Shown piece after piece: positions 1 through 64,000 of a DNA stretch of 64,000 nt. The stretch lies in contig CAVPOC010000006.1 in NCBI GenBank assembly GCA_963706955.1, forward strand, positions 64,001 through 128,000, given 5' to 3'. Origin of the DNA: an uncultured Verrucomicrobiae bacterium. GTDB taxonomy: Bacteria; Verrucomicrobiota; Verrucomicrobiia; Chthoniobacterales; Terrimicrobiaceae. The notes under the pieces are model-generated. The model ran no database searches. It had not been told where the DNA came from and saw only the letters and a list, made by a program, of their open reading frames with translations. Each line of letters begins with the position of its first letter. Positions within the stretch are counted from its first letter, which is position 1. Both the position numbers and the translations under genes were made by a program.

Positions 1-49
1 ACGGGCGAAATCCATCTTGACCTTCTCCAGATTTCGATAACGTGTTGGT

Positions 50-283
50 GTGGAATCACAGTCGTTACCATCAGTTCGCGTTTACCCGGAAAACGAAGTC
101 GTTAGCCGTCCAAACGCCAACACCGCCTATATCGCCATCACGGCTCTTGTTGTTCTTGCCTCAGTTTGCATCCTCTTGCTCACCAATAATCGGGCAGATC
201 TTTGGCCCACCGTCGCGATGATTGGATCACTGTGTGGCTTTGGCGCAATCATGTCGTTTTTTGTCACCAGGCCAAGGCCGTAG
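50..283 (+). CDS. small hypothetical membrane protein (2 predicted TM helices)
   Basis: 77-aa ORF with two hydrophobic stretches; TAACGT (38-43) lies 6 nt before the GTG. Confidence 0.55.
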   Translation: MESQSLPSVRVYPENEVVSRPNANTAYIAITALVVLASVCILLLTNNRADLWPTVAMIGSLCGFGAIMSFFVTRPRP

Positions 284-363
284 CTTAGTTGCGGCCTAGC
301 TTTGGCCGCTGGTTGCGCCCACCGAGACGGCCGCTGCGTGCCGTTACCAAGTCCCTTTCCGCC

Positions 364-392
364 TTGCCGAAGAGCGTGAGGCCAGATAGCGT
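364..392 (+). promoter_or_regulatory. sigma70-type promoter for a probably leaderless transcript
   Basis: TTGCCG (364-369), 17 nt, TAGCGT (387-392), 6 nt, GTG start at 399. Confidence 0.55.
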
Positions 393-398
393 CCAATT

Positions 399-830
399 GT
401 GCTTTCCGCGTTGGCTCCCTTGATTGGAGGTATTGTGGGGACGGCAGCCATGAGCGCGCTCCTCCTTTTGCCACGCTGGCTCGGCATCGGGAAGATTGAT
501 GTCATCCCGGCCGTCGGAGCGCTCATTACGGGCAAGACGGAAAACGCGCTGCCGATTGGCTACGTTGTTCATTTCACTTCCGGAATCATTTTTGCCTACG
601 TCTACTGGGGCTTGCTGCTTCTGATGAAGTTGCCGATCGTCTGGTGGACGTTTGGCATGGCCGGATTCATCCATGGCATCATCGTTATGCTCCTGGTCTG
701 CATTGCGGTGATGGAACACCACCCGATTGCCCGCTACCATGAAAGAGGCCCCATGACTGGACTGGCGCAGCTCTTGGCGCACATCCTCTACGGCGTCGTC
801 GTTGGATTGGTCGTGCATGCCTTGCAATGA
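399..830 (+). CDS. hypothetical integral membrane protein (4 TM, His residues in helices)
   Basis: 143-aa hydrophobic ORF (GGIVGTAAMS, GYVVHFTSGIIFA, LLAHILYGVVVG); promoter motif directly upstream. Confidence 0.75.
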   Translation: MLSALAPLIGGIVGTAAMSALLLLPRWLGIGKIDVIPAVGALITGKTENALPIGYVVHFTSGIIFAYVYWGLLLLMKLPIVWWTFGMAGFIHGIIVMLLVCIAVMEHHPIARYHERGPMTGLAQLLAHILYGVVVGLVVHALQ

Positions 831-866
831 GCTTGGCGGGTAACTGTGAAGAGTTAGGCTCCTAGC

Positions 867-2570
867 GTGATCTTCAACCAGCTCAAAGGCGCGGTGGAGT
901 TTGCTTCGCATCTGCCGCGCTATCGCGAAATCATTGCCATCCTCTGGAAGTATGGTTTTGCCGACGTGTTGAGACTCGTGGCGCTTCAACGTGTCCTCGG
1001 CATTGAGGACGCCACGATTGCTGTTCATGAGGAAGGCTTGCTCGCAAAGCCGGTTCCCGAGAGAGTCCGCCTCGCGCTCGGCGAGCTGGGGCCGACCTTT
1101 GTGAAGTTCGGTCAAATTGTTAGCTCGCGTCGCGATCTTGTCACCGATGAGTACTACGTCGAGTTGCGCAAACTGCAGACACAGGTGCCGCCCTTTCCGG
1201 CCGCCGAAGCGAAGGCAATTATCGCCGAAGAGCTGGGCCGGCCGATTTCGGAAGTCTTCAAGCGATTCCAGGATAAACCGGTCGGGAGCGCTTCGATCGC
1301 CCAAGTCCACGCCGCGCGGTTGTCCGACGGCACCAAAGTGGCGGTGAAGGTGCAACGTCCGAATATTGAGGAAGTCATCGAGCTGGATCTGGCTATGCTT
1401 CTCGACCTGGCGCGGTTCATGGAGCGGCACGTTCCCGAAATCTCGGGCGTCAACCCGATCGCGGTGGTCGCGGAGTTTTCTTCCATTCTGCGCAAGGAAC
1501 TCGACTTCAATAACGAGGGGCTAAACATCGAGCGATTCGGAGCGCAGTTTGCGGATAATCCGTGGATCAAAGTACCCACGCTCTATCGCGAGCTCACGAC
1601 CCCACGCGTTTTGACGATGGAGTTCTTGTCAGGCAGGAACGTCATGGATGTCGCCGCATTGGAACGGAAGGGTATCGATCCGGCCGAGCTCGCCGAACAC
1701 ATCACCGAGCTCATTTATCTGCAAATCTTCGAATATGGGTTCTTTCATGGCGATCCACATCCGGGCAACATGCTGGTTCTACCCGGCGGCGTCACCGGCC
1801 TGCTCGACTATGGGATGATGGGGACATTCTCGCCTCCTTTTCGTTCAAGCGTGGCCCACCTCATTGCAGGCCTGGCTGAACGCGATCACCAACAGGTGAT
1901 GGACTCGATTCTCGAGATGAGTGAAGAGGGGTTCGCGAGCAATTCTGGCAAGATGCTGACCGACGTGGAAACCTTTACCGAAGCACATCTCAACCAGCCT
2001 CTGCGGGATATCAACCTCGGCGAGGTCCTCAACAAGCTCCTCGAGATGCTCCGAAACAACCGGCTCCGCATGAAGGGGAGTTTTTATCTCGGGATCAAGG
2101 CGCTTACACAAGTGGAAGCAATCGGCCGTTCATTGCACCCCGATCTTAACTTCGTCAAACTCGGCGAACCCTATGCACTGCGGCAGATCGAGGGGAAATA
2201 TCACCCCACCCGGATCTTTTTGCTTGCTCGCAAGCTCTTTGGCGAAGGCCTCGATTTTCTTGAGGACTTCCCGCATGACTTTCGCCAGCTCTACCAGCGC
2301 ATCAAGCATGGCAAGATCAATATTCCACTCGAGCACAAGATCGATCCGGAAGGCTTCGAGCCATTGCGCAAGACTCTCGATTCAATCGCCAACCGACTGA
2401 CCAATGCCATCGTGACTGCCTCTGTGCTGATCTGCTCGAGCATCCTCGTTCTCTCCGGCCTTCCCCCGAAACTCTGGGGAGTTCCTATTGTTGGGCTCGC
2501 CGGCCTTATTTGGGGGACGTTCATGTGCCTGCGGCTGGTCCTCTCGATCTGGAAACACGGCGGTCTCTAG
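867..2570 (+). CDS. AarF/ABC1/UbiB-family atypical kinase
   Basis: LGPTFVKFGQ, ASIAQVH, VAVKVQRP, FFHGDPHPGN, LLDYGMMG motifs; two C-terminal TM helices. Confidence 0.92.
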   Translation: MIFNQLKGAVEFASHLPRYREIIAILWKYGFADVLRLVALQRVLGIEDATIAVHEEGLLAKPVPERVRLALGELGPTFVKFGQIVSSRRDLVTDEYYVELRKLQTQVPPFPAAEAKAIIAEELGRPISEVFKRFQDKPVGSASIAQVHAARLSDGTKVAVKVQRPNIEEVIELDLAMLLDLARFMERHVPEISGVNPIAVVAEFSSILRKELDFNNEGLNIERFGAQFADNPWIKVPTLYRELTTPRVLTMEFLSGRNVMDVAALERKGIDPAELAEHITELIYLQIFEYGFFHGDPHPGNMLVLPGGVTGLLDYGMMGTFSPPFRSSVAHLIAGLAERDHQQVMDSILEMSEEGFASNSGKMLTDVETFTEAHLNQPLRDINLGEVLNKLLEMLRNNRLRMKGSFYLGIKALTQVEAIGRSLHPDLNFVKLGEPYALRQIEGKYHPTRIFLLARKLFGEGLDFLEDFPHDFRQLYQRIKHGKINIPLEHKIDPEGFEPLRKTLDSIANRLTNAIVTASVLICSSILVLSGLPPKLWGVPIVGLAGLIWGTFMCLRLVLSIWKHGGL

Positions 2571-2652
2571 CGAGAGGGGCAAAACGCCGGCGACGCCGCA
2601 GCAGATACGCGCTTTTCTGGATCTCGCGGCATTCGGCGATATAATACTGCCA

Positions 2653-3621
2653 ATGGACAGCTTTGGACGCGTCATCGATTATCTGCGGATTTCGGTAACC
2701 GATCGGTGCAACGAGCGCTGCCTCTATTGCATGCCGGAGGGCTATAAAGGGTGGGCGCAAAAGGGAGATCACCTCACCGCCGACGAGATTATTCGGGTGG
2801 TCGCCGCTGCCTGTAGCTTGGGCTTTCGTAAATTTCGGCTCACCGGCGGCGAACCTTGTATCCGCAAGGACTTGGTGCAAATCGCCCGCGGGATATCGGA
2901 GCAGCCCGGCGTCCGCTCTCTCGGGGTCTCGACCAATGGCACTCATCTGGCGAAACTTGCGCGGCCATTGCAGGAAGCTGGAGTGAACTCCGTGAATATC
3001 AGCGTTGATACGCTCGACGCCGCGCAGTACCGCAAGGTTACCGGCGGAGATATCAGGGCGGTGCTTTCCGGGATAGATGCGGCCGTATCAGCCGGAATTC
3101 CGCGCATTAAACTAAATTGTGTTCTGATGCGCGGCATCAACGAAGCGGAGATTTGGCCACTGATTCGGTTTGCCGCAGCGAGGAATCTCCCGCTCCGTTT
3201 CATCGAGCTAATGCCTATTTCCACTACTCACGTCATAACCAAGGAGAATTTTCTCTCCGCCAAGGAAATAGTGGATCGGCTGGGGCGAGAAGATAACCTT
3301 GTACCCTTGAAAGATTCGGGTCTCGGTCACGGACCTGCCCGCTACTACAAGCTGCTGCACGCCGGAGCGACCGTTGGTTTCATTGGTGCGCTGACGGATA
3401 CTGACTTTTGCGCGGGGTGCAACAAGATTCGGCTGACTGCTGATGGTCGAATCCGTCCCTGCCTCGGCCGCCATAATGAGCTTGACCTCGTCGGCACGCT
3501 GCGCAACAGCCACGGTAGCATCCAGGAGGTGCTGGAACGTGCGATCGCCGCCAAGCCGAAGGACCATGAGTTCCGTGAGTGCTACCAGCCGGGTCGTCCC
3601 ATGACTGCGATTGGTGGCTGA
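2653..3621 (+). CDS. moaA: GTP 3',8-cyclase MoaA (radical SAM)
   Basis: YLRISVTDRCNERCLYC, RLTGGEP, C-terminal FCAGCNKIRLTADG..PCL and terminal IGG; start placed at ATG 2653 (TATAAT 2640-2645 upstream) instead of 2488. Confidence 0.95.
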   Translation: MDSFGRVIDYLRISVTDRCNERCLYCMPEGYKGWAQKGDHLTADEIIRVVAAACSLGFRKFRLTGGEPCIRKDLVQIARGISEQPGVRSLGVSTNGTHLAKLARPLQEAGVNSVNISVDTLDAAQYRKVTGGDIRAVLSGIDAAVSAGIPRIKLNCVLMRGINEAEIWPLIRFAAARNLPLRFIELMPISTTHVITKENFLSAKEIVDRLGREDNLVPLKDSGLGHGPARYYKLLHAGATVGFIGALTDTDFCAGCNKIRLTADGRIRPCLGRHNELDLVGTLRNSHGSIQEVLERAIAAKPKDHEFRECYQPGRPMTAIGG

Positions 3622-3626
3622 TATCT

Positions 3627-3879
3627 ATGGGTCAGCTTCAGCGTCCTCTTCTTTGCCTCCGCCCGCCAAGCGGCCGGACGGTCCGACGCAACCGTCCAGT
3701 GCGAAGAGAGCGGAATCAGCGAGGCGGTATTTTGGGAAAGGTTGCTTGGCGATTTTCCTGCGCTCGCTTCGCTGCGAGGCTCCGTTCGATTGGCGAGGAA
3801 CTGCGAGTATCTTGCCGCGGGAGAACGTTTCTCGCCTCAGGATGAGGCGGCCTTAATTCCACCGGTCTCAGGCGGGTAG
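3627..3879 (+). CDS. moaD: molybdopterin synthase sulfur carrier MoaD (start codon apparently one base out of frame)
   Basis: Manual translation of 3631-3879: VSFSVLFFASARQAAG...VRLARNCEY...DEAALIPPVSGG*; lies between moaA and moaE; nearest ATG (3627) is offset by one base; not in the ORF track. Confidence 0.85.
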
Positions 3880-3983
3880 CTGCCAAGACCAGCGGCTGTG
3901 AAGAGGGAGTTGCGCCCGTCTGAGGAAGAATTGGTCGTTTGAGGACTTTCGACCGATCCAAATTTGTATGATCGTGCGCGTGG

Positions 3984-4367
3984 ATGCAGATGACGATTCT
4001 CTTCACGGACCTGCCAATTCGGATGGAGAATGTTTCTCCTTGTGACGGAGCCGGTGCGCTTATTGAGTTTCAGGGGATTGTCCGTGACGTCGAACATGGC
4101 GCAACCATCGGCGGATTGTTGTATGAGATCTATCAGCCAATGGCGGAGCGAATGATTCGGCGAATCGTGGAAGAAATCGATGGCCAACACCCGTGCCAGG
4201 CGTTCCATGTTGTTCATCGGCATGGGCTCGTGCCGGTAGGAGAGGCCGCCATTTATGTTCGAATAGAAGCAAGCCATCGTTTAGAGGCCATGAAGATGCT
4301 GGAACACTTCATGAATCGTCTCAAAGGCGAAGTTCCAATTTGGAAATCCGGCACAGTGCCATGTTGA
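3984..4367 (+). CDS. moaE: molybdopterin synthase catalytic subunit MoaE
   Basis: GALIEFQGIVR, LLYEIYQPMA, HRHG.VPVGE, ASHR..A, LKGEVPIWK motifs. Confidence 0.92.
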   Translation: MQMTILFTDLPIRMENVSPCDGAGALIEFQGIVRDVEHGATIGGLLYEIYQPMAERMIRRIVEEIDGQHPCQAFHVVHRHGLVPVGEAAIYVRIEASHRLEAMKMLEHFMNRLKGEVPIWKSGTVPC

Positions 4368-5533
4368 GTGTCGACCAGGTTTGCTCGCTGATCGACCGCG
4401 AAGTTCGCCCATTGCCGGCGATTCGATTGCCGTTGGCAGAGGCGCTCGGCCACAATCTTGCGGAGGAGGTCCGCGCTGATGCGGACATGCCGGCATTCGA
4501 CCGATCAGCTATCGACGGTTATGCTTTGCCCGAGGATGCGCTCCCCGGATGGTTTGACATCGCCGGAGAAGTCACGCCGGGCATGCCGCCATTTTCCGCC
4601 CCCGTATCAGGAAACGCCGTGAGAATTTTCACTGGCTCTGCACTTCCCGGATCAGGGGTGGGCCTGGTCATGGTGGAAGAGACCGAGAGCGAAGGGAAGA
4701 GGGTGCTGACACGAGTGGCCGCCTCGCGTCAGCATGTCCGTGCAAGAGGATCCCAGGCCAAGCGCGGCGAACTGTTGTTGCAGGCTGGGACCAGGGTCAA
4801 TCCAGGCGCCATCGCCTTGCTGGCATCCGTGGGTGTGACGAGCCCCCTCGTTTCAAACACCCCGAGAATCATGCATCTGGTGACGGGAAGCGAGTTAGTG
4901 CCAGCAGATGTCGATCCGCCGCCAGGCTACATTCGCGATAGTAACTCTCCTCTGGTAGCGGCTTTGATTTCAGAGGCAGGGCCAGCGGCACTCCTTCAGC
5001 GCCACGTTTCTGAAAACGTTGATGAAGCCGTTGACGCGCTGAAAACCTTTGACGGTGACATGTTGCTGATCAGCGGCGGCGCGAGTGTCGGCGCGTACGA
5101 CGGTTCGGCGCAGATCTTGCGGCGACTCGGCTTCGTTGTCCACTGCTCGAAAGTTCGGAGTCGACCCGGCAAGCCTTTGCTTTTTGCGACTCGTGAGGGG
5201 TGCGCAGCCTTCGGGCTGCCGGGCAATCCGCTCTCTCATTTTGTTTGTTTCCATTTGTTCATCCGACGAGCATTCGACATCATGTCAGGACGCGTTCCGC
5301 AGAGAATGATGCGTGTCCACATAGATGGCGATCGCCCGCCGACTGATCCGCGAGAAACATGGTGGCCCGCGAGAGTCCGCGCAGAAGGAGGATCGCTGAT
5401 CGCGAAGGCTCTTCCATGGAAAGATTCGTCCGATATCACGGGACTGGCTCCGGCGAACGCTTTGCTCAGAGTTGGCAGTTCTCTCACAAACGGCATGTTC
5501 GAGGCTCTGCTTTTTGGCAATCTCGAGCGATGA
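4361..5533 (+). CDS. moeA: molybdopterin molybdotransferase MoeA
   Basis: PAFDRSAIDGYA, RIFTGSALP, TGSEL, RDSN, SGGASVG..D, RPGKP, LPGNP; start at ATG 4361 overlapping the end of moaE. Confidence 0.93.
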   Translation: MLSVDQVCSLIDREVRPLPAIRLPLAEALGHNLAEEVRADADMPAFDRSAIDGYALPEDALPGWFDIAGEVTPGMPPFSAPVSGNAVRIFTGSALPGSGVGLVMVEETESEGKRVLTRVAASRQHVRARGSQAKRGELLLQAGTRVNPGAIALLASVGVTSPLVSNTPRIMHLVTGSELVPADVDPPPGYIRDSNSPLVAALISEAGPAALLQRHVSENVDEAVDALKTFDGDMLLISGGASVGAYDGSAQILRRLGFVVHCSKVRSRPGKPLLFATREGCAAFGLPGNPLSHFVCFHLFIRRAFDIMSGRVPQRMMRVHIDGDRPPTDPRETWWPARVRAEGGSLIAKALPWKDSSDITGLAPANALLRVGSSLTNGMFEALLFGNLER

Positions 5534-5976
5534 GCGAGTTTTCCCACCTGCAACCGGAAGGTTCCGTCAGAATGGTCGATATCGGTCACAAACCTGAGCA
5601 AGAACGCAGGGCCGTCGCCGCAGGTCGACTTCTTTGCCAGCCCGAGACACTCGAGGCGCTGAAATCCAAGGCTCTGCCGAAAGGTGATGTCATCGCCGTG
5701 GCTCGCATCGCGGGGATCCAGGCGGCAAAAAGCACCGCGCAGTTGATTCCTCTGTGTCACCCGCTCCCGCTGAACTACATCGCTGTCGATTTCGAGGTGG
5801 GAGAAAAAGCGATCTCGATCCGATGCGAGGTGGCCACGCGCGCTCCCACCGGCGTGGAAATGGAGGCCTTGACGGGAGTGACGGTAGCTGCGCTCACCTT
5901 GTATGATATGATGAAGTCCGCCGACAAAACCATGCGTATCGAAGGAGTCGAGCTGGTCAGCAAGACAAAGAAATGA
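5530..5976 (+). CDS. moaC: cyclic pyranopterin monophosphate synthase MoaC
   Basis: FSHL...RMVDI, KGDV...ARIAGIQAAK, LIPLCHP, TGVEMEALT, YDMMK; ATGA overlap with moeA. Confidence 0.95.
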   Translation: MSEFSHLQPEGSVRMVDIGHKPEQERRAVAAGRLLCQPETLEALKSKALPKGDVIAVARIAGIQAAKSTAQLIPLCHPLPLNYIAVDFEVGEKAISIRCEVATRAPTGVEMEALTGVTVAALTLYDMMKSADKTMRIEGVELVSKTKK

Positions 5977-6443
5977 AAGTGGCGCGATTAACGATCAGCG
6001 ACCGAGCATCCGCCGGCATCTATGCCGACAAGGGAGGTCCGGAGCTCGAGCGGGTGTTCCGTGAAGTGTGGCCGGAACCCGTCCAGATGATCTCAAAGAT
6101 CATCGCCGATGAGAGAGAGGACATCAGCCGCCTGCTCGTGTTTCTGGCCGACGAGGAGCACTGCGACCTAATTCTAACCACCGGCGGAACGGGTCCTGCA
6201 CGGAGGGATGTCACTCCTGAGGCGACCCTAGACGTGGTTCACAAGGAATTGCCAGGTTTTGGCGAGGCTCAACGAGCCCTTTCGTTTCGCAGTGTGCCGA
6301 CGGCCATTCTTTCGCGAGCGACGGCCGGTGTCCGCGGAAGGTCACTCATCCTTAATCTTCCCGGAAATCCTAAGGCTGTAGCCGAATGCCTGCCTCCGCT
6401 GGTTCCGGCGATCCGCGAAGCCCTGCGACATCTCGCTGAGTGA
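5973..6443 (+). CDS. mog: molybdopterin adenylyltransferase (Mog/MoaB family)
   Basis: TISDRAS.G.Y.D.GG, TTGGTGPA.RDVTPEAT, ILSRATAG, NLPGNPKAV. Confidence 0.9.
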   Translation: MKVARLTISDRASAGIYADKGGPELERVFREVWPEPVQMISKIIADEREDISRLLVFLADEEHCDLILTTGGTGPARRDVTPEATLDVVHKELPGFGEAQRALSFRSVPTAILSRATAGVRGRSLILNLPGNPKAVAECLPPLVPAIREALRHLAE

Positions 6444-6505
6444 TTCGCAACCCGCGCTATGCCCCGCGGCCTGGTTTGCACCGCGATGCAGAGTCGGTAA
6501 GGCTC

Positions 6506-6820
6506 CTAAACTTTATTAATGACGTTGTGCAGCGTTGACGCGCCTTGATCGAGAACTTTCCCGAGGGTCGACGATGCTTTCGTCAACAGAGTGTGGGCCT
6601 GTTGCTTTGCTTCGAGGCGTGTGGTGCGGGTAGTCTCAGCGCCGCTACGAATCGCTTTTCGCAAGAGACCCGCAGCCTTATCGACCAGTTTCAGCGCGTC
6701 ATTAGCTATTGCCTCCTCGCGCGGTCCGGCGGGCTTGACTTTCTTTGCCGCTGAGGTTGGTGACTTGGCTCGGCCGGTGGCAGACTTCCTGGGGGTAGTT
6801 TTCTTCTTGGTGGTAGCCAT
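6506..6820 (-). CDS. small basic K/A/T-rich hypothetical protein
   Basis: 104-aa ORF with MATTKKKTTPRKSA N-terminus and amphipathic helical C-terminus; clear promoter upstream. Confidence 0.75.
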   Translation of the reverse strand: MATTKKKTTPRKSATGRAKSPTSAAKKVKPAGPREEAIANDALKLVDKAAGLLRKAIRSGAETTRTTRLEAKQQAHTLLTKASSTLGKVLDQGASTLHNVINKV

Positions 6821-6826
6821 AAAGTA

Positions 6827-6855
6827 ATCTTAGTCAGAAGCAGGGCACTTGCCAA
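6827..6855 (-). promoter_or_regulatory. sigma70-type promoter, leaderless start
   Basis: minus strand TTGGCA, 17 nt, TAAGAT, 6 nt, ATG (6820). Confidence 0.6.
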
Positions 6856-6885
6856 GAAGGACCGCTAGCGCAATTATGAGATTGC

Positions 6886-7365
6886 ATGGAAGCGCTTATC
6901 GACCTCCTTCAAAAAAATGCCCTGATTCCGCGTGAAGATATTGCGCGCCTGCTCGACTTGACGACCGACCAGGTTGAGCAGGAGATCTCGCGCCTCGAGC
7001 GCGAAGGAGTGATCCTTGGTTACCAAACTATCATTAACCGGGAAAAATGGGATACTGACATCGTCACGGCCGTGATCGAAGTGAAGATCACGCCCGAGCG
7101 CGATGGCGGCTTCGATCGCATCGCTTCACGCATCGCCAAGTTCGAGGAGGTGCAAACCTGTTATCTGATGAGCGGCGGTTACGATCTTCTGATCGTGGTC
7201 GAGGCTGAAAATCTTCGCGGCGTGGCCGCATTCGTCGCCGAGAAATTGAGCACGATTGAGGCCGTGCAGGCGACGGCTACACACTTCCGCCTGAAAACCT
7301 ATAAGGAGAACGGAGCTTTTCATCACTTCGAACAGGCGCCCGAACGCCTCTCCGTCTCGCCATGA
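6886..7365 (+). CDS. Lrp/AsnC family transcriptional regulator
   Basis: N-terminal HTH (IARLL...RLEREGVILGY) and RAM domain (YLMSGGYDLLI); coupled to an aminotransferase as in Bacillus yugG-yugH. Confidence 0.9.
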   Translation: MEALIDLLQKNALIPREDIARLLDLTTDQVEQEISRLEREGVILGYQTIINREKWDTDIVTAVIEVKITPERDGGFDRIASRIAKFEEVQTCYLMSGGYDLLIVVEAENLRGVAAFVAEKLSTIEAVQATATHFRLKTYKENGAFHHFEQAPERLSVSP

Positions 7366-8543
7366 GCATTCGGGTTGCCGACCACGTGCGCGACATTCCG
7401 CGCTCAGGCATTCGGGATTTCTTCGAAATCGTGCAAAGCATGGGCGATGTCATTTCGTTGGGAATTGGCGAGCCGGACTTCGTGACTCCATGGCATATTC
7501 GTGAGGCCGCCATCTACGCGCTGGAAAGAGGGCGCACCGGCTACACCTCCAATCTTGGCCTTCCTGCGCTCCGACGCGTCATCGGCAAGTACGTCGCCGA
7601 TCACTTTGGCGTTCACTACGATCCGCTTGGCGAAGTGCTCGTTTCAGTTGGTGTCTCCGAAGCTATCGACCTGGCCCTGCGGGCTATTCTCAATCCGGGG
7701 GACGAGGTCCTTTATCACGAGCCGTGCTACGTCTCCTACAGCCCAAGCGTGATTCTGGCCGGCGGAGTGCCTCGTGCAATTCCCACCCGGGCTGGGGATC
7801 ACTTCGTTCTCCGGGCTGAAGCGCTGGAACGCTCCATCACGCCGCGCGCCAAGGTGTTGATGTTGAATTTTCCGACGAATCCGACCGGTGCGACGATGCC
7901 GATCGACGAGCTCGAGAAAATTTCCGCGGTTTGCATCAGGCACGATCTGACGGTGCTTTCGGACGAGATTTACAGCGAGTTAACCTATGACTCGGCAGCG
8001 CATCCTTCGGTAGCGGCCCTTCCCGGGATGAAGGAGCGCACCATTTTGCTTCATGGAGTTTCGAAAGCCTATGCTATGACCGGATGGCGAATCGGCTTTG
8101 CTTGCGCGCCCCAGCCGGTCATCGAGGCGATGATGAAGATCCACCAGTACGCGATCCTTTGTGCGCCCATCATGGGACAGGAGGCAGCCATCGAGGCGCT
8201 TGAACGCGGCGAGCAGAGCATGCAGAGCATGCGCCGAGAATATGAACTCCGCCGCAACTACGTCGTGCGCGGCTTCAATGAACTCGGTCTGGAGTGCTTC
8301 AAACCGCGCGGCGCATTTTACGTTTTTCCCAAGATCAGTTCCACAGGGCTGACCAGTCGCGAATTTTCCCTCCAGCTCCTTCGTGAAAAGAAAGTGGCGG
8401 TGGTGCCAGGGACGGCATTTGGTCCCAGCGGGGAAGGGCATGTTCGCTGCAGTTACGCTACCGGACTCAACCAAATCAAAATCGCTCTCGAACGCATCGG
8501 CGAGTTCTGCAGCCAATTAAACGCCAGCAAGGCTGCGGCGTAG
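7362..8543 (+). CDS. PLP-dependent class I/II aminotransferase
   Basis: ISLGIGEPDF, FPTNPTGA, SDEIY, GVSKAYAMTGWRIG, VPGTAFG..GEGHVRCSYA. Confidence 0.93.
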   Translation: MSIRVADHVRDIPRSGIRDFFEIVQSMGDVISLGIGEPDFVTPWHIREAAIYALERGRTGYTSNLGLPALRRVIGKYVADHFGVHYDPLGEVLVSVGVSEAIDLALRAILNPGDEVLYHEPCYVSYSPSVILAGGVPRAIPTRAGDHFVLRAEALERSITPRAKVLMLNFPTNPTGATMPIDELEKISAVCIRHDLTVLSDEIYSELTYDSAAHPSVAALPGMKERTILLHGVSKAYAMTGWRIGFACAPQPVIEAMMKIHQYAILCAPIMGQEAAIEALERGEQSMQSMRREYELRRNYVVRGFNELGLECFKPRGAFYVFPKISSTGLTSREFSLQLLREKKVAVVPGTAFGPSGEGHVRCSYATGLNQIKIALERIGEFCSQLNASKAAA

Positions 8544-8584
8544 ATCTAGGCCGGAGAAGAAAGTTTGCATCGGGATGGGGGTCG

Positions 8585-10162
8585 CTAGCGATCTTTTCGG
8601 TAGATGGCTTTGACCGGGTGTTCGTCGAGGAGATTAGATTCGATGCCTCCCAGCTTTTCCGGATCATAGAGCTGAATTCCTACGTAGTAGAAGATGGGAC
8701 AAACCGGGACTTGCTCGCGAATGAGGATGGTTTCCGCCTCACGAAGAATTTCCAACCGCCGTTCAGGATTGGTCTCTTTGGCCGCATCCGCGATCAGGCG
8801 ATCGTAGTTCGCATCGCTCCAACCGGTTCGGTTATTCCCGTTGCCGGTGACGAAAATGTCGAGGAACGTGTTTGGGTCCGGGTAATCGCCGACCCAGCTC
8901 GATCGGGCGATGCCGTAATCGAGGGAGGAAAGCGAATTCAGATAGACCTTCCACTCCTGCAGGGCGAGGTTCACGTTGACGCCGAGATGCCGAACCCACA
9001 TTGCTTGCAACTCGACGGCGATGTCGCGGTTTTGCTGGCTCTCGTTGTAAAGGAACGTGGTTAACGGAAAACCTTTCCCGTCTGGGAACCCTGCTTCTGT
9101 GAGAAGACGGCGCGCCCCTTCTGGATCGTAGGGAAGTCCGTCCGGAGACGCATAGCCAGCCATACCGGGCGGGACAAAGCTCGTTGCGGGCAATTCTCCG
9201 GCTCGGGTGATCTTCTCGACGATTCTGCGTTTGTCCACGGCCATGGCGAACGCGCGGCGCACGCGCGGGTCGTCGAAGGGGGGCTTTGAACAATTGAAGC
9301 GCAGAAAGTAGATGCCCGCGAATGGCGCCGAATGAAAAGCCGGCGTCTTCTTAAGCTCATCGAGCAGCGCATTCGGAGTGAGATTCTTGTCGACGATCAG
9401 GTCGGCGAGGCCGCCAGCGAAAAAGTTGAAAGCGACCGTTGCCACGCTGATGGGAAGGACTTCGACACTCTGCAGAGCCACGTTCTTCGCATTCCAATAG
9501 TGGGGATTTTTGCGGAGGCGAATTCGGTCATTGATTCGCCAATCTTCGAGAACGTAGGCGCCGTTGGAGACCATCTTTTCTGGTTTTACCCAGTTATCTC
9601 CAAATTCTTTGATGGTATCAACGGGCACCGGCTGCAACGGCGGTGTAGCGCAGAGATCCAAAAAGAATGGTGTCGGGTTCTCTAGGCTAACCTCGAGTGT
9701 TTGGTCATCGAGCGCTCGGACGCCGACCGCAGAAAAGTCCGTGATCTTTCCTTCCGCAAAGGCCTGCGCATTTTTCACGTAAAATAGCTGGTAGTTATAG
9801 CTGGCGGCGGTTTCTGGAGAAAGCGTCCGTTTCCAAGACTCGACAAAGTCATGAGCAGTCAGTTGCCGTCCGTCACTCCACTTCGCATCCGAACGGATCT
9901 TGAAAGTGTAGGTCTTTCCGTCCTCGGAAACGCTCCAGGATTCGGCCATTCCCGGACCGGACTTTCCCTGGGCATTGAAGGTGGTTAGGCCCTCGAAAAG
10001 GGCGTTGACAATCCGACCCTCCGGTTGACCGGTGATGATGGAGGGATCGAGCGTCTCCGGCTCCGCGCCATTAACGAAGATCAAGTCGGCACGCTCCTGT
10101 CGCGGACCGCAACCCGAGGCTGCCGCCAGCAGAAATACGAGCATAAAGAGGCGCGAGATCAT
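8585..10162 (-). CDS. peptide ABC transporter substrate-binding lipoprotein (OppA family)
   Basis: lipobox-like ASGC, EPETLDP, LFEGL, AKWSDG...TAHDF, SNGAY, WVGDYPDP. Confidence 0.9.
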   Translation of the reverse strand: MISRLFMLVFLLAAASGCGPRQERADLIFVNGAEPETLDPSIITGQPEGRIVNALFEGLTTFNAQGKSGPGMAESWSVSEDGKTYTFKIRSDAKWSDGRQLTAHDFVESWKRTLSPETAASYNYQLFYVKNAQAFAEGKITDFSAVGVRALDDQTLEVSLENPTPFFLDLCATPPLQPVPVDTIKEFGDNWVKPEKMVSNGAYVLEDWRINDRIRLRKNPHYWNAKNVALQSVEVLPISVATVAFNFFAGGLADLIVDKNLTPNALLDELKKTPAFHSAPFAGIYFLRFNCSKPPFDDPRVRRAFAMAVDKRRIVEKITRAGELPATSFVPPGMAGYASPDGLPYDPEGARRLLTEAGFPDGKGFPLTTFLYNESQQNRDIAVELQAMWVRHLGVNVNLALQEWKVYLNSLSSLDYGIARSSWVGDYPDPNTFLDIFVTGNGNNRTGWSDANYDRLIADAAKETNPERRLEILREAETILIREQVPVCPIFYYVGIQLYDPEKLGGIESNLLDEHPVKAIYRKDR

Positions 10163-10240
10163 CGATGAGCAAGTGAAGCCAGTTTCTGGCGTGCTGCAAA
10201 TCTCGCGCGTCAGAGAAACGAACCCAATCCGAGCGCAACC

Positions 10241-11239
10241 CTAGAGAAGCTCGGCGATCTGCACCGCGTTCAGTGCTGCCCCCTTGAGAAGCTGATCACC
10301 GCACACCCAAAACGCGAGGCCATTCTCCAGCGTAGAGTCAATCCGCAGCCGGCCGACCGCGCAAACGTCTTCGCCGGCATAATTGATCGGCATCGGATAG
10401 ACATTGTCGGTCGGGTCGTCGCGCAGCTCGATCCCGCGGAAATTGACAATGGCCTGCCGAGCTTCCGCCACGGTCACGCGCTCTTGAAACTCCGCATTCA
10501 CAGCCACGCAATGAGCGCGATAGACCGGGACCCGCACGCATGTGACCGATGCTTTGAAGCTGGGCAGATGCATGATTCGCCGTGCTTCGTTCTGCAACTT
10601 CAGTTCTTCCTTCGTGTAACCCGAGTCCAGAAAGGAATCCACCTGCGGGATGACATTGAAGGCAATTTGATGTGGAAATACTTCACGCTCGATCGGCCGT
10701 CCGGAGATCATCGCTTTCGACTGCTGGCGGAGCTCTTCCATCGCCAGCGCGCCCGCTCCCGAAACGGCCTGATAACTCGCCGCGAACATCCTGGTGACTC
10801 GAAATTTGCGATGTAATGGATACAGCGCCATCAAGGCGATTGCCGTCGTGCAATTGGGATTGGCGATAATCCCTCGATGAGCCGCGACGTCCCCCCCATT
10901 AATTTCCGGCACGACCAGGGGCACCTCAGTCTGCATTCGATGGGCAGAGGAATTATCGATAACAATAGCGCCCGACTGCACAGCGATAGGCGCGTACTCC
11001 AGCGAAATAGCTGCCCCTGCGCTGAAAAACGCCAGATCGACATCCTCGAAGGAGTTTACACCGAGGGTTTGGACGGCAAGTTCTTGGCGTCGGAACTTGA
11101 AAGTCTTGCCGGCAGAACGGGCGGAGGCGAGAAGCTTCACTGACGAGGCGGGAAAGTTCCGCCGCTCGATCACGTGAAGCATTTCGATACCCACGGCGCC
11201 AGTTGCGCCAACGATTGCAACTCGATATTGTCGGGTCAT
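10241..11239 (-). CDS. asd: aspartate-semialdehyde dehydrogenase
   Basis: VAIVGATGAVG, IDNSSAHRM, ANPNCTT, YQAVSGAG, CVRVPV..AH, DQLLKGAALNAVQIAE; start at ATG 11239. Confidence 0.95.
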   Translation of the reverse strand: MTRQYRVAIVGATGAVGIEMLHVIERRNFPASSVKLLASARSAGKTFKFRRQELAVQTLGVNSFEDVDLAFFSAGAAISLEYAPIAVQSGAIVIDNSSAHRMQTEVPLVVPEINGGDVAAHRGIIANPNCTTAIALMALYPLHRKFRVTRMFAASYQAVSGAGALAMEELRQQSKAMISGRPIEREVFPHQIAFNVIPQVDSFLDSGYTKEELKLQNEARRIMHLPSFKASVTCVRVPVYRAHCVAVNAEFQERVTVAEARQAIVNFRGIELRDDPTDNVYPMPINYAGEDVCAVGRLRIDSTLENGLAFWVCGDQLLKGAALNAVQIAELL

Positions 11240-11253
11240 AGGGAGAGAACATA

Positions 11254-11736
11254 ATGAGTAACATCTCGTCGAAGGATGTCCACGATCCATTGCATCTTCG
11301 CATTGACGCGACGCGCCAGATTCTGCAGCTAATCCGCGGCGACAGGGTCGAGAAAAGCTACCCGATCTCGACCTCGAAGTTCGGTCTTGGTTTCGAACCA
11401 GGAAGCAACAGGACTCCCCTCGGGCGCTTTGTCGTTAGTGAAAAAATCGGCGCGGATGCCATCCCAGGCGCTGTTTTCAAGAGCCGACTGGCTACCGGGG
11501 AAATTGCCTCACAAGGCGGCGATGAGGATCTGGTCCTCACGCGCATACTTTGGCTGGCCGGTCTGGACGAAAGTAACGCCAACACCAAAGAGCGCTATAT
11601 CTACATTCATGGAACCAATCAAGAGGGGCTGCTTGGCACACCAGCCAGCCACGGATGTGTCCGCATGAGCAATGCCGACGTCGCCGAGTGCTTTGAGCAA
11701 ATACCTGAAGGAACTCCAGTGGAAATCGTTACGTAA
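11254..11736 (+). CDS. L,D-transpeptidase (YkuD-like) domain protein
   Basis: YPISTSKFG.G...GS.RTPLG, IYIHGT...LG.PASHGCVRM catalytic motif; start could alternatively be TTG 11290. Confidence 0.88.
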   Translation: MSNISSKDVHDPLHLRIDATRQILQLIRGDRVEKSYPISTSKFGLGFEPGSNRTPLGRFVVSEKIGADAIPGAVFKSRLATGEIASQGGDEDLVLTRILWLAGLDESNANTKERYIYIHGTNQEGLLGTPASHGCVRMSNADVAECFEQIPEGTPVEIVT

Positions 11737-11766
11737 TATTTTTATTCGTGACAGAGAAAAGGTCGG

Positions 11767-12426
11767 CTAGCGAGATTGCGGGAGCGCCTGAAGATACTCC
11801 GGTCCCGTCGGGCAGATATCAAGCAACTCGCAGTGCGGGCAGTCGGGTTTCCGAGCGAAACATCGACGACGGCCGTGCCAGATGAGCCAATGGCTGAGCA
11901 AAGTCCACTGATCACGCGGGAACAACCTCATTAGGTCTTGCTCGATTTTTATTGGGTCGCGGTTTTTCGTGAGACCAAGTCGAGCGGAAACGCGTGCCAC
12001 GTGAGTATCGACGACTACTCCTTCGTCAATGCCAAAGGCATTGCCCAAGACAACATTCGCCGTCTTGCGGCCGACTCCCGGAAGCGCGGCCAGGGCGTCG
12101 AGTGAGCGTGGAACCTGACTCCCGTGCTCAGCCAGGAGCTTTGCCGCCATGGCGCGGATATTCTTGGCCTTATTGCGAAAGAATCCTGTTGAACGGATTA
12201 TTGTCTCGAGTTCTTCCTGCGGTATTTCCGCGTAGTCCTTGGCCTTCTTGCAGCGCGCAAAAAGAGCCTTCGTGACGATGTTAACGCGCTTGTCGGTGCA
12301 CTGCGCCGATAAGATGGTCGCGACGAGAAGCTCGAGCGGATTTCTGAAATCGAGTTCGCAATGGGCATCAGGATAAACCTCCCGAAAACGGCGAGCCAAT
12401 TCACGAGCTCTTGCAGGAGGCGCCAT
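11767..12426 (-). CDS. nth: endonuclease III
   Basis: LLVATILSAQCTDKRVN, HhH LPGVGRKTANV, VDTHV, C-terminal C..RKP.C..C.L..IC Fe-S motif. Confidence 0.95.
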   Translation of the reverse strand: MAPPARARELARRFREVYPDAHCELDFRNPLELLVATILSAQCTDKRVNIVTKALFARCKKAKDYAEIPQEELETIIRSTGFFRNKAKNIRAMAAKLLAEHGSQVPRSLDALAALPGVGRKTANVVLGNAFGIDEGVVVDTHVARVSARLGLTKNRDPIKIEQDLMRLFPRDQWTLLSHWLIWHGRRRCFARKPDCPHCELLDICPTGPEYLQALPQSR

Positions 12427-12460
12427 GCAGGGAATCGAGCAGCGACTACTGAGGACGCTG

Positions 12461-13501
12461 CTATTTTAGCGTTCGGAGTATCTCCTGAATCGCCACGCGG
12501 CAGCCGCAGGTCTGCAAGTCTCCACCGCCGTAATACAGATCGAGCGTGCCATCATCGTTGTCGATGAGCCCGCTGTGAAAGACGATGTTTGGCAGGAGAC
12601 CTTCGCGTTCGTAGGGGGCTTCCGGAATTAGAAAAGGCTCACGGGAACGCGCAATGACTCGCCAGGGTTTGTCGAGATCCATCAGGAGCGCACCAGTGCA
12701 ATAGCGCGTATTGTCATCGCATCCGTGGTAAAGCTCGAGCCAGCCTTCGGGCGTCTTGATCGGAGAGGCGCCGGCACCCACTCGTTGGCTGTCCCATTGC
12801 CCGCGTCGGGGGCCGATGACGGCCCGATGGCGTCCCCAGTCGAGCAGGTTATCGGATGAGGCCAGCCAGATTGCCAAGCTGCCGACGAACTTCGCGGCCG
12901 GTCGATGCAACGTGTAGTAGCGTCCGCCGATCTTCTCGGGAAAGATCGCGACGTCTTTGTTGTCAGGCCCGAAGATTACGCCGAGCTTCTCGAAGGCGCG
13001 GAAATCTCGCGTTCGTGCGAGACAGGTCACCACGCCAAGCTCCGATACCCCGGTGTAGTTGATGTAGAAAGTGTCTTCGAGCTTTGTGATCCGCGCGTCT
13101 TCGATGCCGTATGTTTCATACGGCCCGGAGGCGCTCAGGGAGGGCTTGCTGTCGATCAAGAAAGTCTTTCCATCTTCGGAGATGGCGGTCCGGAAGTGGC
13201 TCAGGGAAGTGAGATAGTTTATGCCCTGGTAGCAGAAAACGCGGGGATCACGCGCGTCGAGTTCCGGATCATCAAGCGGGCAGCGCAGAATCTTCAACTC
13301 GCCGGTGACCTGATCGATGACAGCCGTGGAGATGTAGCCTTTTTCCTGAAGCGGGCGTTCCGCAACGCGGATAAGCAGAACTTTCCTCCCTTGATAGGAG
13401 GCAGCTCCGGGATTGAAGGCACAGAGGACTTCAAAATCGGGGCGCGAAGGCTTCACGTCCTGTGGAGAAATGAGAGGATTATTCGGAAATCGCTGGATCA
13501 T
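12461..13501 (-). CDS. glycoside hydrolase family 130 (mannoside phosphorylase-like)
   Basis: AFNPGA, DPRV, YLTSLSH, YGIEDARIT, NKDVAIFPEKI, LHRP, LELYHG, VFHSG beta-propeller motifs. Confidence 0.85.
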   Translation of the reverse strand: MIQRFPNNPLISPQDVKPSRPDFEVLCAFNPGAASYQGRKVLLIRVAERPLQEKGYISTAVIDQVTGELKILRCPLDDPELDARDPRVFCYQGINYLTSLSHFRTAISEDGKTFLIDSKPSLSASGPYETYGIEDARITKLEDTFYINYTGVSELGVVTCLARTRDFRAFEKLGVIFGPDNKDVAIFPEKIGGRYYTLHRPAAKFVGSLAIWLASSDNLLDWGRHRAVIGPRRGQWDSQRVGAGASPIKTPEGWLELYHGCDDNTRYCTGALLMDLDKPWRVIARSREPFLIPEAPYEREGLLPNIVFHSGLIDNDDGTLDLYYGGGDLQTCGCRVAIQEILRTLK

Positions 13502-13568
13502 TGATATCGAGAGTGGATCGGGTCTACGGCGAGTTGGGCTCAGAAGTCATCCTGCGGCACAATCGTGC

Positions 13569-14183
13569 TCACTGACCGGACAGTAGGACAAGCCTTGATG
13601 ATCGCCGAAATTTTTCCGCTGAGGGTTTGAATACCCGATCGTAGTTCTGAGGGTCCGTGCGTGCGAGGCCAAATAAGGCTGTGTAGCCATAATGCCACTC
13701 ATAGTTGTCCGCAAGCGACCAGGCAAAATAGCCGCAAACATCATAGCCATCGCGAATGGCACGTCCAATCGCAGCGATGTGATTGCGCATGTACCAAACT
13801 CGCTTGGCATCATCAGGTGTGGCGATGTCATTTTCGGTGATCATCATCGGTTTGCCGTAGCGATCACCGACTCGCTTGATTTCCTTGTAGAGTCCGTCGG
13901 GATCGATACGCCGCCCATCATTGTAAAGTTATGCCCGCGGCGGTAAGGCTCGGAAAGGAGCGAGAGCGGTCCAGGCGCCTGGGAAGTAATAGTAATTAAA
14001 CCCGATGATATCGCTGATAGCGTAGATTCGATCCAGATGATCGACGTTTCCATGGATCATCGTCTTGTAAATGATGCCGCCTGGATCGAGCGGAGCCCGG
14101 TCCCACCACGGCAAAGCTTCAACGCTCATGACCTTGGCGCTTGGTCTAATTGCTTTGATCCGGGTAGCCGCATCACGGAACAT
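13569..14183 (-). pseudogene. 5'-truncated, frameshifted glycoside hydrolase family 1 (beta-glucosidase) gene
   Basis: fragments in different frames: DIIGFNYY; MG[W]RIDPDGLY..I..V..RYGKPMMITEND; GYFAWSLADNYEW..GY..LFGL; no N-terminal half with the NEP motif upstream. Confidence 0.8.
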
Positions 14184-14367
14184 TGCCGTGCTCGCGTCAA
14201 TGGCCTTCCGATAATGTCCAACCTAGCGACACGTGGCGAAAAAGCTCATGGTTCTCGGCCACATGAAAATCTAAGAGGGCCGTTTCACCACGAAATGGCG
14301 TTAGCACGTTTTGCTGCTTTTCTACCAGGTTGATGACGATTCGCGAGATCTGAGCAGTTGACGCTTA

Positions 14368-14652
14368 TCAAGCGGCTCGTTTGCTAGGTGGATCAGCAAG
14401 TTCTTCTGCCGTTTGCAATGAGACAAATGGCTGATAGCTCCGGCGCACTCTGTCCTTACGAAACCATGCCGCGTAAAGGCGCAAACCGCGAGCACGTCGA
14501 TCGGCGGCCTGGATCCGTCGCAACTCAGCCCGCTCGTAGTCGCGAAGGGCACGACGCAAGCGCCGGGCACGCTTCTCCATGCGAGCCGCCAGCCACACCG
14601 CCACCCAGAGTTTTACCTTCTGCTGCATTGAATAAACGCAGACGATTAGCAT
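14368..14652 (-). CDS. hypothetical Arg-rich small protein
   Basis: 94-aa ORF only, no recognisable motif. Confidence 0.3.
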   Translation of the reverse strand: MLIVCVYSMQQKVKLWVAVWLAARMEKRARRLRRALRDYERAELRRIQAADRRARGLRLYAAWFRKDRVRRSYQPFVSLQTAEELADPPSKRAA

Positions 14653-15153
14653 AACTAATATTTTTCGTCAAACATCAAAGCACGGTCAGGTTTGGTCGGG
14701 GTGGCCAGTATGAAACGCTTGATGGCTGCGACAATCTGACAATACGCGATCGCTTTATTGCTGCTGCGATGACACAGAGTCTGGACATTCGCGGCGAAAT
14801 AGAACGCTCCGCGCATCGCTCCGTTTATGAGGACGGCGAGCGTTTGTCGTTCGACGAACGGCACCTGTAGATGGGCGTCCTAGGTCTAGCAGAACTTCGC
14901 GGAAACTTGGACTCGGCATTTACATGCGCCAGAGTCATTCGCATGCGGCGCCTTGCCTTATTGAAAAAAGACAGGTAAACAACTGTATAGCTTATGGCTT
15001 GTATCACTTCGCCACGAGCCTGGCGCGTGGCAGGCCGAGCGCTGCAAATGCATTTGTTCGTCTGCAGCCTTATGCGGTCTCCGGCGCGATGCCTCTTCGA
15101 ACGGCCGCCACTTAGGCGGGAGCTCGCCAGAGAAGATCGTCATACGTGCGGAT

Positions 15154-16827
15154 GTGCGACGCCTGATTATGCCTGAGCCAGTCACGCCAAATCCGAAATC
15201 GCGACCTGCGAATCGCAGGCGAGCGGAGCTTCTGCTCGCGGGAGTTCTCGTCCTCCTGCTGCTAGGAATACCATTCATTAGCGTCTTCCAAAAATCGGCA
15301 AAGGAGGCGCCCAAAGACAACCTCCATGTAACCGCGGGTGGGCCGCCCACTGTTATGCAAATGCGCGCCACCGACAAGGGGGCCCGGGCGGAAAACTCCG
15401 CCTACGTGCTCTCGCTTAATCAAGAGGTTTACGTGGACGTTCGATCGCCAGGCATTTGGCTGCTCCAGCTCATGAACGCTCTGGGCAAACAAGACCTCGA
15501 TCCACGTGGCAAGGTCACGCTCGATACGGTGGTCTTTGATCCGACAACGGAAAAGGAAGAGCATGCGCGATTGCAGGCGTTGCGTGAGCAGCGAGACGCT
15601 ATCCGGATCGAACGACAAGAAGTCGAAGCGATGCCTGACGGCCAGGAGAAAAGAGTTCGTCTGGGCCAGTTGGCCGCACGCGAAGCCGCCCTAAATAAGG
15701 ATGTCGATCAACTCTTGCTCAGCCGGCGGAGTTCCGCGTGGGATCAATTCCTCAAGGACACGCTGGAGCGCTCCTGCCTGGTAGTGAACGGCCGCGTGTT
15801 TCAGGATCTAAACGCACAAGTCGCTTACGATTGGCACGAGTATTCTGAACATAAGAACACGAAAGGCGATTACGATCATGACCAGTACGTCGCCCTCCGC
15901 TTCAAAGTGTTAATGACCGAGAAGAATAAGCCGCTCTGGTTGGAGTTGCTTGGCGGAGCCGGGTTCGCGCGAAAGCCGATGAACGTTTCCATCGCGATGG
16001 TCGATCTTTTTGAACGAGGCAACACGGAGATCATGCCGACGGCTATCAACCCCTCCATTAATCCGCCGGAGTGGCAGAGAGTAAGTCTAAAGGCTTCGAC
16101 CGATTGGCTGACGTGGTTGCTGCTGGAGTGCTTTTTCCTGCTCTTCTTGCTGTTCTTGTATTATGCCTTCGCCACTAAAGTCCTTCGCGATATGGCGCCT
16201 GACGGCCTATGGCACCTCAGTCTCGGGCGTTGCCAAATGGCTTTTTGGTTCTTCATCGTCGCGGGATCGTACATCTTTCTTTGGATTGTCACGGGCGATT
16301 ACCGAACCCTGACCGCTCAGGAACTGCTGCTGCTCGGTCTTAGCTCCGCCACCGGTCTGGGCGCATTTCTCATTACTGACGAGCCGGACACAGCCACGCC
16401 TCGCGGTTCAACTGTCCTGACCAAGGAAGAGCTGAGTCTGGAAGACCCCGACAAACTACAGGCCCTCGCGCTTTCAGAGCGAGAGATTCAAAAACGGGCC
16501 GGTTTGACTGAGGCAGAGGTTCTTCGTTCGCAGGCGCGGGTCGCCGAGCTTGAGCGCCGGGCAGCATATTATAAGAGGGGATGGCGCTCGGCGCTGCGCC
16601 GCTCGGTCAACGACCTTCTTTCTGAATCGAACGACGGCCGGCCAAGCTTCCATCGCTTTCAAATGATCGGTTGGAATCTTGCTTTCGGAGTGATCTTCAT
16701 ACGCGCTGTCTATTACAAGTTGGCCATGCCGGAATTCAGCAGTGATCAATTGCTGCTGATGGGCATTAGTAATGGGACCTATCTGGGCTTCAAGTGGTCC
16801 GCCTCGAGGACCAACAAATCTCCATAA
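15154..16827 (+). CDS. uncharacterised membrane protein (N-terminal anchor, extracytoplasmic domain, duplicated C-terminal TM module)
   Basis: 557-aa ORF (start may be 15169); SLGRCQMAFW..LLLLGLS and SFHRFQMIGW..LLLMGIS repeats. Confidence 0.85.
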   Translation: MRRLIMPEPVTPNPKSRPANRRRAELLLAGVLVLLLLGIPFISVFQKSAKEAPKDNLHVTAGGPPTVMQMRATDKGARAENSAYVLSLNQEVYVDVRSPGIWLLQLMNALGKQDLDPRGKVTLDTVVFDPTTEKEEHARLQALREQRDAIRIERQEVEAMPDGQEKRVRLGQLAAREAALNKDVDQLLLSRRSSAWDQFLKDTLERSCLVVNGRVFQDLNAQVAYDWHEYSEHKNTKGDYDHDQYVALRFKVLMTEKNKPLWLELLGGAGFARKPMNVSIAMVDLFERGNTEIMPTAINPSINPPEWQRVSLKASTDWLTWLLLECFFLLFLLFLYYAFATKVLRDMAPDGLWHLSLGRCQMAFWFFIVAGSYIFLWIVTGDYRTLTAQELLLLGLSSATGLGAFLITDEPDTATPRGSTVLTKEELSLEDPDKLQALALSEREIQKRAGLTEAEVLRSQARVAELERRAAYYKRGWRSALRRSVNDLLSESNDGRPSFHRFQMIGWNLAFGVIFIRAVYYKLAMPEFSSDQLLLMGISNGTYLGFKWSASRTNKSP

Positions 16828-17018
16828 GGGGCTCGCACCCTGCGCTGTTGTCGGGACGGTATTCCCGAGAAGCGCTCCAGTTGCAGCGGCAGTGGTGCTC
16901 ACCACCGAAGCGCTCGGCGCAGTCTGCAAGCGTTGCATAGGCGGCCGCTCGGCGAATCTCTTTTGAGCCGGCTCTTGTTGCTCTCCTGAAGTGGACGGAG
17001 GGAGCCGGAGCTACCGAT

Positions 17019-18662
17019 TCAGGGCGTGTCTCTCAACTTTCGGTAGCGCCGAATGACATTGTTGGTGGAACTGTCATGCTTTAGCTTCGGCGGCGTTTCG
17101 CTTTCCAGCTCGGGGATGATGCGTTGGGCGAGCGCCTTTCCAAGTTCGACACCCCACTGGTCGAAGGAGTTGATATTCCAGATCACACCTTGCGTGAAGA
17201 CGTAGTGCTCATAGAGAGCGACGAGCTTTCCAAGCACGGCAGGGGTTAGCCGCTCCGTGAGAATTATATTGGAGGGCCGATTGCCTTCAAACACCCGATG
17301 CGGGACGAGCCAGTCCGGCGTTCCTTCGGCTTGGACCTGCTCGGCGGTCTTGCCAAAGGCAAGTGCTTCGGCTTGCGCGAACACGTTAGCGACGAGCATG
17401 TCGTGATGGCGGCCCAGCGGAGTGAGCGCTTTGCCGAAGGCGATGAAGTCACAGGGAATAAGTCGCGTGCCTTGGTGAATCAGCTGATAGAACGAGTGTT
17501 GACCGTTGGTGCCAGGCTCGCCCCAGTAGATCGGACCAGTGTGATAGTTTACCGATGCACCATCGAGGGTCACATGCTTGCCATTGCTCTCCATCGTCAA
17601 CTGCTGCAAATATGCGGGAAAGCGCTTGAGGTATTGCTCATAGGGGAGCACTGCCACGGTCTCGGCCCCGAGAAAGTCAGTGTTCCAGACGGAAAGCAAG
17701 CCCATGAGAGCCGGCACGTTTTTCTCAAAGGGCGCCGTGCGGAAGTGTCTATCAATCTCGTGGAAGCCATCGAGCATCGCCCGAAAATTCTCGGGCCCAA
17801 TGGCCAGCATCGTGGAGAGCCCGATTGCCGAATCCATCGAGTAGCGCCCCCCGACCCAATCCCAAAAGCCGAACATATTTGCAGTATCGATTCCAAACGC
17901 AGACACTTTTTCGGCATTGGTCGAGACAGCGACGAAATGTTTGGCCACGGCTTTGGAGTTGTTGCCGAGTCCCTTGAGCAGCCAATCGCGCGCACTCTCG
18001 GCATTGGTCATGGTTTCAAGTGTCGTGAACGTCTTCGAGGAGACGATGAAGAGCGTTTCTGCCGGATTCAGGTCGTGGGTTGCCTCGACGAAATCAATGC
18101 CATCGACATTGGAAACGAACCGAAAAGTTAAACCGCGTTCGCTATAGTGCCGCAAAGCCTCATACGCCATCACCGGTCCCAGATCCGAACCGCCAATGCC
18201 GATGTTGACGATGTTGCGGATGCGCTTGCCGGTATACCCTTTCCATGCACCGCTGCGGACACGGTTGGCAAACGCGGACATGGCCTCGAGCACAGCATGC
18301 ACCTCGGGAACGACGTTTTTGCCATCGACCAGGATCGAAGCACCTTTCGGGGCGCGTAAGGCCACGTGGAGGACGGCTCGTTTTTCTGTAATGTTAATCT
18401 TCTCGCCGCTGAACATCGCGGCGATCCGGCCGCGCAGATCAGATTCGTCCGCCAGTTGGACGAGAAGGTTTACCGTTTCATCTGTGATGCGGTTTTTTGA
18501 GTAATCGAGGAAAAGGCCAGCTGCTTCGACGGTAAGGCGCTGGCCACGCTTCGCATCGTCGGAGAACAGTTTCGAAAGCGGCACATCCTTGATCTTCTTG
18601 TAGTGTGCCGCAAGGGCCTTCCAGGCCGGGCGTTTGATAAGTGGCTTGATGCTTGCAGTCAT
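17019..18662 (-). CDS. pgi: glucose-6-phosphate isomerase
   Basis: [64 protein letters not shown]. Confidence 0.97.
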
Positions 18663-18872
18663 AAGGAAGAAATCAACGTGTTCGGTTTGAAGAGTGGCGA
18701 TGTTCGGAGGAGCTCGTGCTCACCGCGCCTGCATGGTGGCAGAAACAATGGACTTTGGGGAAGACGTTTTTGCTTTAGCAAGCGACGCCGCCGGTAGTAA
18801 TCGGCAAAGTTGCCACCATAACAAAAGCGGAGCTGCCGAGCAAATGTAAGGTGCCTTCCTGAGGCGCGCGAG

Positions 18873-20714
18873 TTATCTCGCGCGGTTCAATTCCGTTTCT
18901 CCGATGGCGACTTCCAGGACATCGATGCGGCCCTTGAGGAGATAGGTCTGCTGCTGACCGCGGCCCTTAATATCGACATTACCGCGCGCTTCGAAGAGAT
19001 ACTTCTGCCGCATCCGTTGATAGACGGTGTCGGTGACTTGAATCTCACCAGTAACGCCGTGGCTTTCCATACGACTGGCAAGGTTCACGGTGTCCCCCCA
19101 AAGATCATAGATGAATTTTTTGATTCCAATGACACCGGCGACGACTGGACCGGTATTAATGCCGATGCGCATGGTAAAAGGCATTTCCGCGCCGCGACTC
19201 AGCCGCGAACAAACTTCCAGCATCGCGAGAGCCATCTCGACGACCGCTTCGGTGTGATCCAGCCGCGGAGTGGGCACTCCGCCGACAACCATGTAGGCAT
19301 CGCCGATCGTCTTGATTTTTTCCAATCCGAGATCGTGTGCGAGCTGATCGAATTCTGAAAAGATGACGTTGAGATAACTGACCACCGCCTCGGGCGCGAT
19401 ATTGGCGGAGAGCCGAGTGAAATCCACGATGTCTGCGAAGAGGACGGTCGCTTCGGTATAGTGGTCGGCGATCAGTCCTTCCCCCCGCCGTAATCGCTGC
19501 GCGACCGTAACCGGAAGGATATTGAGCAGCAGTTGTTCGGCGCGCTCTCGCTCCCGATCGGCTTCGTCCTCTGCTCGCCGGCGTTCGGCCGCCTCGAAGG
19601 TGACCGCGATCATGTTGCCGACCGAGGCTGCGAAGGCGAGTTCATCATCCTTCCAGACGCGCGGTTCACCGACATGCTCGAGACAAAGCACGCCGGCAAG
19701 CTGACCCTTGATGAAGGTAGGGACATCAAGCATTGCAGTGATGCCCCGCGGCTTTAGATACGTTTCCGTGAACTCGCTGGTGCGCGGGTCGACAACGGCG
19801 TCATGTGCGACGATATAAGTTTCGGAACGGAGCGCTGCGAAATAGCGCGGAAAATTGCCGCCTTTCAGGATTAACTCATCGGTAAAGTGTGTATGCTTGT
19901 CGAGATCATAAAGGTCGAGCAATGCGATGGCTTCGTTGGCAGTGTCCTTGTCAACGATGCGCCATGCGCTCGTGCGAGCGACCCCAAGGGTGCGACTGGT
20001 CGTCTCGAGAAGCAAGCTTAAGGCAGCCCCGAAGTCGCTCTTGTCGAACTGAGCAAGATCGAGCAGGCAGCGTTGGTGGCGGAGCTCACGTTGTGTCCGT
20101 TCCTCGCGCTCAATCTCGCTGCGTTTGCGCTCGGTGATGTTCTCCACAGTCCCTTCGAAGTAGATGACGCGCCCATGTTCATCGCGAACCGCATGGGCAT
20201 TTTCACTGATCCAAATGAGGCTTCCATTGTTTCGCCGCACTTGGGACTCGAAGTCGGAGACTTCGCCCTTGGTTTGCATTTCTTGAAGGAACTCTTCGCG
20301 CCGGTTTGGTTCGACATAGATCTGAGTGCCGATGCTCGTCACTGCGCGAATGAGGTCCGCCGGCTGCGCGTAGCCGTAGAGGCGAGCGAGGGCCGGATTA
20401 GCTGAGAGGTAGCGTCCGTCGGGCGCGGTCTGAAAAATTCCTTCGCCGGCGTTTTCAAAGATGCTCCGGTATTTGTCTTCCGCCGCACGAGCCGCGGCCA
20501 GCAACTCGTCGGCGCGTTGAGCCGCGGCACGCAACTCCCGAGCCGATGTGGCAAGTCGCCGATTGATGAACGTGAAAATGAGGACCAGCAGAAGCAGGCC
20601 AACGATGTAAAGATCGTGTGCCTCGACCTTCACCCAGTGGCGAAGAACAAGATACCCGAGAACCGCCGCCAGAATGAATCCTGCGGTGAGCACTGTCCAA
20701 TTCGTGCGCTTCAT
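18873..20714 (-). CDS. class III adenylate cyclase with 2 TM, PAS and GAF domains
   Basis: YRSIFENA.EGIFQ PAS; GAF (AMLDVP...GVLCLEH); TVLFADIVDFT, KIKTIGDAYM, YDLWGDTVNLASRMES with the Lys/Asp pair typical of ATP specificity. Confidence 0.92.
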   Translation of the reverse strand: MKRTNWTVLTAGFILAAVLGYLVLRHWVKVEAHDLYIVGLLLLVLIFTFINRRLATSARELRAAAQRADELLAAARAAEDKYRSIFENAGEGIFQTAPDGRYLSANPALARLYGYAQPADLIRAVTSIGTQIYVEPNRREEFLQEMQTKGEVSDFESQVRRNNGSLIWISENAHAVRDEHGRVIYFEGTVENITERKRSEIEREERTQRELRHQRCLLDLAQFDKSDFGAALSLLLETTSRTLGVARTSAWRIVDKDTANEAIALLDLYDLDKHTHFTDELILKGGNFPRYFAALRSETYIVAHDAVVDPRTSEFTETYLKPRGITAMLDVPTFIKGQLAGVLCLEHVGEPRVWKDDELAFAASVGNMIAVTFEAAERRRAEDEADRERERAEQLLLNILPVTVAQRLRRGEGLIADHYTEATVLFADIVDFTRLSANIAPEAVVSYLNVIFSEFDQLAHDLGLEKIKTIGDAYMVVGGVPTPRLDHTEAVVEMALAMLEVCSRLSRGAEMPFTMRIGINTGPVVAGVIGIKKFIYDLWGDTVNLASRMESHGVTGEIQVTDTVYQRMRQKYLFEARGNVDIKGRGQQQTYLLKGRIDVLEVAIGETELNRAR

Positions 20715-21032
20715 CGACGGAAAGGATTCAGAGGATTGCGCCGAGCGGAAGCATGAATCGCGGCGGATTTGGGATTTCTTCTGGATTCAGGGCGGCTCCT
20801 GCGAGGGCTTTAGAAAAATGGTGATCCTGGCAGCAAGTTTGTCGTCGTCCAATTGGACATCCTGGGCTGTTGCGGCGCTTCCTGCGCGTTTGAAGATGGA
20901 AAGAGAAGGAGGCATGATGCGACGCAGCTTCACGAATGGCAGTTTCTAACGGAAATTACTTAGGTCGCGTTGATCAAACAAAATCAAGGAGATTTCACAT
21001 GGAGAGTTGATCCCGGCAGCCGGGGTTCGACC

Positions 21033-22157
21033 TCAGCGGATGAGGTGCGGCCAAGGTTGGAAAAAGTAAAACCAGAGGGCCAGCATGCCCCACAAAGCGA
21101 GCAATTGCGCCCCTTCGAGCCAGCTGGTGACGCCGTCGATGGCCATGTAGGCAGCGAGGGCCACCGCGATCGCCAGGGAGATCACTTCCGATACTCCAAA
21201 AGACAGCGTCAAGGGCGTCGGGCCAAGTGCGCTCAGAAAAACAAGCAAGGGAGCGACAAAGAGCGAGACTTGAAGTGCTCCGTTCATTGGAATCGAAATG
21301 GCAAGATTCACTCGATTATGGCGGGCCATGCGAACACACACCACCAACTCGGAAACCGCTCCGGCGACCGGAAGAATGACTACTCCGACAAAGAGGTAAG
21401 TCACTCCCAGTGAGCTGCCGAAAGGGCCGACAAATTCGCTAATGATCTCGCCAAGCACAGCGATGGCCAGGGTTGCCGCAATCAGGATTGCGATGGCGCC
21501 GCGGAGACTCCATCCAGGTTGTTCCGGGTCACGGATCGCGGACGGCTTTTGCGTCAACTCTTCGCCTTCTGGAGCGCGCAGCTGATAGACAACCGTCAGC
21601 ACATATAAGAGGAAGAGGATGAGAGCCACCGCTTGACTGATCTTGTCGACGGCCTCGGTTTGAAACCCGGGATCATAGATCCGATCCTCCTGTCGTTGGG
21701 TGATCGCCGAGAAGAAGGTCGGTACCATGAGACCGACCACCGCCAGGATCATTGTGGTGGTCGCCATGCCAACGCTCTGCTGGTCGAAGCGTTGCATACC
21801 GTTGCGAATTCCTCCAAAGAGAATGGCGGCGCCGAGCGTGAGAAGAAGACTGATGAGAATTGATCCGACGATGGAGGCTTTCAACAGGTCAGTGTGACCG
21901 GCACGTAGCAATGCATACATGATAATGAACTCGGTCAGGGTTCCAAAAGTCGCGTTGAGCAGGCCTCCGATTCTCGGTCCGGTGCGGAGGGCAAGGATCT
22001 CCGTCGACTCTGCCAGAAGATGAGCCAGGGGAATTAGCGCCACAAACGCGACCACAAAGACGAGGAGCGGGTTGACGTGAAGCGCCGCCGCCATGATGGC
22101 GATCGGGACCAGTAGCAGCGGGCTGCCAGCAAGCAGAGTGGAATGTCGCGCCTTCAT
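21033..22157 (-). CDS. Ca2+/H+ antiporter (CaCA/CAX family)
   Basis: GGLLNATFG..TE, ASIVGSIL, PVAGAVSE, ALQVSLFVAP, DG.TSWLEG. Confidence 0.88.
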   Translation of the reverse strand: MKARHSTLLAGSPLLLVPIAIMAAALHVNPLLVFVVAFVALIPLAHLLAESTEILALRTGPRIGGLLNATFGTLTEFIIMYALLRAGHTDLLKASIVGSILISLLLTLGAAILFGGIRNGMQRFDQQSVGMATTTMILAVVGLMVPTFFSAITQRQEDRIYDPGFQTEAVDKISQAVALILFLLYVLTVVYQLRAPEGEELTQKPSAIRDPEQPGWSLRGAIAILIAATLAIAVLGEIISEFVGPFGSSLGVTYLFVGVVILPVAGAVSELVVCVRMARHNRVNLAISIPMNGALQVSLFVAPLLVFLSALGPTPLTLSFGVSEVISLAIAVALAAYMAIDGVTSWLEGAQLLALWGMLALWFYFFQPWPHLIR

Positions 22158-22251
22158 TAACTAGGCGCCACAAGTTGCGCTGCGCACGGTTCTTGGCCTC
22201 TGTCCAAATGCCATCATGATTGCAGCCTGAACCCTGACCTGAGTTTCGGTA

Positions 22252-23004
22252 TCAAACTGCACCGGTGGGCTGCGTCGGTTGACGGCTCTCGAGCAAATTG
22301 GCGAGATCCATTCCAAGAAGACTGCCAATGCGATCGACGGTGACATCCGCTGGCGGATAAGAAGCGATGACTTGCGGATTGAAAGCGAACTGCCCTTGTC
22401 TTGGGAATACTGTCGTAACGCGATCGCCCCAAAATTTCTTGATGGCCGTCAGGATGCGGAGCTTGTCGTCCACCATGACGTAGTGCTCAGCCGGGTAGCG
22501 TCGCACCACATCCTCGAGCGATTCCTCTTTGTGGATGTAGATGAGCACATGACCGTCCACCGCCTCAAAGATGCCGGAGCGTTCCACTTTGCGAGGTTGG
22601 AAGACAACATCGCCGTCGGAGAGAATCACAGTTTGTCCCCAGTGTCGGAATTGCTCCAGCACGTCCAGCGCTTCCGGGTAGAGGCGATTGGCGAAGGGAT
22701 AATCAACCAAAAACGTGGCCGCTGTCACGAGATGCGGCTCGTAGGGATTCTCCACGCGAAAGCGTTGGAGCGCGCCGAGGTAGTCGCGATAGCCTAATTC
22801 TTGGAACAGTTTTTCCTGGATCGCCCAGAAGCGATCTCGATATTCACGGCCAAATTTTCGTTCGATATGGCGTTTGAGATCCTCTTGAATGCGGTCGTTG
22901 TTGAGCAAGGTGTTGTCCACGTCGACCAGGAAAACCACTGGGGCATCAGCTTTCATCTCTTGGTTACCTGAAGTGAGTTTTCTTGGCTGCTCGGTCGAGG
23001 CCAT
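22252..23004 (-). CDS. HAD-superfamily hydrolase
   Basis: FLVDVDNTLL motif I, ILSDGD...QPRK, MVDDK motif IV; start may be 22956. Confidence 0.85.
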   Translation of the reverse strand: MASTEQPRKLTSGNQEMKADAPVVFLVDVDNTLLNNDRIQEDLKRHIERKFGREYRDRFWAIQEKLFQELGYRDYLGALQRFRVENPYEPHLVTAATFLVDYPFANRLYPEALDVLEQFRHWGQTVILSDGDVVFQPRKVERSGIFEAVDGHVLIYIHKEESLEDVVRRYPAEHYVMVDDKLRILTAIKKFWGDRVTTVFPRQGQFAFNPQVIASYPPADVTVDRIGSLLGMDLANLLESRQPTQPTGAV

Positions 23005-23035
23005 TTTCGAGAGGGGATCCAGAAGGCATTTTTTG

Positions 23036-23794
23036 TCACGGTTTCGCTTTGGACCTCTGTGGGGACTCGTTGTGCCGATCGTCGAGCACGAGCATCACTA
23101 GCCTTCCATCGGTCTGCCATGGATCGCCGCCGCCGTTGCGGCCTTCGAGCTCTTTATGAAAATGATTCTCCCAATACTCCTCTTGAACCAAATTCTCTCT
23201 GGCGAGTTGTTGCGCGATACGATCGCGCTCGGCGTCGACATCAGGTCCGATGTGATGAGTTACCTCTCCGGTGGTATGGCTGAGGCCAACGCTTCGATCG
23301 AAGGTCGCCGCGCCGAACCAGAGAGGGCGGTCATCTTCTCTTTCGGCCGAGCGCCAGAATCTGACATGGTGCCGTTGTCGCGGGCTGTTTCCGACGGGCT
23401 GCTCGAAGGCCAGGTCCTGCTTTCGACCAAACAGATAGAGACTACTTACCGGAGCCTCGTCGTCAGGGCGCCGCAAAACGGAATCAACCACGATGCGAAG
23501 GCTGCTCTCGAAGGTGATTGGATTGGCTGGGTACCACCCGGCAGCCACCATGGCGCGAACCAGTTCTTCCTCGGTGGCGAGCATGGCGATGTTTAGAGGA
23601 TCGCCCGGATGGCCGTCCGCCGTATGTGTAATTCGGTCAACATTGGCCAAGGAGGGATGATGCCGAAAATAGAGCTTCCAGACTAGAGGAGCGAGGAGGT
23701 ACGCCGCCATAGCCCAGGCGATCAGGAGACAGAGAGCGATCCAAAAATACCCAGATCGGCTGCGCCTGCGACGCGTCTCGTCTCGCGGGTTCAT
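23036..23794 (-). CDS. LssY C-terminal domain membrane protein
   Basis: TADGHPGDPLN, APVSSLYLFGRKQDLAFE, RHHVRFW, ATFDRSVG...TGEVTHHI, TDG; start at ATG 23794. Confidence 0.82.
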   Translation of the reverse strand: MNPRDETRRRRSRSGYFWIALCLLIAWAMAAYLLAPLVWKLYFRHHPSLANVDRITHTADGHPGDPLNIAMLATEEELVRAMVAAGWYPANPITFESSLRIVVDSVLRRPDDEAPVSSLYLFGRKQDLAFEQPVGNSPRQRHHVRFWRSAEREDDRPLWFGAATFDRSVGLSHTTGEVTHHIGPDVDAERDRIAQQLARENLVQEEYWENHFHKELEGRNGGGDPWQTDGRLVMLVLDDRHNESPQRSKAKP

Positions 23795-23912
23795 TCCGAT
23801 CTCGAGCCTCATTAGCAACTGAGAAGCAACTGCATGCTCGCCGTCGAGGGCATGTTCTGGGATTGTCTTTCCCCTCATCAAAAAGGAAAATCTCCGCCGA
23901 GACGATACAATT

Positions 23913-24962
23913 ATGACAGTGTCAAAATCCCCCGAAATATTTATTCCGGCAAACGATGGCGTGGACCCGAAACGGGTTCCGCAGAAAGTTCTGCCTACTG
24001 GCGCAAAGATACCGGCCATCGGCCTGGGGACATTTGGATCCGACAGAATATCCGGTCCGCAAGTTGCTGAGGCAGTCTTGGAGGCCGCGGCCGTGGGCTA
24101 TCGGCATTTCGATTGCGCGGCCGTTTACGGCAACGAGGAGCTCCTCGGCCATTCGTTACGTAGAATCATTGCCGGCGGGATTCCACGCGAGGAGCTCTGG
24201 GTCACCTCTAAGTTGTGGAATGACAAACATGATGAGAATGACGTGATTCCGGCGTTCGAGAAATCTCTCGCCGACCTCCAACTTGACTATCTCGATCTCT
24301 ACTTGATCCATTGGCCATTCCCCAACTACCACCCCCCGGGGTGCGACGTCAGTTCGCGGAGTCCGAATGCGCAGCCGTACATTCATGAGAATTACATGAA
24401 AACGTGGCGCAAACTGGAGCACTTAGTCGAAGCTGACTTGGTGAGACATATTGGAACCTCAAATATGACCATACCAAAACTTCGACTCCTCTTGCGCGAT
24501 GCGAGGATCAAACCGGTCTGCAACGAAATGGAATTGCATCCGCATTTTCAACAGCCGGAATTGTTCAATTTCGTTTTGGATAATGGAATGATCCCGATTG
24601 GCTTCAGTCCGATCGGATCCCCAGCGCGTCCGGATCGCGATCGAACCCCGAGCGATACGGTCGACACAGAGGATCCCGTCGTCGTTGAGATCGCCAATCG
24701 GCTGAAAGTTCATCCCGCCGTCGTTTGTGTCAAATGGGCTGTGCAGCGGGGACAGATACCAATTCCGTTCTCAGTCAATCGGCGGAACTACCTTAGCAAT
24801 CTACGTAGTGTCGTCGAGGATCCGCTGACCGATCAAGAGATGGACGCGCTTTCACGAATCGATCGCAATTGTCGCCTGATCAAGGGTGATGTGTTCCTGT
24901 GGAAGGAGAACCAGACGTGGGAGGCCCTTTGGGACGTAGACGGAGAAATTACCCCAGCTTAG
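23913..24962 (+). CDS. aldo/keto reductase
   Basis: IPAIGLGTF, GYRHFDCAAVYGNE, TSKLWN, YLDLYLIHWP, IGTSN, ELHPHFQQ; true start possibly GTG 23919. Confidence 0.93.
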   Translation: MTVSKSPEIFIPANDGVDPKRVPQKVLPTGAKIPAIGLGTFGSDRISGPQVAEAVLEAAAVGYRHFDCAAVYGNEELLGHSLRRIIAGGIPREELWVTSKLWNDKHDENDVIPAFEKSLADLQLDYLDLYLIHWPFPNYHPPGCDVSSRSPNAQPYIHENYMKTWRKLEHLVEADLVRHIGTSNMTIPKLRLLLRDARIKPVCNEMELHPHFQQPELFNFVLDNGMIPIGFSPIGSPARPDRDRTPSDTVDTEDPVVVEIANRLKVHPAVVCVKWAVQRGQIPIPFSVNRRNYLSNLRSVVEDPLTDQEMDALSRIDRNCRLIKGDVFLWKENQTWEALWDVDGEITPA

Positions 24963-25073
24963 CTGGTATTCGCGGAATGCTTCCTAAGAGCTTTTCGTCC
25001 GCTACACCAACCGAAAATTCTGCAACTCGACCGTTGCGGCTACATAATTTCTAATACTGCAGTAGTTCGATTT

Positions 25074-25097
25074 GTAGCGACCGTGTCTTCACGGTCG
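25074..25097 (+). repeat. GTAG-type REP-like palindrome
   Basis: GTAG + CGACCGTG-TCTT-CACGGTCG perfect hairpin; related copy at 35371-35393. Confidence 0.6.
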
Positions 25098-25183
25098 AGG
25101 GCCTGGAGCGACGATGTTTCCATCGTCAGGGAATCTTCGTCGTGGGGAGACCGGCGCGACATCGTCCTTCGCAAGGAGGTTGG

Positions 25184-25798
25184 CTAAAGTTTGCGACCGA
25201 CGTCCTTAATGCCATTGCCGATGTCGTTGAACCATTCTTCGACTTGTTTGGCGCTCCCCTTGATCGCTTCGCCAGTTTTCTTGCCGGCTTTCTGGAGAGT
25301 TTGGATAGAGGCTTGAGCTCCCTGCTTGAGCTTGGTTCCGGACCATTTGGCAGCTCCGTCGAGAGCGGCGCCAGCCTTCTTCAGCGCAGCGCCGGCGTCT
25401 TGGCCGGAGTTCTTGGCCTCTTCAGCGGTTGTGTGCCAGCCGACGGCGAGGGCGTGGTCCACACGAGCAAAGGTCTTCCTTAGGTCGTCTCCGGATTTCA
25501 CAGTGCCGTTCTTTACTTCGCGACCGAGCTTTTCCAAGGAGGCGGCAGCCTTCTCCACATCTCCTTTTGCGCTGGTCGCAACTTCGCTCGATTCATTTCT
25601 TACGTAGGTCGCCGCCTTCCGGATTTCTTGCGAAGCCTTAGCCGTGTCACCCTTCACGAACGATGCATGAGAGGCTGCCATGGTTTTGTCGGGTTCCTCG
25701 GTGAAATCGTCTGGATTTACTTGGGCCAGGGCGAAGGTGGCGCCGGTGATCGAGAGGGCAACAGTCGCAATACTTAGTGGTAAGAGAGTCTTATTCAT
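25184..25798 (-). CDS. secreted alpha-helical hypothetical protein
   Basis: signal peptide MNKTLLPLSIATVAL...ALA then A/K-rich amphipathic helices; start at ATG 25798. Confidence 0.75.
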   Translation of the reverse strand: MNKTLLPLSIATVALSITGATFALAQVNPDDFTEEPDKTMAASHASFVKGDTAKASQEIRKAATYVRNESSEVATSAKGDVEKAAASLEKLGREVKNGTVKSGDDLRKTFARVDHALAVGWHTTAEEAKNSGQDAGAALKKAGAALDGAAKWSGTKLKQGAQASIQTLQKAGKKTGEAIKGSAKQVEEWFNDIGNGIKDVGRKL

Positions 25799-25892
25799 TT
25801 GATGTAACCGAGGCAGGTGTGCGAACGAATACACGCCTATTGGCTTGCGATTCAAGCTTCGAGATTATACGCGCGGAAATCCGATCTTCCGC

Positions 25893-28800
25893 TTACCCGC
25901 CCAGCGCGGTGAGCCGCTCCTGGGCTTTGGAGGCAAACTCGCTGTTCGGGTATTCTTTGAGCAACTGCTGGTAAGAGGCTTTGGCCTTTCCTAATTGCTG
26001 CTCTTTGAACTTGGTGTCCTTGGATCCGTTGGCCTGCTGTTCGAGCAATTGAGCACCCATCCAGAGGCCTTCAGAGGCCGCCGTTGGCACGCCCCCGTAG
26101 AACTGGGCAATCTTGATAAAATAATCGATGGCAGCGCCGAGAAATTCATCCTTCTGTGTTTGGTCAGCAGCTATCTTCGCTTTTTCAGCCATGATCGCGC
26201 CACCAAGCAGCATCGCCTTGGCGCGAACTTGCGCCGTCGCAGTTGGCGCGCGGATGAGGCCGGTCAGCAGCGTGACCGCCTCATCGAGCTTACCTTGTTC
26301 CTTGAGCGACTGAGCGATTCCATAATCGGCCTCGAGGACTTTGGGCGACCACGGATAGAGCGCCTTTAATTCCTGAAACAGCTGGCCGGCAGGTCCCGTT
26401 TGGCCTCCTTCCTGGGCGACCCGCGCACGTCCGAAAAGGGCGATCGCTTGAGCCTCCTGGACCAGTTGCGAAGCCTGATTCGGCGACACATTTTGGGGCA
26501 CCGGATAGTCCTTCGCGAGTTTCTCGAAGACCGCGGCGGCTTCGTCGAGTTTCTTCTCTTTAATCAAGGCCAGCCCGTAAAAATCCAGGTCCCTCGGAGA
26601 ATAGACAATCTCCGTGCGATAGGCCTCGTTCGTGATAAGGAGAGCTTTGCCTTCATCCTGTTCCGAAACATAGGTGGCCAATGCAAAGAGGATCCTGCTG
26701 CGCGCGCTTGGACTAGTGGTGGAGTCTGCCAGAGATTTGAAGTACTCTTCGACTTGAGACCCTGTTTTTAGCTCGGCCCCCAAGAGCATGCGTTGGGACT
26801 GCAAGAGGGTTTGCAGCGCCAGGGCGAGTGAGACGCTTTCCGGATACTTCTTTGCGGCTTCCTCCGCAGAGGCGATGCTACTGTCGAGGAGGGTTTTCCA
26901 CTGAGAGCGTTCCTGCTCAGCCAGCGCGCTGTAGCGTCCCAGGGAATCGGCCTTGGCGCGTTGGAGTTCGGCGATTTTGAAGAGCGCGTCACCGGCCTGT
27001 GGACTGTCGGGATAGCGCTCGATGAATTCGCGATAAGTTCCGACCGCGTCCTCTGTCTTCCCGGAATTGACGGCTGTCTGGGCGATCGATTCATAAGCGA
27101 AGTAAACTTTGTCATTCGTAGGATACTTTTCGATAAACTCCCTCATGAGGGCCACGACGTCGTTGGCTTTGCCTTCGCTCGCGCGCAGTTGTGCCCGCAT
27201 GAAATACGTGAACGGTGCCGGTTGACTCTCCGGGAACTGCTCGGCTACCGAGGCGAGCGCGGCGATGCCTTCGTCTTTGTTTCCGAGGGCGATGAGCGCG
27301 CCACCTTTGGCATAGAGTGCAAGCGGAGCTAGTGCGTGCTGGGGGTTGGCTTTTGCAAAGGCTTCGAGGATTGGCGCGGCTGCCGCGTTGTCACCCTTCT
27401 GCTGGGTGCAAATACCAATCCAGTAGTCAGCCTCGATAGCCTGAGGAGTTCCCGGATACTTGGTCTTGACGATATTGTAAGCGGCAATGGCATCATCCCA
27501 TTTTTGATTGTCCTTGTGAATTCCTGCGACCCCCGCCTGGGCAATGACGGCAACTTCCGCCGGCGGATTTTTGGCAAGATAGTCTTGGAATGTCTTGAGA
27601 GCGTCGGAGAGATTGCCCAAGCGCGCTTCCGCGTTGGCCTTTTGGACAACGGCGAGACCAGTGAACCGTCCTTGAGGGTAGATAGTCAGCGCTTCATTGA
27701 AAAAGCGGAGTGCCTCCGGAGCGTTGTTCAGAGTGAGATACATGCTGCCCATGGCGACCGGGAGGTTATCCGCAAGCATGTCGCCCTTATACTTTGACTG
27801 AAACTCGTTGTATCCGGCAATGGCCGGATCGGCGGCATTCTGCAAAGCATAGGTCATGGTGGTGAAATAAAGTGCACGCTTCTTATCTTCCTCGCTGACA
27901 AGAAAAGGGACGACATGGCGGAGGACAACGCGGGCTTCGTTGTTTTTGTTTTGTTGGAAATAAATTTCGGCCATTTTCAGCTGGGCTGTGGCCGTTTGGT
28001 CGGGCTTGCCTTGGAGTTCGGCAAACTTCTTAAGCTCGCGCTCGTTGTCACGATCGAGTTGTTTCTTGAGTGAGGCATTATTGGCGCGCAAAGCGGCAGC
28101 TTTCCTGGTGACGAATTCCCGAATCTTGTTTTGCTGCAGGGCGATGATTTCCTCCTTCGGCGCTACCCTTCGGAAAGCGGCCAACGCCTCGGCGTAAAGG
28201 TTTGGGCGCTCCGATTCGGAAGTGTAGGTCGCTTGGTTGAGGAGAATTTCTCCGAGCTGAAAGTTTGCCTCGTTGATGAGGGCGACATCCTCCTTTTTCT
28301 TGATAATTTCGCGAAGATAATCGGTCGCGCGCTTGTAGAGGTCGAAGGCCTTCGTCTTGGCCGCGGGATCTCCGGTCACCAAGAGGGCGCTTCCCTGCGT
28401 CGCGAGTGTGACAGCAAGGAGATGCTTACTCTTGGCAAGAGTGCCGCTTTGCGGGAATTTCTGCAGGTTGAGTTCGAGATCTTTGACGGCATCGTCAAAT
28501 TTTCTCAGCTGATATTCGGCGATGGCACGACCAAAGATGGCGTTCTCAAGGTCTGATGCTTGTGGGTATTTGTTGATGTATTCGGAGAATTTGGCGGTAG
28601 CCTCTTCGAAGGTGCTGTTGCGCTTTGGATCGGCTGCCGGAACAGCGGCAGCTTTCCCCGAGAGGATTTGAGGCACCAGGCCATCAAGTGTCTGCTTGAG
28701 CTCGGCAGACATGGCGGAACCTGACTCGGCCTTTCTCAGAACGTCCAGGGCTTGATCAAACTGACCGAGGAAGTAAAAGCAGGATGCCAGTTGGAGTTGA

Positions 28801-29003
28801 GCCGCCGGAATAATCGGGTCGGTCGGATAGTCCTTAAGCAGCTTCTCATAAATGGCCGCCGCATTCTTGTAATCACCGGCTGAGTAGACCTCGTAGCCGG
28901 CGGCAAAGGCCTCTGCTGCACCCTTCGATTGAGCCTGCGCCCATCCAACCGAGAGGAGCATTATCAGGACCCCGAAGAGTAGGGACGATTTCAGCCAATT
29001 CAT
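25893..29003 (-). CDS. large exported tetratricopeptide-repeat protein
   Basis: signal peptide, many TPR units ending in KxYP/FP; start at ATG 29003 (TTG 29018 alternative). Confidence 0.88.
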   Translation of the reverse strand: MNWLKSSLLFGVLIMLLSVGWAQAQSKGAAEAFAAGYEVYSAGDYKNAAAIYEKLLKDYPTDPIIPAAQLQLASCFYFLGQFDQALDVLRKAESGSAMSAELKQTLDGLVPQILSGKAAAVPAADPKRNSTFEEATAKFSEYINKYPQASDLENAIFGRAIAEYQLRKFDDAVKDLELNLQKFPQSGTLAKSKHLLAVTLATQGSALLVTGDPAAKTKAFDLYKRATDYLREIIKKKEDVALINEANFQLGEILLNQATYTSESERPNLYAEALAAFRRVAPKEEIIALQQNKIREFVTRKAAALRANNASLKKQLDRDNERELKKFAELQGKPDQTATAQLKMAEIYFQQNKNNEARVVLRHVVPFLVSEEDKKRALYFTTMTYALQNAADPAIAGYNEFQSKYKGDMLADNLPVAMGSMYLTLNNAPEALRFFNEALTIYPQGRFTGLAVVQKANAEARLGNLSDALKTFQDYLAKNPPAEVAVIAQAGVAGIHKDNQKWDDAIAAYNIVKTKYPGTPQAIEADYWIGICTQQKGDNAAAAPILEAFAKANPQHALAPLALYAKGGALIALGNKDEGIAALASVAEQFPESQPAPFTYFMRAQLRASEGKANDVVALMREFIEKYPTNDKVYFAYESIAQTAVNSGKTEDAVGTYREFIERYPDSPQAGDALFKIAELQRAKADSLGRYSALAEQERSQWKTLLDSSIASAEEAAKKYPESVSLALALQTLLQSQRMLLGAELKTGSQVEEYFKSLADSTTSPSARSRILFALATYVSEQDEGKALLITNEAYRTEIVYSPRDLDFYGLALIKEKKLDEAAAVFEKLAKDYPVPQNVSPNQASQLVQEAQAIALFGRARVAQEGGQTGPAGQLFQELKALYPWSPKVLEADYGIAQSLKEQGKLDEAVTLLTGLIRAPTATAQVRAKAMLLGGAIMAEKAKIAADQTQKDEFLGAAIDYFIKIAQFYGGVPTAASEGLWMGAQLLEQQANGSKDTKFKEQQLGKAKASYQQLLKEYPNSEFASKAQERLTALGG

Positions 29004-29133
29004 GGAATGAGAGAGCAATTACGCTGCTTCACCTCGCAATGCCACAGGAAAAAAGTCGCCCTGCCACAGCTCTCCAGGAGCGCTGGAAAACATGGTAACG
29101 AGCGCGGCCCGCCTGCCAAACTCGTCGGTTGCA

Positions 29134-29844
29134 TCAACCCCGGCGAGGTTCAGGTCCTAGCACCGACTGCAAGGCGTCCAGTGTCACGCTCGGACGCGTC
29201 ACTCGAAAAACTCGGAGGCCAAACGCCTCCGCCCCGGCCCAGTCACGTTCGGGATCGTCCCCCGCATGAATGCACCGTCCGGGTTCCGCATTCATCGATT
29301 CCAGCGCTTTTCGAAAAATGGCGCGATCGGGCTTTTCGCAGCCGAGTTCGCTCGAGATGAAAAGGCTTTCAAACTTTGCCAAGACGCCGAGGTCATCGAG
29401 AACACGGTGCAGCCGTCCGTCGAAATTCGAGATCACGGCCAGGCGAGAGCGTCCCTGCAGTCGGTCGAGGCATCTTCTCGCATCCTCATAGAGGAGCCAG
29501 ATCCCCGGCTGCTCGAAATGCATATAGAGCTCGCTAAACCAAGCTTCGCCATCAATGTTGGAAGCCGCGGGGGATGCGGCTCGCAGCACGTCCAGGGCGA
29601 GTGCTCGCCACCAGGGACGATCGTCGTCGTCTCGCGGACCAGATGAGGGAGGGCGCGCTGGACGCGCTCTCCAGACCTCGCGAAAGGCAGACTCCAGTCG
29701 GGCCTCGTCGACCTCGAGGCCGTATTTTCGCGCGATCAGGGCATAGTGCCACCCGACGGGACGGGCGAGGTGGATCAACGTGCCAGCCGCGTCGAAGAAA
29801 ATGACGTCTGCTTCGCCCTTGACCTTGCCTAGCGCGGCGTCCAT
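29134..29844 (-). CDS. HAD-IA family hydrolase (REG-2-like)
   Basis: FFDAAGTLI, VISNFD, EKPDRAIF, HAGDDPERDWAGA. Confidence 0.88.
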   Translation of the reverse strand: MDAALGKVKGEADVIFFDAAGTLIHLARPVGWHYALIARKYGLEVDEARLESAFREVWRARPARPPSSGPRDDDDRPWWRALALDVLRAASPAASNIDGEAWFSELYMHFEQPGIWLLYEDARRCLDRLQGRSRLAVISNFDGRLHRVLDDLGVLAKFESLFISSELGCEKPDRAIFRKALESMNAEPGRCIHAGDDPERDWAGAEAFGLRVFRVTRPSVTLDALQSVLGPEPRRG

Positions 29845-29870
29845 ATTATTTCACTCCCAACCATGCGAAG

Positions 29871-29895
29871 AAGCGGGTTCCCATCCCGCTTTTTT
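29871..29895 (+). promoter_or_regulatory. terminator-like leader hairpin upstream of nusA (rimP-leader-like)
   Basis: AAGCGGG-ttcccat-CCCGCTT followed by a T run, 20 nt before the nusA ATG. Confidence 0.6.
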
Positions 29896-29915
29896 CATCT
29901 TGGGAAGGACGATTT

Positions 29916-31184
29916 ATGAATTCCGAACTCATAGCGATGCTTGACTACCTCGAGCGCGAACGGAGCATCAAGCGAGAGGTGCTGGTCGAGGCGATATCCA
30001 GCGCGCTGCTCACGGCTTCGAAGAAGAACTTCACTTCTGGAACCCGCGAGCTGCGCATCGATATCGATCCGAAAACTGGCGCCATTCGCGCCCTTGCCAA
30101 GCTTATTGCGGTCGAACGTGTTCAAAATCCGCACGATGAGATTCTTATGACGAAGGCCCGTGCGCTCAAGCCCGGCATTCAACCCGGGGACGAGATTGAG
30201 GTCGAAGTGACGCCGCGGGATTTTGGACGCATCGCGGCGCAAGCGGCGCGCCAGGCCATCAACCAACGGATCCGCCAGATCGAAAAGGATATGATCTATG
30301 AGGAGTTCAAGGATCGGGCCGGCGAGATCGTCAGCGGAACCGTCCGCCGCTTTGAAAAATCCGACGTCATCCTGGATCTCGGAAAATTCGAGGGGACAAT
30401 GCCCGCACGTGAGAGGGTCGTCACCGAAGAATACAGCGTCGGAGACCGGCTTCGCGCCTACGTCGTCGCGGTGGACAATGCCTCCCGTGGTCCGGAGATC
30501 ATTCTTTCGCGTAGTCATCCCAATTTTGTCCGGCGTCTCTTTGAGATCGAAGTGAGTGAAATTGCCGACCGGACCGTCGAGCTGAAGGCGATCGCGCGTG
30601 AGGCGGGATATCGGACAAAGGTTGCCGTGCACAGCGGTGATCTCAAGGTCGATCCCGTGGGCGCCTGTGTCGGAATGCGCGGGGCCCGCGTCAAGAACAT
30701 CGTTCGGGAACTTAACAACGAGAAGGTCGATATTATCCGCTGGGATCCCGACCCTCTCAAATTCGCAGCGGCTGCCTTGAAGCCGGCCAATATTCGCAGT
30801 ATCTCACTCGACGACGCGACTCACACCGTCCACGTCCTCGTCGGAAAAGACGATCTCTCCTTGGCGATCGGAAAACGCGGCCAGAACGCGCGCCTAACCT
30901 CGAAACTAACTGGTTGGGACGTGGATATAGAAGAAGACAAGACGGCTGAACAGGTATTGGAATCTCAGAAGGCACAGGCGGCTCACTCGATGGCCGAGGC
31001 TCTCGGGATCAGCGAGGCCGAGGCGCAAACTCTCGCAGCTGGCGGGATGAATTCGATCGAAGTCATCTTGACTTCGGGCGCCGAGGACATTGCCGGATTA
31101 CTTGGGTGCGATCTCGACAGAGGCCAAAAGATCCTCGATGCCGCGCGCGCCTCGGTGCAACCCCAAGAGACCGCTGCTTCGTAG
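29916..31184 (+). CDS. nusA: transcription termination/antitermination factor NusA
   Basis: FGRIAAQAARQ, S1 domain, ILSRSHP, AREAGYRTKVAV, DPVGACVGMRGARV, LAIGKRGQNARL. Confidence 0.97.
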   Translation: MNSELIAMLDYLERERSIKREVLVEAISSALLTASKKNFTSGTRELRIDIDPKTGAIRALAKLIAVERVQNPHDEILMTKARALKPGIQPGDEIEVEVTPRDFGRIAAQAARQAINQRIRQIEKDMIYEEFKDRAGEIVSGTVRRFEKSDVILDLGKFEGTMPARERVVTEEYSVGDRLRAYVVAVDNASRGPEIILSRSHPNFVRRLFEIEVSEIADRTVELKAIAREAGYRTKVAVHSGDLKVDPVGACVGMRGARVKNIVRELNNEKVDIIRWDPDPLKFAAAALKPANIRSISLDDATHTVHVLVGKDDLSLAIGKRGQNARLTSKLTGWDVDIEEDKTAEQVLESQKAQAAHSMAEALGISEAEAQTLAAGGMNSIEVILTSGAEDIAGLLGCDLDRGQKILDAARASVQPQETAAS

Positions 31185-31211
31185 GCATGAATTCTCCACA
31201 CTTTCCTTTGC

Positions 31212-33341
31212 ATGGCGACTACAAAATCCGCGGACAAAGCAACCAAGTCTAAGGCGCCGTCTGTCTCGGCCGCTGCCAAGAATCCGGCAGTCGAAGAGGC
31301 ACCGACGGAGCTTCCACCGGCACCAAAGACGCCTGCCGAGACGCTAGACCTTCTCGAGCCAAAGAAGAAGGTGAAGCGCCGCGAAACGGACGGGGGTGCC
31401 TCCAAACCGGTTCTTCCGCCAATTCAGAAGATCCAGGCCAGACCTCCAGCGAAGCCGACACCGGTTGTGCAACAGGAGCCCGAGCCGGTGCCGCCGAAGG
31501 AGGAGGCTGTCCCTGAACCGGCCGCCGAAGTCCAAGACACCACGGCTGAGCCGGAGACCGACAAGAAGGTGATCCACCTGAAGACCTCAATCACCGTGAA
31601 GGACCTGGCCCCCTTGATTGGCATCAAGCCCTTTCAGGTTATCGCCGACCTGATGTCCCTTCAGATATTTGCCAATATTAACCAGACGCTGGAGCTCGAT
31701 ACTGTCGCGAAGCTTTGCGAGAAGCACGGCTTCGTTCTCGAGCGCGAGAAGAAGGATACTTCCAAAGGTCATCACAAGCAGGAAGTGAAGGTTGAGGTCC
31801 CTAAGGAACCCGAGAAACCTCGTGAGGAGGCCCTCAAGCCGCGTGCACCCATTGTGACCTTCATGGGCCACGTCGACCACGGCAAGACCTCTCTTCTCGA
31901 TGCGATTCGCAAGGCACGGGTGGCGGCCGGCGAAGCAGGTGGCATCACCCAGCACATCGGCGCATACAGCGTGCAACGCAATGGCCAGACGATAACTTTC
32001 CTCGACACGCCGGGGCATGCTGCGTTTACCGCTATGCGAGCCCGCGGCGCTAACGTCACCGATATTGTCGTGCTCGTGGTGGCCGCTGACGACGGCTTGA
32101 TGCCGCAAACGATTGAGGCCATCAACCATGCCAAAGCCGCGAAAGTTCAATTGATGATCGCGATCAACAAGATCGATCTGCCAACCGCGAATATCGATAA
32201 GGTTAAGACGCAACTCCAGGAGAGGGGTCTTACGCCGGAGGATTGGGGAGGCGAGATCATTTGCTGTCCCGTGAGCGCCACCAAGGGGACCGGCATTGAC
32301 AGTCTTCTCGAGATGATCAGCCTGCAATCTGAGGTGCTCGAGCTGAAATCGGATCCGCGGGCGACACCTCGGTGCACGGTGATTGAAGCCCAACTCGAAC
32401 AGGGTCGAGGACCCACCGCGACCGTCATTGTGCGCATGGGCACGTTGCGGGTGGGCGATGCCTTCATCTGCGGTAATTACTGGGGAAAGGTCAAACAGCT
32501 TATCAGCGACACCGGAAAGCCGATTAAGGAGGCGGGCCCGGCGACGCCTGTAAAGGTGCTCGGCTTCAGCGGCCTGCCGAATGCGGGAGATGAATTTGTG
32601 GTCATGGAAAGCGAGCGTGCGGCGCGAATCCTGAGCGAAGAGAGGCTCTTCGACATTCGCAATAGCAAGCTCGCGGCGCCGCAGCGCGCTACCCTCGAGA
32701 ATCTCTTTGCCAATATCGCCGAAGGGCAAAAACCGACCTTGCAAATCGTCCTCAAGGGCGACGTGCAGGGCTCAGTGGAAGCGCTCGTCGGAGCGCTCAA
32801 GGAAATTCCCCAGAGCAAGATTACGCTCGATATCATCCATTCGGCGGTCGGGCCGATCACCGAGTCCGATGTTCTCTTGGCGAGCGCCTCAAATGCGGTC
32901 ATCATTGGATTCAGCGTCAAGGTGGAGAACAACGCCTCCACCGTCGCAAAGAGAGAGGGCGTTCAGATCAAGCTCTACAGCATCATCTACGAATTGATCG
33001 ACCAGGTGAAGGAAGCAATGGCGGGAATGCTCGAGCCCGAGCTGCGCGAGACGGTCATCGGTCACGCTGAAGTGCGTCAGGTATTCGATCTTTCCAAGGG
33101 CAAGGTGGCGGGGTGCTACGTCAACGATGGTCGGATCAGTCGAAGCGCGCGTGCTCGGGTGCTTCGGAAACGGCAGCCGATTTATGACGGCGGCATTGGG
33201 ACGCTCAGACGTTTCCAAGATGACGTCAAAGAGGTCCGCGCCGGTCTGGAGTGTGGCATCAAGCTGGGTGATTTTTCGGAGTATTTGCCTGACGATATCA
33301 TCGAGTGCTACACGCTTGAGAAGGTCCCGCAGCAGCTTTGA
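31212..33341 (+). CDS. infB: translation initiation factor IF-2
   Basis: [69 protein letters not shown]. Confidence 0.98.
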
Positions 33342-33363
33342 AATACAACCGCGACGCCCGCGC

Positions 33364-35307
33364 GTGATTTGTCTGGCCCCCCGCTACTCCATTCTTGGGA
33401 TTGCATTTGCCAGCCTCTTGCTTGCGACCCTCGCTTCGAGCCAGGAGAGCGCGCCTCTCCTCGAAAACAGCGGGTTCGTCGAAAACCCGAAACCTACCTG
33501 GGAGACCCAGCGAAAAGCACGAACCTTCGTTCTTGGGATCCCTGCTCCTCGTGGGCAAATCACCGACCGATTCGGAAAGCCCCTGGCCCAAACCCGGCTG
33601 AGCTACAACCTGGCGATTAGCTTTCCCGCGCCGCTCGATTGGCCTGACAGCAAGATTCTCACCTTCGCCAAGCAACAGATTACGCTCGCGAGCGGACTCT
33701 TAAAGCGAGTAGTCCCCATCTCGGACGAGGTAGTTCTCAATCACTATAAGAATCGCGGAGTGCTGCCACTCGACATTGTTGAGGATCTCAGTCCTCAGGA
33801 ACTTGGAGTCGTTCAGCGAGGTGTCACTCCGAACCTAGTTCTGCGGCAGACCTACGTGCGCTTCTATCCAAACGGTCCACTCGCTGGCCATATCGTCGGT
33901 TATACCGGCCGTGAAGCGCCACTCTCGGTGCGACCAATCGAGAACAACGATCTCCTCTTCTCTGATAGCGAGGGCCGGGAAGGTCTCGAGCAGATTTTCG
34001 ACAACGAACTTCGCGGACAAGTCGGTCAACTCCATGTCACTTATGACGCTGGCGGCAATAAGACTTCGGAGCGAATCGCCCGCCCGCCCGTTCCGGGCTA
34101 CAATGTCATTACCACTCTCGACGAAGATCTTCAGCGCATCTGTGAAAACGTGTTGGCGAAGAATTGTAAAAGAGGCGCCTTCGTCATCATGGATCCTAAT
34201 AGCGGCGAGATCCTGGCAATGGCCTCGCAACCAGGCTTCAATCCCAATGAGTTCGTGCCGGTCGTAAAGAAAGAGGTGTTCGATAAATACAGCAATGACG
34301 AGGCTGCGCCGCTCATCCCGCGAGCCTATCGCTCGGCCTACCCGCCTGGCTCAACCTTCAAGGTTGTCGTGGGCTTCGCTGCTCTCGAAAGTGGAAAGGT
34401 CACTCCCGACAACCGCTTCGATTGCCCGACGGCGATCACCATCGGCGATCATACCTTCAAGAACTGGAAGAAAAGCGGGGCGGGGAGCCTCAATTTCGTC
34501 CAGGCGCTTACCCAATCTTGCAACACTTGGTTCTACCAGGTCGCTCTGAAAATTGGAGCTGATCCGATCATCGAATACGCTCATCGTCTTGGCCTCGGAA
34601 AACGGACCGGAATTCCCATCTATGCCGAGAGCGAGGGAAACATTCCTACCGACGAGTATATGATGCGCGTCCACAAACGCGCCATCAAGCGAGGCGACGT
34701 TGCCAACATGGCCATCGGTCAGGGGGACATCTTGATTACGCCTTTGCAGATGACGCAGGCCTTGAGCGTGATTGCTTCCACAGGAAAGTTTCATCAAACG
34801 CGCCTGGTGAAGCAGGTGCAGAGCCTGGACAACAAAGTGGTCGCCGCGTATCCGGATCGCCTCCGAGAGAGCATTCCGGTCTCGACACAGAACGACAAGG
34901 CTCTACGGCGTGCGCTGCAAAACGTCGTCTACGACGGACAGGGGACCGCTCATTCCGCTCAGGTCAAGGGCGTTCGGGTTGCCGGCAAGACGGGCACGGC
35001 TCAATGGGGTCCGGAGGCCAAACAGCGCACCGCCGCATGGTTCGCCGGCTTTGTCCCAGCCGAGAATCCGGAGTACGCCTTTGCCGCTCTCTACGAGGGT
35101 GAACCGAATGATGATTCCGTGCATGGGGGCTCGCATGCAGCTCCTCTGGCGAGAAAAGTATTCCGTGAGGTCTACAAGCTGAAAAAGACGCGCGATAGCA
35201 CAGCTGCGGAGACCCCCGCGCCAGCCGAGGAGAAGGAAGAGAAGGAAGAGAAGCAAGAGAAGGAGGAAGAGGAAGCCCCGCCTCCTGCTCAGGATCAGTC
35301 AAACTAG
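33364..35307 (+). CDS. class B penicillin-binding protein (PBP2/MrdA-like transpeptidase)
   Basis: APRGQITDRFG dimerisation motif, PPGSTFK (SxxK), QSCN (SxN), AGKTGTAQ; start placed at GTG 33364 because the ORF-track start lies inside infB. Confidence 0.9.
   Translation: MICLAPRYSILGIAFASLLLATLASSQESAPLLENSGFVENPKPTWETQRKARTFVLGIPAPRGQITDRFGKPLAQTRLSYNLAISFPAPLDWPDSKILTFAKQQITLASGLLKRVVPISDEVVLNHYKNRGVLPLDIVEDLSPQELGVVQRGVTPNLVLRQTYVRFYPNGPLAGHIVGYTGREAPLSVRPIENNDLLFSDSEGREGLEQIFDNELRGQVGQLHVTYDAGGNKTSERIARPPVPGYNVITTLDEDLQRICENVLAKNCKRGAFVIMDPNSGEILAMASQPGFNPNEFVPVVKKEVFDKYSNDEAAPLIPRAYRSAYPPGSTFKVVVGFAALESGKVTPDNRFDCPTAITIGDHTFKNWKKSGAGSLNFVQALTQSCNTWFYQVALKIGADPIIEYAHRLGLGKRTGIPIYAESEGNIPTDEYMMRVHKRAIKRGDVANMAIGQGDILITPLQMTQALSVIASTGKFHQTRLVKQVQSLDNKVVAAYPDRLRESIPVSTQNDKALRRALQNVVYDGQGTAHSAQVKGVRVAGKTGTAQWGPEAKQRTAAWFAGFVPAENPEYAFAALYEGEPNDDSVHGGSHAAPLARKVFREVYKLKKTRDSTAAETPAPAEEKEEKEEKQEKEEEEAPPPAQDQSN
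35230..35265 (+). repeat. 9-bp tandem repeat (x4) coding the acidic PBP tail
   Basis: gagaaggaa gagaaggaa gagaagcaa gagaaggag. Confidence 0.7.
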
Positions 35308-35370
35308 AGCGCTCTCGCGCCGTCTCCCGTCAGGGCGCGCCTAGGTAGGCCACCGCCGGAAAGCCTGCCG

Positions 35371-35393
35371 GACGGTGAAGGCACTGTCGCTAC
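35371..35393 (-). repeat. GTAG-type REP-like palindrome (degenerate copy)
   Basis: reverse complement GTAGCGACAGTGCCTTCACCGTC matches 25074-25096 at 20/23. Confidence 0.55.
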
Positions 35394-35474
35394 AACGGCC
35401 ATCGACCATGCAACATCGCCGCCCGAGAGCGCGCTCATCTCGGCTCCGGGGGGTAGTTGCGACTTTTCAAAATT

Positions 35475-35828
35475 CTACGCGAAATAGGTATCTTCATGCG
35501 AGTACGCCGGCGCGCAGCAGCAAAGAAAGCGCAGACGTTTGAAGGCGGTGATTTGGTGCCACGCACCTGGCGGGATGAGGATCGCATCACCGGCCAGGAC
35601 CGAACGGGCCTCACCATCAATCTCCATCGTGCCTTCGCCTTCGAGAAGGAAATAAAACTCCTCGCTTAGAATATGGTAATGCCGTTCGGTTGAGCTACCG
35701 GCTGCAACACTGGCTTCGGCGAGGCTTTGATTACGTACCGGCGCATTTGTGCTGTCCAGGATGCTGCGAATCCGGGAACCATCCTTGGTCGTAAAGGGTT
35801 TTTGACTGGATACGTTCAGGACAATCAT
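35475..35828 (-). CDS. cupin domain protein
   Basis: QSLAEA.V..G..T.RHYH..SEEFYFLLEGEG, IPPGAWHQI, CCCAPAYSHEDT. Confidence 0.88.
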   Translation of the reverse strand: MIVLNVSSQKPFTTKDGSRIRSILDSTNAPVRNQSLAEASVAAGSSTERHYHILSEEFYFLLEGEGTMEIDGEARSVLAGDAILIPPGAWHQITAFKRLRFLCCCAPAYSHEDTYFA

Positions 35829-35843
35829 CGAGAGTTCGCGCCT

Positions 35844-36656
35844 ATGAAGTTTTACGAAGGTTGCACCGCCTTAATTACCGGAGCTTCGTCCGGATTGGGA
35901 GCGGAATTTGCCCGGCAACTCGCACCCGATGTTCACGCGCTCGTCTTGGTGGCTCGGCGCTTGGAGAGATTGGACGGATTGAAAAGAGAACTCGAGAGCG
36001 CCCATAAGAACTTGACGATCTACATTTACGGTGCCGATCTCGGTATCGAGGATCAGCGTGTCGCCTTCGTCGAGTGGCTCGCTTCGCAAAACCTTAAGGT
36101 CCACTTCCTCATCAACAACGCGGGCTTGGGCGACCAAGGGACATTTGATTCAAGTGATTGGAATAGAATTAGGGCGATGCTCGAGGTGAATATCTCCGCT
36201 CTTACTCACCTCACTCATCTGCTCCTCCCGTCGATGACCTTGAGCGGTCGGGCGGCGATCCTCAATGTCAGCTCGGTGGCTGGCTTTCTTCCCTTGCCGA
36301 GTATCGCCGTTTACGCTGCCACCAAGGCGTATGTCACAAGCTTGTCGGAGGCACTGGCGATCGAACTGCGTCCGAAGGGGATAACCGTCACGGCATTGTG
36401 TCCAGGTCCGGTCGCCACAGAATTTCATTCTGTGGCGCGGCGCCCCGGCGTCGGGACCCCCGAATCCCACGTCGATTCGATGCCGGCCTTCGTGGTCACG
36501 CCGGAGGAGGCGGTGCGGGCGGCCCTGGTGGCAGTTTCTCGCGGCCGCGCGCGTGTGGTGCCGGGGCTCCTCCTCTGCATTGCGATGGGACTGACGGCAG
36601 TCGTGCCTTTCTTCATTACCCGAGAAGTGCTCAGGGCTTTGCGGAAGAAGCTCTGA
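35844..36656 (+). CDS. short-chain dehydrogenase/reductase
   Basis: ALITGASSGLG, LINNAGLG, NVSSVAG, YAATK, LCPGPVATEF; start at ATG 35844. Confidence 0.92.
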   Translation: MKFYEGCTALITGASSGLGAEFARQLAPDVHALVLVARRLERLDGLKRELESAHKNLTIYIYGADLGIEDQRVAFVEWLASQNLKVHFLINNAGLGDQGTFDSSDWNRIRAMLEVNISALTHLTHLLLPSMTLSGRAAILNVSSVAGFLPLPSIAVYAATKAYVTSLSEALAIELRPKGITVTALCPGPVATEFHSVARRPGVGTPESHVDSMPAFVVTPEEAVRAALVAVSRGRARVVPGLLLCIAMGLTAVVPFFITREVLRALRKKL

Positions 36657-36662
36657 ATCCCT

Positions 36663-37736
36663 GTGGATCATGAATCAGCCATTGACAAGATTGCTGTCGC
36701 TCAAAATGCTTCTGTTGTGAATAAACTCACAAAAATGTCCGGCGTTCGACGGGAAAGTGCGGCGTTCGCTCAGACGCTCGAGCTCATCAATCCGCATCTC
36801 TATTCGGTTGAAGCGAGAATTCGAGAACAGGCGCGCGCATTTGACCCGGCGGTCGAGGGCTATGTGGCGTATCTCTGCGAAAAGGGTGGTAAACGGTTGC
36901 GGCCGGTTCTCGCCCTCTTGGCGGGCGGGGCTTCCGGGCACATTACCTCCGGACACGTCGATCTCGCGGTGATCGTTGAGATGGTTCACATCGCGACTCT
37001 TGTTCATGATGATATTATGGATGGGGCGGAGTTACGGCGTGATCAGCCGACCGCCAATGCCAAATGGGGCAACTCTATCAGTGTTCTGTTGGGAGACTGC
37101 CTCTTCGCTCATGCCTTGCGACTGGCGACAGGTTTCAGCAACAATGCGATCTGCCGGCGCATAGCGGATGCCGCCTCGGACGTTTGCTCGGGCGAGATCA
37201 TTCAAACTCAGCGGCGCTATGATCTCAAACTGAGCACGGCAGACTACTACCGGATCATCGAGATGAAGACAGCCGCGCTCTTTGGTGTCGCCTCCGAGCT
37301 GGGGGCCTTCATCAGCGAAGCCAATCCAGGCGTCATCGGGGCCCTGAAGAATTTCGGTTTGAAGGTTGGCACCGCCTACCAGATCTATGACGATTGCCTG
37401 GATCTGACCGGAAGCGAAGAGGAGACCGGAAAGACGCTTGGCACCGATATCCGCAAAGGAAAGTTTACCCTTCCGGTCCTTCTCACGCTGCAAAATCGAC
37501 AGGGTCTCGACTTAAGTAGACTGCATGACCTGTTGCTACGCGAGGAAGATGTGGATGAGGAACTTCTCGGCGATCTTTTACGCCGAGCGGGTTCGATTGC
37601 CGCCGCAGCTCAGGTCGCTAAGCGGATGCTCCATGAGGCGCGCCAGTCACTTGATGCTGTTCCAGTGAACCGCTACGTGAACGGCCTTCAGGCGATCACC
37701 GATCATCTAATCGGTTTGGTCGATCGGTTGCGCTAG
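36663..37736 (+). CDS. polyprenyl diphosphate synthase
   Basis: GGKRLRP, HDDIMD...RR (FARM), KTAALF, YQIYDDCLD (SARM), GK..GTD...GK.TLP; true start possibly ATG 36735. Confidence 0.93.
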   Translation: MDHESAIDKIAVAQNASVVNKLTKMSGVRRESAAFAQTLELINPHLYSVEARIREQARAFDPAVEGYVAYLCEKGGKRLRPVLALLAGGASGHITSGHVDLAVIVEMVHIATLVHDDIMDGAELRRDQPTANAKWGNSISVLLGDCLFAHALRLATGFSNNAICRRIADAASDVCSGEIIQTQRRYDLKLSTADYYRIIEMKTAALFGVASELGAFISEANPGVIGALKNFGLKVGTAYQIYDDCLDLTGSEEETGKTLGTDIRKGKFTLPVLLTLQNRQGLDLSRLHDLLLREEDVDEELLGDLLRRAGSIAAAAQVAKRMLHEARQSLDAVPVNRYVNGLQAITDHLIGLVDRLR

Positions 37737-37785
37737 GGTGAGGCGCGCTTTGAGTCAAGCAGCGCCGCACCAGGAACGCTCTCCC

Positions 37786-38475
37786 ATGCGCATCCGGGAA
37801 ATCCCTCCAAGCGACCGTCCCCGGGAAAAGCTGGCTGCCCATGGAGCCGCCTGCCTCACAGATGCCGAATTGTTAGCGATCTTTCTTCGCACCGGCGTGA
37901 AGGGCAAGAGCGCCATCACGCTCGCCAGCGAGCTGTTGCGGAAAAAGGGATCGTTACGTGCGCTGTCGCGATCATCGGCGGGCGAACTTGCTAAAGCGGC
38001 GCCGGGGATAGGCCCGGCAAAGGCGGCCGAGCTCGCCGCCGCTTTCGAACTCGGCAAGCGCCTGGCCAGGGGAGGGGCCGAGCGACCGGTGCTGGACAGT
38101 GCCGCAGTTATTTACGAGACCTTTGGCGCCGAGCTTCAGGCTCGTGATCGCGAAGTGCTTCGCGTCCTGTTGCTGGACACGAAATTGCGGCTGCTGGCCA
38201 GCGAGGACGTTGCCCTCGGCTCGCTGAACGAATGTATCGCGCACCCTCGTGAAATTTTCCGGCCCGCCATTATGCACTCTGCCTACGCGGCGATTCTTGT
38301 CCACAACCATCCTTCCGGCGATCCTGCCCCGAGCCAGGCCGACAATCGCCTGACGAGGCAGTTGGGTGACGCAGCGAAGCTTCTCCAGATCAATTTTCTT
38401 GATCATATCATCATCGGTCTGCCGGACGGCGGGAGAGTGCCCTACTTCAGCTTTCGCGAAGCAGGCGTGTTATGA
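37786..38475 (+). CDS. radC: RadC / JAB-domain protein (UPF0758)
   Basis: DRPREKL, LTDAELLAIFLRTG, GIGPAKA, HPREIF, HNHPSGDP.PS.AD, LDHIIIG. Confidence 0.93.
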   Translation: MRIREIPPSDRPREKLAAHGAACLTDAELLAIFLRTGVKGKSAITLASELLRKKGSLRALSRSSAGELAKAAPGIGPAKAAELAAAFELGKRLARGGAERPVLDSAAVIYETFGAELQARDREVLRVLLLDTKLRLLASEDVALGSLNECIAHPREIFRPAIMHSAYAAILVHNHPSGDPAPSQADNRLTRQLGDAAKLLQINFLDHIIIGLPDGGRVPYFSFREAGVL

Positions 38476-39275
38476 AGATTCATCCCACCGCCATCGTGGA
38501 CCGCGAAGCGGAATTGTCCGAAGACGTCGAGATCGGCCCGAACGCAATAGTCGGAAAAGGCGTCAGGCTGGGCGCGGGATGCGTCGTTCAGGCCAACGCA
38601 ATTCTGGAAGGCTCGACCATTTTCGGCGCGCAAAACTTCATCGGCTACGGCGCTGTTATCGGGGCGACGCCCCAGGACTTCGCCTTCCGCAAGACGGTGT
38701 CCAGTCAAGTCCGTATCGGAGACGGCAACACGTTTCGGGAATACGTGACGATCCATCGTGGAACGAAGGAGAGCTCCGCCACCGTGGTCGGCAACAATTG
38801 CTATCTAATGGTCGGCACTCATCTTGGACATAATGTCCGACTAGGTGATAACGTGGTCATTGCCAACAACTGCTTGCTCGCAGGTTATGTGGAAGTCGGT
38901 GACAGCGCCGTGCTGGGTGGGGGGACCGTATTTCATCAGTTTCTGCGCATTGGACCGCTCGCGATGGTGCGCGGAGGGACCCGCTTCGGTAAGGATATTC
39001 CCCCATACGTTTCCGCCGACGGCGAGAACTTGCTCTCAGGAGTCAACGCCATCGGATTGCGCCGGGCCGGCTTGCAAGCAGATACCCGCGTGCAAATCAA
39101 ACGAGCCTTTAAGCTCGTCTATTGGAGTGGAATCAATATCTCCCAGGCACTCGAACGCTCCAAATCCATGAGTTGGAGCGCGGAGGCGCAAGTTTTTTTC
39201 GACTTTATCGCCAGCTCGAAACGTGGCGTCTGCGCTGCCAATCGTGTGCCCGAAGTTGAAGATACTCAAGGTTAG
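38472..39275 (+). CDS. lpxA: UDP-N-acetylglucosamine acyltransferase
   Basis: IHPTAIV hexapeptide repeats, G.TPQD, REYVTIHRGT, HLGHN, VFHQF.RIG, GVNAIGLRRAG. Confidence 0.92.
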   Translation: MKIHPTAIVDREAELSEDVEIGPNAIVGKGVRLGAGCVVQANAILEGSTIFGAQNFIGYGAVIGATPQDFAFRKTVSSQVRIGDGNTFREYVTIHRGTKESSATVVGNNCYLMVGTHLGHNVRLGDNVVIANNCLLAGYVEVGDSAVLGGGTVFHQFLRIGPLAMVRGGTRFGKDIPPYVSADGENLLSGVNAIGLRRAGLQADTRVQIKRAFKLVYWSGINISQALERSKSMSWSAEAQVFFDFIASSKRGVCAANRVPEVEDTQG

Positions 39276-39414
39276 ACGGAAGTCCATCCCGGCGAGCGAT
39301 ATGCGATGCCTTGTTACTTCTTCCACTGATTCAGTAACGTAGCCCTAATTGCTCGTTCTGGCAGCATCCGCGGAGGCGGAGGCCGTGATGGCGCGTCCGC
39401 CGGGGGATGAAAGT

Positions 39415-39473
39415 TGCAGGGCCGGTGTCCCCACCGGCGAGGATCTCCCGGCGGCGGGGACGCCGCCGCTACA
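39415..39473. repeat. inverted REP-like doublet
   Basis: TGCAGG-GCCGGTG-TCCC-CACCGGC ... GGCGGCG-GGGA-CGCCGCC-GCTACA; two hairpins with G(C/T)AG tails facing each other. Confidence 0.65.
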
Positions 39474-39498
39474 ATTTTTTCTGAAAAGTCCGATATCT

Positions 39499-39539
39499 TT
39501 GACCCAGGTCAAGGAGGACCCCGCGCGATTCGCTAGTCT
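39499..39539 (+). promoter_or_regulatory. FNR/DNR-type box and class II promoter of hmp
   Basis: TTGAC-CCAG-GTCAA (39499-39512); -10-like TAGTCT (39534-39539) places the box at about -41; SD AAGGAGG at 39564-39570. Confidence 0.75.
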
Positions 39540-39574
39540 AGAAGTCGAATCGTCACCGTTAACAAGGAGGCAGT

Positions 39575-40801
39575 ATGTTATCGCAGCGGACTATCGACAT
39601 TGTCAAAGCAACGGCTCCGGTCCTCGAGGAGCATGGGGAGACCCTTACTCAGCACTTTTATAAGCGAATGTTCGCGCATAACCCGGAAGTCGCGCCGTTT
39701 TTTAATCCGGCTCACCAACGGGCAGGTTCGCAGCAGAAGGCTCTCGCCGCGGCCATTTGCGCCTACGCGGCGAATATCGAAAATCTAGAAGTGCTGGGCG
39801 GAGCGGTCGAGTTGATTGCCCAGAAACATTCCTCACTGCGCATCTTGCCGGAGCATTATCCGATTGTTGGCGAAAACCTGCTGGCCTCGATCCGCGAAGT
39901 TCTAGGTCCGGCAGCCACGGAACAGGTGATCACCGCATGGGCCGAGGCTTACGGGTTTCTCGCCGAAATTCTTATCGGCCGCGAAAAGCAGATATATTCC
40001 ACGCATGAGCGCGCCCGCAATGGATGGGTGGGATTCAAGCCGTTCCGGGTGGTTCGAACAGTGCCTGAAAGCGAGATCATCACCTCATTTTATTTGCAGC
40101 CTGCGGATGGCGGCGGGATGCCTGTCTTCAAACCTGGCCAGTACATCACCATCCGCATTCCGGACGATCGCGGGACGACAACGATGCGGAATTACAGTCT
40201 TTCCAATCCACCTGGTGAAGAATTCTTTCGCATCAGCGTGAAACGGGAACCAAGAGGTTTTGTGTCCACTTTTCTGCACCGAAGTGCCAACGAAGGTACC
40301 GAGATCGAAACCGGGCCTCCTTGTGGAGAATTTTTCCTCGATCTTACCGAAAAACACGAGCGCCCGCTGATGCTGCTTTCCGCAGGCGTCGGTATTACCC
40401 CGCTGCTTAGCATGTTGTTGGGCGTGCTCAAGACTCAGCCCGAGCGGGAAGTCTTTTTCGTTCATGGTGCATTGAACGGACGAGTGCACGCCTTCCGGGA
40501 TTTCGTTCGCGAACTCGCCGCCAGCCATCCGAACCTTAAGGTCCACTACCGCTACAACGAAGCGACTGCCGAAGACCGTCAGAAGCGATGGCATGATAGT
40601 GAAGGGCTCATCGACGCGGAATTGCTCGAAGATATGCTGCCCGATCGCGACGCTGACTATTATTTTTGCGGTCCGAAGCCCTTTATGGTCGGGATCTTCC
40701 ACAATCTTCTCAAATGGGGCATTCCGGCCTCCCAGGTTCACTTCGAATTCTTTGGGCCGCGACAAGAGCTCGAAACCGGCGAGTCCGAGCCAGAGGAGTA
40801 A
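39575..40801 (+). CDS. hmp: flavohemoglobin (NO dioxygenase)
   Basis: globin (TIDIVKATAP, FYKRMF..NPE, IAQKH, HYPIVGENLL), FAD domain (FKPGQYI, RNYSLS), NAD domain (AGVGITP, FCGPKPFM, FEFFGP). Confidence 0.96.
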   Translation: MLSQRTIDIVKATAPVLEEHGETLTQHFYKRMFAHNPEVAPFFNPAHQRAGSQQKALAAAICAYAANIENLEVLGGAVELIAQKHSSLRILPEHYPIVGENLLASIREVLGPAATEQVITAWAEAYGFLAEILIGREKQIYSTHERARNGWVGFKPFRVVRTVPESEIITSFYLQPADGGGMPVFKPGQYITIRIPDDRGTTTMRNYSLSNPPGEEFFRISVKREPRGFVSTFLHRSANEGTEIETGPPCGEFFLDLTEKHERPLMLLSAGVGITPLLSMLLGVLKTQPEREVFFVHGALNGRVHAFRDFVRELAASHPNLKVHYRYNEATAEDRQKRWHDSEGLIDAELLEDMLPDRDADYYFCGPKPFMVGIFHNLLKWGIPASQVHFEFFGPRQELETGESEPEE

Positions 40802-40803
40802 AG

Positions 40804-41541
40804 CTATCTTGCGACTAACTCGACCGCCTCGCCTAAGAGTTGGTGCATCGTCAATTCAGCTCGCTGTGGATCGAGCACGAGGATGCCTTTGGAAGTTGTG
40901 CGAATAAGTTGCTTGTCTCGAAACCTGCGCAGCATGCGCGAGAGCGTCTCGCTGGTAATGTTTAACTCGGCTGCGACGATGCGCTTCGGACTTTCAAGTT
41001 CGATCTCGCAGGGATGACTTGAACGCGGAATTGGACAATGCCTCAAGAGCCAATTAAGGCAGCGCGCTTCGGCGTTCTTTAATGTAAGATCATCCAGAAG
41101 GCCGACGATATTCCGCAAATGCCGGCTCATGGAACCGATCATTCGCAACGCGAGTTCGGGTCGCTTGCGCAACAGCGCCACAAATTCTGCCTTTGGAATC
41201 AGAATGACAGCGCTCGGCGCAAGTGCGCGTGCGCTGGCCGGGTAACCATCATCCGAAGCCAGGGCAGCTTCGGCGAAGGAGTCACCGGGATGAAAGACAT
41301 GAAAAATCTGCGCCTTGCCCGCGGCGTTCACGCGATAGATGCTAATAGCTCCGCGTTGCACAACAAAGAAACCCTCACAGGGTTCTCCTTCGCGAAAAAG
41401 GGTTTCCCCTTTGTCAAGGCTGATGACCCTTGAGAACGAGCTGATCTCGGTGATCTCAGGCGATCGTAATCCTTCAAAGATTTGTGAGCGGAGCAGAGAA
41501 TTCTGAACCACAAGATGATCGAGACGAGAAGTCTTCGCCAT
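40804..41541 (-). CDS. Crp/Fnr family regulator (DNR/HcpR-like, no FNR N-terminal Cys cluster)
   Basis: LFREGE, GDSFAE cNMP-like domain; HTH recognition helix ITSETLSR. Confidence 0.92.
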   Translation of the reverse strand: MAKTSRLDHLVVQNSLLRSQIFEGLRSPEITEISSFSRVISLDKGETLFREGEPCEGFFVVQRGAISIYRVNAAGKAQIFHVFHPGDSFAEAALASDDGYPASARALAPSAVILIPKAEFVALLRKRPELALRMIGSMSRHLRNIVGLLDDLTLKNAEARCLNWLLRHCPIPRSSHPCEIELESPKRIVAAELNITSETLSRMLRRFRDKQLIRTTSKGILVLDPQRAELTMHQLLGEAVELVAR

Positions 41542-41582
41542 GAGAACAGGCTGAATGAAATTAGAGCAAATGTCACGATTGC

Positions 41583-41624
41583 TTGATTTGGATCAAGGCT
41601 CAAAGCTCCAAGATTTGTTAAGTT
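41583..41624 (+). promoter_or_regulatory. consensus FNR box and extended -10 of the nitrate reductase-like operon
   Basis: TTGAT-TTGG-ATCAA (41583-41596); TGtTAAGTT (41616-41624); ATG at 41633. Confidence 0.8.
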
Positions 41625-41632
41625 ACGCTGCG

Positions 41633-42679
41633 ATGTTTGCCACGTTGAACCTCCGCGCGCTGGCGGTGGCTACCCTGGCCACGTTACTCCTGATTGTGGG
41701 GGTATACGTCGGCTCTCGCAATCTGCAGAACTTCGATGCCGCCCTCGTGCCATACCTCGTTGGCACCCTGTTTGCGGCCTTTGGCATCGTGTATCGCTAT
41801 GTAGTGTGGCTTCAGCGGCCGCCGACGCGACGCTATTTCAGGCGCAGCCTTGAGTTGCTCTTTAGCGGAAAGTTCCTCTCCTACGGCTGGGAACTCCTCA
41901 AACACTTTATCGCGGACTTTCCCTTCCAGCGTTTCATTGCCCACCGAGGTCCACGTCGATTCTGGGGCCACTTTCTGATGTCTTGGGGTTGCATGATCGC
42001 GTTCGCGGTGACGATCCCGCTGACCTTTGGATGGATCCATTTTGGGCTGAAGCAAGGCGGCATCGATACTTATGAGGCGTTCGTCTTCGGCTACGAGGTC
42101 ATGGAGTTTCCGCTCAACAGCTTCATCGCTTACAACATCTTTCACATTTTGGATTGGTGTTCATGGATGGTAATTGCCGGGGTTCTCATCTTCATGCGGC
42201 GCCGCTTGACGGAGCTCGGCCAAATCACCTTGCAGACGTTCGAAGGCGACTGGCTTCCGTTAGTGCTCCTCCTGGCAATTTCGGTCACCGGACTCGGGTT
42301 GACCTGGGACTATGATTTGATGCACGGCAAGTATTACCCGTTTATGGCGGTAACCCATGCGATTACCGTGATCCTTTTTCTTATTTGGATCCCCTTCGGG
42401 AAGTTCTTTCACATTATCCAGCGGCCGGCGCAGCTTGGCATCGCCATCTATCGCAAGGCAGGTGCTGAGGGGCCGCAGGCTGTCTGTCCGCATACCGGGC
42501 AGGAGTTCGCGTCGCAGATGCAGATCAACGATCTCAAGGTGGTGACCAAAGAACTCGGCTTTAACTTCGATCTGGAAAACGGCGGCTCGCATCTTGACTT
42601 GAGCCCGCAGGGCAAGCGCGCAGCGCTGGCAAAGGCGCATCTGGCTGTGCGCAAGGAGGCCGGGCAGTTCTTTGGCTGA
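41633..42679 (+). CDS. NarI/DsrM-like (nitrate reductase gamma family) membrane subunit, probable cytochrome b
   Basis: multi-TM protein with His in TM segments (WGHFLM, IFHILD, VTHAIT) and [10 protein letters not shown], resembling the NarI PFSRLVH motif; start at ATG 41633. Confidence 0.75.
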
Positions 42680-42699
42680 TCCCGGGAAGCGTTGGCAAT

Positions 42700-44994
42700 A
42701 TGGCAAAACTGCCCACTAGCGACGAAGCTCTGACCAGCCAGTTTGGGCCGCACCTTAACTATCCGCCGCGCGAAGGCTTCCCCGGACGGAACGAACCGGA
42801 CAAGATCGTCGAGACCCATTGCTGTTTCTGCGGGATGCAATGCGGCATCAAGCTTGTGGTCAAGGACAACAAGGTCGTCGGCTTCGAACCTTGGGAAGAG
42901 TTCCCCTTCAACGAGGGACGCCTCTGCCCGAAAGGCGTTCAGCGTTACCTGCAAAACAACCACCCGGACAGGCTGCTTTTCCCGTTGGAGCGGGTCGACG
43001 GTGCCGGCTTCAAGCGCACGAGTTGGGAGCACGCTTTCAAGAGAACGGTGTCTGAAATCCAGCGCATTCAGAGCAAATATGGACCCGATGCCTTTGGAAT
43101 GTTATCGGGTGTCTCCTTAACGAACGAGAAGAGCTACCTCGTCGGCAAGTTTGCCCGAGTGGCTCTCAAGACTCGCAATCTCGACTACAATGGCAGGCTC
43201 TGCATGGTCAGTGCTGGCGCAGGGAACAAGAAAGCCTTTGGTCTGGATCGGGGATCGAACAATTACTCCGACCTCAAACACGCAGAGGTAGTCATGATCT
43301 GCGGTACCAATGTCAGTGAGACGTTTCCAACATTGACGCACTGGCTTTGGCAGGCGCGTGATAATGGCGCGAAGCTTGTCGTCGTCGATCCACGGCTGAC
43401 CCCTATCGCGCGCACGGCCGATTTGCACCTGCCAATCCGGCCAGGCCGCGACTCCGCGCTCTACGGCGCGATGCTGCATCAACTGATCAAGCATGACTGG
43501 CTTGATCACGCGTTCATCGACAACTACACAAGCGGTTTTGAGGAAGCGGCCGCCGCGGTCAAGGATTATGACCTGAACTGGGCCGAAGAGGTCACCGGGA
43601 TCGCGAAGGATAAGATTATGCGTGCTGCCGAATGGTGGGGCCAGGCGAAGACCAGCTTCCTGATGCATGCTCGGGGGATTGAGCACCAAACCAAAGGTGT
43701 CGAGAACGTCAGTGCTTGCATTAATCTGGTCCTTGCGACTGGCCGCCTCGGCAAACCGTATTGTGGTTACGCCACCATTACCGGACAGGGTAATGGTCAA
43801 GGAGGCCGCGAGCACGGACATAAGTGCGACCAACTTCCAGGCAATCGCGACATCGAAAATCCCGACCACCGGCGTTACATCAGCGAAGTCTGGGGTATCG
43901 ACGAGAAGGAGCTGCCAGGGAAAGGGTTGACCGCTTACGAGCTTATGCAGGCAATCCACCAGGGCGAAATTAAGGGACTCATCTCGATTTGCTTCAATCC
44001 GGTTGTTTCGCTTCCCAATAATAACATGATTCGAGAGGCGCTCGAGAAACTAGAATTTTACTGTGCGATAGATTTCTTCCTCAACGAGACTGCGCACTAC
44101 GCTGACATCGTGCTGGCGGGCTCATTGCACGAAGAAGAGGAGGGCACGGTCACCACCGCCGAGGGTCGCGTGACGCGCATTCGGCAGGCCGTCACGCCGC
44201 CGGGAGAGGCGCGCACCGACACCGAGATCATTCTTGAACTGGCCCGACGTCTCGGAGCGGAGAAACATTTTTCCTTTGGCACCTCTGAGGACATCTTCAA
44301 CGAGCTGCGTGTCGCTTCAAAAGGCGGTACCGCCGATTATTTCGGGATCACTTACGAGAAGATTGAGAAGAACATGGGCGTCTTCTGGCCTTGCCCCAGC
44401 CTCGATCATCCAGGCACACCGCGCCTTTGGGAAGACCGCAAATTCAAAACACCCGATGGCAAAGCGCACTTCGTTCCCGTCGCCTACCGCGATCCCGGCG
44501 AGGTGGCCGACGCAGAATTTCCAGTAATCTTGACGACAGGCCGTGTCGTCTCGCAATACCTCAGCGGCACGCAGACGCGTCGCATCGGCAGGCTGGTCGA
44601 CCAGTATCCGGAACCGCTCCTGGAAATTCACCCAAAGCTTGCGGCCCAGTATGGTATTTCCGACCGAGAGTTGGTTCGCGTGGTCTCGCGACGCGCTAGT
44701 GCCGAATTTCCGGCTCAGTTAGTGGAAACGATTCGCGAAGATACGGTTTTTGTTCCGTACCATTGGGCTGGCAAGAAGTCGATCAACCAGCTCACCTCGG
44801 GCCATCTGGACCCAGTTTCGAAAATCCCAGAGTTCAAGGTGAGTGCGGTGCGGTTGGAGCCACTTGGCAAGGAAGCCCCACCACCGAAACAAAGCAGCCT
44901 CCAGCCAAGCGGCGGCTCACCAGCCCATCCGAGTCCAAAGCCCCCGCCGGTTCACGAATTTGCCCGCGCACCCAAAGAGCCCGCTCCTGATTGA
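42700..44994 (+). CDS. Mo-bisPGD oxidoreductase catalytic subunit, Nas/Nap-clade nitrate reductase-like, cytoplasmic
   Basis: HCCFCGMQC...GRLCPKG [4Fe-4S]; NGRLCMVSA Mo-Cys ligand; [36 protein letters not shown]; no Tat signal. Confidence 0.85.
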
Positions 44995-45026
44995 TCGTCC
45001 AACTTTAACCTCAAACGCAACTGACC

Positions 45027-45593
45027 ATGCTCCTTCAATTCAAGCAGGAAGAAGAGTTCTTCATGGACCCACAGCGTTGCATCGGCTGCCACGCGTGCGA
45101 AATGGCGTGTGCCGAATGCGAAACCAACGGGCAGACGCCGATGGTGAGTGTCGATTACGTCGAGCGTTACCTTTCCCCGCAAACCAGTGTCCAGATCTGC
45201 ATGCATTGCGAAGACCCGGCCTGCGCCAAAGTTTGCCCCGCCGATGCTATTCAGAAAGATGAGTTTGGCATCGTGCATAGCGCCAATACTGCGCGCTGCA
45301 TCTCCTGCTCCAACTGCGTCTATGCATGCCCATTTGGGGTGCCGAAAAAGGCCGAACCGATGCAGCTCATGATCAAGTGCAACATGTGCTACGACCGCAC
45401 CAGCGCCGGCAAGAAACCGATGTGCGCCACCGTCTGCCCGAGCGGGGCGCTTTGGTACGGAACGCGAGAAAAAATGCGTGAATTGCGTCCGAACAGCACC
45501 CCAGTGAATACTTTTCGCTTTGGTAGACAAACCGTAAAAACAAAAGTCAACGTCATGATGCCCAAGGGCAGCAGTGAGCTTGTGGTGGACTGA
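45027..45593 (+). CDS. four-cluster [4Fe-4S] electron-transfer subunit (DmsB/NrfC-like)
   Basis: [39 protein letters not shown]...PMCATVC. Confidence 0.92.
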
Positions 45594-45597
45594 TACC

Positions 45598-46125
45598 ATG
45601 AATAAAGATATCGAAGCCCCCCTGCCGTCGCGGCCAGCATGGAACGCCGATTTCCCGATCGACCGTGTCGAAGCGCAGCATGTCTTACGGCGAGAATTCG
45701 CGAAGTATCTTGTCCTCGTGTCTGGCGGGCTCGCTGCCGGCAGCGCATGGGTTGCCGTCCGTGACAAGCTCTTCCCGCATCAGCCCATCACCGGTGAGCA
45801 TCTCATCTGCAAGACACAGGACGTGCCGGTCGGCGGCACACATGCCTTTACGCTTCCGGGGAGCGCAGTGCCGTACATCCTTATCAACCTTGGTAACGAT
45901 GAATGGCGTGCCTTCGAGCAAAAGTGCACCCACCTCTCCTGCGCGGTGTTCTACCAGCCGAAAGAAGGCAAGATCGAATGTCCTTGCCACAACGGCTGGT
46001 TCGACGCGCGGACCGGCGCTCCACTCCAAGGCCCCCCGCAGCGGCCCCTCCCTCAGCTCCAGCTGGAAGTTCGGGGCGACGACATTTTCATTGTGCCATC
46101 GAAGCACGAAGAGCACAGCGCTTAA
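45598..46125 (+). CDS. membrane-anchored Rieske [2Fe-2S] protein
   Basis: LRREFAKYL plus hydrophobic helix; CTHLSC and CPCHNG boxes; GPPQRPLP; start at ATG 45598. Confidence 0.9.
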   Translation: MNKDIEAPLPSRPAWNADFPIDRVEAQHVLRREFAKYLVLVSGGLAAGSAWVAVRDKLFPHQPITGEHLICKTQDVPVGGTHAFTLPGSAVPYILINLGNDEWRAFEQKCTHLSCAVFYQPKEGKIECPCHNGWFDARTGAPLQGPPQRPLPQLQLEVRGDDIFIVPSKHEEHSA

Positions 46126-46131
46126 AGTCGC

Positions 46132-47643
46132 ATGTCTGCTACTCGACAGGCTCTGAGTCAGGTTCACCCGGCAAAGACAAATGTCCTCTCTGCCGGGCTG
46201 ATTTGTGTCCTGATCTTAATTGTCAGCCTCCAGATCTGGCTGCTCAGTGCGAGTTTGAACACTTCGCTTGGAGGGGAGGCTGGTATCGCCTGGCCGGCGT
46301 TTTATGCCTCGGTAGTCTTGTTCTTGGCGAGCCTTGTGGCGCTTAGCTATCTGCCTCTGCCGATTCGATTGCCGGTGGTGATTGAACGCGAGGAGGCGTT
46401 TACCGATGCGGCACTTGCCTGGCGCACGCTTGGGATTAGTGCAGTCTCGCTTGGGCTCGCGTTTGCGGTGTGGTTCATGTGGTCGGCGATCACCGTGAAG
46501 ATCAACGATGCCGGCTTTGGTTTATCCAAGAACCAGCTTTTCTGGCTGACAGCCACTCCGGTCATCCTCGGTTCTCTGCTGCGCATTCCTTATGGTTTGA
46601 TTGTTTCGCGCTTCGGCAGCAGGCGCAGCTATGCCGTCGTAACACTCCTGCTTTTGCTGCCTGCGCTCGGAACCGCCTGGGCGGTCCGAGATCCGAAAAC
46701 TCCGTATGGGATGCTGCTCCTCTGGTCTGCACTGACTGGAATTGCCGGCGCCAACTTCGCCACTTCGATGGCCACGGTCACACTCTGGTTTCCCAAGAAG
46801 CTGCAAGGATCGGCACTTGGCATAAACGGCTTGGGCAACCTCGGAGTGACAGTCGCCCAGTTTACCGTCCCACTGGTTATCGGGTTTTCGCTGGCCGGTA
46901 TGGCTGGGGCTACACCTGACGCAGTCGCGCCTCTCAACCTCGAGAACGCCGCGCTGGTCTGGGTGCCCTTCATCCTGATCTGTACCGCCGCAATCTGGTT
47001 CTGGACGGAAGACTACCCGTCTAAGCCGCAGACGATAGCTTCCCAGCTGGTTGCGGGGAAACGGCTTCACACCTGGGTTCTTTCGCTGCTCTACTTTCTG
47101 ACTTTTGGCTGTTTTGTGGCCATGGGTGCCTCTCTTCCTCTCATTATCAAAGAAGTTTTTGCTTCGGCGCCTGGCGGCGCCCCAAGTCCGTTGCTCTACG
47201 CACCGTGGGCGGCAGCCATCGCCACCCTCATGCGACCGGTCGGAGGCTGGTTGGCGGATAAGTTTGGGGCTGGTCTGATCACAACGATCTCGATCGGCAC
47301 CATGGCAATCGGAGGGTTCAGCCTTTCGGCGTTTCTTCAACCGGACGGTTTCGCAGGATTCTTTGCCGTGGTCCTGGTCATTTGCGCGGCTTCGGGACTT
47401 GGCAACGGCAGCGTCTTCAAGATTATTCCGCTCGTGCTCGCGAAAGAGGCGGGCGCCGCGATTGGCATTGTCAGTTGCATCGGAGCCTTGGGTGGCTTTG
47501 TTCCGCCGCTCTTGCTCGGATGGACGATGGGTGCCTTTGGAAGTCCAGCGTGGGCTTACACTGCGATGGCCTTATTCGCTCTGCTCTGCCTGGCAGTTAA
47601 CGGCTATTTCTATCATCGCAGCAGTTCGCCAACCCACTGTTAG
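46132..47643 (+). CDS. narK: NarK-family nitrate/nitrite MFS porter with extra N-terminal two-helix domain
   Basis: FAVWFMWS, LGSLLRIPYG, GIAGANFA, WFPKK.QGSALG, GLGNLG, TFG.FV, MRPVGGWLADK, GLGNGSVFK, GALGGF. Confidence 0.88.
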   Translation: MSATRQALSQVHPAKTNVLSAGLICVLILIVSLQIWLLSASLNTSLGGEAGIAWPAFYASVVLFLASLVALSYLPLPIRLPVVIEREEAFTDAALAWRTLGISAVSLGLAFAVWFMWSAITVKINDAGFGLSKNQLFWLTATPVILGSLLRIPYGLIVSRFGSRRSYAVVTLLLLLPALGTAWAVRDPKTPYGMLLLWSALTGIAGANFATSMATVTLWFPKKLQGSALGINGLGNLGVTVAQFTVPLVIGFSLAGMAGATPDAVAPLNLENAALVWVPFILICTAAIWFWTEDYPSKPQTIASQLVAGKRLHTWVLSLLYFLTFGCFVAMGASLPLIIKEVFASAPGGAPSPLLYAPWAAAIATLMRPVGGWLADKFGAGLITTISIGTMAIGGFSLSAFLQPDGFAGFFAVVLVICAASGLGNGSVFKIIPLVLAKEAGAAIGIVSCIGALGGFVPPLLLGWTMGAFGSPAWAYTAMALFALLCLAVNGYFYHRSSSPTHC

Positions 47644-47689
47644 AAAAAGCGGCCAACATCCCGACCGGTTCTCGTAGCCCAGATGACCA

Positions 47690-47990
47690 ATGGATTTGTC
47701 GACTAACTATCTCGGCATGAAGCTGCGCACGCCGCTCGTGGCTTCGGCTTCACCTTTATCTCGCAATGTTGACGACGTGAAACGTCTGGAGGAGGCCGGA
47801 GCTGCGGCCGTCGTCTTTCACTCCGTCTTCGCGGAACAACTGCAGTCCAGCGCCAAAGCTGCAGACTTCAGAGTGGACCCCGAACTTTATCTCAACCACA
47901 TCGCACAAGCAAAGGAGAGCGTAAGCATCCCGGTCATTGGTAGCGTGAATGCCGCAGCCCCCGGCAGCTGGGTCGGCTATGTTCGACGGG
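47690..47990 (+). pseudogene. 3'-truncated dihydroorotate dehydrogenase-like protein
   Basis: MDLSTNYLGMKLRTPLVASASPLS...EEAGAAAVV..SVF.EQ...IPVIGSVN...W..Y is the family N-terminus; similarity stops at about aa 100 where a palindromic repeat begins. Confidence 0.75.
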
Positions 47991-48378
47991 CGCGCCTCCA
48001 GGGCCAGTGTTGGGCAACGCCCAAGGTGCCGAGCACGCAGAACAGCAGGAGCGCTGAAGGCGCGATTCATCCAACGTCGTCTTTCGACAATGGACCACCG
48101 TGTCCTGATCGCGGGAGGGATCCCAGGACTGGTTTGCGAACGATCGTTGCTTCTATGGGCAGCGCGTTTTTGTAGGGCGAGCGAGTTCGATGCGCTTCTT
48201 GTTTGCTTGGAACACAGCCCAAGACAGCGGCGACCGGCCGCAAACTTGACTACGAGTTTGAGGAAGCTCATGTCGGGGGAGCTACGTCTGTGAATCGCGC
48301 TTTCAACGCTGATTATTTGAGTGCGTGTTGCCTTGGCGTTGCCCAAGGTTAGCTAATAAGACCGCGCCCTTGGCGCTG
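47988..48378. repeat. nested inverted-repeat (REP/MITE-like) element, copy A
   Basis: arms AGCGCTGAAGGCGCGATTCA (48050-48069) / TGAATCGCGCTTTCAACGCT (48291-48310); TTGGGCAACGCCCAAGG / CCTTGGCGTTGCCCAA; same modules recur at 63756-63982. Confidence 0.7.
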
Positions 48379-48455
48379 AAACATACGTCGAGCCGCTGTG
48401 ACTTCTCCTTGTCCTCATTCGTCGCACGTAGCCATCCCACGCCTTCGAGTAGAAC

Positions 48456-49673
48456 TCAGGACCCGGCGTTATTCGGCTTCGGCGATCTCCCAATCGAGGC
48501 GGCAGCATAGACATCCTTGACGCTTACGCCAGCGCTATTGGCGACTTCAAGGCATGACGAATATTCAGGAACCGTCTGGACAAGTTCGTCGCCGAGAAAA
48601 CCAAGCTTGACGCGGACCGTCCCGTAGGGCGTCTCGCGTTGATGGAATTCGCGCCTGAGCTTCACGCGTTGAGCACGATGCATGCGCACGCCGAAAGCCG
48701 TCGTTTCGGTGAGAAGGATCTGGGCGATTTCGGAGCTCTTCTCGTTCGGGCAAAGCACCGTGACGACAAACCCAGGTCGATTCTTCTTCATTTGCGCTGG
48801 TGTGAAAAAGACATCCAGCGCCCCGGCTGCAAAGAGTCGCTCCATAGCCGCACCTGCCAGTTCCGGGCTGAAGTCGTCTAGGTTCGTCTCGATTTGGGTG
48901 ATTTCGTCGTTTTCGGTGGCAACTATGTCCTGGCACTCGCCCAGGATGGCGCGAAGGACGTTTGGTCGTTTCGCGACGTCCCGAGTGCCTAGCCCGTAGC
49001 CAATCTTGTCGATCTTCATTTGGGCCATCGGACCGAAAGAGGAGCAGAACTCCGCCAGCAATGCTGCTCCGGTCGGGGTAATCAACTCGTCAGGCTCGTC
49101 AATTTGACCGATCGGTACACCCAAGAGAATTTCGAGAGTCGCAGGAGCCGGCACCGGAAGCTTGCCGTGAGCGCAACTCAAGGTGCCGGAGCCATCGACC
49201 AAAGCAGAGGCAAGGAGCGATTCAATTCCAAGCGCTTCGATGCCGGCGCAGGCGGCGACGATGTCCGCGATAGAATCCAAGGCGCCGACTTCGTGAAAAG
49301 TCACATTCTCGGCGGGAACGCCGTGGATCTTCCCTTCCGCAATCGCCATCCGTTGGAAAACGGCAACGCTCTTTGTTTTGACGAAACGGCTGAGATCGCT
49401 GTCTTCGATGAGGCTGCGAATTTCCGAGAAGCTCCGTCCGTGCTCATGTGCGTGCTGGACCTGACCGGAATGGTCGTGAGTGTGCACGTCGAATTTCCAA
49501 CCGGCGACACCTTGGCGGATACCTCGAGAAAAATGAAGGTGGACGCCTTCCGACAGGCCAAGGGCCGTGATCGCACTCTGGAAAGTGCTTTCCTCCACTC
49601 CGAGATCCCGCAGTGCGCCGACCATCATGTCGCCGCTGATGCCCGAAAAGCAGTCTAGGTAGAGAGTGCGCAT
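48456..49673 (-). CDS. larC: nickel-pincer cofactor biosynthesis protein LarC (nickel chelatase)
   Basis: YLDCFSGISGDM, His-rich HTHDH..HAHEH, AEGKIHG, FHEVGA.DSIADIV, HG.LPVPAPAT, TPTGAA, ETNLDD, MKKNRPG, PEY. Confidence 0.93.
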   Translation of the reverse strand: MRTLYLDCFSGISGDMMVGALRDLGVEESTFQSAITALGLSEGVHLHFSRGIRQGVAGWKFDVHTHDHSGQVQHAHEHGRSFSEIRSLIEDSDLSRFVKTKSVAVFQRMAIAEGKIHGVPAENVTFHEVGALDSIADIVAACAGIEALGIESLLASALVDGSGTLSCAHGKLPVPAPATLEILLGVPIGQIDEPDELITPTGAALLAEFCSSFGPMAQMKIDKIGYGLGTRDVAKRPNVLRAILGECQDIVATENDEITQIETNLDDFSPELAGAAMERLFAAGALDVFFTPAQMKKNRPGFVVTVLCPNEKSSEIAQILLTETTAFGVRMHRAQRVKLRREFHQRETPYGTVRVKLGFLGDELVQTVPEYSSCLEVANSAGVSVKDVYAAASIGRSPKPNNAGS

Positions 49674-49857
49674 AAGTCGCCAAGTCGAGAAGTTGCCCTG
49701 CGAGCCAACGATTGCCTGGAGCTAACGAAGCCTCGCCTTAAGCCGAAGTAAAGAAGGCAGGTCCAGGACGAAATGCCGGTTATCGAACCGCGGTTTCTGC
49801 GCTCCTCCAATCTTCACACCTTGCGGACGCCTTACTTCACGTGCCCCCAGGTGCATG

Positions 49858-50298
49858 CTAGAACCCTTGATTTCGGGCGAGCTTTTCAAGCTCGACCTGA
49901 AAGTCCATGACGTCCTGCTGACTTGGGCGATATCCGGGGGTGCTCGGATTAAGTCCCAAGCGACCGGTCTGATCGAGGTACCACTCGGCAGTCTGTCCAT
50001 CGGAGAACGTGGCGCGTCCGCTGACCATTGCGCCGGGACGAGTGATCTGGTCGATGGTCACGGCGACTTTGCCGCTGGCGGGGGCTGCAGCCTTGTCTGG
50101 TGGTGGCAGCGGTGGTGGCTCGATTGGGCGTTCGGGTTCCTTGAGCGCAAGCTTGAGGTCATCAGCGAGCAGGCGAGTCTCGAGATATGTCAAAGAAATC
50201 TGAAACTCTTCCTTAAGGCGTTTCTGTATGTCGGGGAGGCTGGCACCCTGCTCGATCCACTTGGAAATGGCAGCTCTTTGGTCTTCGGTAAGGCTCAT
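49858..50298 (-). CDS. conserved hypothetical protein
   Basis: 146-aa two-domain ORF with a Pro-rich linker (RPGAMVSG..TFSDG...WYLDQTGRLGL); co-oriented with its neighbours. Confidence 0.75.
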   Translation of the reverse strand: MSLTEDQRAAISKWIEQGASLPDIQKRLKEEFQISLTYLETRLLADDLKLALKEPERPIEPPPLPPPDKAAAPASGKVAVTIDQITRPGAMVSGRATFSDGQTAEWYLDQTGRLGLNPSTPGYRPSQQDVMDFQVELEKLARNQGF

Positions 50299-50372
50299 GA
50301 GAATTGAACGTATCGTCCCAGAGAACTCGAATTAGTCAAAGACAAGGCGGGTGATGACTCGAAAATCCGCGC

Positions 50373-50648
50373 CTAACCTCCGGCGATCGCGGGAACGATA
50401 CTGATTTCGTCACCTTCCTTAACGGCGGTATTCTTGTCGTCGAGGAAGCGAATATCCTCGTCGTTGAGGAAGATGTTAACGAAGCGGCGAATGTTGCCTT
50501 GTTCGTCACAAATGCGCTCGGCCAGGCCGGGATAGGACTTCTCAAGGCTCACGAGAATCTCGGAGATTGTGTGGCCGTCGGCAGGGACGACCTCTTCTTC
50601 TCGGGTAAGTTTGCGGAGCGGTGTAGGGATACGAACGGATGTGGACAT
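50373..50648 (-). CDS. ubiquitin-like sulfur carrier protein (MoaD/ThiS/CysO family)
   Basis: VRIPTPLR, FVNIFLNDEDIRFL, SIVPAIAGG C-terminal GG. Confidence 0.92.
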   Translation of the reverse strand: MSTSVRIPTPLRKLTREEEVVPADGHTISEILVSLEKSYPGLAERICDEQGNIRRFVNIFLNDEDIRFLDDKNTAVKEGDEISIVPAIAGG

Positions 50649-50652
50649 GACT

Positions 50653-51936
50653 TTAATTTGTGATGGTTGCTAAGGCGGGCTGAACGCGTTCAATCTCGTT
50701 GGCAACGAGCGCTTCAAATTCGCGGAGACTCGGTTTGATGAGGCGAGGTTCCCCGCAGCGGCCTTGCACGGCTTCCTGAGTCTTCAAGCCGTGCCCGGTG
50801 ATACAGAGCACGATGCTTTCGTCGCGTGGGATTCGGCCGGACTGAATCAGCTTTCTGGCGCACGCGACGGTCACACCGCCGGCAGTCTCAGCAAAGATGC
50901 CGGCTGTTTCCGCCAACAGGCGGATGCCGGAAACGACCTCGTCATCGCTGACGTCCTCTGCGTGGCCGCCCGTTTCTTTCATTGTGCGAATAGCGTAGTA
51001 ACCATCCGCAGGAGTTCCAATGGCGAGGGATTTCACGATGGTTTGGGGGTTCGGCACCGGCTTGACGATTTCGATGCCTTTCTTCATTGCCTCACTGATC
51101 GGCGAACATCCGCTTGCCTGCGCGCCGTGGATGGAGAACGGCTCTTCCTCCAGGATGCCGGTGTGAATAAATTCCTTGTAAGCCTTATGAATTTTCGTGA
51201 GCAACGATCCGCTCGCCATCGGCACCACGGTGTGGCGGGGAAGCTTCCATCCCAGTTGCTCCGCGATCTCGAAGCCCATGCTCTTTGAGCCCTCGGCATA
51301 ATAAGGGCGCAGGTTGACGTTAACGAAACCCCATCCGTACTTGCCGGCAATTTCTGAGCAAAGCCGGTTGACTTGGTCGTAGGCCCCGTGGATTCCAATC
51401 ACGTTGGTGCCATAGACGAGAGAGCCCAAGACCTTACTCTGCTCAAGATCCGCCGGGATCAGAACGTAGCTGCGCAGACCTGCGGCCGCCGCGTTGGCGG
51501 CAACTGCGTTCGCAAGATTGCCGGTGGAAGCGCAGGCCACCACGGAAAAGCCGAGTTCCCGAGCGCGACTCAGAGCCACCGAAACGACCCGGTCTTTGAA
51601 GGATAGCGTCGGGTAGTTGACGGTGTCGTTCTTGATGTAGAGCTCGGAGACACCGAGAGCCTTGGCAAGCCGGTCGCTCTTGATCAGAGGCGTAAACCCC
51701 ACCATTTCGCCCACAGTAGGAACTCCATCGATAGGCAGCAGCTCGCGATAGCGCCACATGCTCTGCGGGCGCGCTGCAAAGATCTCTCGACTGATCTTTT
51801 GGCGAATCGCCTCGTAATCGTAGGCCGCCTCTAGAGGTCCAAAGTCATACTCGCAGATATGAAGGGCCTCCTTCGGATAGAGGCGTCCGCATTCACGGCA
51901 TTTGAGGTTGGAAAAGAAAGGACGGTCTTCGTTCAT
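50653..51936 (-). CDS. threonine synthase-like PLP enzyme (fold type II)
   Basis: N-terminal CREC..C Zn ribbon, MWRYRELLP, PTLSFKDR, CASTGNLA, EGSKSMGFE, PMASGSL, TGHGLK; start at ATG 51936. Confidence 0.9.
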   Translation of the reverse strand: MNEDRPFFSNLKCRECGRLYPKEALHICEYDFGPLEAAYDYEAIRQKISREIFAARPQSMWRYRELLPIDGVPTVGEMVGFTPLIKSDRLAKALGVSELYIKNDTVNYPTLSFKDRVVSVALSRARELGFSVVACASTGNLANAVAANAAAAGLRSYVLIPADLEQSKVLGSLVYGTNVIGIHGAYDQVNRLCSEIAGKYGWGFVNVNLRPYYAEGSKSMGFEIAEQLGWKLPRHTVVPMASGSLLTKIHKAYKEFIHTGILEEEPFSIHGAQASGCSPISEAMKKGIEIVKPVPNPQTIVKSLAIGTPADGYYAIRTMKETGGHAEDVSDDEVVSGIRLLAETAGIFAETAGGVTVACARKLIQSGRIPRDESIVLCITGHGLKTQEAVQGRCGEPRLIKPSLREFEALVANEIERVQPALATITN

Positions 51937-52003
51937 GATTGGCCTCCGCTCGAGAGTGAGGGGAGGTGAGGACGGGACCAATCGCCGAGACTCGGCGGTC
52001 ACA

Positions 52004-52130
52004 TCTCATCTGCCCCCGACGCCTTCGCGTCGAAGCTGGATTTGGCACCTGGTCCCCCGTTCGCTGTTCGGCGGGCCGGGGCGGTTGCCGTGGCTTCATT
52101 GGGCCAGTCCCTCTGCCACTCTCGATAAGA
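52004..52130 (-). ncRNA. SAM-I (S-box) riboswitch
   Basis: minus strand TCTTATCGAGAGTGGCAGAGGGACTGGCCCAATGAAGCCACGGCAACC...GGTGCCAAATCCAGC...GCAGATGAGA matches the SAM-I consensus with P1 pairing. Confidence 0.95.
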
Positions 52131-52138
52131 TTGCCCAA

Positions 52139-52167
52139 AACATTGCGGGCAGACTCCGCTGCGTCAA
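52139..52167 (-). promoter_or_regulatory. candidate promoter for the SAM riboswitch leader
   Basis: minus strand TTGACG, 16-17 nt, CAATGT/AATGTT just before the aptamer. Confidence 0.45.
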
Positions 52168-52749
52168 GAGATTTTCGACTGGCGCGCGCACCACTGGTGA
52201 GCAGGCAGTCCCTCCTCCTGCCACAAAGTCGGAAGAGAAGGCCCCGAATTCGCGCCGGCTGGGAGGGGACGATGTTCAGATTTGCACCGATTCCCACAGA
52301 TAAGAAAGGCCCCGATCTAGAAGGACGCAGGGTCGAGTGTCAGAGAGAATTTATTCTCCCCTCATCGCCTATGTCGGAACACCTTGGGCAACTCTATTTG
52401 AGACGCTCCGCTAAACAGTAAGATCGTTGTCGGACTCTAGGGGGCGCCCCGAGCTATGACTGAAAGGCGAGGCGCGAGGCCGCGATTCGAGAGCCATGAT
52501 TGTGATACTTTCCGCGACGCTCTCCACCAGCTCTCAGTTGATGTTGATGGCCCCCCTAGCGGTCATGATGATCTGCATAACGCGAACAATACCCAGGCCC
52601 CCCACCCAAGCGGCGGGAAACTCCCGGAAGGGTCGATTTCGGGCTGGAGAGAGAAGCTTACCGCAATCTGTGCTTGCGCACAAAGGTAGCTAACGCAATG
52701 AGCCAGGACATGCGGTCCCTTGATCTGGTCAACAGAGCGTGGAGAGGAC

Positions 52750-53244
52750 CTATTTCGCGGCCGCCGCGACGTTAATCACGGAAGTTGCAAGGTCGGTGAG
52801 CTTTTTATCGGTATCCGCCTCTTCGGTAAATGTCGTCTGAAGTAATTGCGCCCCTTTCTTATCACCGAGCAACTCGGCGTAGGTTCGCGCACAGCCGTAA
52901 CCAGCCATCTCGTAGTGTTCGACTCGTTGAGCGGCGGAAATAAGCCCGGCATCACGCACTTCCTCATCCGCTTCTTCCTCAATCATCTCTGCGCCTTCCT
53001 TGAGCAGGCCTTCCATACCTTTGCACTTGGGGCCGCGCGTCGTCTGACTATGGCTGCCCAGAATCCTCTCCAAACGAGCCGCATGTTCTTTGGTTTGCTG
53101 GAGATGCTGCTTGAAGCCGGCGGCGAGTTTCTCGTTGCTGGCCGCTTTGGCCATTTTGGGCAAAGCCGCAATGATCTGTTTCTCCGCGCTGTAGAGATCC
53201 TTCAGCTCGTGAACGTAAAGGTCTTTGAGTGTCTTAAGTTCCAT
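52750..53244 (-). CDS. ferritin-like DUF892 (YciF-like) protein
   Basis: ELKDLYSAEKQI..ALPKM, HL..T..H..RLE, CKGMEGL..EG, AQRVEHYEMAGYG; start at ATG 53244. Confidence 0.92.
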   Translation of the reverse strand: MELKTLKDLYVHELKDLYSAEKQIIAALPKMAKAASNEKLAAGFKQHLQQTKEHAARLERILGSHSQTTRGPKCKGMEGLLKEGAEMIEEEADEEVRDAGLISAAQRVEHYEMAGYGCARTYAELLGDKKGAQLLQTTFTEEADTDKKLTDLATSVINVAAAAK

Positions 53245-53584
53245 ATTCTGTTTGGTGTCAATTGTAGTTTCGAATGACTCGGGACGAATCCAGCAGTGGA
53301 ATCGAAATTCGCCTCCCCTTTGGCCGGTCGGATCATTCAAATTTCGTCAGCCCGAGAATGGGCGAGGTGCGCCTTCCCATCGGGAGGAACCTCGAACGCA
53401 CATTGCCGAGTCCGTACCATGCCCATGGCCGAGGCACTCCCTGCAGTCCGACTTTGTGAGAAGGGGACGGGGCGGCAAGGCCTAGACGGTCGTGACTGCC
53501 TCCTAATCATCGGACTGCCTTTTAGTGATTCCCGGCTGCCTTCGCTTGCAAAAGTCGCCACGGCGGCTATGTATTTTCTCCCTC

Positions 53585-53656
53585 GCATCGCTAGCTCAAT
53601 GGTAGAGCAGGAGACTCTTAATCTCTTGGTTGTAGGTTCGAGTCCTACGCGATGCA
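53585..53656 (+). tRNA. tRNA-Lys (anticodon CTT), CCA not encoded
   Basis: acceptor GCATCGC/GCGATGC+A; D arm GCTC-AATGGTA-GAGC; anticodon arm GGAGA-CTCTTAA-TCTCT; T arm GTAGG-TTCGAGT-CCTAC. Confidence 0.96.
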
Positions 53657-53857
53657 CGATCGCAAGTCAGGGACTTACACAGAATACGCAATCTCGTGGA
53701 TTGTGAGTTTCCACGTGCTTGCCACTTTAAGTCAACCCCGTAAACAGTCTTCTCAGAGCCGACAGTTGAACATTCCCGGTAATACCCGAGAACGGCGCGG
53801 GCAGGCTGAAAGAGAGTTGTTACTCGCCGAGAAGCAGCTTCCGCTTTAGTCAATCCT

Positions 53858-53925
53858 TCTTAGCAAAATCTTAACGCGATCGACGGATGTCTTAATTATC
53901 GGGCGTGGCGCTGGGAAACTAAACT
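53858..53925 (+). promoter_or_regulatory. candidate KdpE (OmpR-family) direct-repeat site and -10 of kdpA
   Basis: TCTTA at 53858, 53869 and 53890; TAAACT (53920-53925) 6 nt before the ATG. Confidence 0.45.
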
Positions 53926-53931
53926 CGTGGC

Positions 53932-55604
53932 ATGTCTTCACGGGATTTCGTTCAGCTCGGCCTCTATCTGTTCGCGCTGGTTGTTGCGACGCCGATACTT
54001 GGCGCGTTCATGGCACAGGCGCTTCAGGGTGGGCCGACACTGCTTTCGCGGCTCTTGCGTCCAATGGAAAGAGCGATCTATCGGGGGGCCGGAGTGGATG
54101 AAACACGCGCGATGCGGTGGACGGAGTATTGTCTGGCGCTGTTAGCCTTCAACGCGGTCGGCTTCGCGTTCCTCTTTATCCTTCAGCTTATCCAAGGGTG
54201 GCTGCCGCTAAATCCGGCAAGGCTCGGCAATGTGCCGGTGTCCACTCGCGTTCAACACGGCCGTCAGCTTCATGACTAACACGAACTGGCAAGCGTATTC
54301 GGGGGAGGCGACGATGAGCTACCTTATGCAGATGCTCGGCCTCACGGTGCAGAATTTCGTGAGTGCGGCGACGGGCATCGCTGCCATGCTCGCTCTCACA
54401 CGCGCGCTCGTCGGTCGCTCCGCGAATGCGCTCGGCAATTTCTGGGCTGATCTGACACGCAGCACACTCTATGTGCTCCTGCCTCTCTCGCTCGTTTTCG
54501 CCGTCGTGCTGGTGAGCCAAGGAGTCGTGCAGACCTTCGCCAGTTACGCGCAGGCGACAACGCTGGAAGGAGCGACGCAACAAATCCCGCTCGGCCCGGC
54601 AGCCTCGCAGATTGCGATCAAGCAGCTCGGGACTAACGGCGGCGGTTTCTTCGGCGTGAATAGCGCGCACCCGTTTGAAAATCCCACGCCCCTCTCGAAC
54701 TTCCTCGAAGTGCTCGCGATCTTGCTGATTCCGGCGGCGCTGACTTACACCTATGGGACGATGGTCGGGGACCGTCGCCAGGGTTGGGTGCTCTTCGGAA
54801 CGATGATGGCGCTTTTTCTCGCGGGGTTTGCCGTCACGTGGTGGGGCGAAATCTCCGCAGGCACGCTCGAGGGAAAAGAGATGCGCTTCGGCGTCTTCAA
54901 CAGCGCGCTTTGGGCAACTGCAACGACGGACGCTTCCAATGGTTCGATTAACGCGATGCACGACAGCTTTTCGCCGCTCGGCGGCATGGTGCCGATGCTC
55001 AACATCATGCTCGGCGAGGTGATCTTCGGTGGCGTCGGCGCCGGCATGTACGGCATGCTGATGTTCGTCATCCTCACCGTCTTCATCGCGGGACTAATGG
55101 TCGGACGCACGCCGGAATACCTCGGCAAGAAGATCGAGGCGCCAGAGATTCGCTGGGCGGTAATCGCGGTGCTGTTGCCTTGCGCTTTAATTCTCGCTCG
55201 GATCGGCGGTCGCATGCGTGCTGCCCAATGCCCTGGCATCGCTCAACAACAACGGGCCACATGGATTGAGCGAGATTCTCTATGCCTTCGCATCGGCTGC
55301 GGGAAACAACGGCAGTGCCTTCGCCGGGCTTAACGCCAACACGAACTTCTATAACTACGTGCTCGGAGTCGTGATGCTGCTGGGACGCTTTGGTGTCATC
55401 ATCCCGGCGCTCGCGATCGCGGGAAGTCTGGCGCCGAAGAAGATTGCGCCGGTGACTGCGGGAACATTCCCAACCGATGGCGCCACCTTCGCTTGCTTGC
55501 TGATGGCAGTGATTCTGATCATCGGGGCGCTGACGTTCTTTCCGGCACTCAGCCTCGGCCCGATCGCTGAGCATCTGCTAATGCAGCAAGGACGGATGTT
55601 TTGA
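53932..55604 (+). pseudogene. kdpA: K+-transporting ATPase subunit A, 2 apparent +1 frameshifts (about 54238, 55197; possibly sequencing errors)
   Basis: [61 protein letters not shown] split over three frames. Confidence 0.88.
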
Positions 55605-55613
55605 CCCAACTTC

Positions 55614-57694
55614 ATGAATCCAAAAGTCTCATCATTGCTCGAGCCGACGCTCTTGCGAACAGCCATGGTCGAGAGCGTCAAGAAACTCGATCCGCGCGTT
55701 CAATGGCGAAATCCGGTGATGTTCGTAGTGCTGATCGGCGCAGTCCTCACGACTCTGACATCTGTTTCACGAATTCACGCTTTTCACATCGCAAATTACG
55801 CTCTGGCTTTGGTTCACGTTGCTCTTTGCAAACTTTGCTGAGGCAATGGCCGAAGGCCGCGGCAAGGCGCACGCGGATACGTTGCGCAAGATGCGCACGA
55901 AAACCGTTGCCCGGCGGCTGCGCAATGGCGACGAGGAAAAGGTCGTGGCGAGCGAGTTGCGACGCGGAGACTTGGTGGTTTGTGAAGCAGGCGATATTAT
56001 TCCTGCTGATGGTGACGTGATCGAAGGCATCGCCAGCGTCGATGAAGCAGCGATGACTGGCGAGTCTGCTCCGGTGATCCGCGAGAGCGGCGGGGATCGC
56101 AGTGCGGTCACTGGCGGAACGCGCGTTTTGAGCGACCGAATTGTCGTCCGCGTGACTTCCGAGCGAGGCCAGTCGTTTCTCGATCGCATGATTCTAATGA
56201 TCGAGGGGGCGGTGCGGCAGAAGACACCTAACGAGATCGCGCTCGGTATCTTGCTCGTAAGCCTGACGGTTCTATTCATCCTCACGGTCGCTACGTTGCC
56301 GCTGTTCGCGCGCTACAGCGAGAAGGCCGCCTCGCAGCCTGGCGTCGTGAACACATCGATTCCCGTGCTCGTGTCGCTATTGGTTTGTTTGATTCCTACG
56401 ACTATCGGCGCGCTCTTAAGCGCGATTGGTATCAGTGGCATCGACCGCATGATGCGGCGAAACGTGCTCGCCACAAGTGGACGCGCAGTCGAGGCGGCTG
56501 GTGACATCGACGTGCTGTTGCTGGATAAAACCGGCACAATCACACTCGGAAATCGCCAGGCGAGTGCGTTCCTCCCTGCGCCGGGCGTGAATGAAAAAGC
56601 TCTTGCCGTGGCGGCGCATCTAGCCTCACTCGCCGATGAAACACCCGAGGGTCGTTCCATCGTCGTGCTGGCAAAGGAAAAGTTCGGCCTTCGCGCGAAA
56701 GAAATCGGCGAAATGCACGCGCACCTGGTGCCCTTTACGGCGCAGACACGCATGAGCGGCGTGGACATTCCCGGTCATGACGGCCAGCCCATGAACTTGC
56801 TGCGCAAGGGCGCATTCACCGAGGTTCGAGCCTGCGGTCAGAATCCAAGGGCGGCAGCTTCCCGCAAGAGGTCGAGGTTACTGTGAACGCGATTTCGCAC
56901 GCCGGGGGCACACCGCTGGTGGTTGCCGACGCTCGGCAGGTGCTTGGGGTCATTCACCTGAAGGATATAGTCAAGGGAGGGATTCGAGGAGCGCTTCATG
57001 CAACTGAGTAAAATGGGGATCCGCACGGTGATGATCACCGGCGATAATCCGCAAGACTGCAGCGGCAATTGCGGCTGAGGCTGGCGTGGACGATTTCATG
57101 GCACAGGCGACGCCCGAGGACAAACTCACGCGCATCCGCAAAGAACAAGCGGAAGGCCGACTCGTCGCGATGGCTGGCGATGGCACCAACGATGCGCCTG
57201 CGCTCGCGCAAGCCGACGTCGGTCTGGCGATGAACACCGGAACGCAAGCCGCGCGCGAGGCCGGCAATATGGTCGACCTGGAGAGCAATCCGACGAAGCT
57301 CATCGAAATCGTCGAGATTGGGAAGCAGTTGCTGATGACGCGCGGCTCGCTGACTACCTTCTCCATCGCCAATGATGTCGCGAAATACTTCGCAATCCTT
57401 CCGGCGATGTTCGCTGCGCTCTATGCGACACAAGGTCAGCGCGGGCCGCTTGCGGCGCTTGACATCATGCGGCTCCACTCCCCTGAGAGCGCGATCCTGA
57501 GCGCCGTTATCTTCAATGCGCTCATCATTGTCGCACTCATTCCACTCGCGCTCAGAGGCGTGCGTTATCGCGCCCTCGGTGCCGCGGCCATTCTCCAACG
57601 CAACGTCTTAATTTACGGCCTGGGTGGACTCATCGCACCATTTGTCGGCATCAAGCTGATCGATCTAATACTGACCGCTCTTCGGCTCGCATAA
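55614..57694 (+). pseudogene. kdpB: K+-transporting ATPase subunit B, about 5 apparent +1 frameshifts
   Basis: [47 protein letters not shown]; frame breaks near 55785, 56836, 56849, 56987, 57054. Confidence 0.88.
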
Positions 57695-57697
57695 TCC

Positions 57698-58259
57698 ATG
57701 AAAATTGCTTTCCAATCTTTGCGAATCTTCGCGGTGCTCACGGTTCTAACGGGCGTCTCTATCCGCTCGCCGTCACGGGTATCAGTTGGATCTGTTTTCG
57801 CGATAAGGCGAACGGCAGCCTGGTCACACGGGATGGCAAGACAATCGGTTCATCGCTGCTGGCGCAAAAGTTCGAGAGCGACCGAGTACTTCTGGCCGCG
57901 ACCTTCCGCGGTTGACTTCGCGACCGTTGCCTCCGGAGCCAGCAATCTCGGACTTACGAGCGCAAAGCTGAACGAACAAGTCGCGGAGCGTGCGGCTAAG
58001 CTGCGCGAGGCACATCATCTTTCTGCCGATGCACGCCTCGCTCTCGACATGATCTACACTTCGGGGAGCGGACTCGACCCACACATTTCGCCCGAAGCCG
58101 CGCGCTCGCAGGTGGCCCGCGTAGCGAAAGCAAGAAATCTTGATGAAAACCGAGTGACCGAGTTGCTAGATCGTTCGACCGAAGGTCCGCAGCTCACCGT
58201 CCTGGGTGAACCCCGCGTGAACGTGCTGAAGCTGAACCTCGATGCTGGATGCCATGTGA
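57698..58259 (+). pseudogene. kdpC: K+-transporting ATPase subunit C, 3 apparent indels
   Basis: YPLAVT, ANGSLV, YFWPRPSA, SGASNL, TSGSGLDPHIS, GEPRVNVLKLN; -1 near 57757, +1 near 57885 and 58241; reconstructed stop TGA 58257-58259. Confidence 0.85.
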
Positions 58260-58271
58260 TAAGTTCCTGTC

Positions 58272-60953
58272 GTGCCGAACGAGCCGAAGAGACCTGATCC
58301 CGATAAGCTTCTCGCCGCCATCAAGTCGGGTGAGGCGCGCGCGAAGCGAGGGACTCTACGCATCTTTTTCGGCATGGCACCGGGAGTGGGCAAAACCTAC
58401 GCCATGCTGCGGGCGGCAAAGCAGCGGCTTGCCGAAGGTGTAGATGTGGTCGCCGGCGTCATTGAAACCCATGGTCGCGCCGAGACTGAAGCGCTTTTGT
58501 TCGATTTCCCTCAGATTCCGCGACAGAAGGTGGAGTATCGTGGCATTGAGTTGAGTGAATTCGATCTCGATGCAGTGCTCGAGCGCAAGCCGCGGCTGAC
58601 GCTCGTGGATGAGCTGGCTCATACGAATGCGCCCGGTAGCCGGCATCCGAAACGCTACCAGGACGTGCTCGAACTTCTCGATGCCGGAATCGACGTTTAC
58701 ACGACGCTCAACGTGCAGCACGTCGATAGTCGCGCCGATATCGTGGCACAAATCAGCGGCACGATTGTGCGCGAGACGGTGCCGGATTCCGTTCTCGATG
58801 CTGCTGAGGTCGAGCTGGTGGACCTCACGCCAGACCACCTGTTGAAGCGCCTGGCCGAGGGGAAGGTCTACCTCGGTGATCGCGCCGTTGCCGCTGCGGA
58901 AAACTTTTTCAAGCCAGGGAACCTAACCGCGTTACGGGAAATGGCCTTGCGGTTTACCGCCGAACGGGTGAATCACGAGCTCCGCGATTTCATGCGCTCG
59001 CGCCAGATTGTCGGGCCGTGGAAAGCTGGCGAGCGCCTCTTGGTTGCGGTGAGTTCCAGTCCTTACTCCGAGCCGCTCATTCGCTGGACGCGCCGAGCGG
59101 CGGCGGGCCTCGATTCGCCGTGGATTGCCGTGCACGTTGAATCCACCAAGTCGCTTTCCGATGAGGAAAAAACCCGTCTCACCCGAAACCTGTCACTGGC
59201 ACGTGAACTCGGCGGGGAAGTGATCGCCACAACCGGTGAAGATATTGTCGAAGCGCTCTTGCGCATCGCGCGACAGAACAACGTCACGCAAATCGTGCTC
59301 GGGAAATCATTTCGGCCCCCTTTTTTCGATTTCATCCGCGGCGGCTCGCTAGTCGATCGGGTCATCCGCAAAAGCGGCAACATCGACGTTTACGTCGTTC
59401 GTGCAGAAACCGAGGAGAGAACGGCGACGCGTTTCCGGCAGACACCGACCTTTGCCCCCGCCCGCGAATACTTGATTGCAGTCGGTGGCGTCGCTTTGCT
59501 CACCCTAGCATGTTCATTTCTTACACCGATTACCGGCTACTGGGCCATCTCGCTTATCTACCTGACGGCTGTGTTGCTGGCGGGCCTCATTCTCAGCCGC
59601 GGACCCGTATTGGTCGTGGCAGGCCTAAGTGCATTGCTCTGGGACTTCCTCTTCATCCCGCCGCTCTTCACGTTCTACATCGGCAAGGCGCAAGATGCGC
59701 TGATGTTCGTCATGTATTTCGTCGTCGCGCTTGTGGTAGGGCATCTCACAGGGAGGCTGAAAGCGCGCGAGCAAACCGAACGCCGCCGCGAGCAGCGAGC
59801 AACCGCACTCTATCAAGTCGTCCGCGCGCTAGCCGCGGCGCCGTCGCTGGATAACGCCTTCGTCGCCGCGGCACGCCAGATCAACGATCTGCTGACCGCG
59901 AAATCGACGGTGCTCTTCGACCCGGCGCTCTTTGATCCGGACAGTGGAAGCTCAGAGCTAATCCCGTATCCGCTGAGTCTCGCGGCGATGTCGGAAAAGG
60001 AGAAAGGTGTGGCCACCTGGTGCTACTTGAACGGCCAGCCAGCAGGCCGTTTGACCGACACGTTGCGCGAAGCGGACGCCCTCTATCTTCCGATCAAACG
60101 GCTTAAAGACACCGTCGGCGTCCTCCGCGTGGAGCTACCTGAAGACGCTGGGCTTTCCTTCGCGGAACGTCAGCTTCTCGAGGCCTTTGCTGATCAGCTC
60201 GCCGAAGTGATCGAACGCGAGCGACTGATCCAAGTCGCACATCGCGCGCAGCTAACCGCGGAAGCCGAGCGGCTCCGTAAAACTCTGCTCGACTGCGTAT
60301 CGCACGAGCTGAAGACCCCGATTGCCGCGGTCACCGCAGCCAGCGAGAGCCTCCTGCGCGAAGTGCCGCTCGCCATGCAGCAGGAACTCGCGCGCGAAGT
60401 CCAGCAAGGTGCCAAACGGCTCAATCGGGTGGTTAATCACCTTCTCGACATGACGCGCATTGAGAGCGGCGTGCTCAAGCCAAAACTGGAGTGGTGCGAA
60501 GTGCGCGAGCTGCTGCAATCCGCACAGGAGACAGAGCGCGATGCGCTCGCCGGACGCGAGGTGGCGATCAGCGTCCCGGTGACTACGCCGCTAATATTAG
60601 TCGATGTTTCATTGATCGAGCAAGCTGTCGGGAAGCTTCTCGTAAATGCCGCCAGCTATAGCCCGGCCGGGACACCCATTGAGGTCACCGCAAACTTCGA
60701 CGGCAGCGACCTTCGCATTTCCGTGAGCGACCAAGGCGCGGGTCTGCAGCCTGGAGACGAACAACGGGTCTTTGAGAAGTTCTATCGTGGTGATGGTGCG
60801 CGGGCGGGTGGACTTGGCTTGGGCCTCTCGATCGCGCGTGGCTTTGTTGAGGCACATGGCGGCAAGATCATCTCGGAAAATCGACCGGAAGGCGGCGCCT
60901 GCTTCACGATCTCTGTGCCCGTGGCAACCTCCCGTTTAGATCGAACTGCATGA
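58272..60953 (+). CDS. kdpD: sensor histidine kinase KdpD
   Basis: GMAPGVGKTYAML, VDELAHTNAPGSRH.KRYQDV, USP domain, 4 TM, GAF, SHELKTP, GGLGLGLSI. Confidence 0.96.
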   Translation: MPNEPKRPDPDKLLAAIKSGEARAKRGTLRIFFGMAPGVGKTYAMLRAAKQRLAEGVDVVAGVIETHGRAETEALLFDFPQIPRQKVEYRGIELSEFDLDAVLERKPRLTLVDELAHTNAPGSRHPKRYQDVLELLDAGIDVYTTLNVQHVDSRADIVAQISGTIVRETVPDSVLDAAEVELVDLTPDHLLKRLAEGKVYLGDRAVAAAENFFKPGNLTALREMALRFTAERVNHELRDFMRSRQIVGPWKAGERLLVAVSSSPYSEPLIRWTRRAAAGLDSPWIAVHVESTKSLSDEEKTRLTRNLSLARELGGEVIATTGEDIVEALLRIARQNNVTQIVLGKSFRPPFFDFIRGGSLVDRVIRKSGNIDVYVVRAETEERTATRFRQTPTFAPAREYLIAVGGVALLTLACSFLTPITGYWAISLIYLTAVLLAGLILSRGPVLVVAGLSALLWDFLFIPPLFTFYIGKAQDALMFVMYFVVALVVGHLTGRLKAREQTERRREQRATALYQVVRALAAAPSLDNAFVAAARQINDLLTAKSTVLFDPALFDPDSGSSELIPYPLSLAAMSEKEKGVATWCYLNGQPAGRLTDTLREADALYLPIKRLKDTVGVLRVELPEDAGLSFAERQLLEAFADQLAEVIERERLIQVAHRAQLTAEAERLRKTLLDCVSHELKTPIAAVTAASESLLREVPLAMQQELAREVQQGAKRLNRVVNHLLDMTRIESGVLKPKLEWCEVRELLQSAQETERDALAGREVAISVPVTTPLILVDVSLIEQAVGKLLVNAASYSPAGTPIEVTANFDGSDLRISVSDQGAGLQPGDEQRVFEKFYRGDGARAGGLGLGLSIARGFVEAHGGKIISENRPEGGACFTISVPVATSRLDRTA

Positions 60954-61639
60954 AAACTGGCCCTGTCGCCCTGATCATCGATGACGAAAAACAGATTCGC
61001 CGCCTCGTCAGATTTGCCTTGGAAAGCGAGCGCTACCAAGTCTTCGACGCGGAGAGCGCAGAGCAAGGACTGACCGAAGCCGTCTATCGCCGGCCGGATG
61101 TTGTCGTCCTCGATCTTGGACTACCTGACATGGACGGCGTCGAGGTGCTGCGCCGTCTCCGGGAATGGAGCCAAGCCCCGGTGCTGATTCTGTCCGTTCG
61201 CGATGACCCTGACGAGAAGGTCGCCGCACTCGATGCTGGCGCCGACGACTACGTTACAAAGCCGTTTAACACCGCCGAGTTGCTCGCGCGGCTGCGTGTT
61301 ATCCAGCGTCGCTCACTTGCCGAGTCCGGCGAACCAATCTTCGAATGCGGAGGCCTTCGCGTCGACCTGGCCGCGCGCCGGGTCACGTTTGACGGCGCCG
61401 AGGTCAAACTGACTGCGACCGAGTATGGGCTCCTCCGAACCCTGGTGCAGCACGCTGGAAAAGTGGTCACGCACAAGCAGCTCCTGCGATCGGTATGGGG
61501 CGAGAAAGCCGAAAACCAGGCACAGTACCTCCGCGTTCATATCACGCACGTGCGGCAGAAAATCGAACCTGACAGCGCTCATCCACGCCTCATCAAGACT
61601 GAGACCGGCATCGGTTATCGACTCAGTCTTGAGATGTGA
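60950..61639 (+). CDS. kdpE: response regulator KdpE
   Basis: IDDE, LDLGLPDMDG, ALDAGADDYVTKPF, winged helix YLRVHI..VRQKIE...TETGIGYR. Confidence 0.95.
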   Translation: MKTGPVALIIDDEKQIRRLVRFALESERYQVFDAESAEQGLTEAVYRRPDVVVLDLGLPDMDGVEVLRRLREWSQAPVLILSVRDDPDEKVAALDAGADDYVTKPFNTAELLARLRVIQRRSLAESGEPIFECGGLRVDLAARRVTFDGAEVKLTATEYGLLRTLVQHAGKVVTHKQLLRSVWGEKAENQAQYLRVHITHVRQKIEPDSAHPRLIKTETGIGYRLSLEM

Positions 61640-61692
61640 GGCGAACGCTGCGCGGCTTCTGCCATTCATGTTTGGTATTAATTTTACCTCCA

Positions 61693-61766
61693 ATGAAGTC
61701 CACCCACGGACTCCCTGTGGTCGCATTGGAGCTCTTGGGATCATGTATGGCGACATTGGCGCCTAA
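61693..61766 (+). pseudogene. kup: remnant of a KUP/HAK/KT potassium transporter N-terminus
   Basis: IGALGIMYGDIGA* resembles the Kup LGALGVVYGDIGTSPLY signature; one frameshift from ATG 61693, then a stop. Confidence 0.65.
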
Positions 61767-62054
61767 GTTCGAGCCATCACGCGCGAAGGCCCGCAGAATT
61801 TTTCAAGCCACCTAATAACTGCACCATTGGAGGCAGGGCAGGTCGAAATCAATTAGAAAATAGAATCCTGCTTGAAGATTATCTAAGAGGGCTCCTAGAG
61901 CTAGTTTGTCCACGGCTGATGTGGATGCGCTGAGGCCAAAGCTTGTGCGAGTGGAGCGAAGATGTGGTCGGGTTCGCCAAGATTACTAGCGGGACAAGCC
62001 GGTCAGAATTAGCTATGGAAAACAGACCATGGGCAGTTCAATCCAAAGCCAGAG

Positions 62055-63728
62055 ATGAGCTGGCTGGAGACGATAGAAAAGACCAACGTGGTCGCGCACG
62101 CAGTTTTGGTGCTGTGTGTAGTCTCGATTGCCGGGTTCGCCATCGCTGCGATCAAGATTCGCGGGATTGGGCTGGGTAGCGCCGGTGTGCTTTTTGCAGG
62201 GCTGCTCTTCGGTCATTTTGGATGGCACATCCAACATGAGGTGCTCGACTTTGCGCGTGAATTTGGGCTGATCCTTTTCGTCTTTACAATCGGCTTGCAG
62301 ATCGGCCCCGGTTTCTTCGCATCCTTGCAGCGGCAGGGCTTGGCTTTGAATATTTGCGCCGCGGCAATCGTCATCGGAGGAGCTGGCCTGGCGGCTCTTA
62401 CGGTGCCGCTTCTCGGCAACAGTTCCTTCGAGGCGGCTGGTTTGTTTTCGGGAGCCACCACCAACACTCCTTCCCTTGGGGCTGCGCAGGAGGCGATCTC
62501 GGCCGTACCCTCCGCGACGAGCGAGGATAGAGCGCTGCCGGCATTGGCGTACGCGGTCGCTTACCCGGGCGGGGTCTTCGGAATTATCGCCAGCGTGATT
62601 TTGTTGGGAAAGATCTTCCGAGTGAAGGAAGACGCCGAGTTGGAGGCATTCGAGACCGAGAGACGCAGTCAGATTGTCCCGCTGCACCGGCGAGCGCTCG
62701 AGATTACCAACACAAATCTCGATGGCATCCGGGTCGGAAAAATTCCCGGCGTCCACGGTGAGGGGATTGCCGTCTCCAGACTGAAATCGTCGAGCGAAGA
62801 TGAAATCCGGCTTGCCACCGACGAGGCTGTCGTGCGCGTCGGGGACATCTTGCTTGCTGTCGGCACGGAGGAAGCACTGGACAGCTTTCAACAGATCGTT
62901 GGGACGATCTCCAATGTCGATCTGATGCAAACTCCGGCGCGCATGGAATTTCGGCATCTTCTGGTGACGCGCAAGGAAGTGCTCGGAAAATCGCTGCGTC
63001 AACTGGCCTTGAGCACGCTCTGTGGGGTCGTGGTGACGCGCGTGCTACGAGGCGGCGTGGAGATCACCGCTCGTGCGGACTTCCGCGTCGAGTTTGGGGA
63101 TACTCTGCATGTGGTCGGCGATGCCGAAGGACTGGATGAGGCCGCAGCCCTCGTCGGCAACTCGAGAAAAGAGCTGACCCAAACCCACTTTCTGCCCGTG
63201 TTTGCCGGCATCGGCCTCGGTGTCGTTGCGGGCCTCATTCCGATTGCCATGCCGGGCCTGCCTGTGCCGGTGCGGCTTGGGCTCGCCGGAGGTCCCTTGG
63301 TGGCGGCGATCTTGCTAAGCTGGTTGGGCCGGATCGGTCGGGTTGTCTGGTACATGTCCTCGGGCGCGAATCTCGCTTTAAGAGAACTTGGCATTGTGCT
63401 CTTTCTCGCCTGCGTCGGGCTGAAGGCGGGATCGCGCTTCATGGAGACACTGCTAAGCCAGGACGGTCCCCTCTGGCTCCTGGCGGGCTTATCCATCACC
63501 GTCGTTCCACTGCTGGTTGTGGGTATCGTGGCGCGGGTTCTGCTCAAGATGAACTTTGTCGTTCTCAGCGGTCTGATCGCCGGAAGCATGACCGATCCTC
63601 CTGCGCTCGCGTTCGCCAACACCCTTATGAAGAGCGATGCGCCTTCGGTTTCCTATGCGGCGGTATATCCGCTGACCATGCTCCTGCGCATTCTTTGCGC
63701 GCAATTTCTCGTCCTGCTCTTTGTCTAG
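62055..63728 (+). CDS. YidE/YbjL/AspT family transporter with two TrkA-C domains
   Basis: LGSAGVLFAGL, FGLILFVFTIG.QIGPGFF, SGATTNTPSLGAA, LGLAGGPL, GSMTDPPALAFA, YAAVYP. Confidence 0.92.
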   Translation: MSWLETIEKTNVVAHAVLVLCVVSIAGFAIAAIKIRGIGLGSAGVLFAGLLFGHFGWHIQHEVLDFAREFGLILFVFTIGLQIGPGFFASLQRQGLALNICAAAIVIGGAGLAALTVPLLGNSSFEAAGLFSGATTNTPSLGAAQEAISAVPSATSEDRALPALAYAVAYPGGVFGIIASVILLGKIFRVKEDAELEAFETERRSQIVPLHRRALEITNTNLDGIRVGKIPGVHGEGIAVSRLKSSSEDEIRLATDEAVVRVGDILLAVGTEEALDSFQQIVGTISNVDLMQTPARMEFRHLLVTRKEVLGKSLRQLALSTLCGVVVTRVLRGGVEITARADFRVEFGDTLHVVGDAEGLDEAAALVGNSRKELTQTHFLPVFAGIGLGVVAGLIPIAMPGLPVPVRLGLAGGPLVAAILLSWLGRIGRVVWYMSSGANLALRELGIVLFLACVGLKAGSRFMETLLSQDGPLWLLAGLSITVVPLLVVGIVARVLLKMNFVVLSGLIAGSMTDPPALAFANTLMKSDAPSVSYAAVYPLTMLLRILCAQFLVLLFV

Positions 63729-63755
63729 CTCGGGGCAAAAAGAATCCAACCTGGG

Positions 63756-63982
63756 CCTGGGGCAAACACCCCAGGAAATGGCGTCCACATGTGAGTAGCG
63801 CTGAAAGCGTGATTCAGGCATGAGGAACATCACCGGGCCGCGTTTCCGGAAGAGAAGTATCGCCGCAAGGCAGCCTCGAGAAAGCGAAGATACATTTGAA
63901 TCGCACTTTCAGCGCTAGGTGCGAGAGATGTGGATTTCTCTGGCGGTGCTCGAGGCTAATATGATTCGCGCCCTTGGCGCTG
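63756..63982. repeat. nested inverted-repeat (REP/MITE-like) element, copy B
   Basis: CCTGGGG-caaaca-CCCCAGG; AGCGCTGAAAGCGTGATTCA (63797-63816) / TGAATCGCACTTTCAGCGCT (63897-63916); CGCGCCCTTGGCGCTG (63967-63982) identical to 48363-48378. Confidence 0.7.
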
Positions 63983-64000
63983 GAGGGCTGCGGGGCCGGA

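Follow-up and report, generated by a model that had tools for sequence, protein, structure and literature searches.

The five-gene operon at positions 41633–47643 of the window (the whole 64,000-nucleotide stretch analysed, from an uncultured Verrucomicrobiae bacterium) most probably encodes a menaquinol-linked, cytoplasm-facing dissimilatory nitrate reductase, a reading to which we assign a probability of roughly 0.7. The operon represents a module that is conserved in several bacterial phyla, and its architecture is likely unlike the three textbook nitrate-respiring types. A first-pass annotation, made from the letters alone, had already read it as a quinol-linked, cytoplasm-facing dissimilatory reductase. 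This prediction is supported by the clade of the catalytic subunit, the NarI-family anchor, the synteny and a denitrification island in a Flavobacterium genome (G441). The evidence covers the genes of the module, their homologies and motifs, their synteny and their co-occurrence in genomes.

The five tightly packed, co-oriented genes described in that annotation were confirmed as ORFs separated by 20, 32, 4 and 6 bases. All of them are present as listed, but DUF6755 had been missed; it forms the N-terminal part of the last ORF (46132–47643, 503 aa), where it is fused to NarK. In most relatives DUF6755 is a separate gene.

Table 1. Features of the operon and its upstream region (positions in the window).
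Feature	Position	Strand	Remarks
M, NarI-family membrane subunit (by sequence)	41633..42679	+	348 aa; start codon is the aligned start codon of relatives
Mo-bisPGD catalytic subunit, Bacillus-NasC clade	42700..44994	+	764 aa
4x[4Fe-4S] subunit, DmsB/HybA-like	45027..45593	+	188 aa
Rieske [2Fe-2S] protein, twin-arginine anchor	45598..46125	+	175 aa
DUF6755, two-helix membrane protein	46132..46371	+	residues 15-74 of last ORF, E 1.2e-10
NarK-family nitrate/nitrite MFS transporter domain	46399..47643	+	same ORF as DUF6755; TIGR00886 263 bits, cut-off 311.7
Crp/Fnr-family box TTGAT-N4-ATCAA	41583..41596	.	between divergent regulator and operon
Divergent Crp/Fnr-family regulator without FNR N-terminal Cys cluster	40804..41541	-	beside M in 4/4 close relatives
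Flavohemoglobin Hmp (NO detoxification)	39575..40801	+	NF009805 above cut-off

The translation of the catalytic subunit contains one N-terminal Fe-S motif, the Cys ligand motif NGRLCM, two motifs of 15 and 11 residues and a Pro-rich tail after about residue 722. Its best NCBIfam match is NasC (NF047855) at 854 bits, below the curated cut-off of 1100. Scores against NarG (TIGR01580, 67 bits; cut-off 1084), NapA (270 against 904) and AioA (TIGR02693, 147 bits; cut-off 359) place it outside these families, and the Cys ligand also separates it from AioA, which has no amino-acid Mo ligand (PMC10100899). The match to Fdh-alpha (TIGR01591) reached 612 bits against a cut-off of 666, and the presence of GRLCM rather than the RxCH of formate dehydrogenases sets it apart from the FdhF type, although among solved structures the nearest in sequence are formate dehydrogenases. 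In a quick tree of 28 rows including three formate dehydrogenases, the 13 module sequences formed a single clade (SH-aLRT 95) nested in the Bacillus-NasC clade (SH-aLRT 100), apart from the formate dehydrogenase rows. The proposed assignment to a Cys-ligated NasA/NapA-type clade distinct from NarG was thus upheld and narrowed to NasC by the phylogeny suggested as its check. The module shares this clade and its active-site motifs with Bacillus-type NasC and with the nirB-linked NasA of Actinobacteria and Deinococcus. It differs from these enzymes in falling below the family cut-off, in being wired to membrane subunits, in coexisting with separate nas systems and in lacking an adjacent nirB or nirA at all 160 loci.

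On sequence evidence, the membrane subunit M is a NarI-family homologue with six hydrophobic helices and the invariant histidines H113, H242 and H260. M of the window has no Pfam match, but its homologue P0167 exceeds the PF02665 cut-off, so that the proposed HMM check against the nitrate reductase gamma family succeeded through a relative. Alignment of M to E. coli NarI by hhalign gave 94.6%, pairing H242 with H187 and H260 with H205; H205 presumably lies at the cytoplasm-side heme of NarI, and H113 would correspond to NarI H56. The position ten residues after H113 is Ala or Ser in 55/55 sequences, leaving three invariant histidines. The earlier call of a NarI-like cytochrome b therefore stands for the family and not for the four heme histidines of NarI, and because only three are invariant, the heme count and quinol site of M are putative. 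Matches to TmcC, HmcE and QmoC were also obtained (E 2e-8 to 1e-6). The AlphaFold2 model of M (pLDDT 94) gave EtfD as its top Foldseek match (probability 0.99, TM 0.41), not significant by E-value (0.17), and NarI was absent among the matches listed. In the membrane part of mycobacterial EtfD, one report places a putative menaquinone alongside a single bis-His b heme (PMC13083937). Unlike the module, EtfD contains neither Mo nor Rieske and is a single-chain ETF:menaquinone oxidoreductase. A C-terminal soluble CxxC..CxxC domain occurs in 73/75 metagenome M proteins, with only C285 left in M of the window; this tail aligned weakly (E 0.04) with the Cys quartet that HycF turns towards HycB and FdhF on the cytoplasmic side. 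Homologues of M are often misnamed 'MFS transporter' in databases.

The 4x[4Fe-4S] DmsB-like subunit is present as annotated, with the correction that 17 Cys, one beyond the need of four clusters, are invariant in 78/78 homologues. The Rieske call was likewise borne out by the boxes CTHLSC and CPCHNGWFD and by the closest solved relatives, which are the Rieskes of quinol-cytochrome c reductases (3fou, 1nyk), b6f Rieskes and AioB. Features of bc-type Rieskes are found in the disulfide Cys of both boxes (C115 and C130, invariant in 52 sequences) and in a predicted anchor helix behind a twin-arginine motif (RREFAKY); there is no Ser at the high-potential position. All 114 homologues carry twin-arginine RR (96) or RK (18). 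The claimed absence of a Tat signal consequently holds for the Mo subunit, with no RRxF in the first 45 residues of any of 75 full-length homologues, and fails for the Rieske protein.

The order anchor–Mo–4x[4Fe-4S]–Rieske–DUF6755 was kept in 78/80 genome loci, the other two being cut by contig ends. The synteny survey spanned several phyla and found no adjacent nitrite reductase: nirB/nirA, narJ (by tblastn) and napD were each found in 0/160 loci. The noted lack of NarJ and NapD was borne out, and in this 92.5%-complete genome PF02613 (NarJ) gave 0 matches and no NarJ/TorD-family chaperone was found. Moco genes lie within the fetched flanks of 52/80 genome loci and NarK within those of 55/80. 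NarK belongs to the module in the window as annotated but is not obligatory, since 25/80 loci, including a Chryseobacterium/Epilithonimonas group, lack it; some loci have a SLAC1-family anion channel in its place or no transporter. It is fused to M in 8/80 metagenome loci and to DUF6755 in the window. Neighbours of low-oxygen or NO type include Hmp, NrdD and RIC.

The single FNR box reported for the operon is present as a perfect palindrome, kept 36 bases ahead of the start codon in 4/4 close Verrucomicrobiae loci whose flanks diverge. Only 9/79 loci scanned have any box (shuffled background 4.7%), it is not general in the Bacteroidota of that scan, and this 4.2-Mb genome contains 16 instances of a looser pattern; the support for the box is therefore conservation and not rarity. 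A -10-like element, TGn-TAAGTT (41616–41624), stands at class II spacing from the box and would make the operon transcript near-leaderless. The likely reader is the adjacent Crp-family regulator, which lacks the FNR Cys cluster, making nitrogen-oxide sensing likelier than O2 sensing. Hmp, with its own box (TTGAC-N4-GTCAA, 39499–39512), is likely a co-regulated accessory gene.

No nitrite reductase lies at the locus, as had been stated, but a NirA-type enzyme is encoded in a separate nirA–nasA–ABC locus on contig C1. NirK, NrfA and NosZ gave no match over cut-off in this genome. Among 50 carrier genomes, those with a NirB-sized match (23) are exactly those with a separate NasA of ~1170-1330 aa; any NIR_SIR protein is lacking in 8, and 14 have no PF00384 match other than the module. 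One carrier (G312) additionally has a 1220-aa NarG-sized Mo protein. In the single-contig Flavobacterium genome G441 (2.79 Mb), the module is the only PF00384 (Mo-bisPGD) match and no NIR_SIR match, that is, no assimilatory nitrite reductase, was found. Here a complete denitrification island of ~46 kb has the module in the position of its nitrate reductase, together with norCB, nirK, norQD, Moco genes, two narK, nrdD and nosZ.

A sample of 101 Flavobacterium genomes contained 28 carriers and 73 non-carriers. Carriers more often have nirK (22/28 against 21/73; within 31 kb of M in 12) and, in a stronger association, nirB with NasA (26/28 against 13/73; nirB within 36 kb of M in 11), neither being a clean test because kin are not independent. 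All 39 nirB genomes have their own large NasA. nosZ is not enriched in carriers (4/28 against 21/73), and no NarG-sized Mo protein was found in the 28 carriers at the threshold used. For F. columnare, one report gives better anaerobic growth with nitrate, a listed NarG match of only 28% identity and, at FCOL_02080-02105, the same gene order by annotation, not by sequence match (PMC5395568).

From these features a substrate, cofactor set, complex, topology, Rieske role and mode of energy conservation can be proposed. Menaquinol would give up its electrons at the outer face of M, at the position of the distal heme of NarI. With only one distal ligand left (H242), the outward-facing Rieske cluster, held by its own anchor helix and DUF6755, would replace that heme as redox centre. 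A single b heme on the cytoplasmic side (H113/H260) would hand the electrons to the four [4Fe-4S] clusters, from which they would reach Mo via FS0; there nitrate would be reduced to nitrite in the cytoplasm, with NarK bringing nitrate in and nitrite out. Protons released outside and consumed inside would form a redox loop. Both mqnC and tatC were found in this genome. A half-Q-cycle variant, which we consider possible but improbable, would send one quinol electron via the b heme to nitrate and the other via the Rieske to a periplasmic cytochrome c feeding NirK, Nor or an oxidase.

The Rieske anchor bears on orientation. In AioBA, the Tat signal of AioB carries AioA across the membrane, and the Rieske signal could likewise co-export the Mo and Fe-S subunits of the module, giving an outward-facing, Nap-like nitrate reductase with no proton-motive loop. 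The universal twin-arginine of the Rieskes and its absence from the Mo subunit, the kinship to AioB and the loci without NarK are consistent with this arrangement. We nevertheless regard it as unlikely. The histidine pair retained by M would correspond to the cytoplasm-side heme of NarI, and its soluble tail, which comes after the final helix, is similar to the HycF site in the cytoplasm. Fusion of NarK to the module at either of two different ends is in keeping with catalysis in the cytoplasm, and this genome yielded no NarJ/TorD-family chaperone. Arsenite oxidase and iodate reductase (AioBA/IdrAB) resemble the module in combining a signal-less Mo subunit with a Tat-bearing Rieske; to our knowledge they have neither a NarI anchor nor NarK.

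As to substrate, chlorate or selenate might be the main one, or the enzyme might deliver electrons to the quinone pool as a formate dehydrogenase or nitrite oxidase, in keeping with its closest solved structures, its sub-threshold NasC score and the replacement or loss of NarK in some loci. This is quite improbable given the lack of the Fdh His after the Cys ligand, the grouping with nirB-linked NasC enzymes that share the 11-residue motif, and the position of the module fused to or beside NarK and inside a denitrification island. Nitrite oxidation into menaquinone would moreover be steeply uphill by its redox potentials. The least probable reading, and a very doubtful one, is an alternative assimilatory, quinol-fed nitrate reductase passing nitrite to NirB or NirA encoded elsewhere, as the B. 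bataviensis cluster was interpreted (PMC3475470). The NasC clade and the frequency and proximity of nirB in Flavobacterium carriers favour it. However, nirB genomes there have their own NasA, several carriers and G441 lack any NIR_SIR protein, this genome has a separate nas locus, and the box and neighbours point to low oxygen or NO. Soluble Nas typically has a linked assimilatory nitrite reductase or NAD(P)H/ferredoxin input, whereas nirB/nirA were found in 0/160 loci of the module and membrane subunits in 78/80.

The dissimilatory, cytoplasm-facing reading brings the module closest in predicted working principle to E. coli NarGHI with NarK, which it also resembles in having NarK, a Crp/Fnr box, an anchor with equivalents of H187 and H205, an Fe-S subunit with four clusters and a Mo subunit that has no functional export signal. 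It differs in its 764-aa Cys-ligated NasC-clade catalytic subunit (NarG is ~1240 aa; ~1200 aa with an Asp ligand in the first-pass account), in lacking NarJ and the NarI H66 histidine, and in adding the Tat-anchored Rieske, DUF6755, an extra N-terminal helix and the C-terminal Cys domain. Haloarchaeal pNar is a nitrate reductase operon with a Rieske and a b-type cytochrome, combining Tat-exported NarG with a bc1-type cytochrome b, whereas the Mo subunit of the module is NasC-like and unexported and its cytochrome NarI-type. This haloarchaeal pairing is also cited in an Apibacter preprint. Our literature search found no biochemistry of the cluster, in agreement with the earlier statement, and no description of an electron-transfer design joining a three-His NarI-type anchor to a Tat-anchored Rieske; two papers overlooked there mention the cluster, filed as 'Nar lacking NarI' or 'alternative assimilatory'.

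Nitrate respiration is assigned in surveys by narG/napA, with NasC-like genes counted as assimilation, and such surveys likely miss the module because databases label its genes as an assimilatory enzyme and a transporter. If respiratory, it would be a counter-example to the view that NasC/NasA homologues act exclusively in assimilation (PMC10100899), and the nitrate step would be wrongly scored in common bacteria of soil, water and the gut, including more than a quarter of the Flavobacterium genomes sampled. DUF6755 and the large misnamed family of M gain a testable role, and the module is present in cultured strains. Should the half-Q-cycle variant hold, a bc-type Rieske would replace the NarI distal heme in a fourth class of respiratory nitrate reductase. 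A single complex would then couple denitrification's first two steps, and would do so in lineages that are scored as having neither narG nor napA. In the organism studied here the reaction likely ends at nitrite, serving as a low-oxygen electron sink while Hmp clears NO. The module likely carries out the first step of denitrification in some Flavobacterium species, and, if respiratory, it likely explains the nitrate-supported anaerobic growth described for F. columnare (PMC5395568).

The first-pass annotation had described five tightly packed open reading frames behind a Crp/Fnr-type box, and both are real in the window sequence, the box being a perfect one. Pfam and NCBIfam assigned the Mo (catalytic), Fe-S (4x[4Fe-4S]), Rieske and NarK proteins to families and recognized DUF6755 as the N-terminal start of the last reading frame. 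The membrane subunit encoded first, M, had no Pfam match and weak NCBIfam matches to TmcC, HmcE and QmoC. Upstream lie a divergent Crp-family regulator without the N-terminal cysteines of FNR, and hmp with a second box. The Crp/Fnr box keeps a constant distance in all four close Verrucomicrobiae loci, and any such box was found in 9 of 79 loci scanned, compared with 4.7% of shuffles. The gene after narK matches intact relatives of about 325 residues (loci L012, L013, L026) over its first ~105 codons only.

Coordinates of features in the window and at related loci
Feature	Location	Position	Remark
Crp/Fnr box	window	41583-41596	upstream of operon
C-terminal domain of M	window	42485-42679	residues 285-348
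Fe-S subunit Cys31	window	45117-45119	seventeenth invariant Cys, on top of 16 cluster ligands
Dihydroorotate-dehydrogenase-like gene	window	47690-48175	truncated
Assimilatory nitrate (nas) locus	source-genome contig C1 (L008)	~109300-121900 (3341-15927)	ABC nitrate transporter, diflavin reductase, NirA, DmsC-like anchor, NasA
M homologue with another Mo enzyme	L205	823-8020	
Small conserved hypothetical gene	L096; L101	7699-7896; 6684-6896	overlaps start of M; both Deinococcus plasmids examined

The synteny survey proposed by the first-pass annotation found the module order widely kept. Species-representative genomes yielded 423 stretches with relatives of M; in the best 80 of these 423, the Mo gene always followed M, and Fe-S, Rieske and DUF6755 genes were then present in 78, the two exceptions stopping at contig edges. 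These loci are not independent because they are mostly from Bacteroidota. A further 80 loci, from metagenomes and with divergent homologues as seeds, gave Mo in 70/70, Fe-S in 39/39, Rieske in 35/35 and DUF6755 in 22/30 loci with enough room. L205 enters these figures by way of another Mo/Fe-S/Rieske set lying upstream; without it the canonical counts are 69, 38 and 34. The order also appears on Deinococcus plasmids, by annotation, and in a Brevibacillus record. Within the source phylum the module is rare, with a strong match in 3 of 301 genomes including the source genome. Among the best 80 of 423, the flanks hold NarK in 55 loci and Moco genes in 52.

Several loci depart from this pattern. 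At L205, genes for an unrelated 842-residue Mo enzyme (27%), a 612-residue Fe-S fusion and a different Tat-Rieske precede the M homologue, and anchors of this family may therefore also work with a second molybdoenzyme. Chryseobacterium/Epilithonimonas loci (L050-L073, L082) lack NarK and carry a sulfite-oxidase-type Oxidored_molyb protein amid Moco genes, while a SLAC1/TDT-family anion channel replaces NarK beside M in L019, L020, L034, L052 and L074. Two genomes (G406, G434) have two module copies each, with identities to the query of 93% and 84-85%. A 1220-residue NarG-sized Mo protein lies ~15 kb from the module in another (L025, G312:C45), so both designs may coexist.

The Mo subunit had been called Nas-like rather than NarG, and its scores agree: Bacillus-type NasC leads with 854 bits against a cut-off of 1100, and Fdh (612), NapA (270) and NarG (67) all score lower. 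The suggested phylogeny pointed the same way in a 28-row tree from a quick search, the careful search not having finished. The 13 module sequences form one clade (SH-aLRT 95) nested in a clade (SH-aLRT 100) of nirB-linked NasC/NasA enzymes, which share GRxCM and an 11-residue motif with them; the three Fdh rows fall outside. On this placement and these scores, nitrate is well supported as the predicted substrate.

M has six hydrophobic segments and a confident AlphaFold2 model (pLDDT 94.4). The NarI likeness is supported: the profile of M aligned with E. coli NarI at 94.6% across the C-terminal half, pairing H242 with H187 and H260 with H205. Window M itself has no Pfam match, and position H113+10, the NarI H66 site, is Ala or Ser. 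No substitution of H113, H242 or H260 occurs in either alignment (48 and 55 rows). If the six helices leave the C-terminus in the cytoplasm, H113 and H260 would sit near the cytoplasmic face and H242 near the outer one, and this pattern suggests one bis-His heme with a remodelled distal site. The ends joined in both NarK fusions (to DUF6755, and to M in 8/80 metagenome loci) are predicted to be cytoplasmic, consistent with this topology. The top Foldseek match, a likeness to the predicted fold, was EtfD (probability 0.99, E 0.17, TM 0.41); the others among the matches listed were mostly GPCRs. EtfD is described as having a single b heme next to a putative menaquinone (PMC13083937). A CxxC..CxxC pattern marks the C-terminal domain in 73/75 metagenome homologues, of which window M and close kin retain C285 alone; three of the four cysteines are also gone in the Bacteroidota homologues shown, with C285 and R329 invariant. 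The domain profile aligned weakly (E 0.04) with the HycF cysteine quartet, a metal site where HycB and FdhF meet (PMC9474812).

All 114 module Rieskes examined have a twin-arginine-type pair before the hydrophobic helix (RR in 96, RK in 18, the latter being the Chryseobacterium group). The disulfide cysteines are conserved in them, and the Ser that goes with high potential in bc1 Rieskes is absent. Among solved structures, the nearest to them are those of quinol-cytochrome c reductase Rieskes (3fou, 1nyk), b6f Rieskes and AioB, and tatC and mqnC are present in the source genome. Together these features make it likely that the head lies outside and is suited to menaquinol. In DUF6755, Q34, W36 and S60 are invariant, and no mention of this family by name was found in the literature searched.

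The module has apparently been noticed before, misfiled and left uncharacterised; like the first-pass annotation, we found no biochemical study in the literature searched. An Apibacter 'NAR' cluster has been described that has three narK and, where narI is missing, a Rieske instead (bioRxiv 10.1101/2020.09.30.321786). In the Apibacter loci the gene order is NarK, NarK, M, Mo, Fe-S, Rieske, DUF, Moco, and this published cluster is therefore likely the module, M having been taken for one of the transporters. Databases call M an 'MFS transporter', likely because it is fused to NarK in some loci. In B. bataviensis, nasC is linked to genes for an Fe-S and a Rieske protein, a set termed an alternative assimilatory system (PMC3475470) and likely the module judging from gene order alone. 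A third study (PMC5395568) reports that nitrate improves anaerobic growth of F. columnare. It annotates FCOL_02080-02105 as an antiporter, a 'major facilitator transporter', a nitrate reductase, 4Fe-4S and Rieske proteins and a hypothetical protein, and it assigns the large subunit of the NAD(P)H nitrite reductase to F. johnsoniae alone. NasC/NasA are elsewhere said to act in assimilation only (PMC10100899).

The reported lack of nitrite reductase, NarJ and NapD held at the module, tblastn finding nirB, nirA, narJ and napD at 0/160 loci; elsewhere in the source genome, on C1, lies a nirA. The source genome has four PF00384 (Mo-bisPGD) matches: the module, NasA, a YdeP-like protein and one resembling both Fdh and NuoG. 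NasA sits on C1 beside nirA and the ABC transporter; the DmsC-like anchor within this operon is odd, NirA runs into a 4Fe-4S domain, and several split reading frames are possibly assembly errors. No NirK, NrfA or NosZ scored above cut-off in this genome (92.5% complete), and its COX1 matches score best as oxygen reductases. Among 50 of the 80 carrier genomes searched, 23 have a NirB-sized NIR_SIR (nitrite/sulfite reductase) match and the same 23 a separate large NasA, 2 have NirA plus NasA, 8 have no NIR_SIR match and 17 have matches that may be sulfite or nitrite reductases. The module is the sole PF00384 match in 14/50.

Three other readings were weighed. Export of the module by its Rieske into an outward-facing form is improbable, at odds with the cytoplasmic nitrate reduction that we favor. 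Another substrate, or the reverse direction, for the Mo enzyme is a shade less probable; the solved structures closest in sequence are formate dehydrogenases, which reflects which enzymes have been solved. Quinol-fed assimilation is the least probable. Among 101 Flavobacterium genomes, M occurs in 28, nirB in 39, nirK in 43 and nosZ in 25. The nirB gene is found in 26/28 carriers of M versus 13/73 others (within 36 kb in 11), and this association is the main evidence against a dissimilatory reading; yet all 39 nirB genomes have their own large NasA. The nirK gene occurs in 22/28 carriers versus 21/73 others (within 31 kb in 12), and nosZ showed no enrichment in carriers among the 101 genomes. 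The clearest genomic case for the dissimilatory reading is a single-contig Flavobacterium genome (G441), in which the module is the single PF00384 match, no NIR_SIR match was found, and the island around the module holds norCB, nirK, norQD, Moco genes, two narK, nrdD, ric and clade II nosZ.

The module fails the defining tests of Nar, Nap, Nas, Fdh and Aio, though it is built of parts from each. We favor, with a probability of about 0.72 and from sequence evidence, a system that would work like NarGHI without being a member. Menaquinol would be oxidized at an outer Rieske/H242 site, and electrons would pass through one b heme of M and the 4x[4Fe-4S] subunit to FS0 and Mo, where nitrate would be reduced in the cytoplasm alongside NarK exchange, with the operon under Crp-family control.
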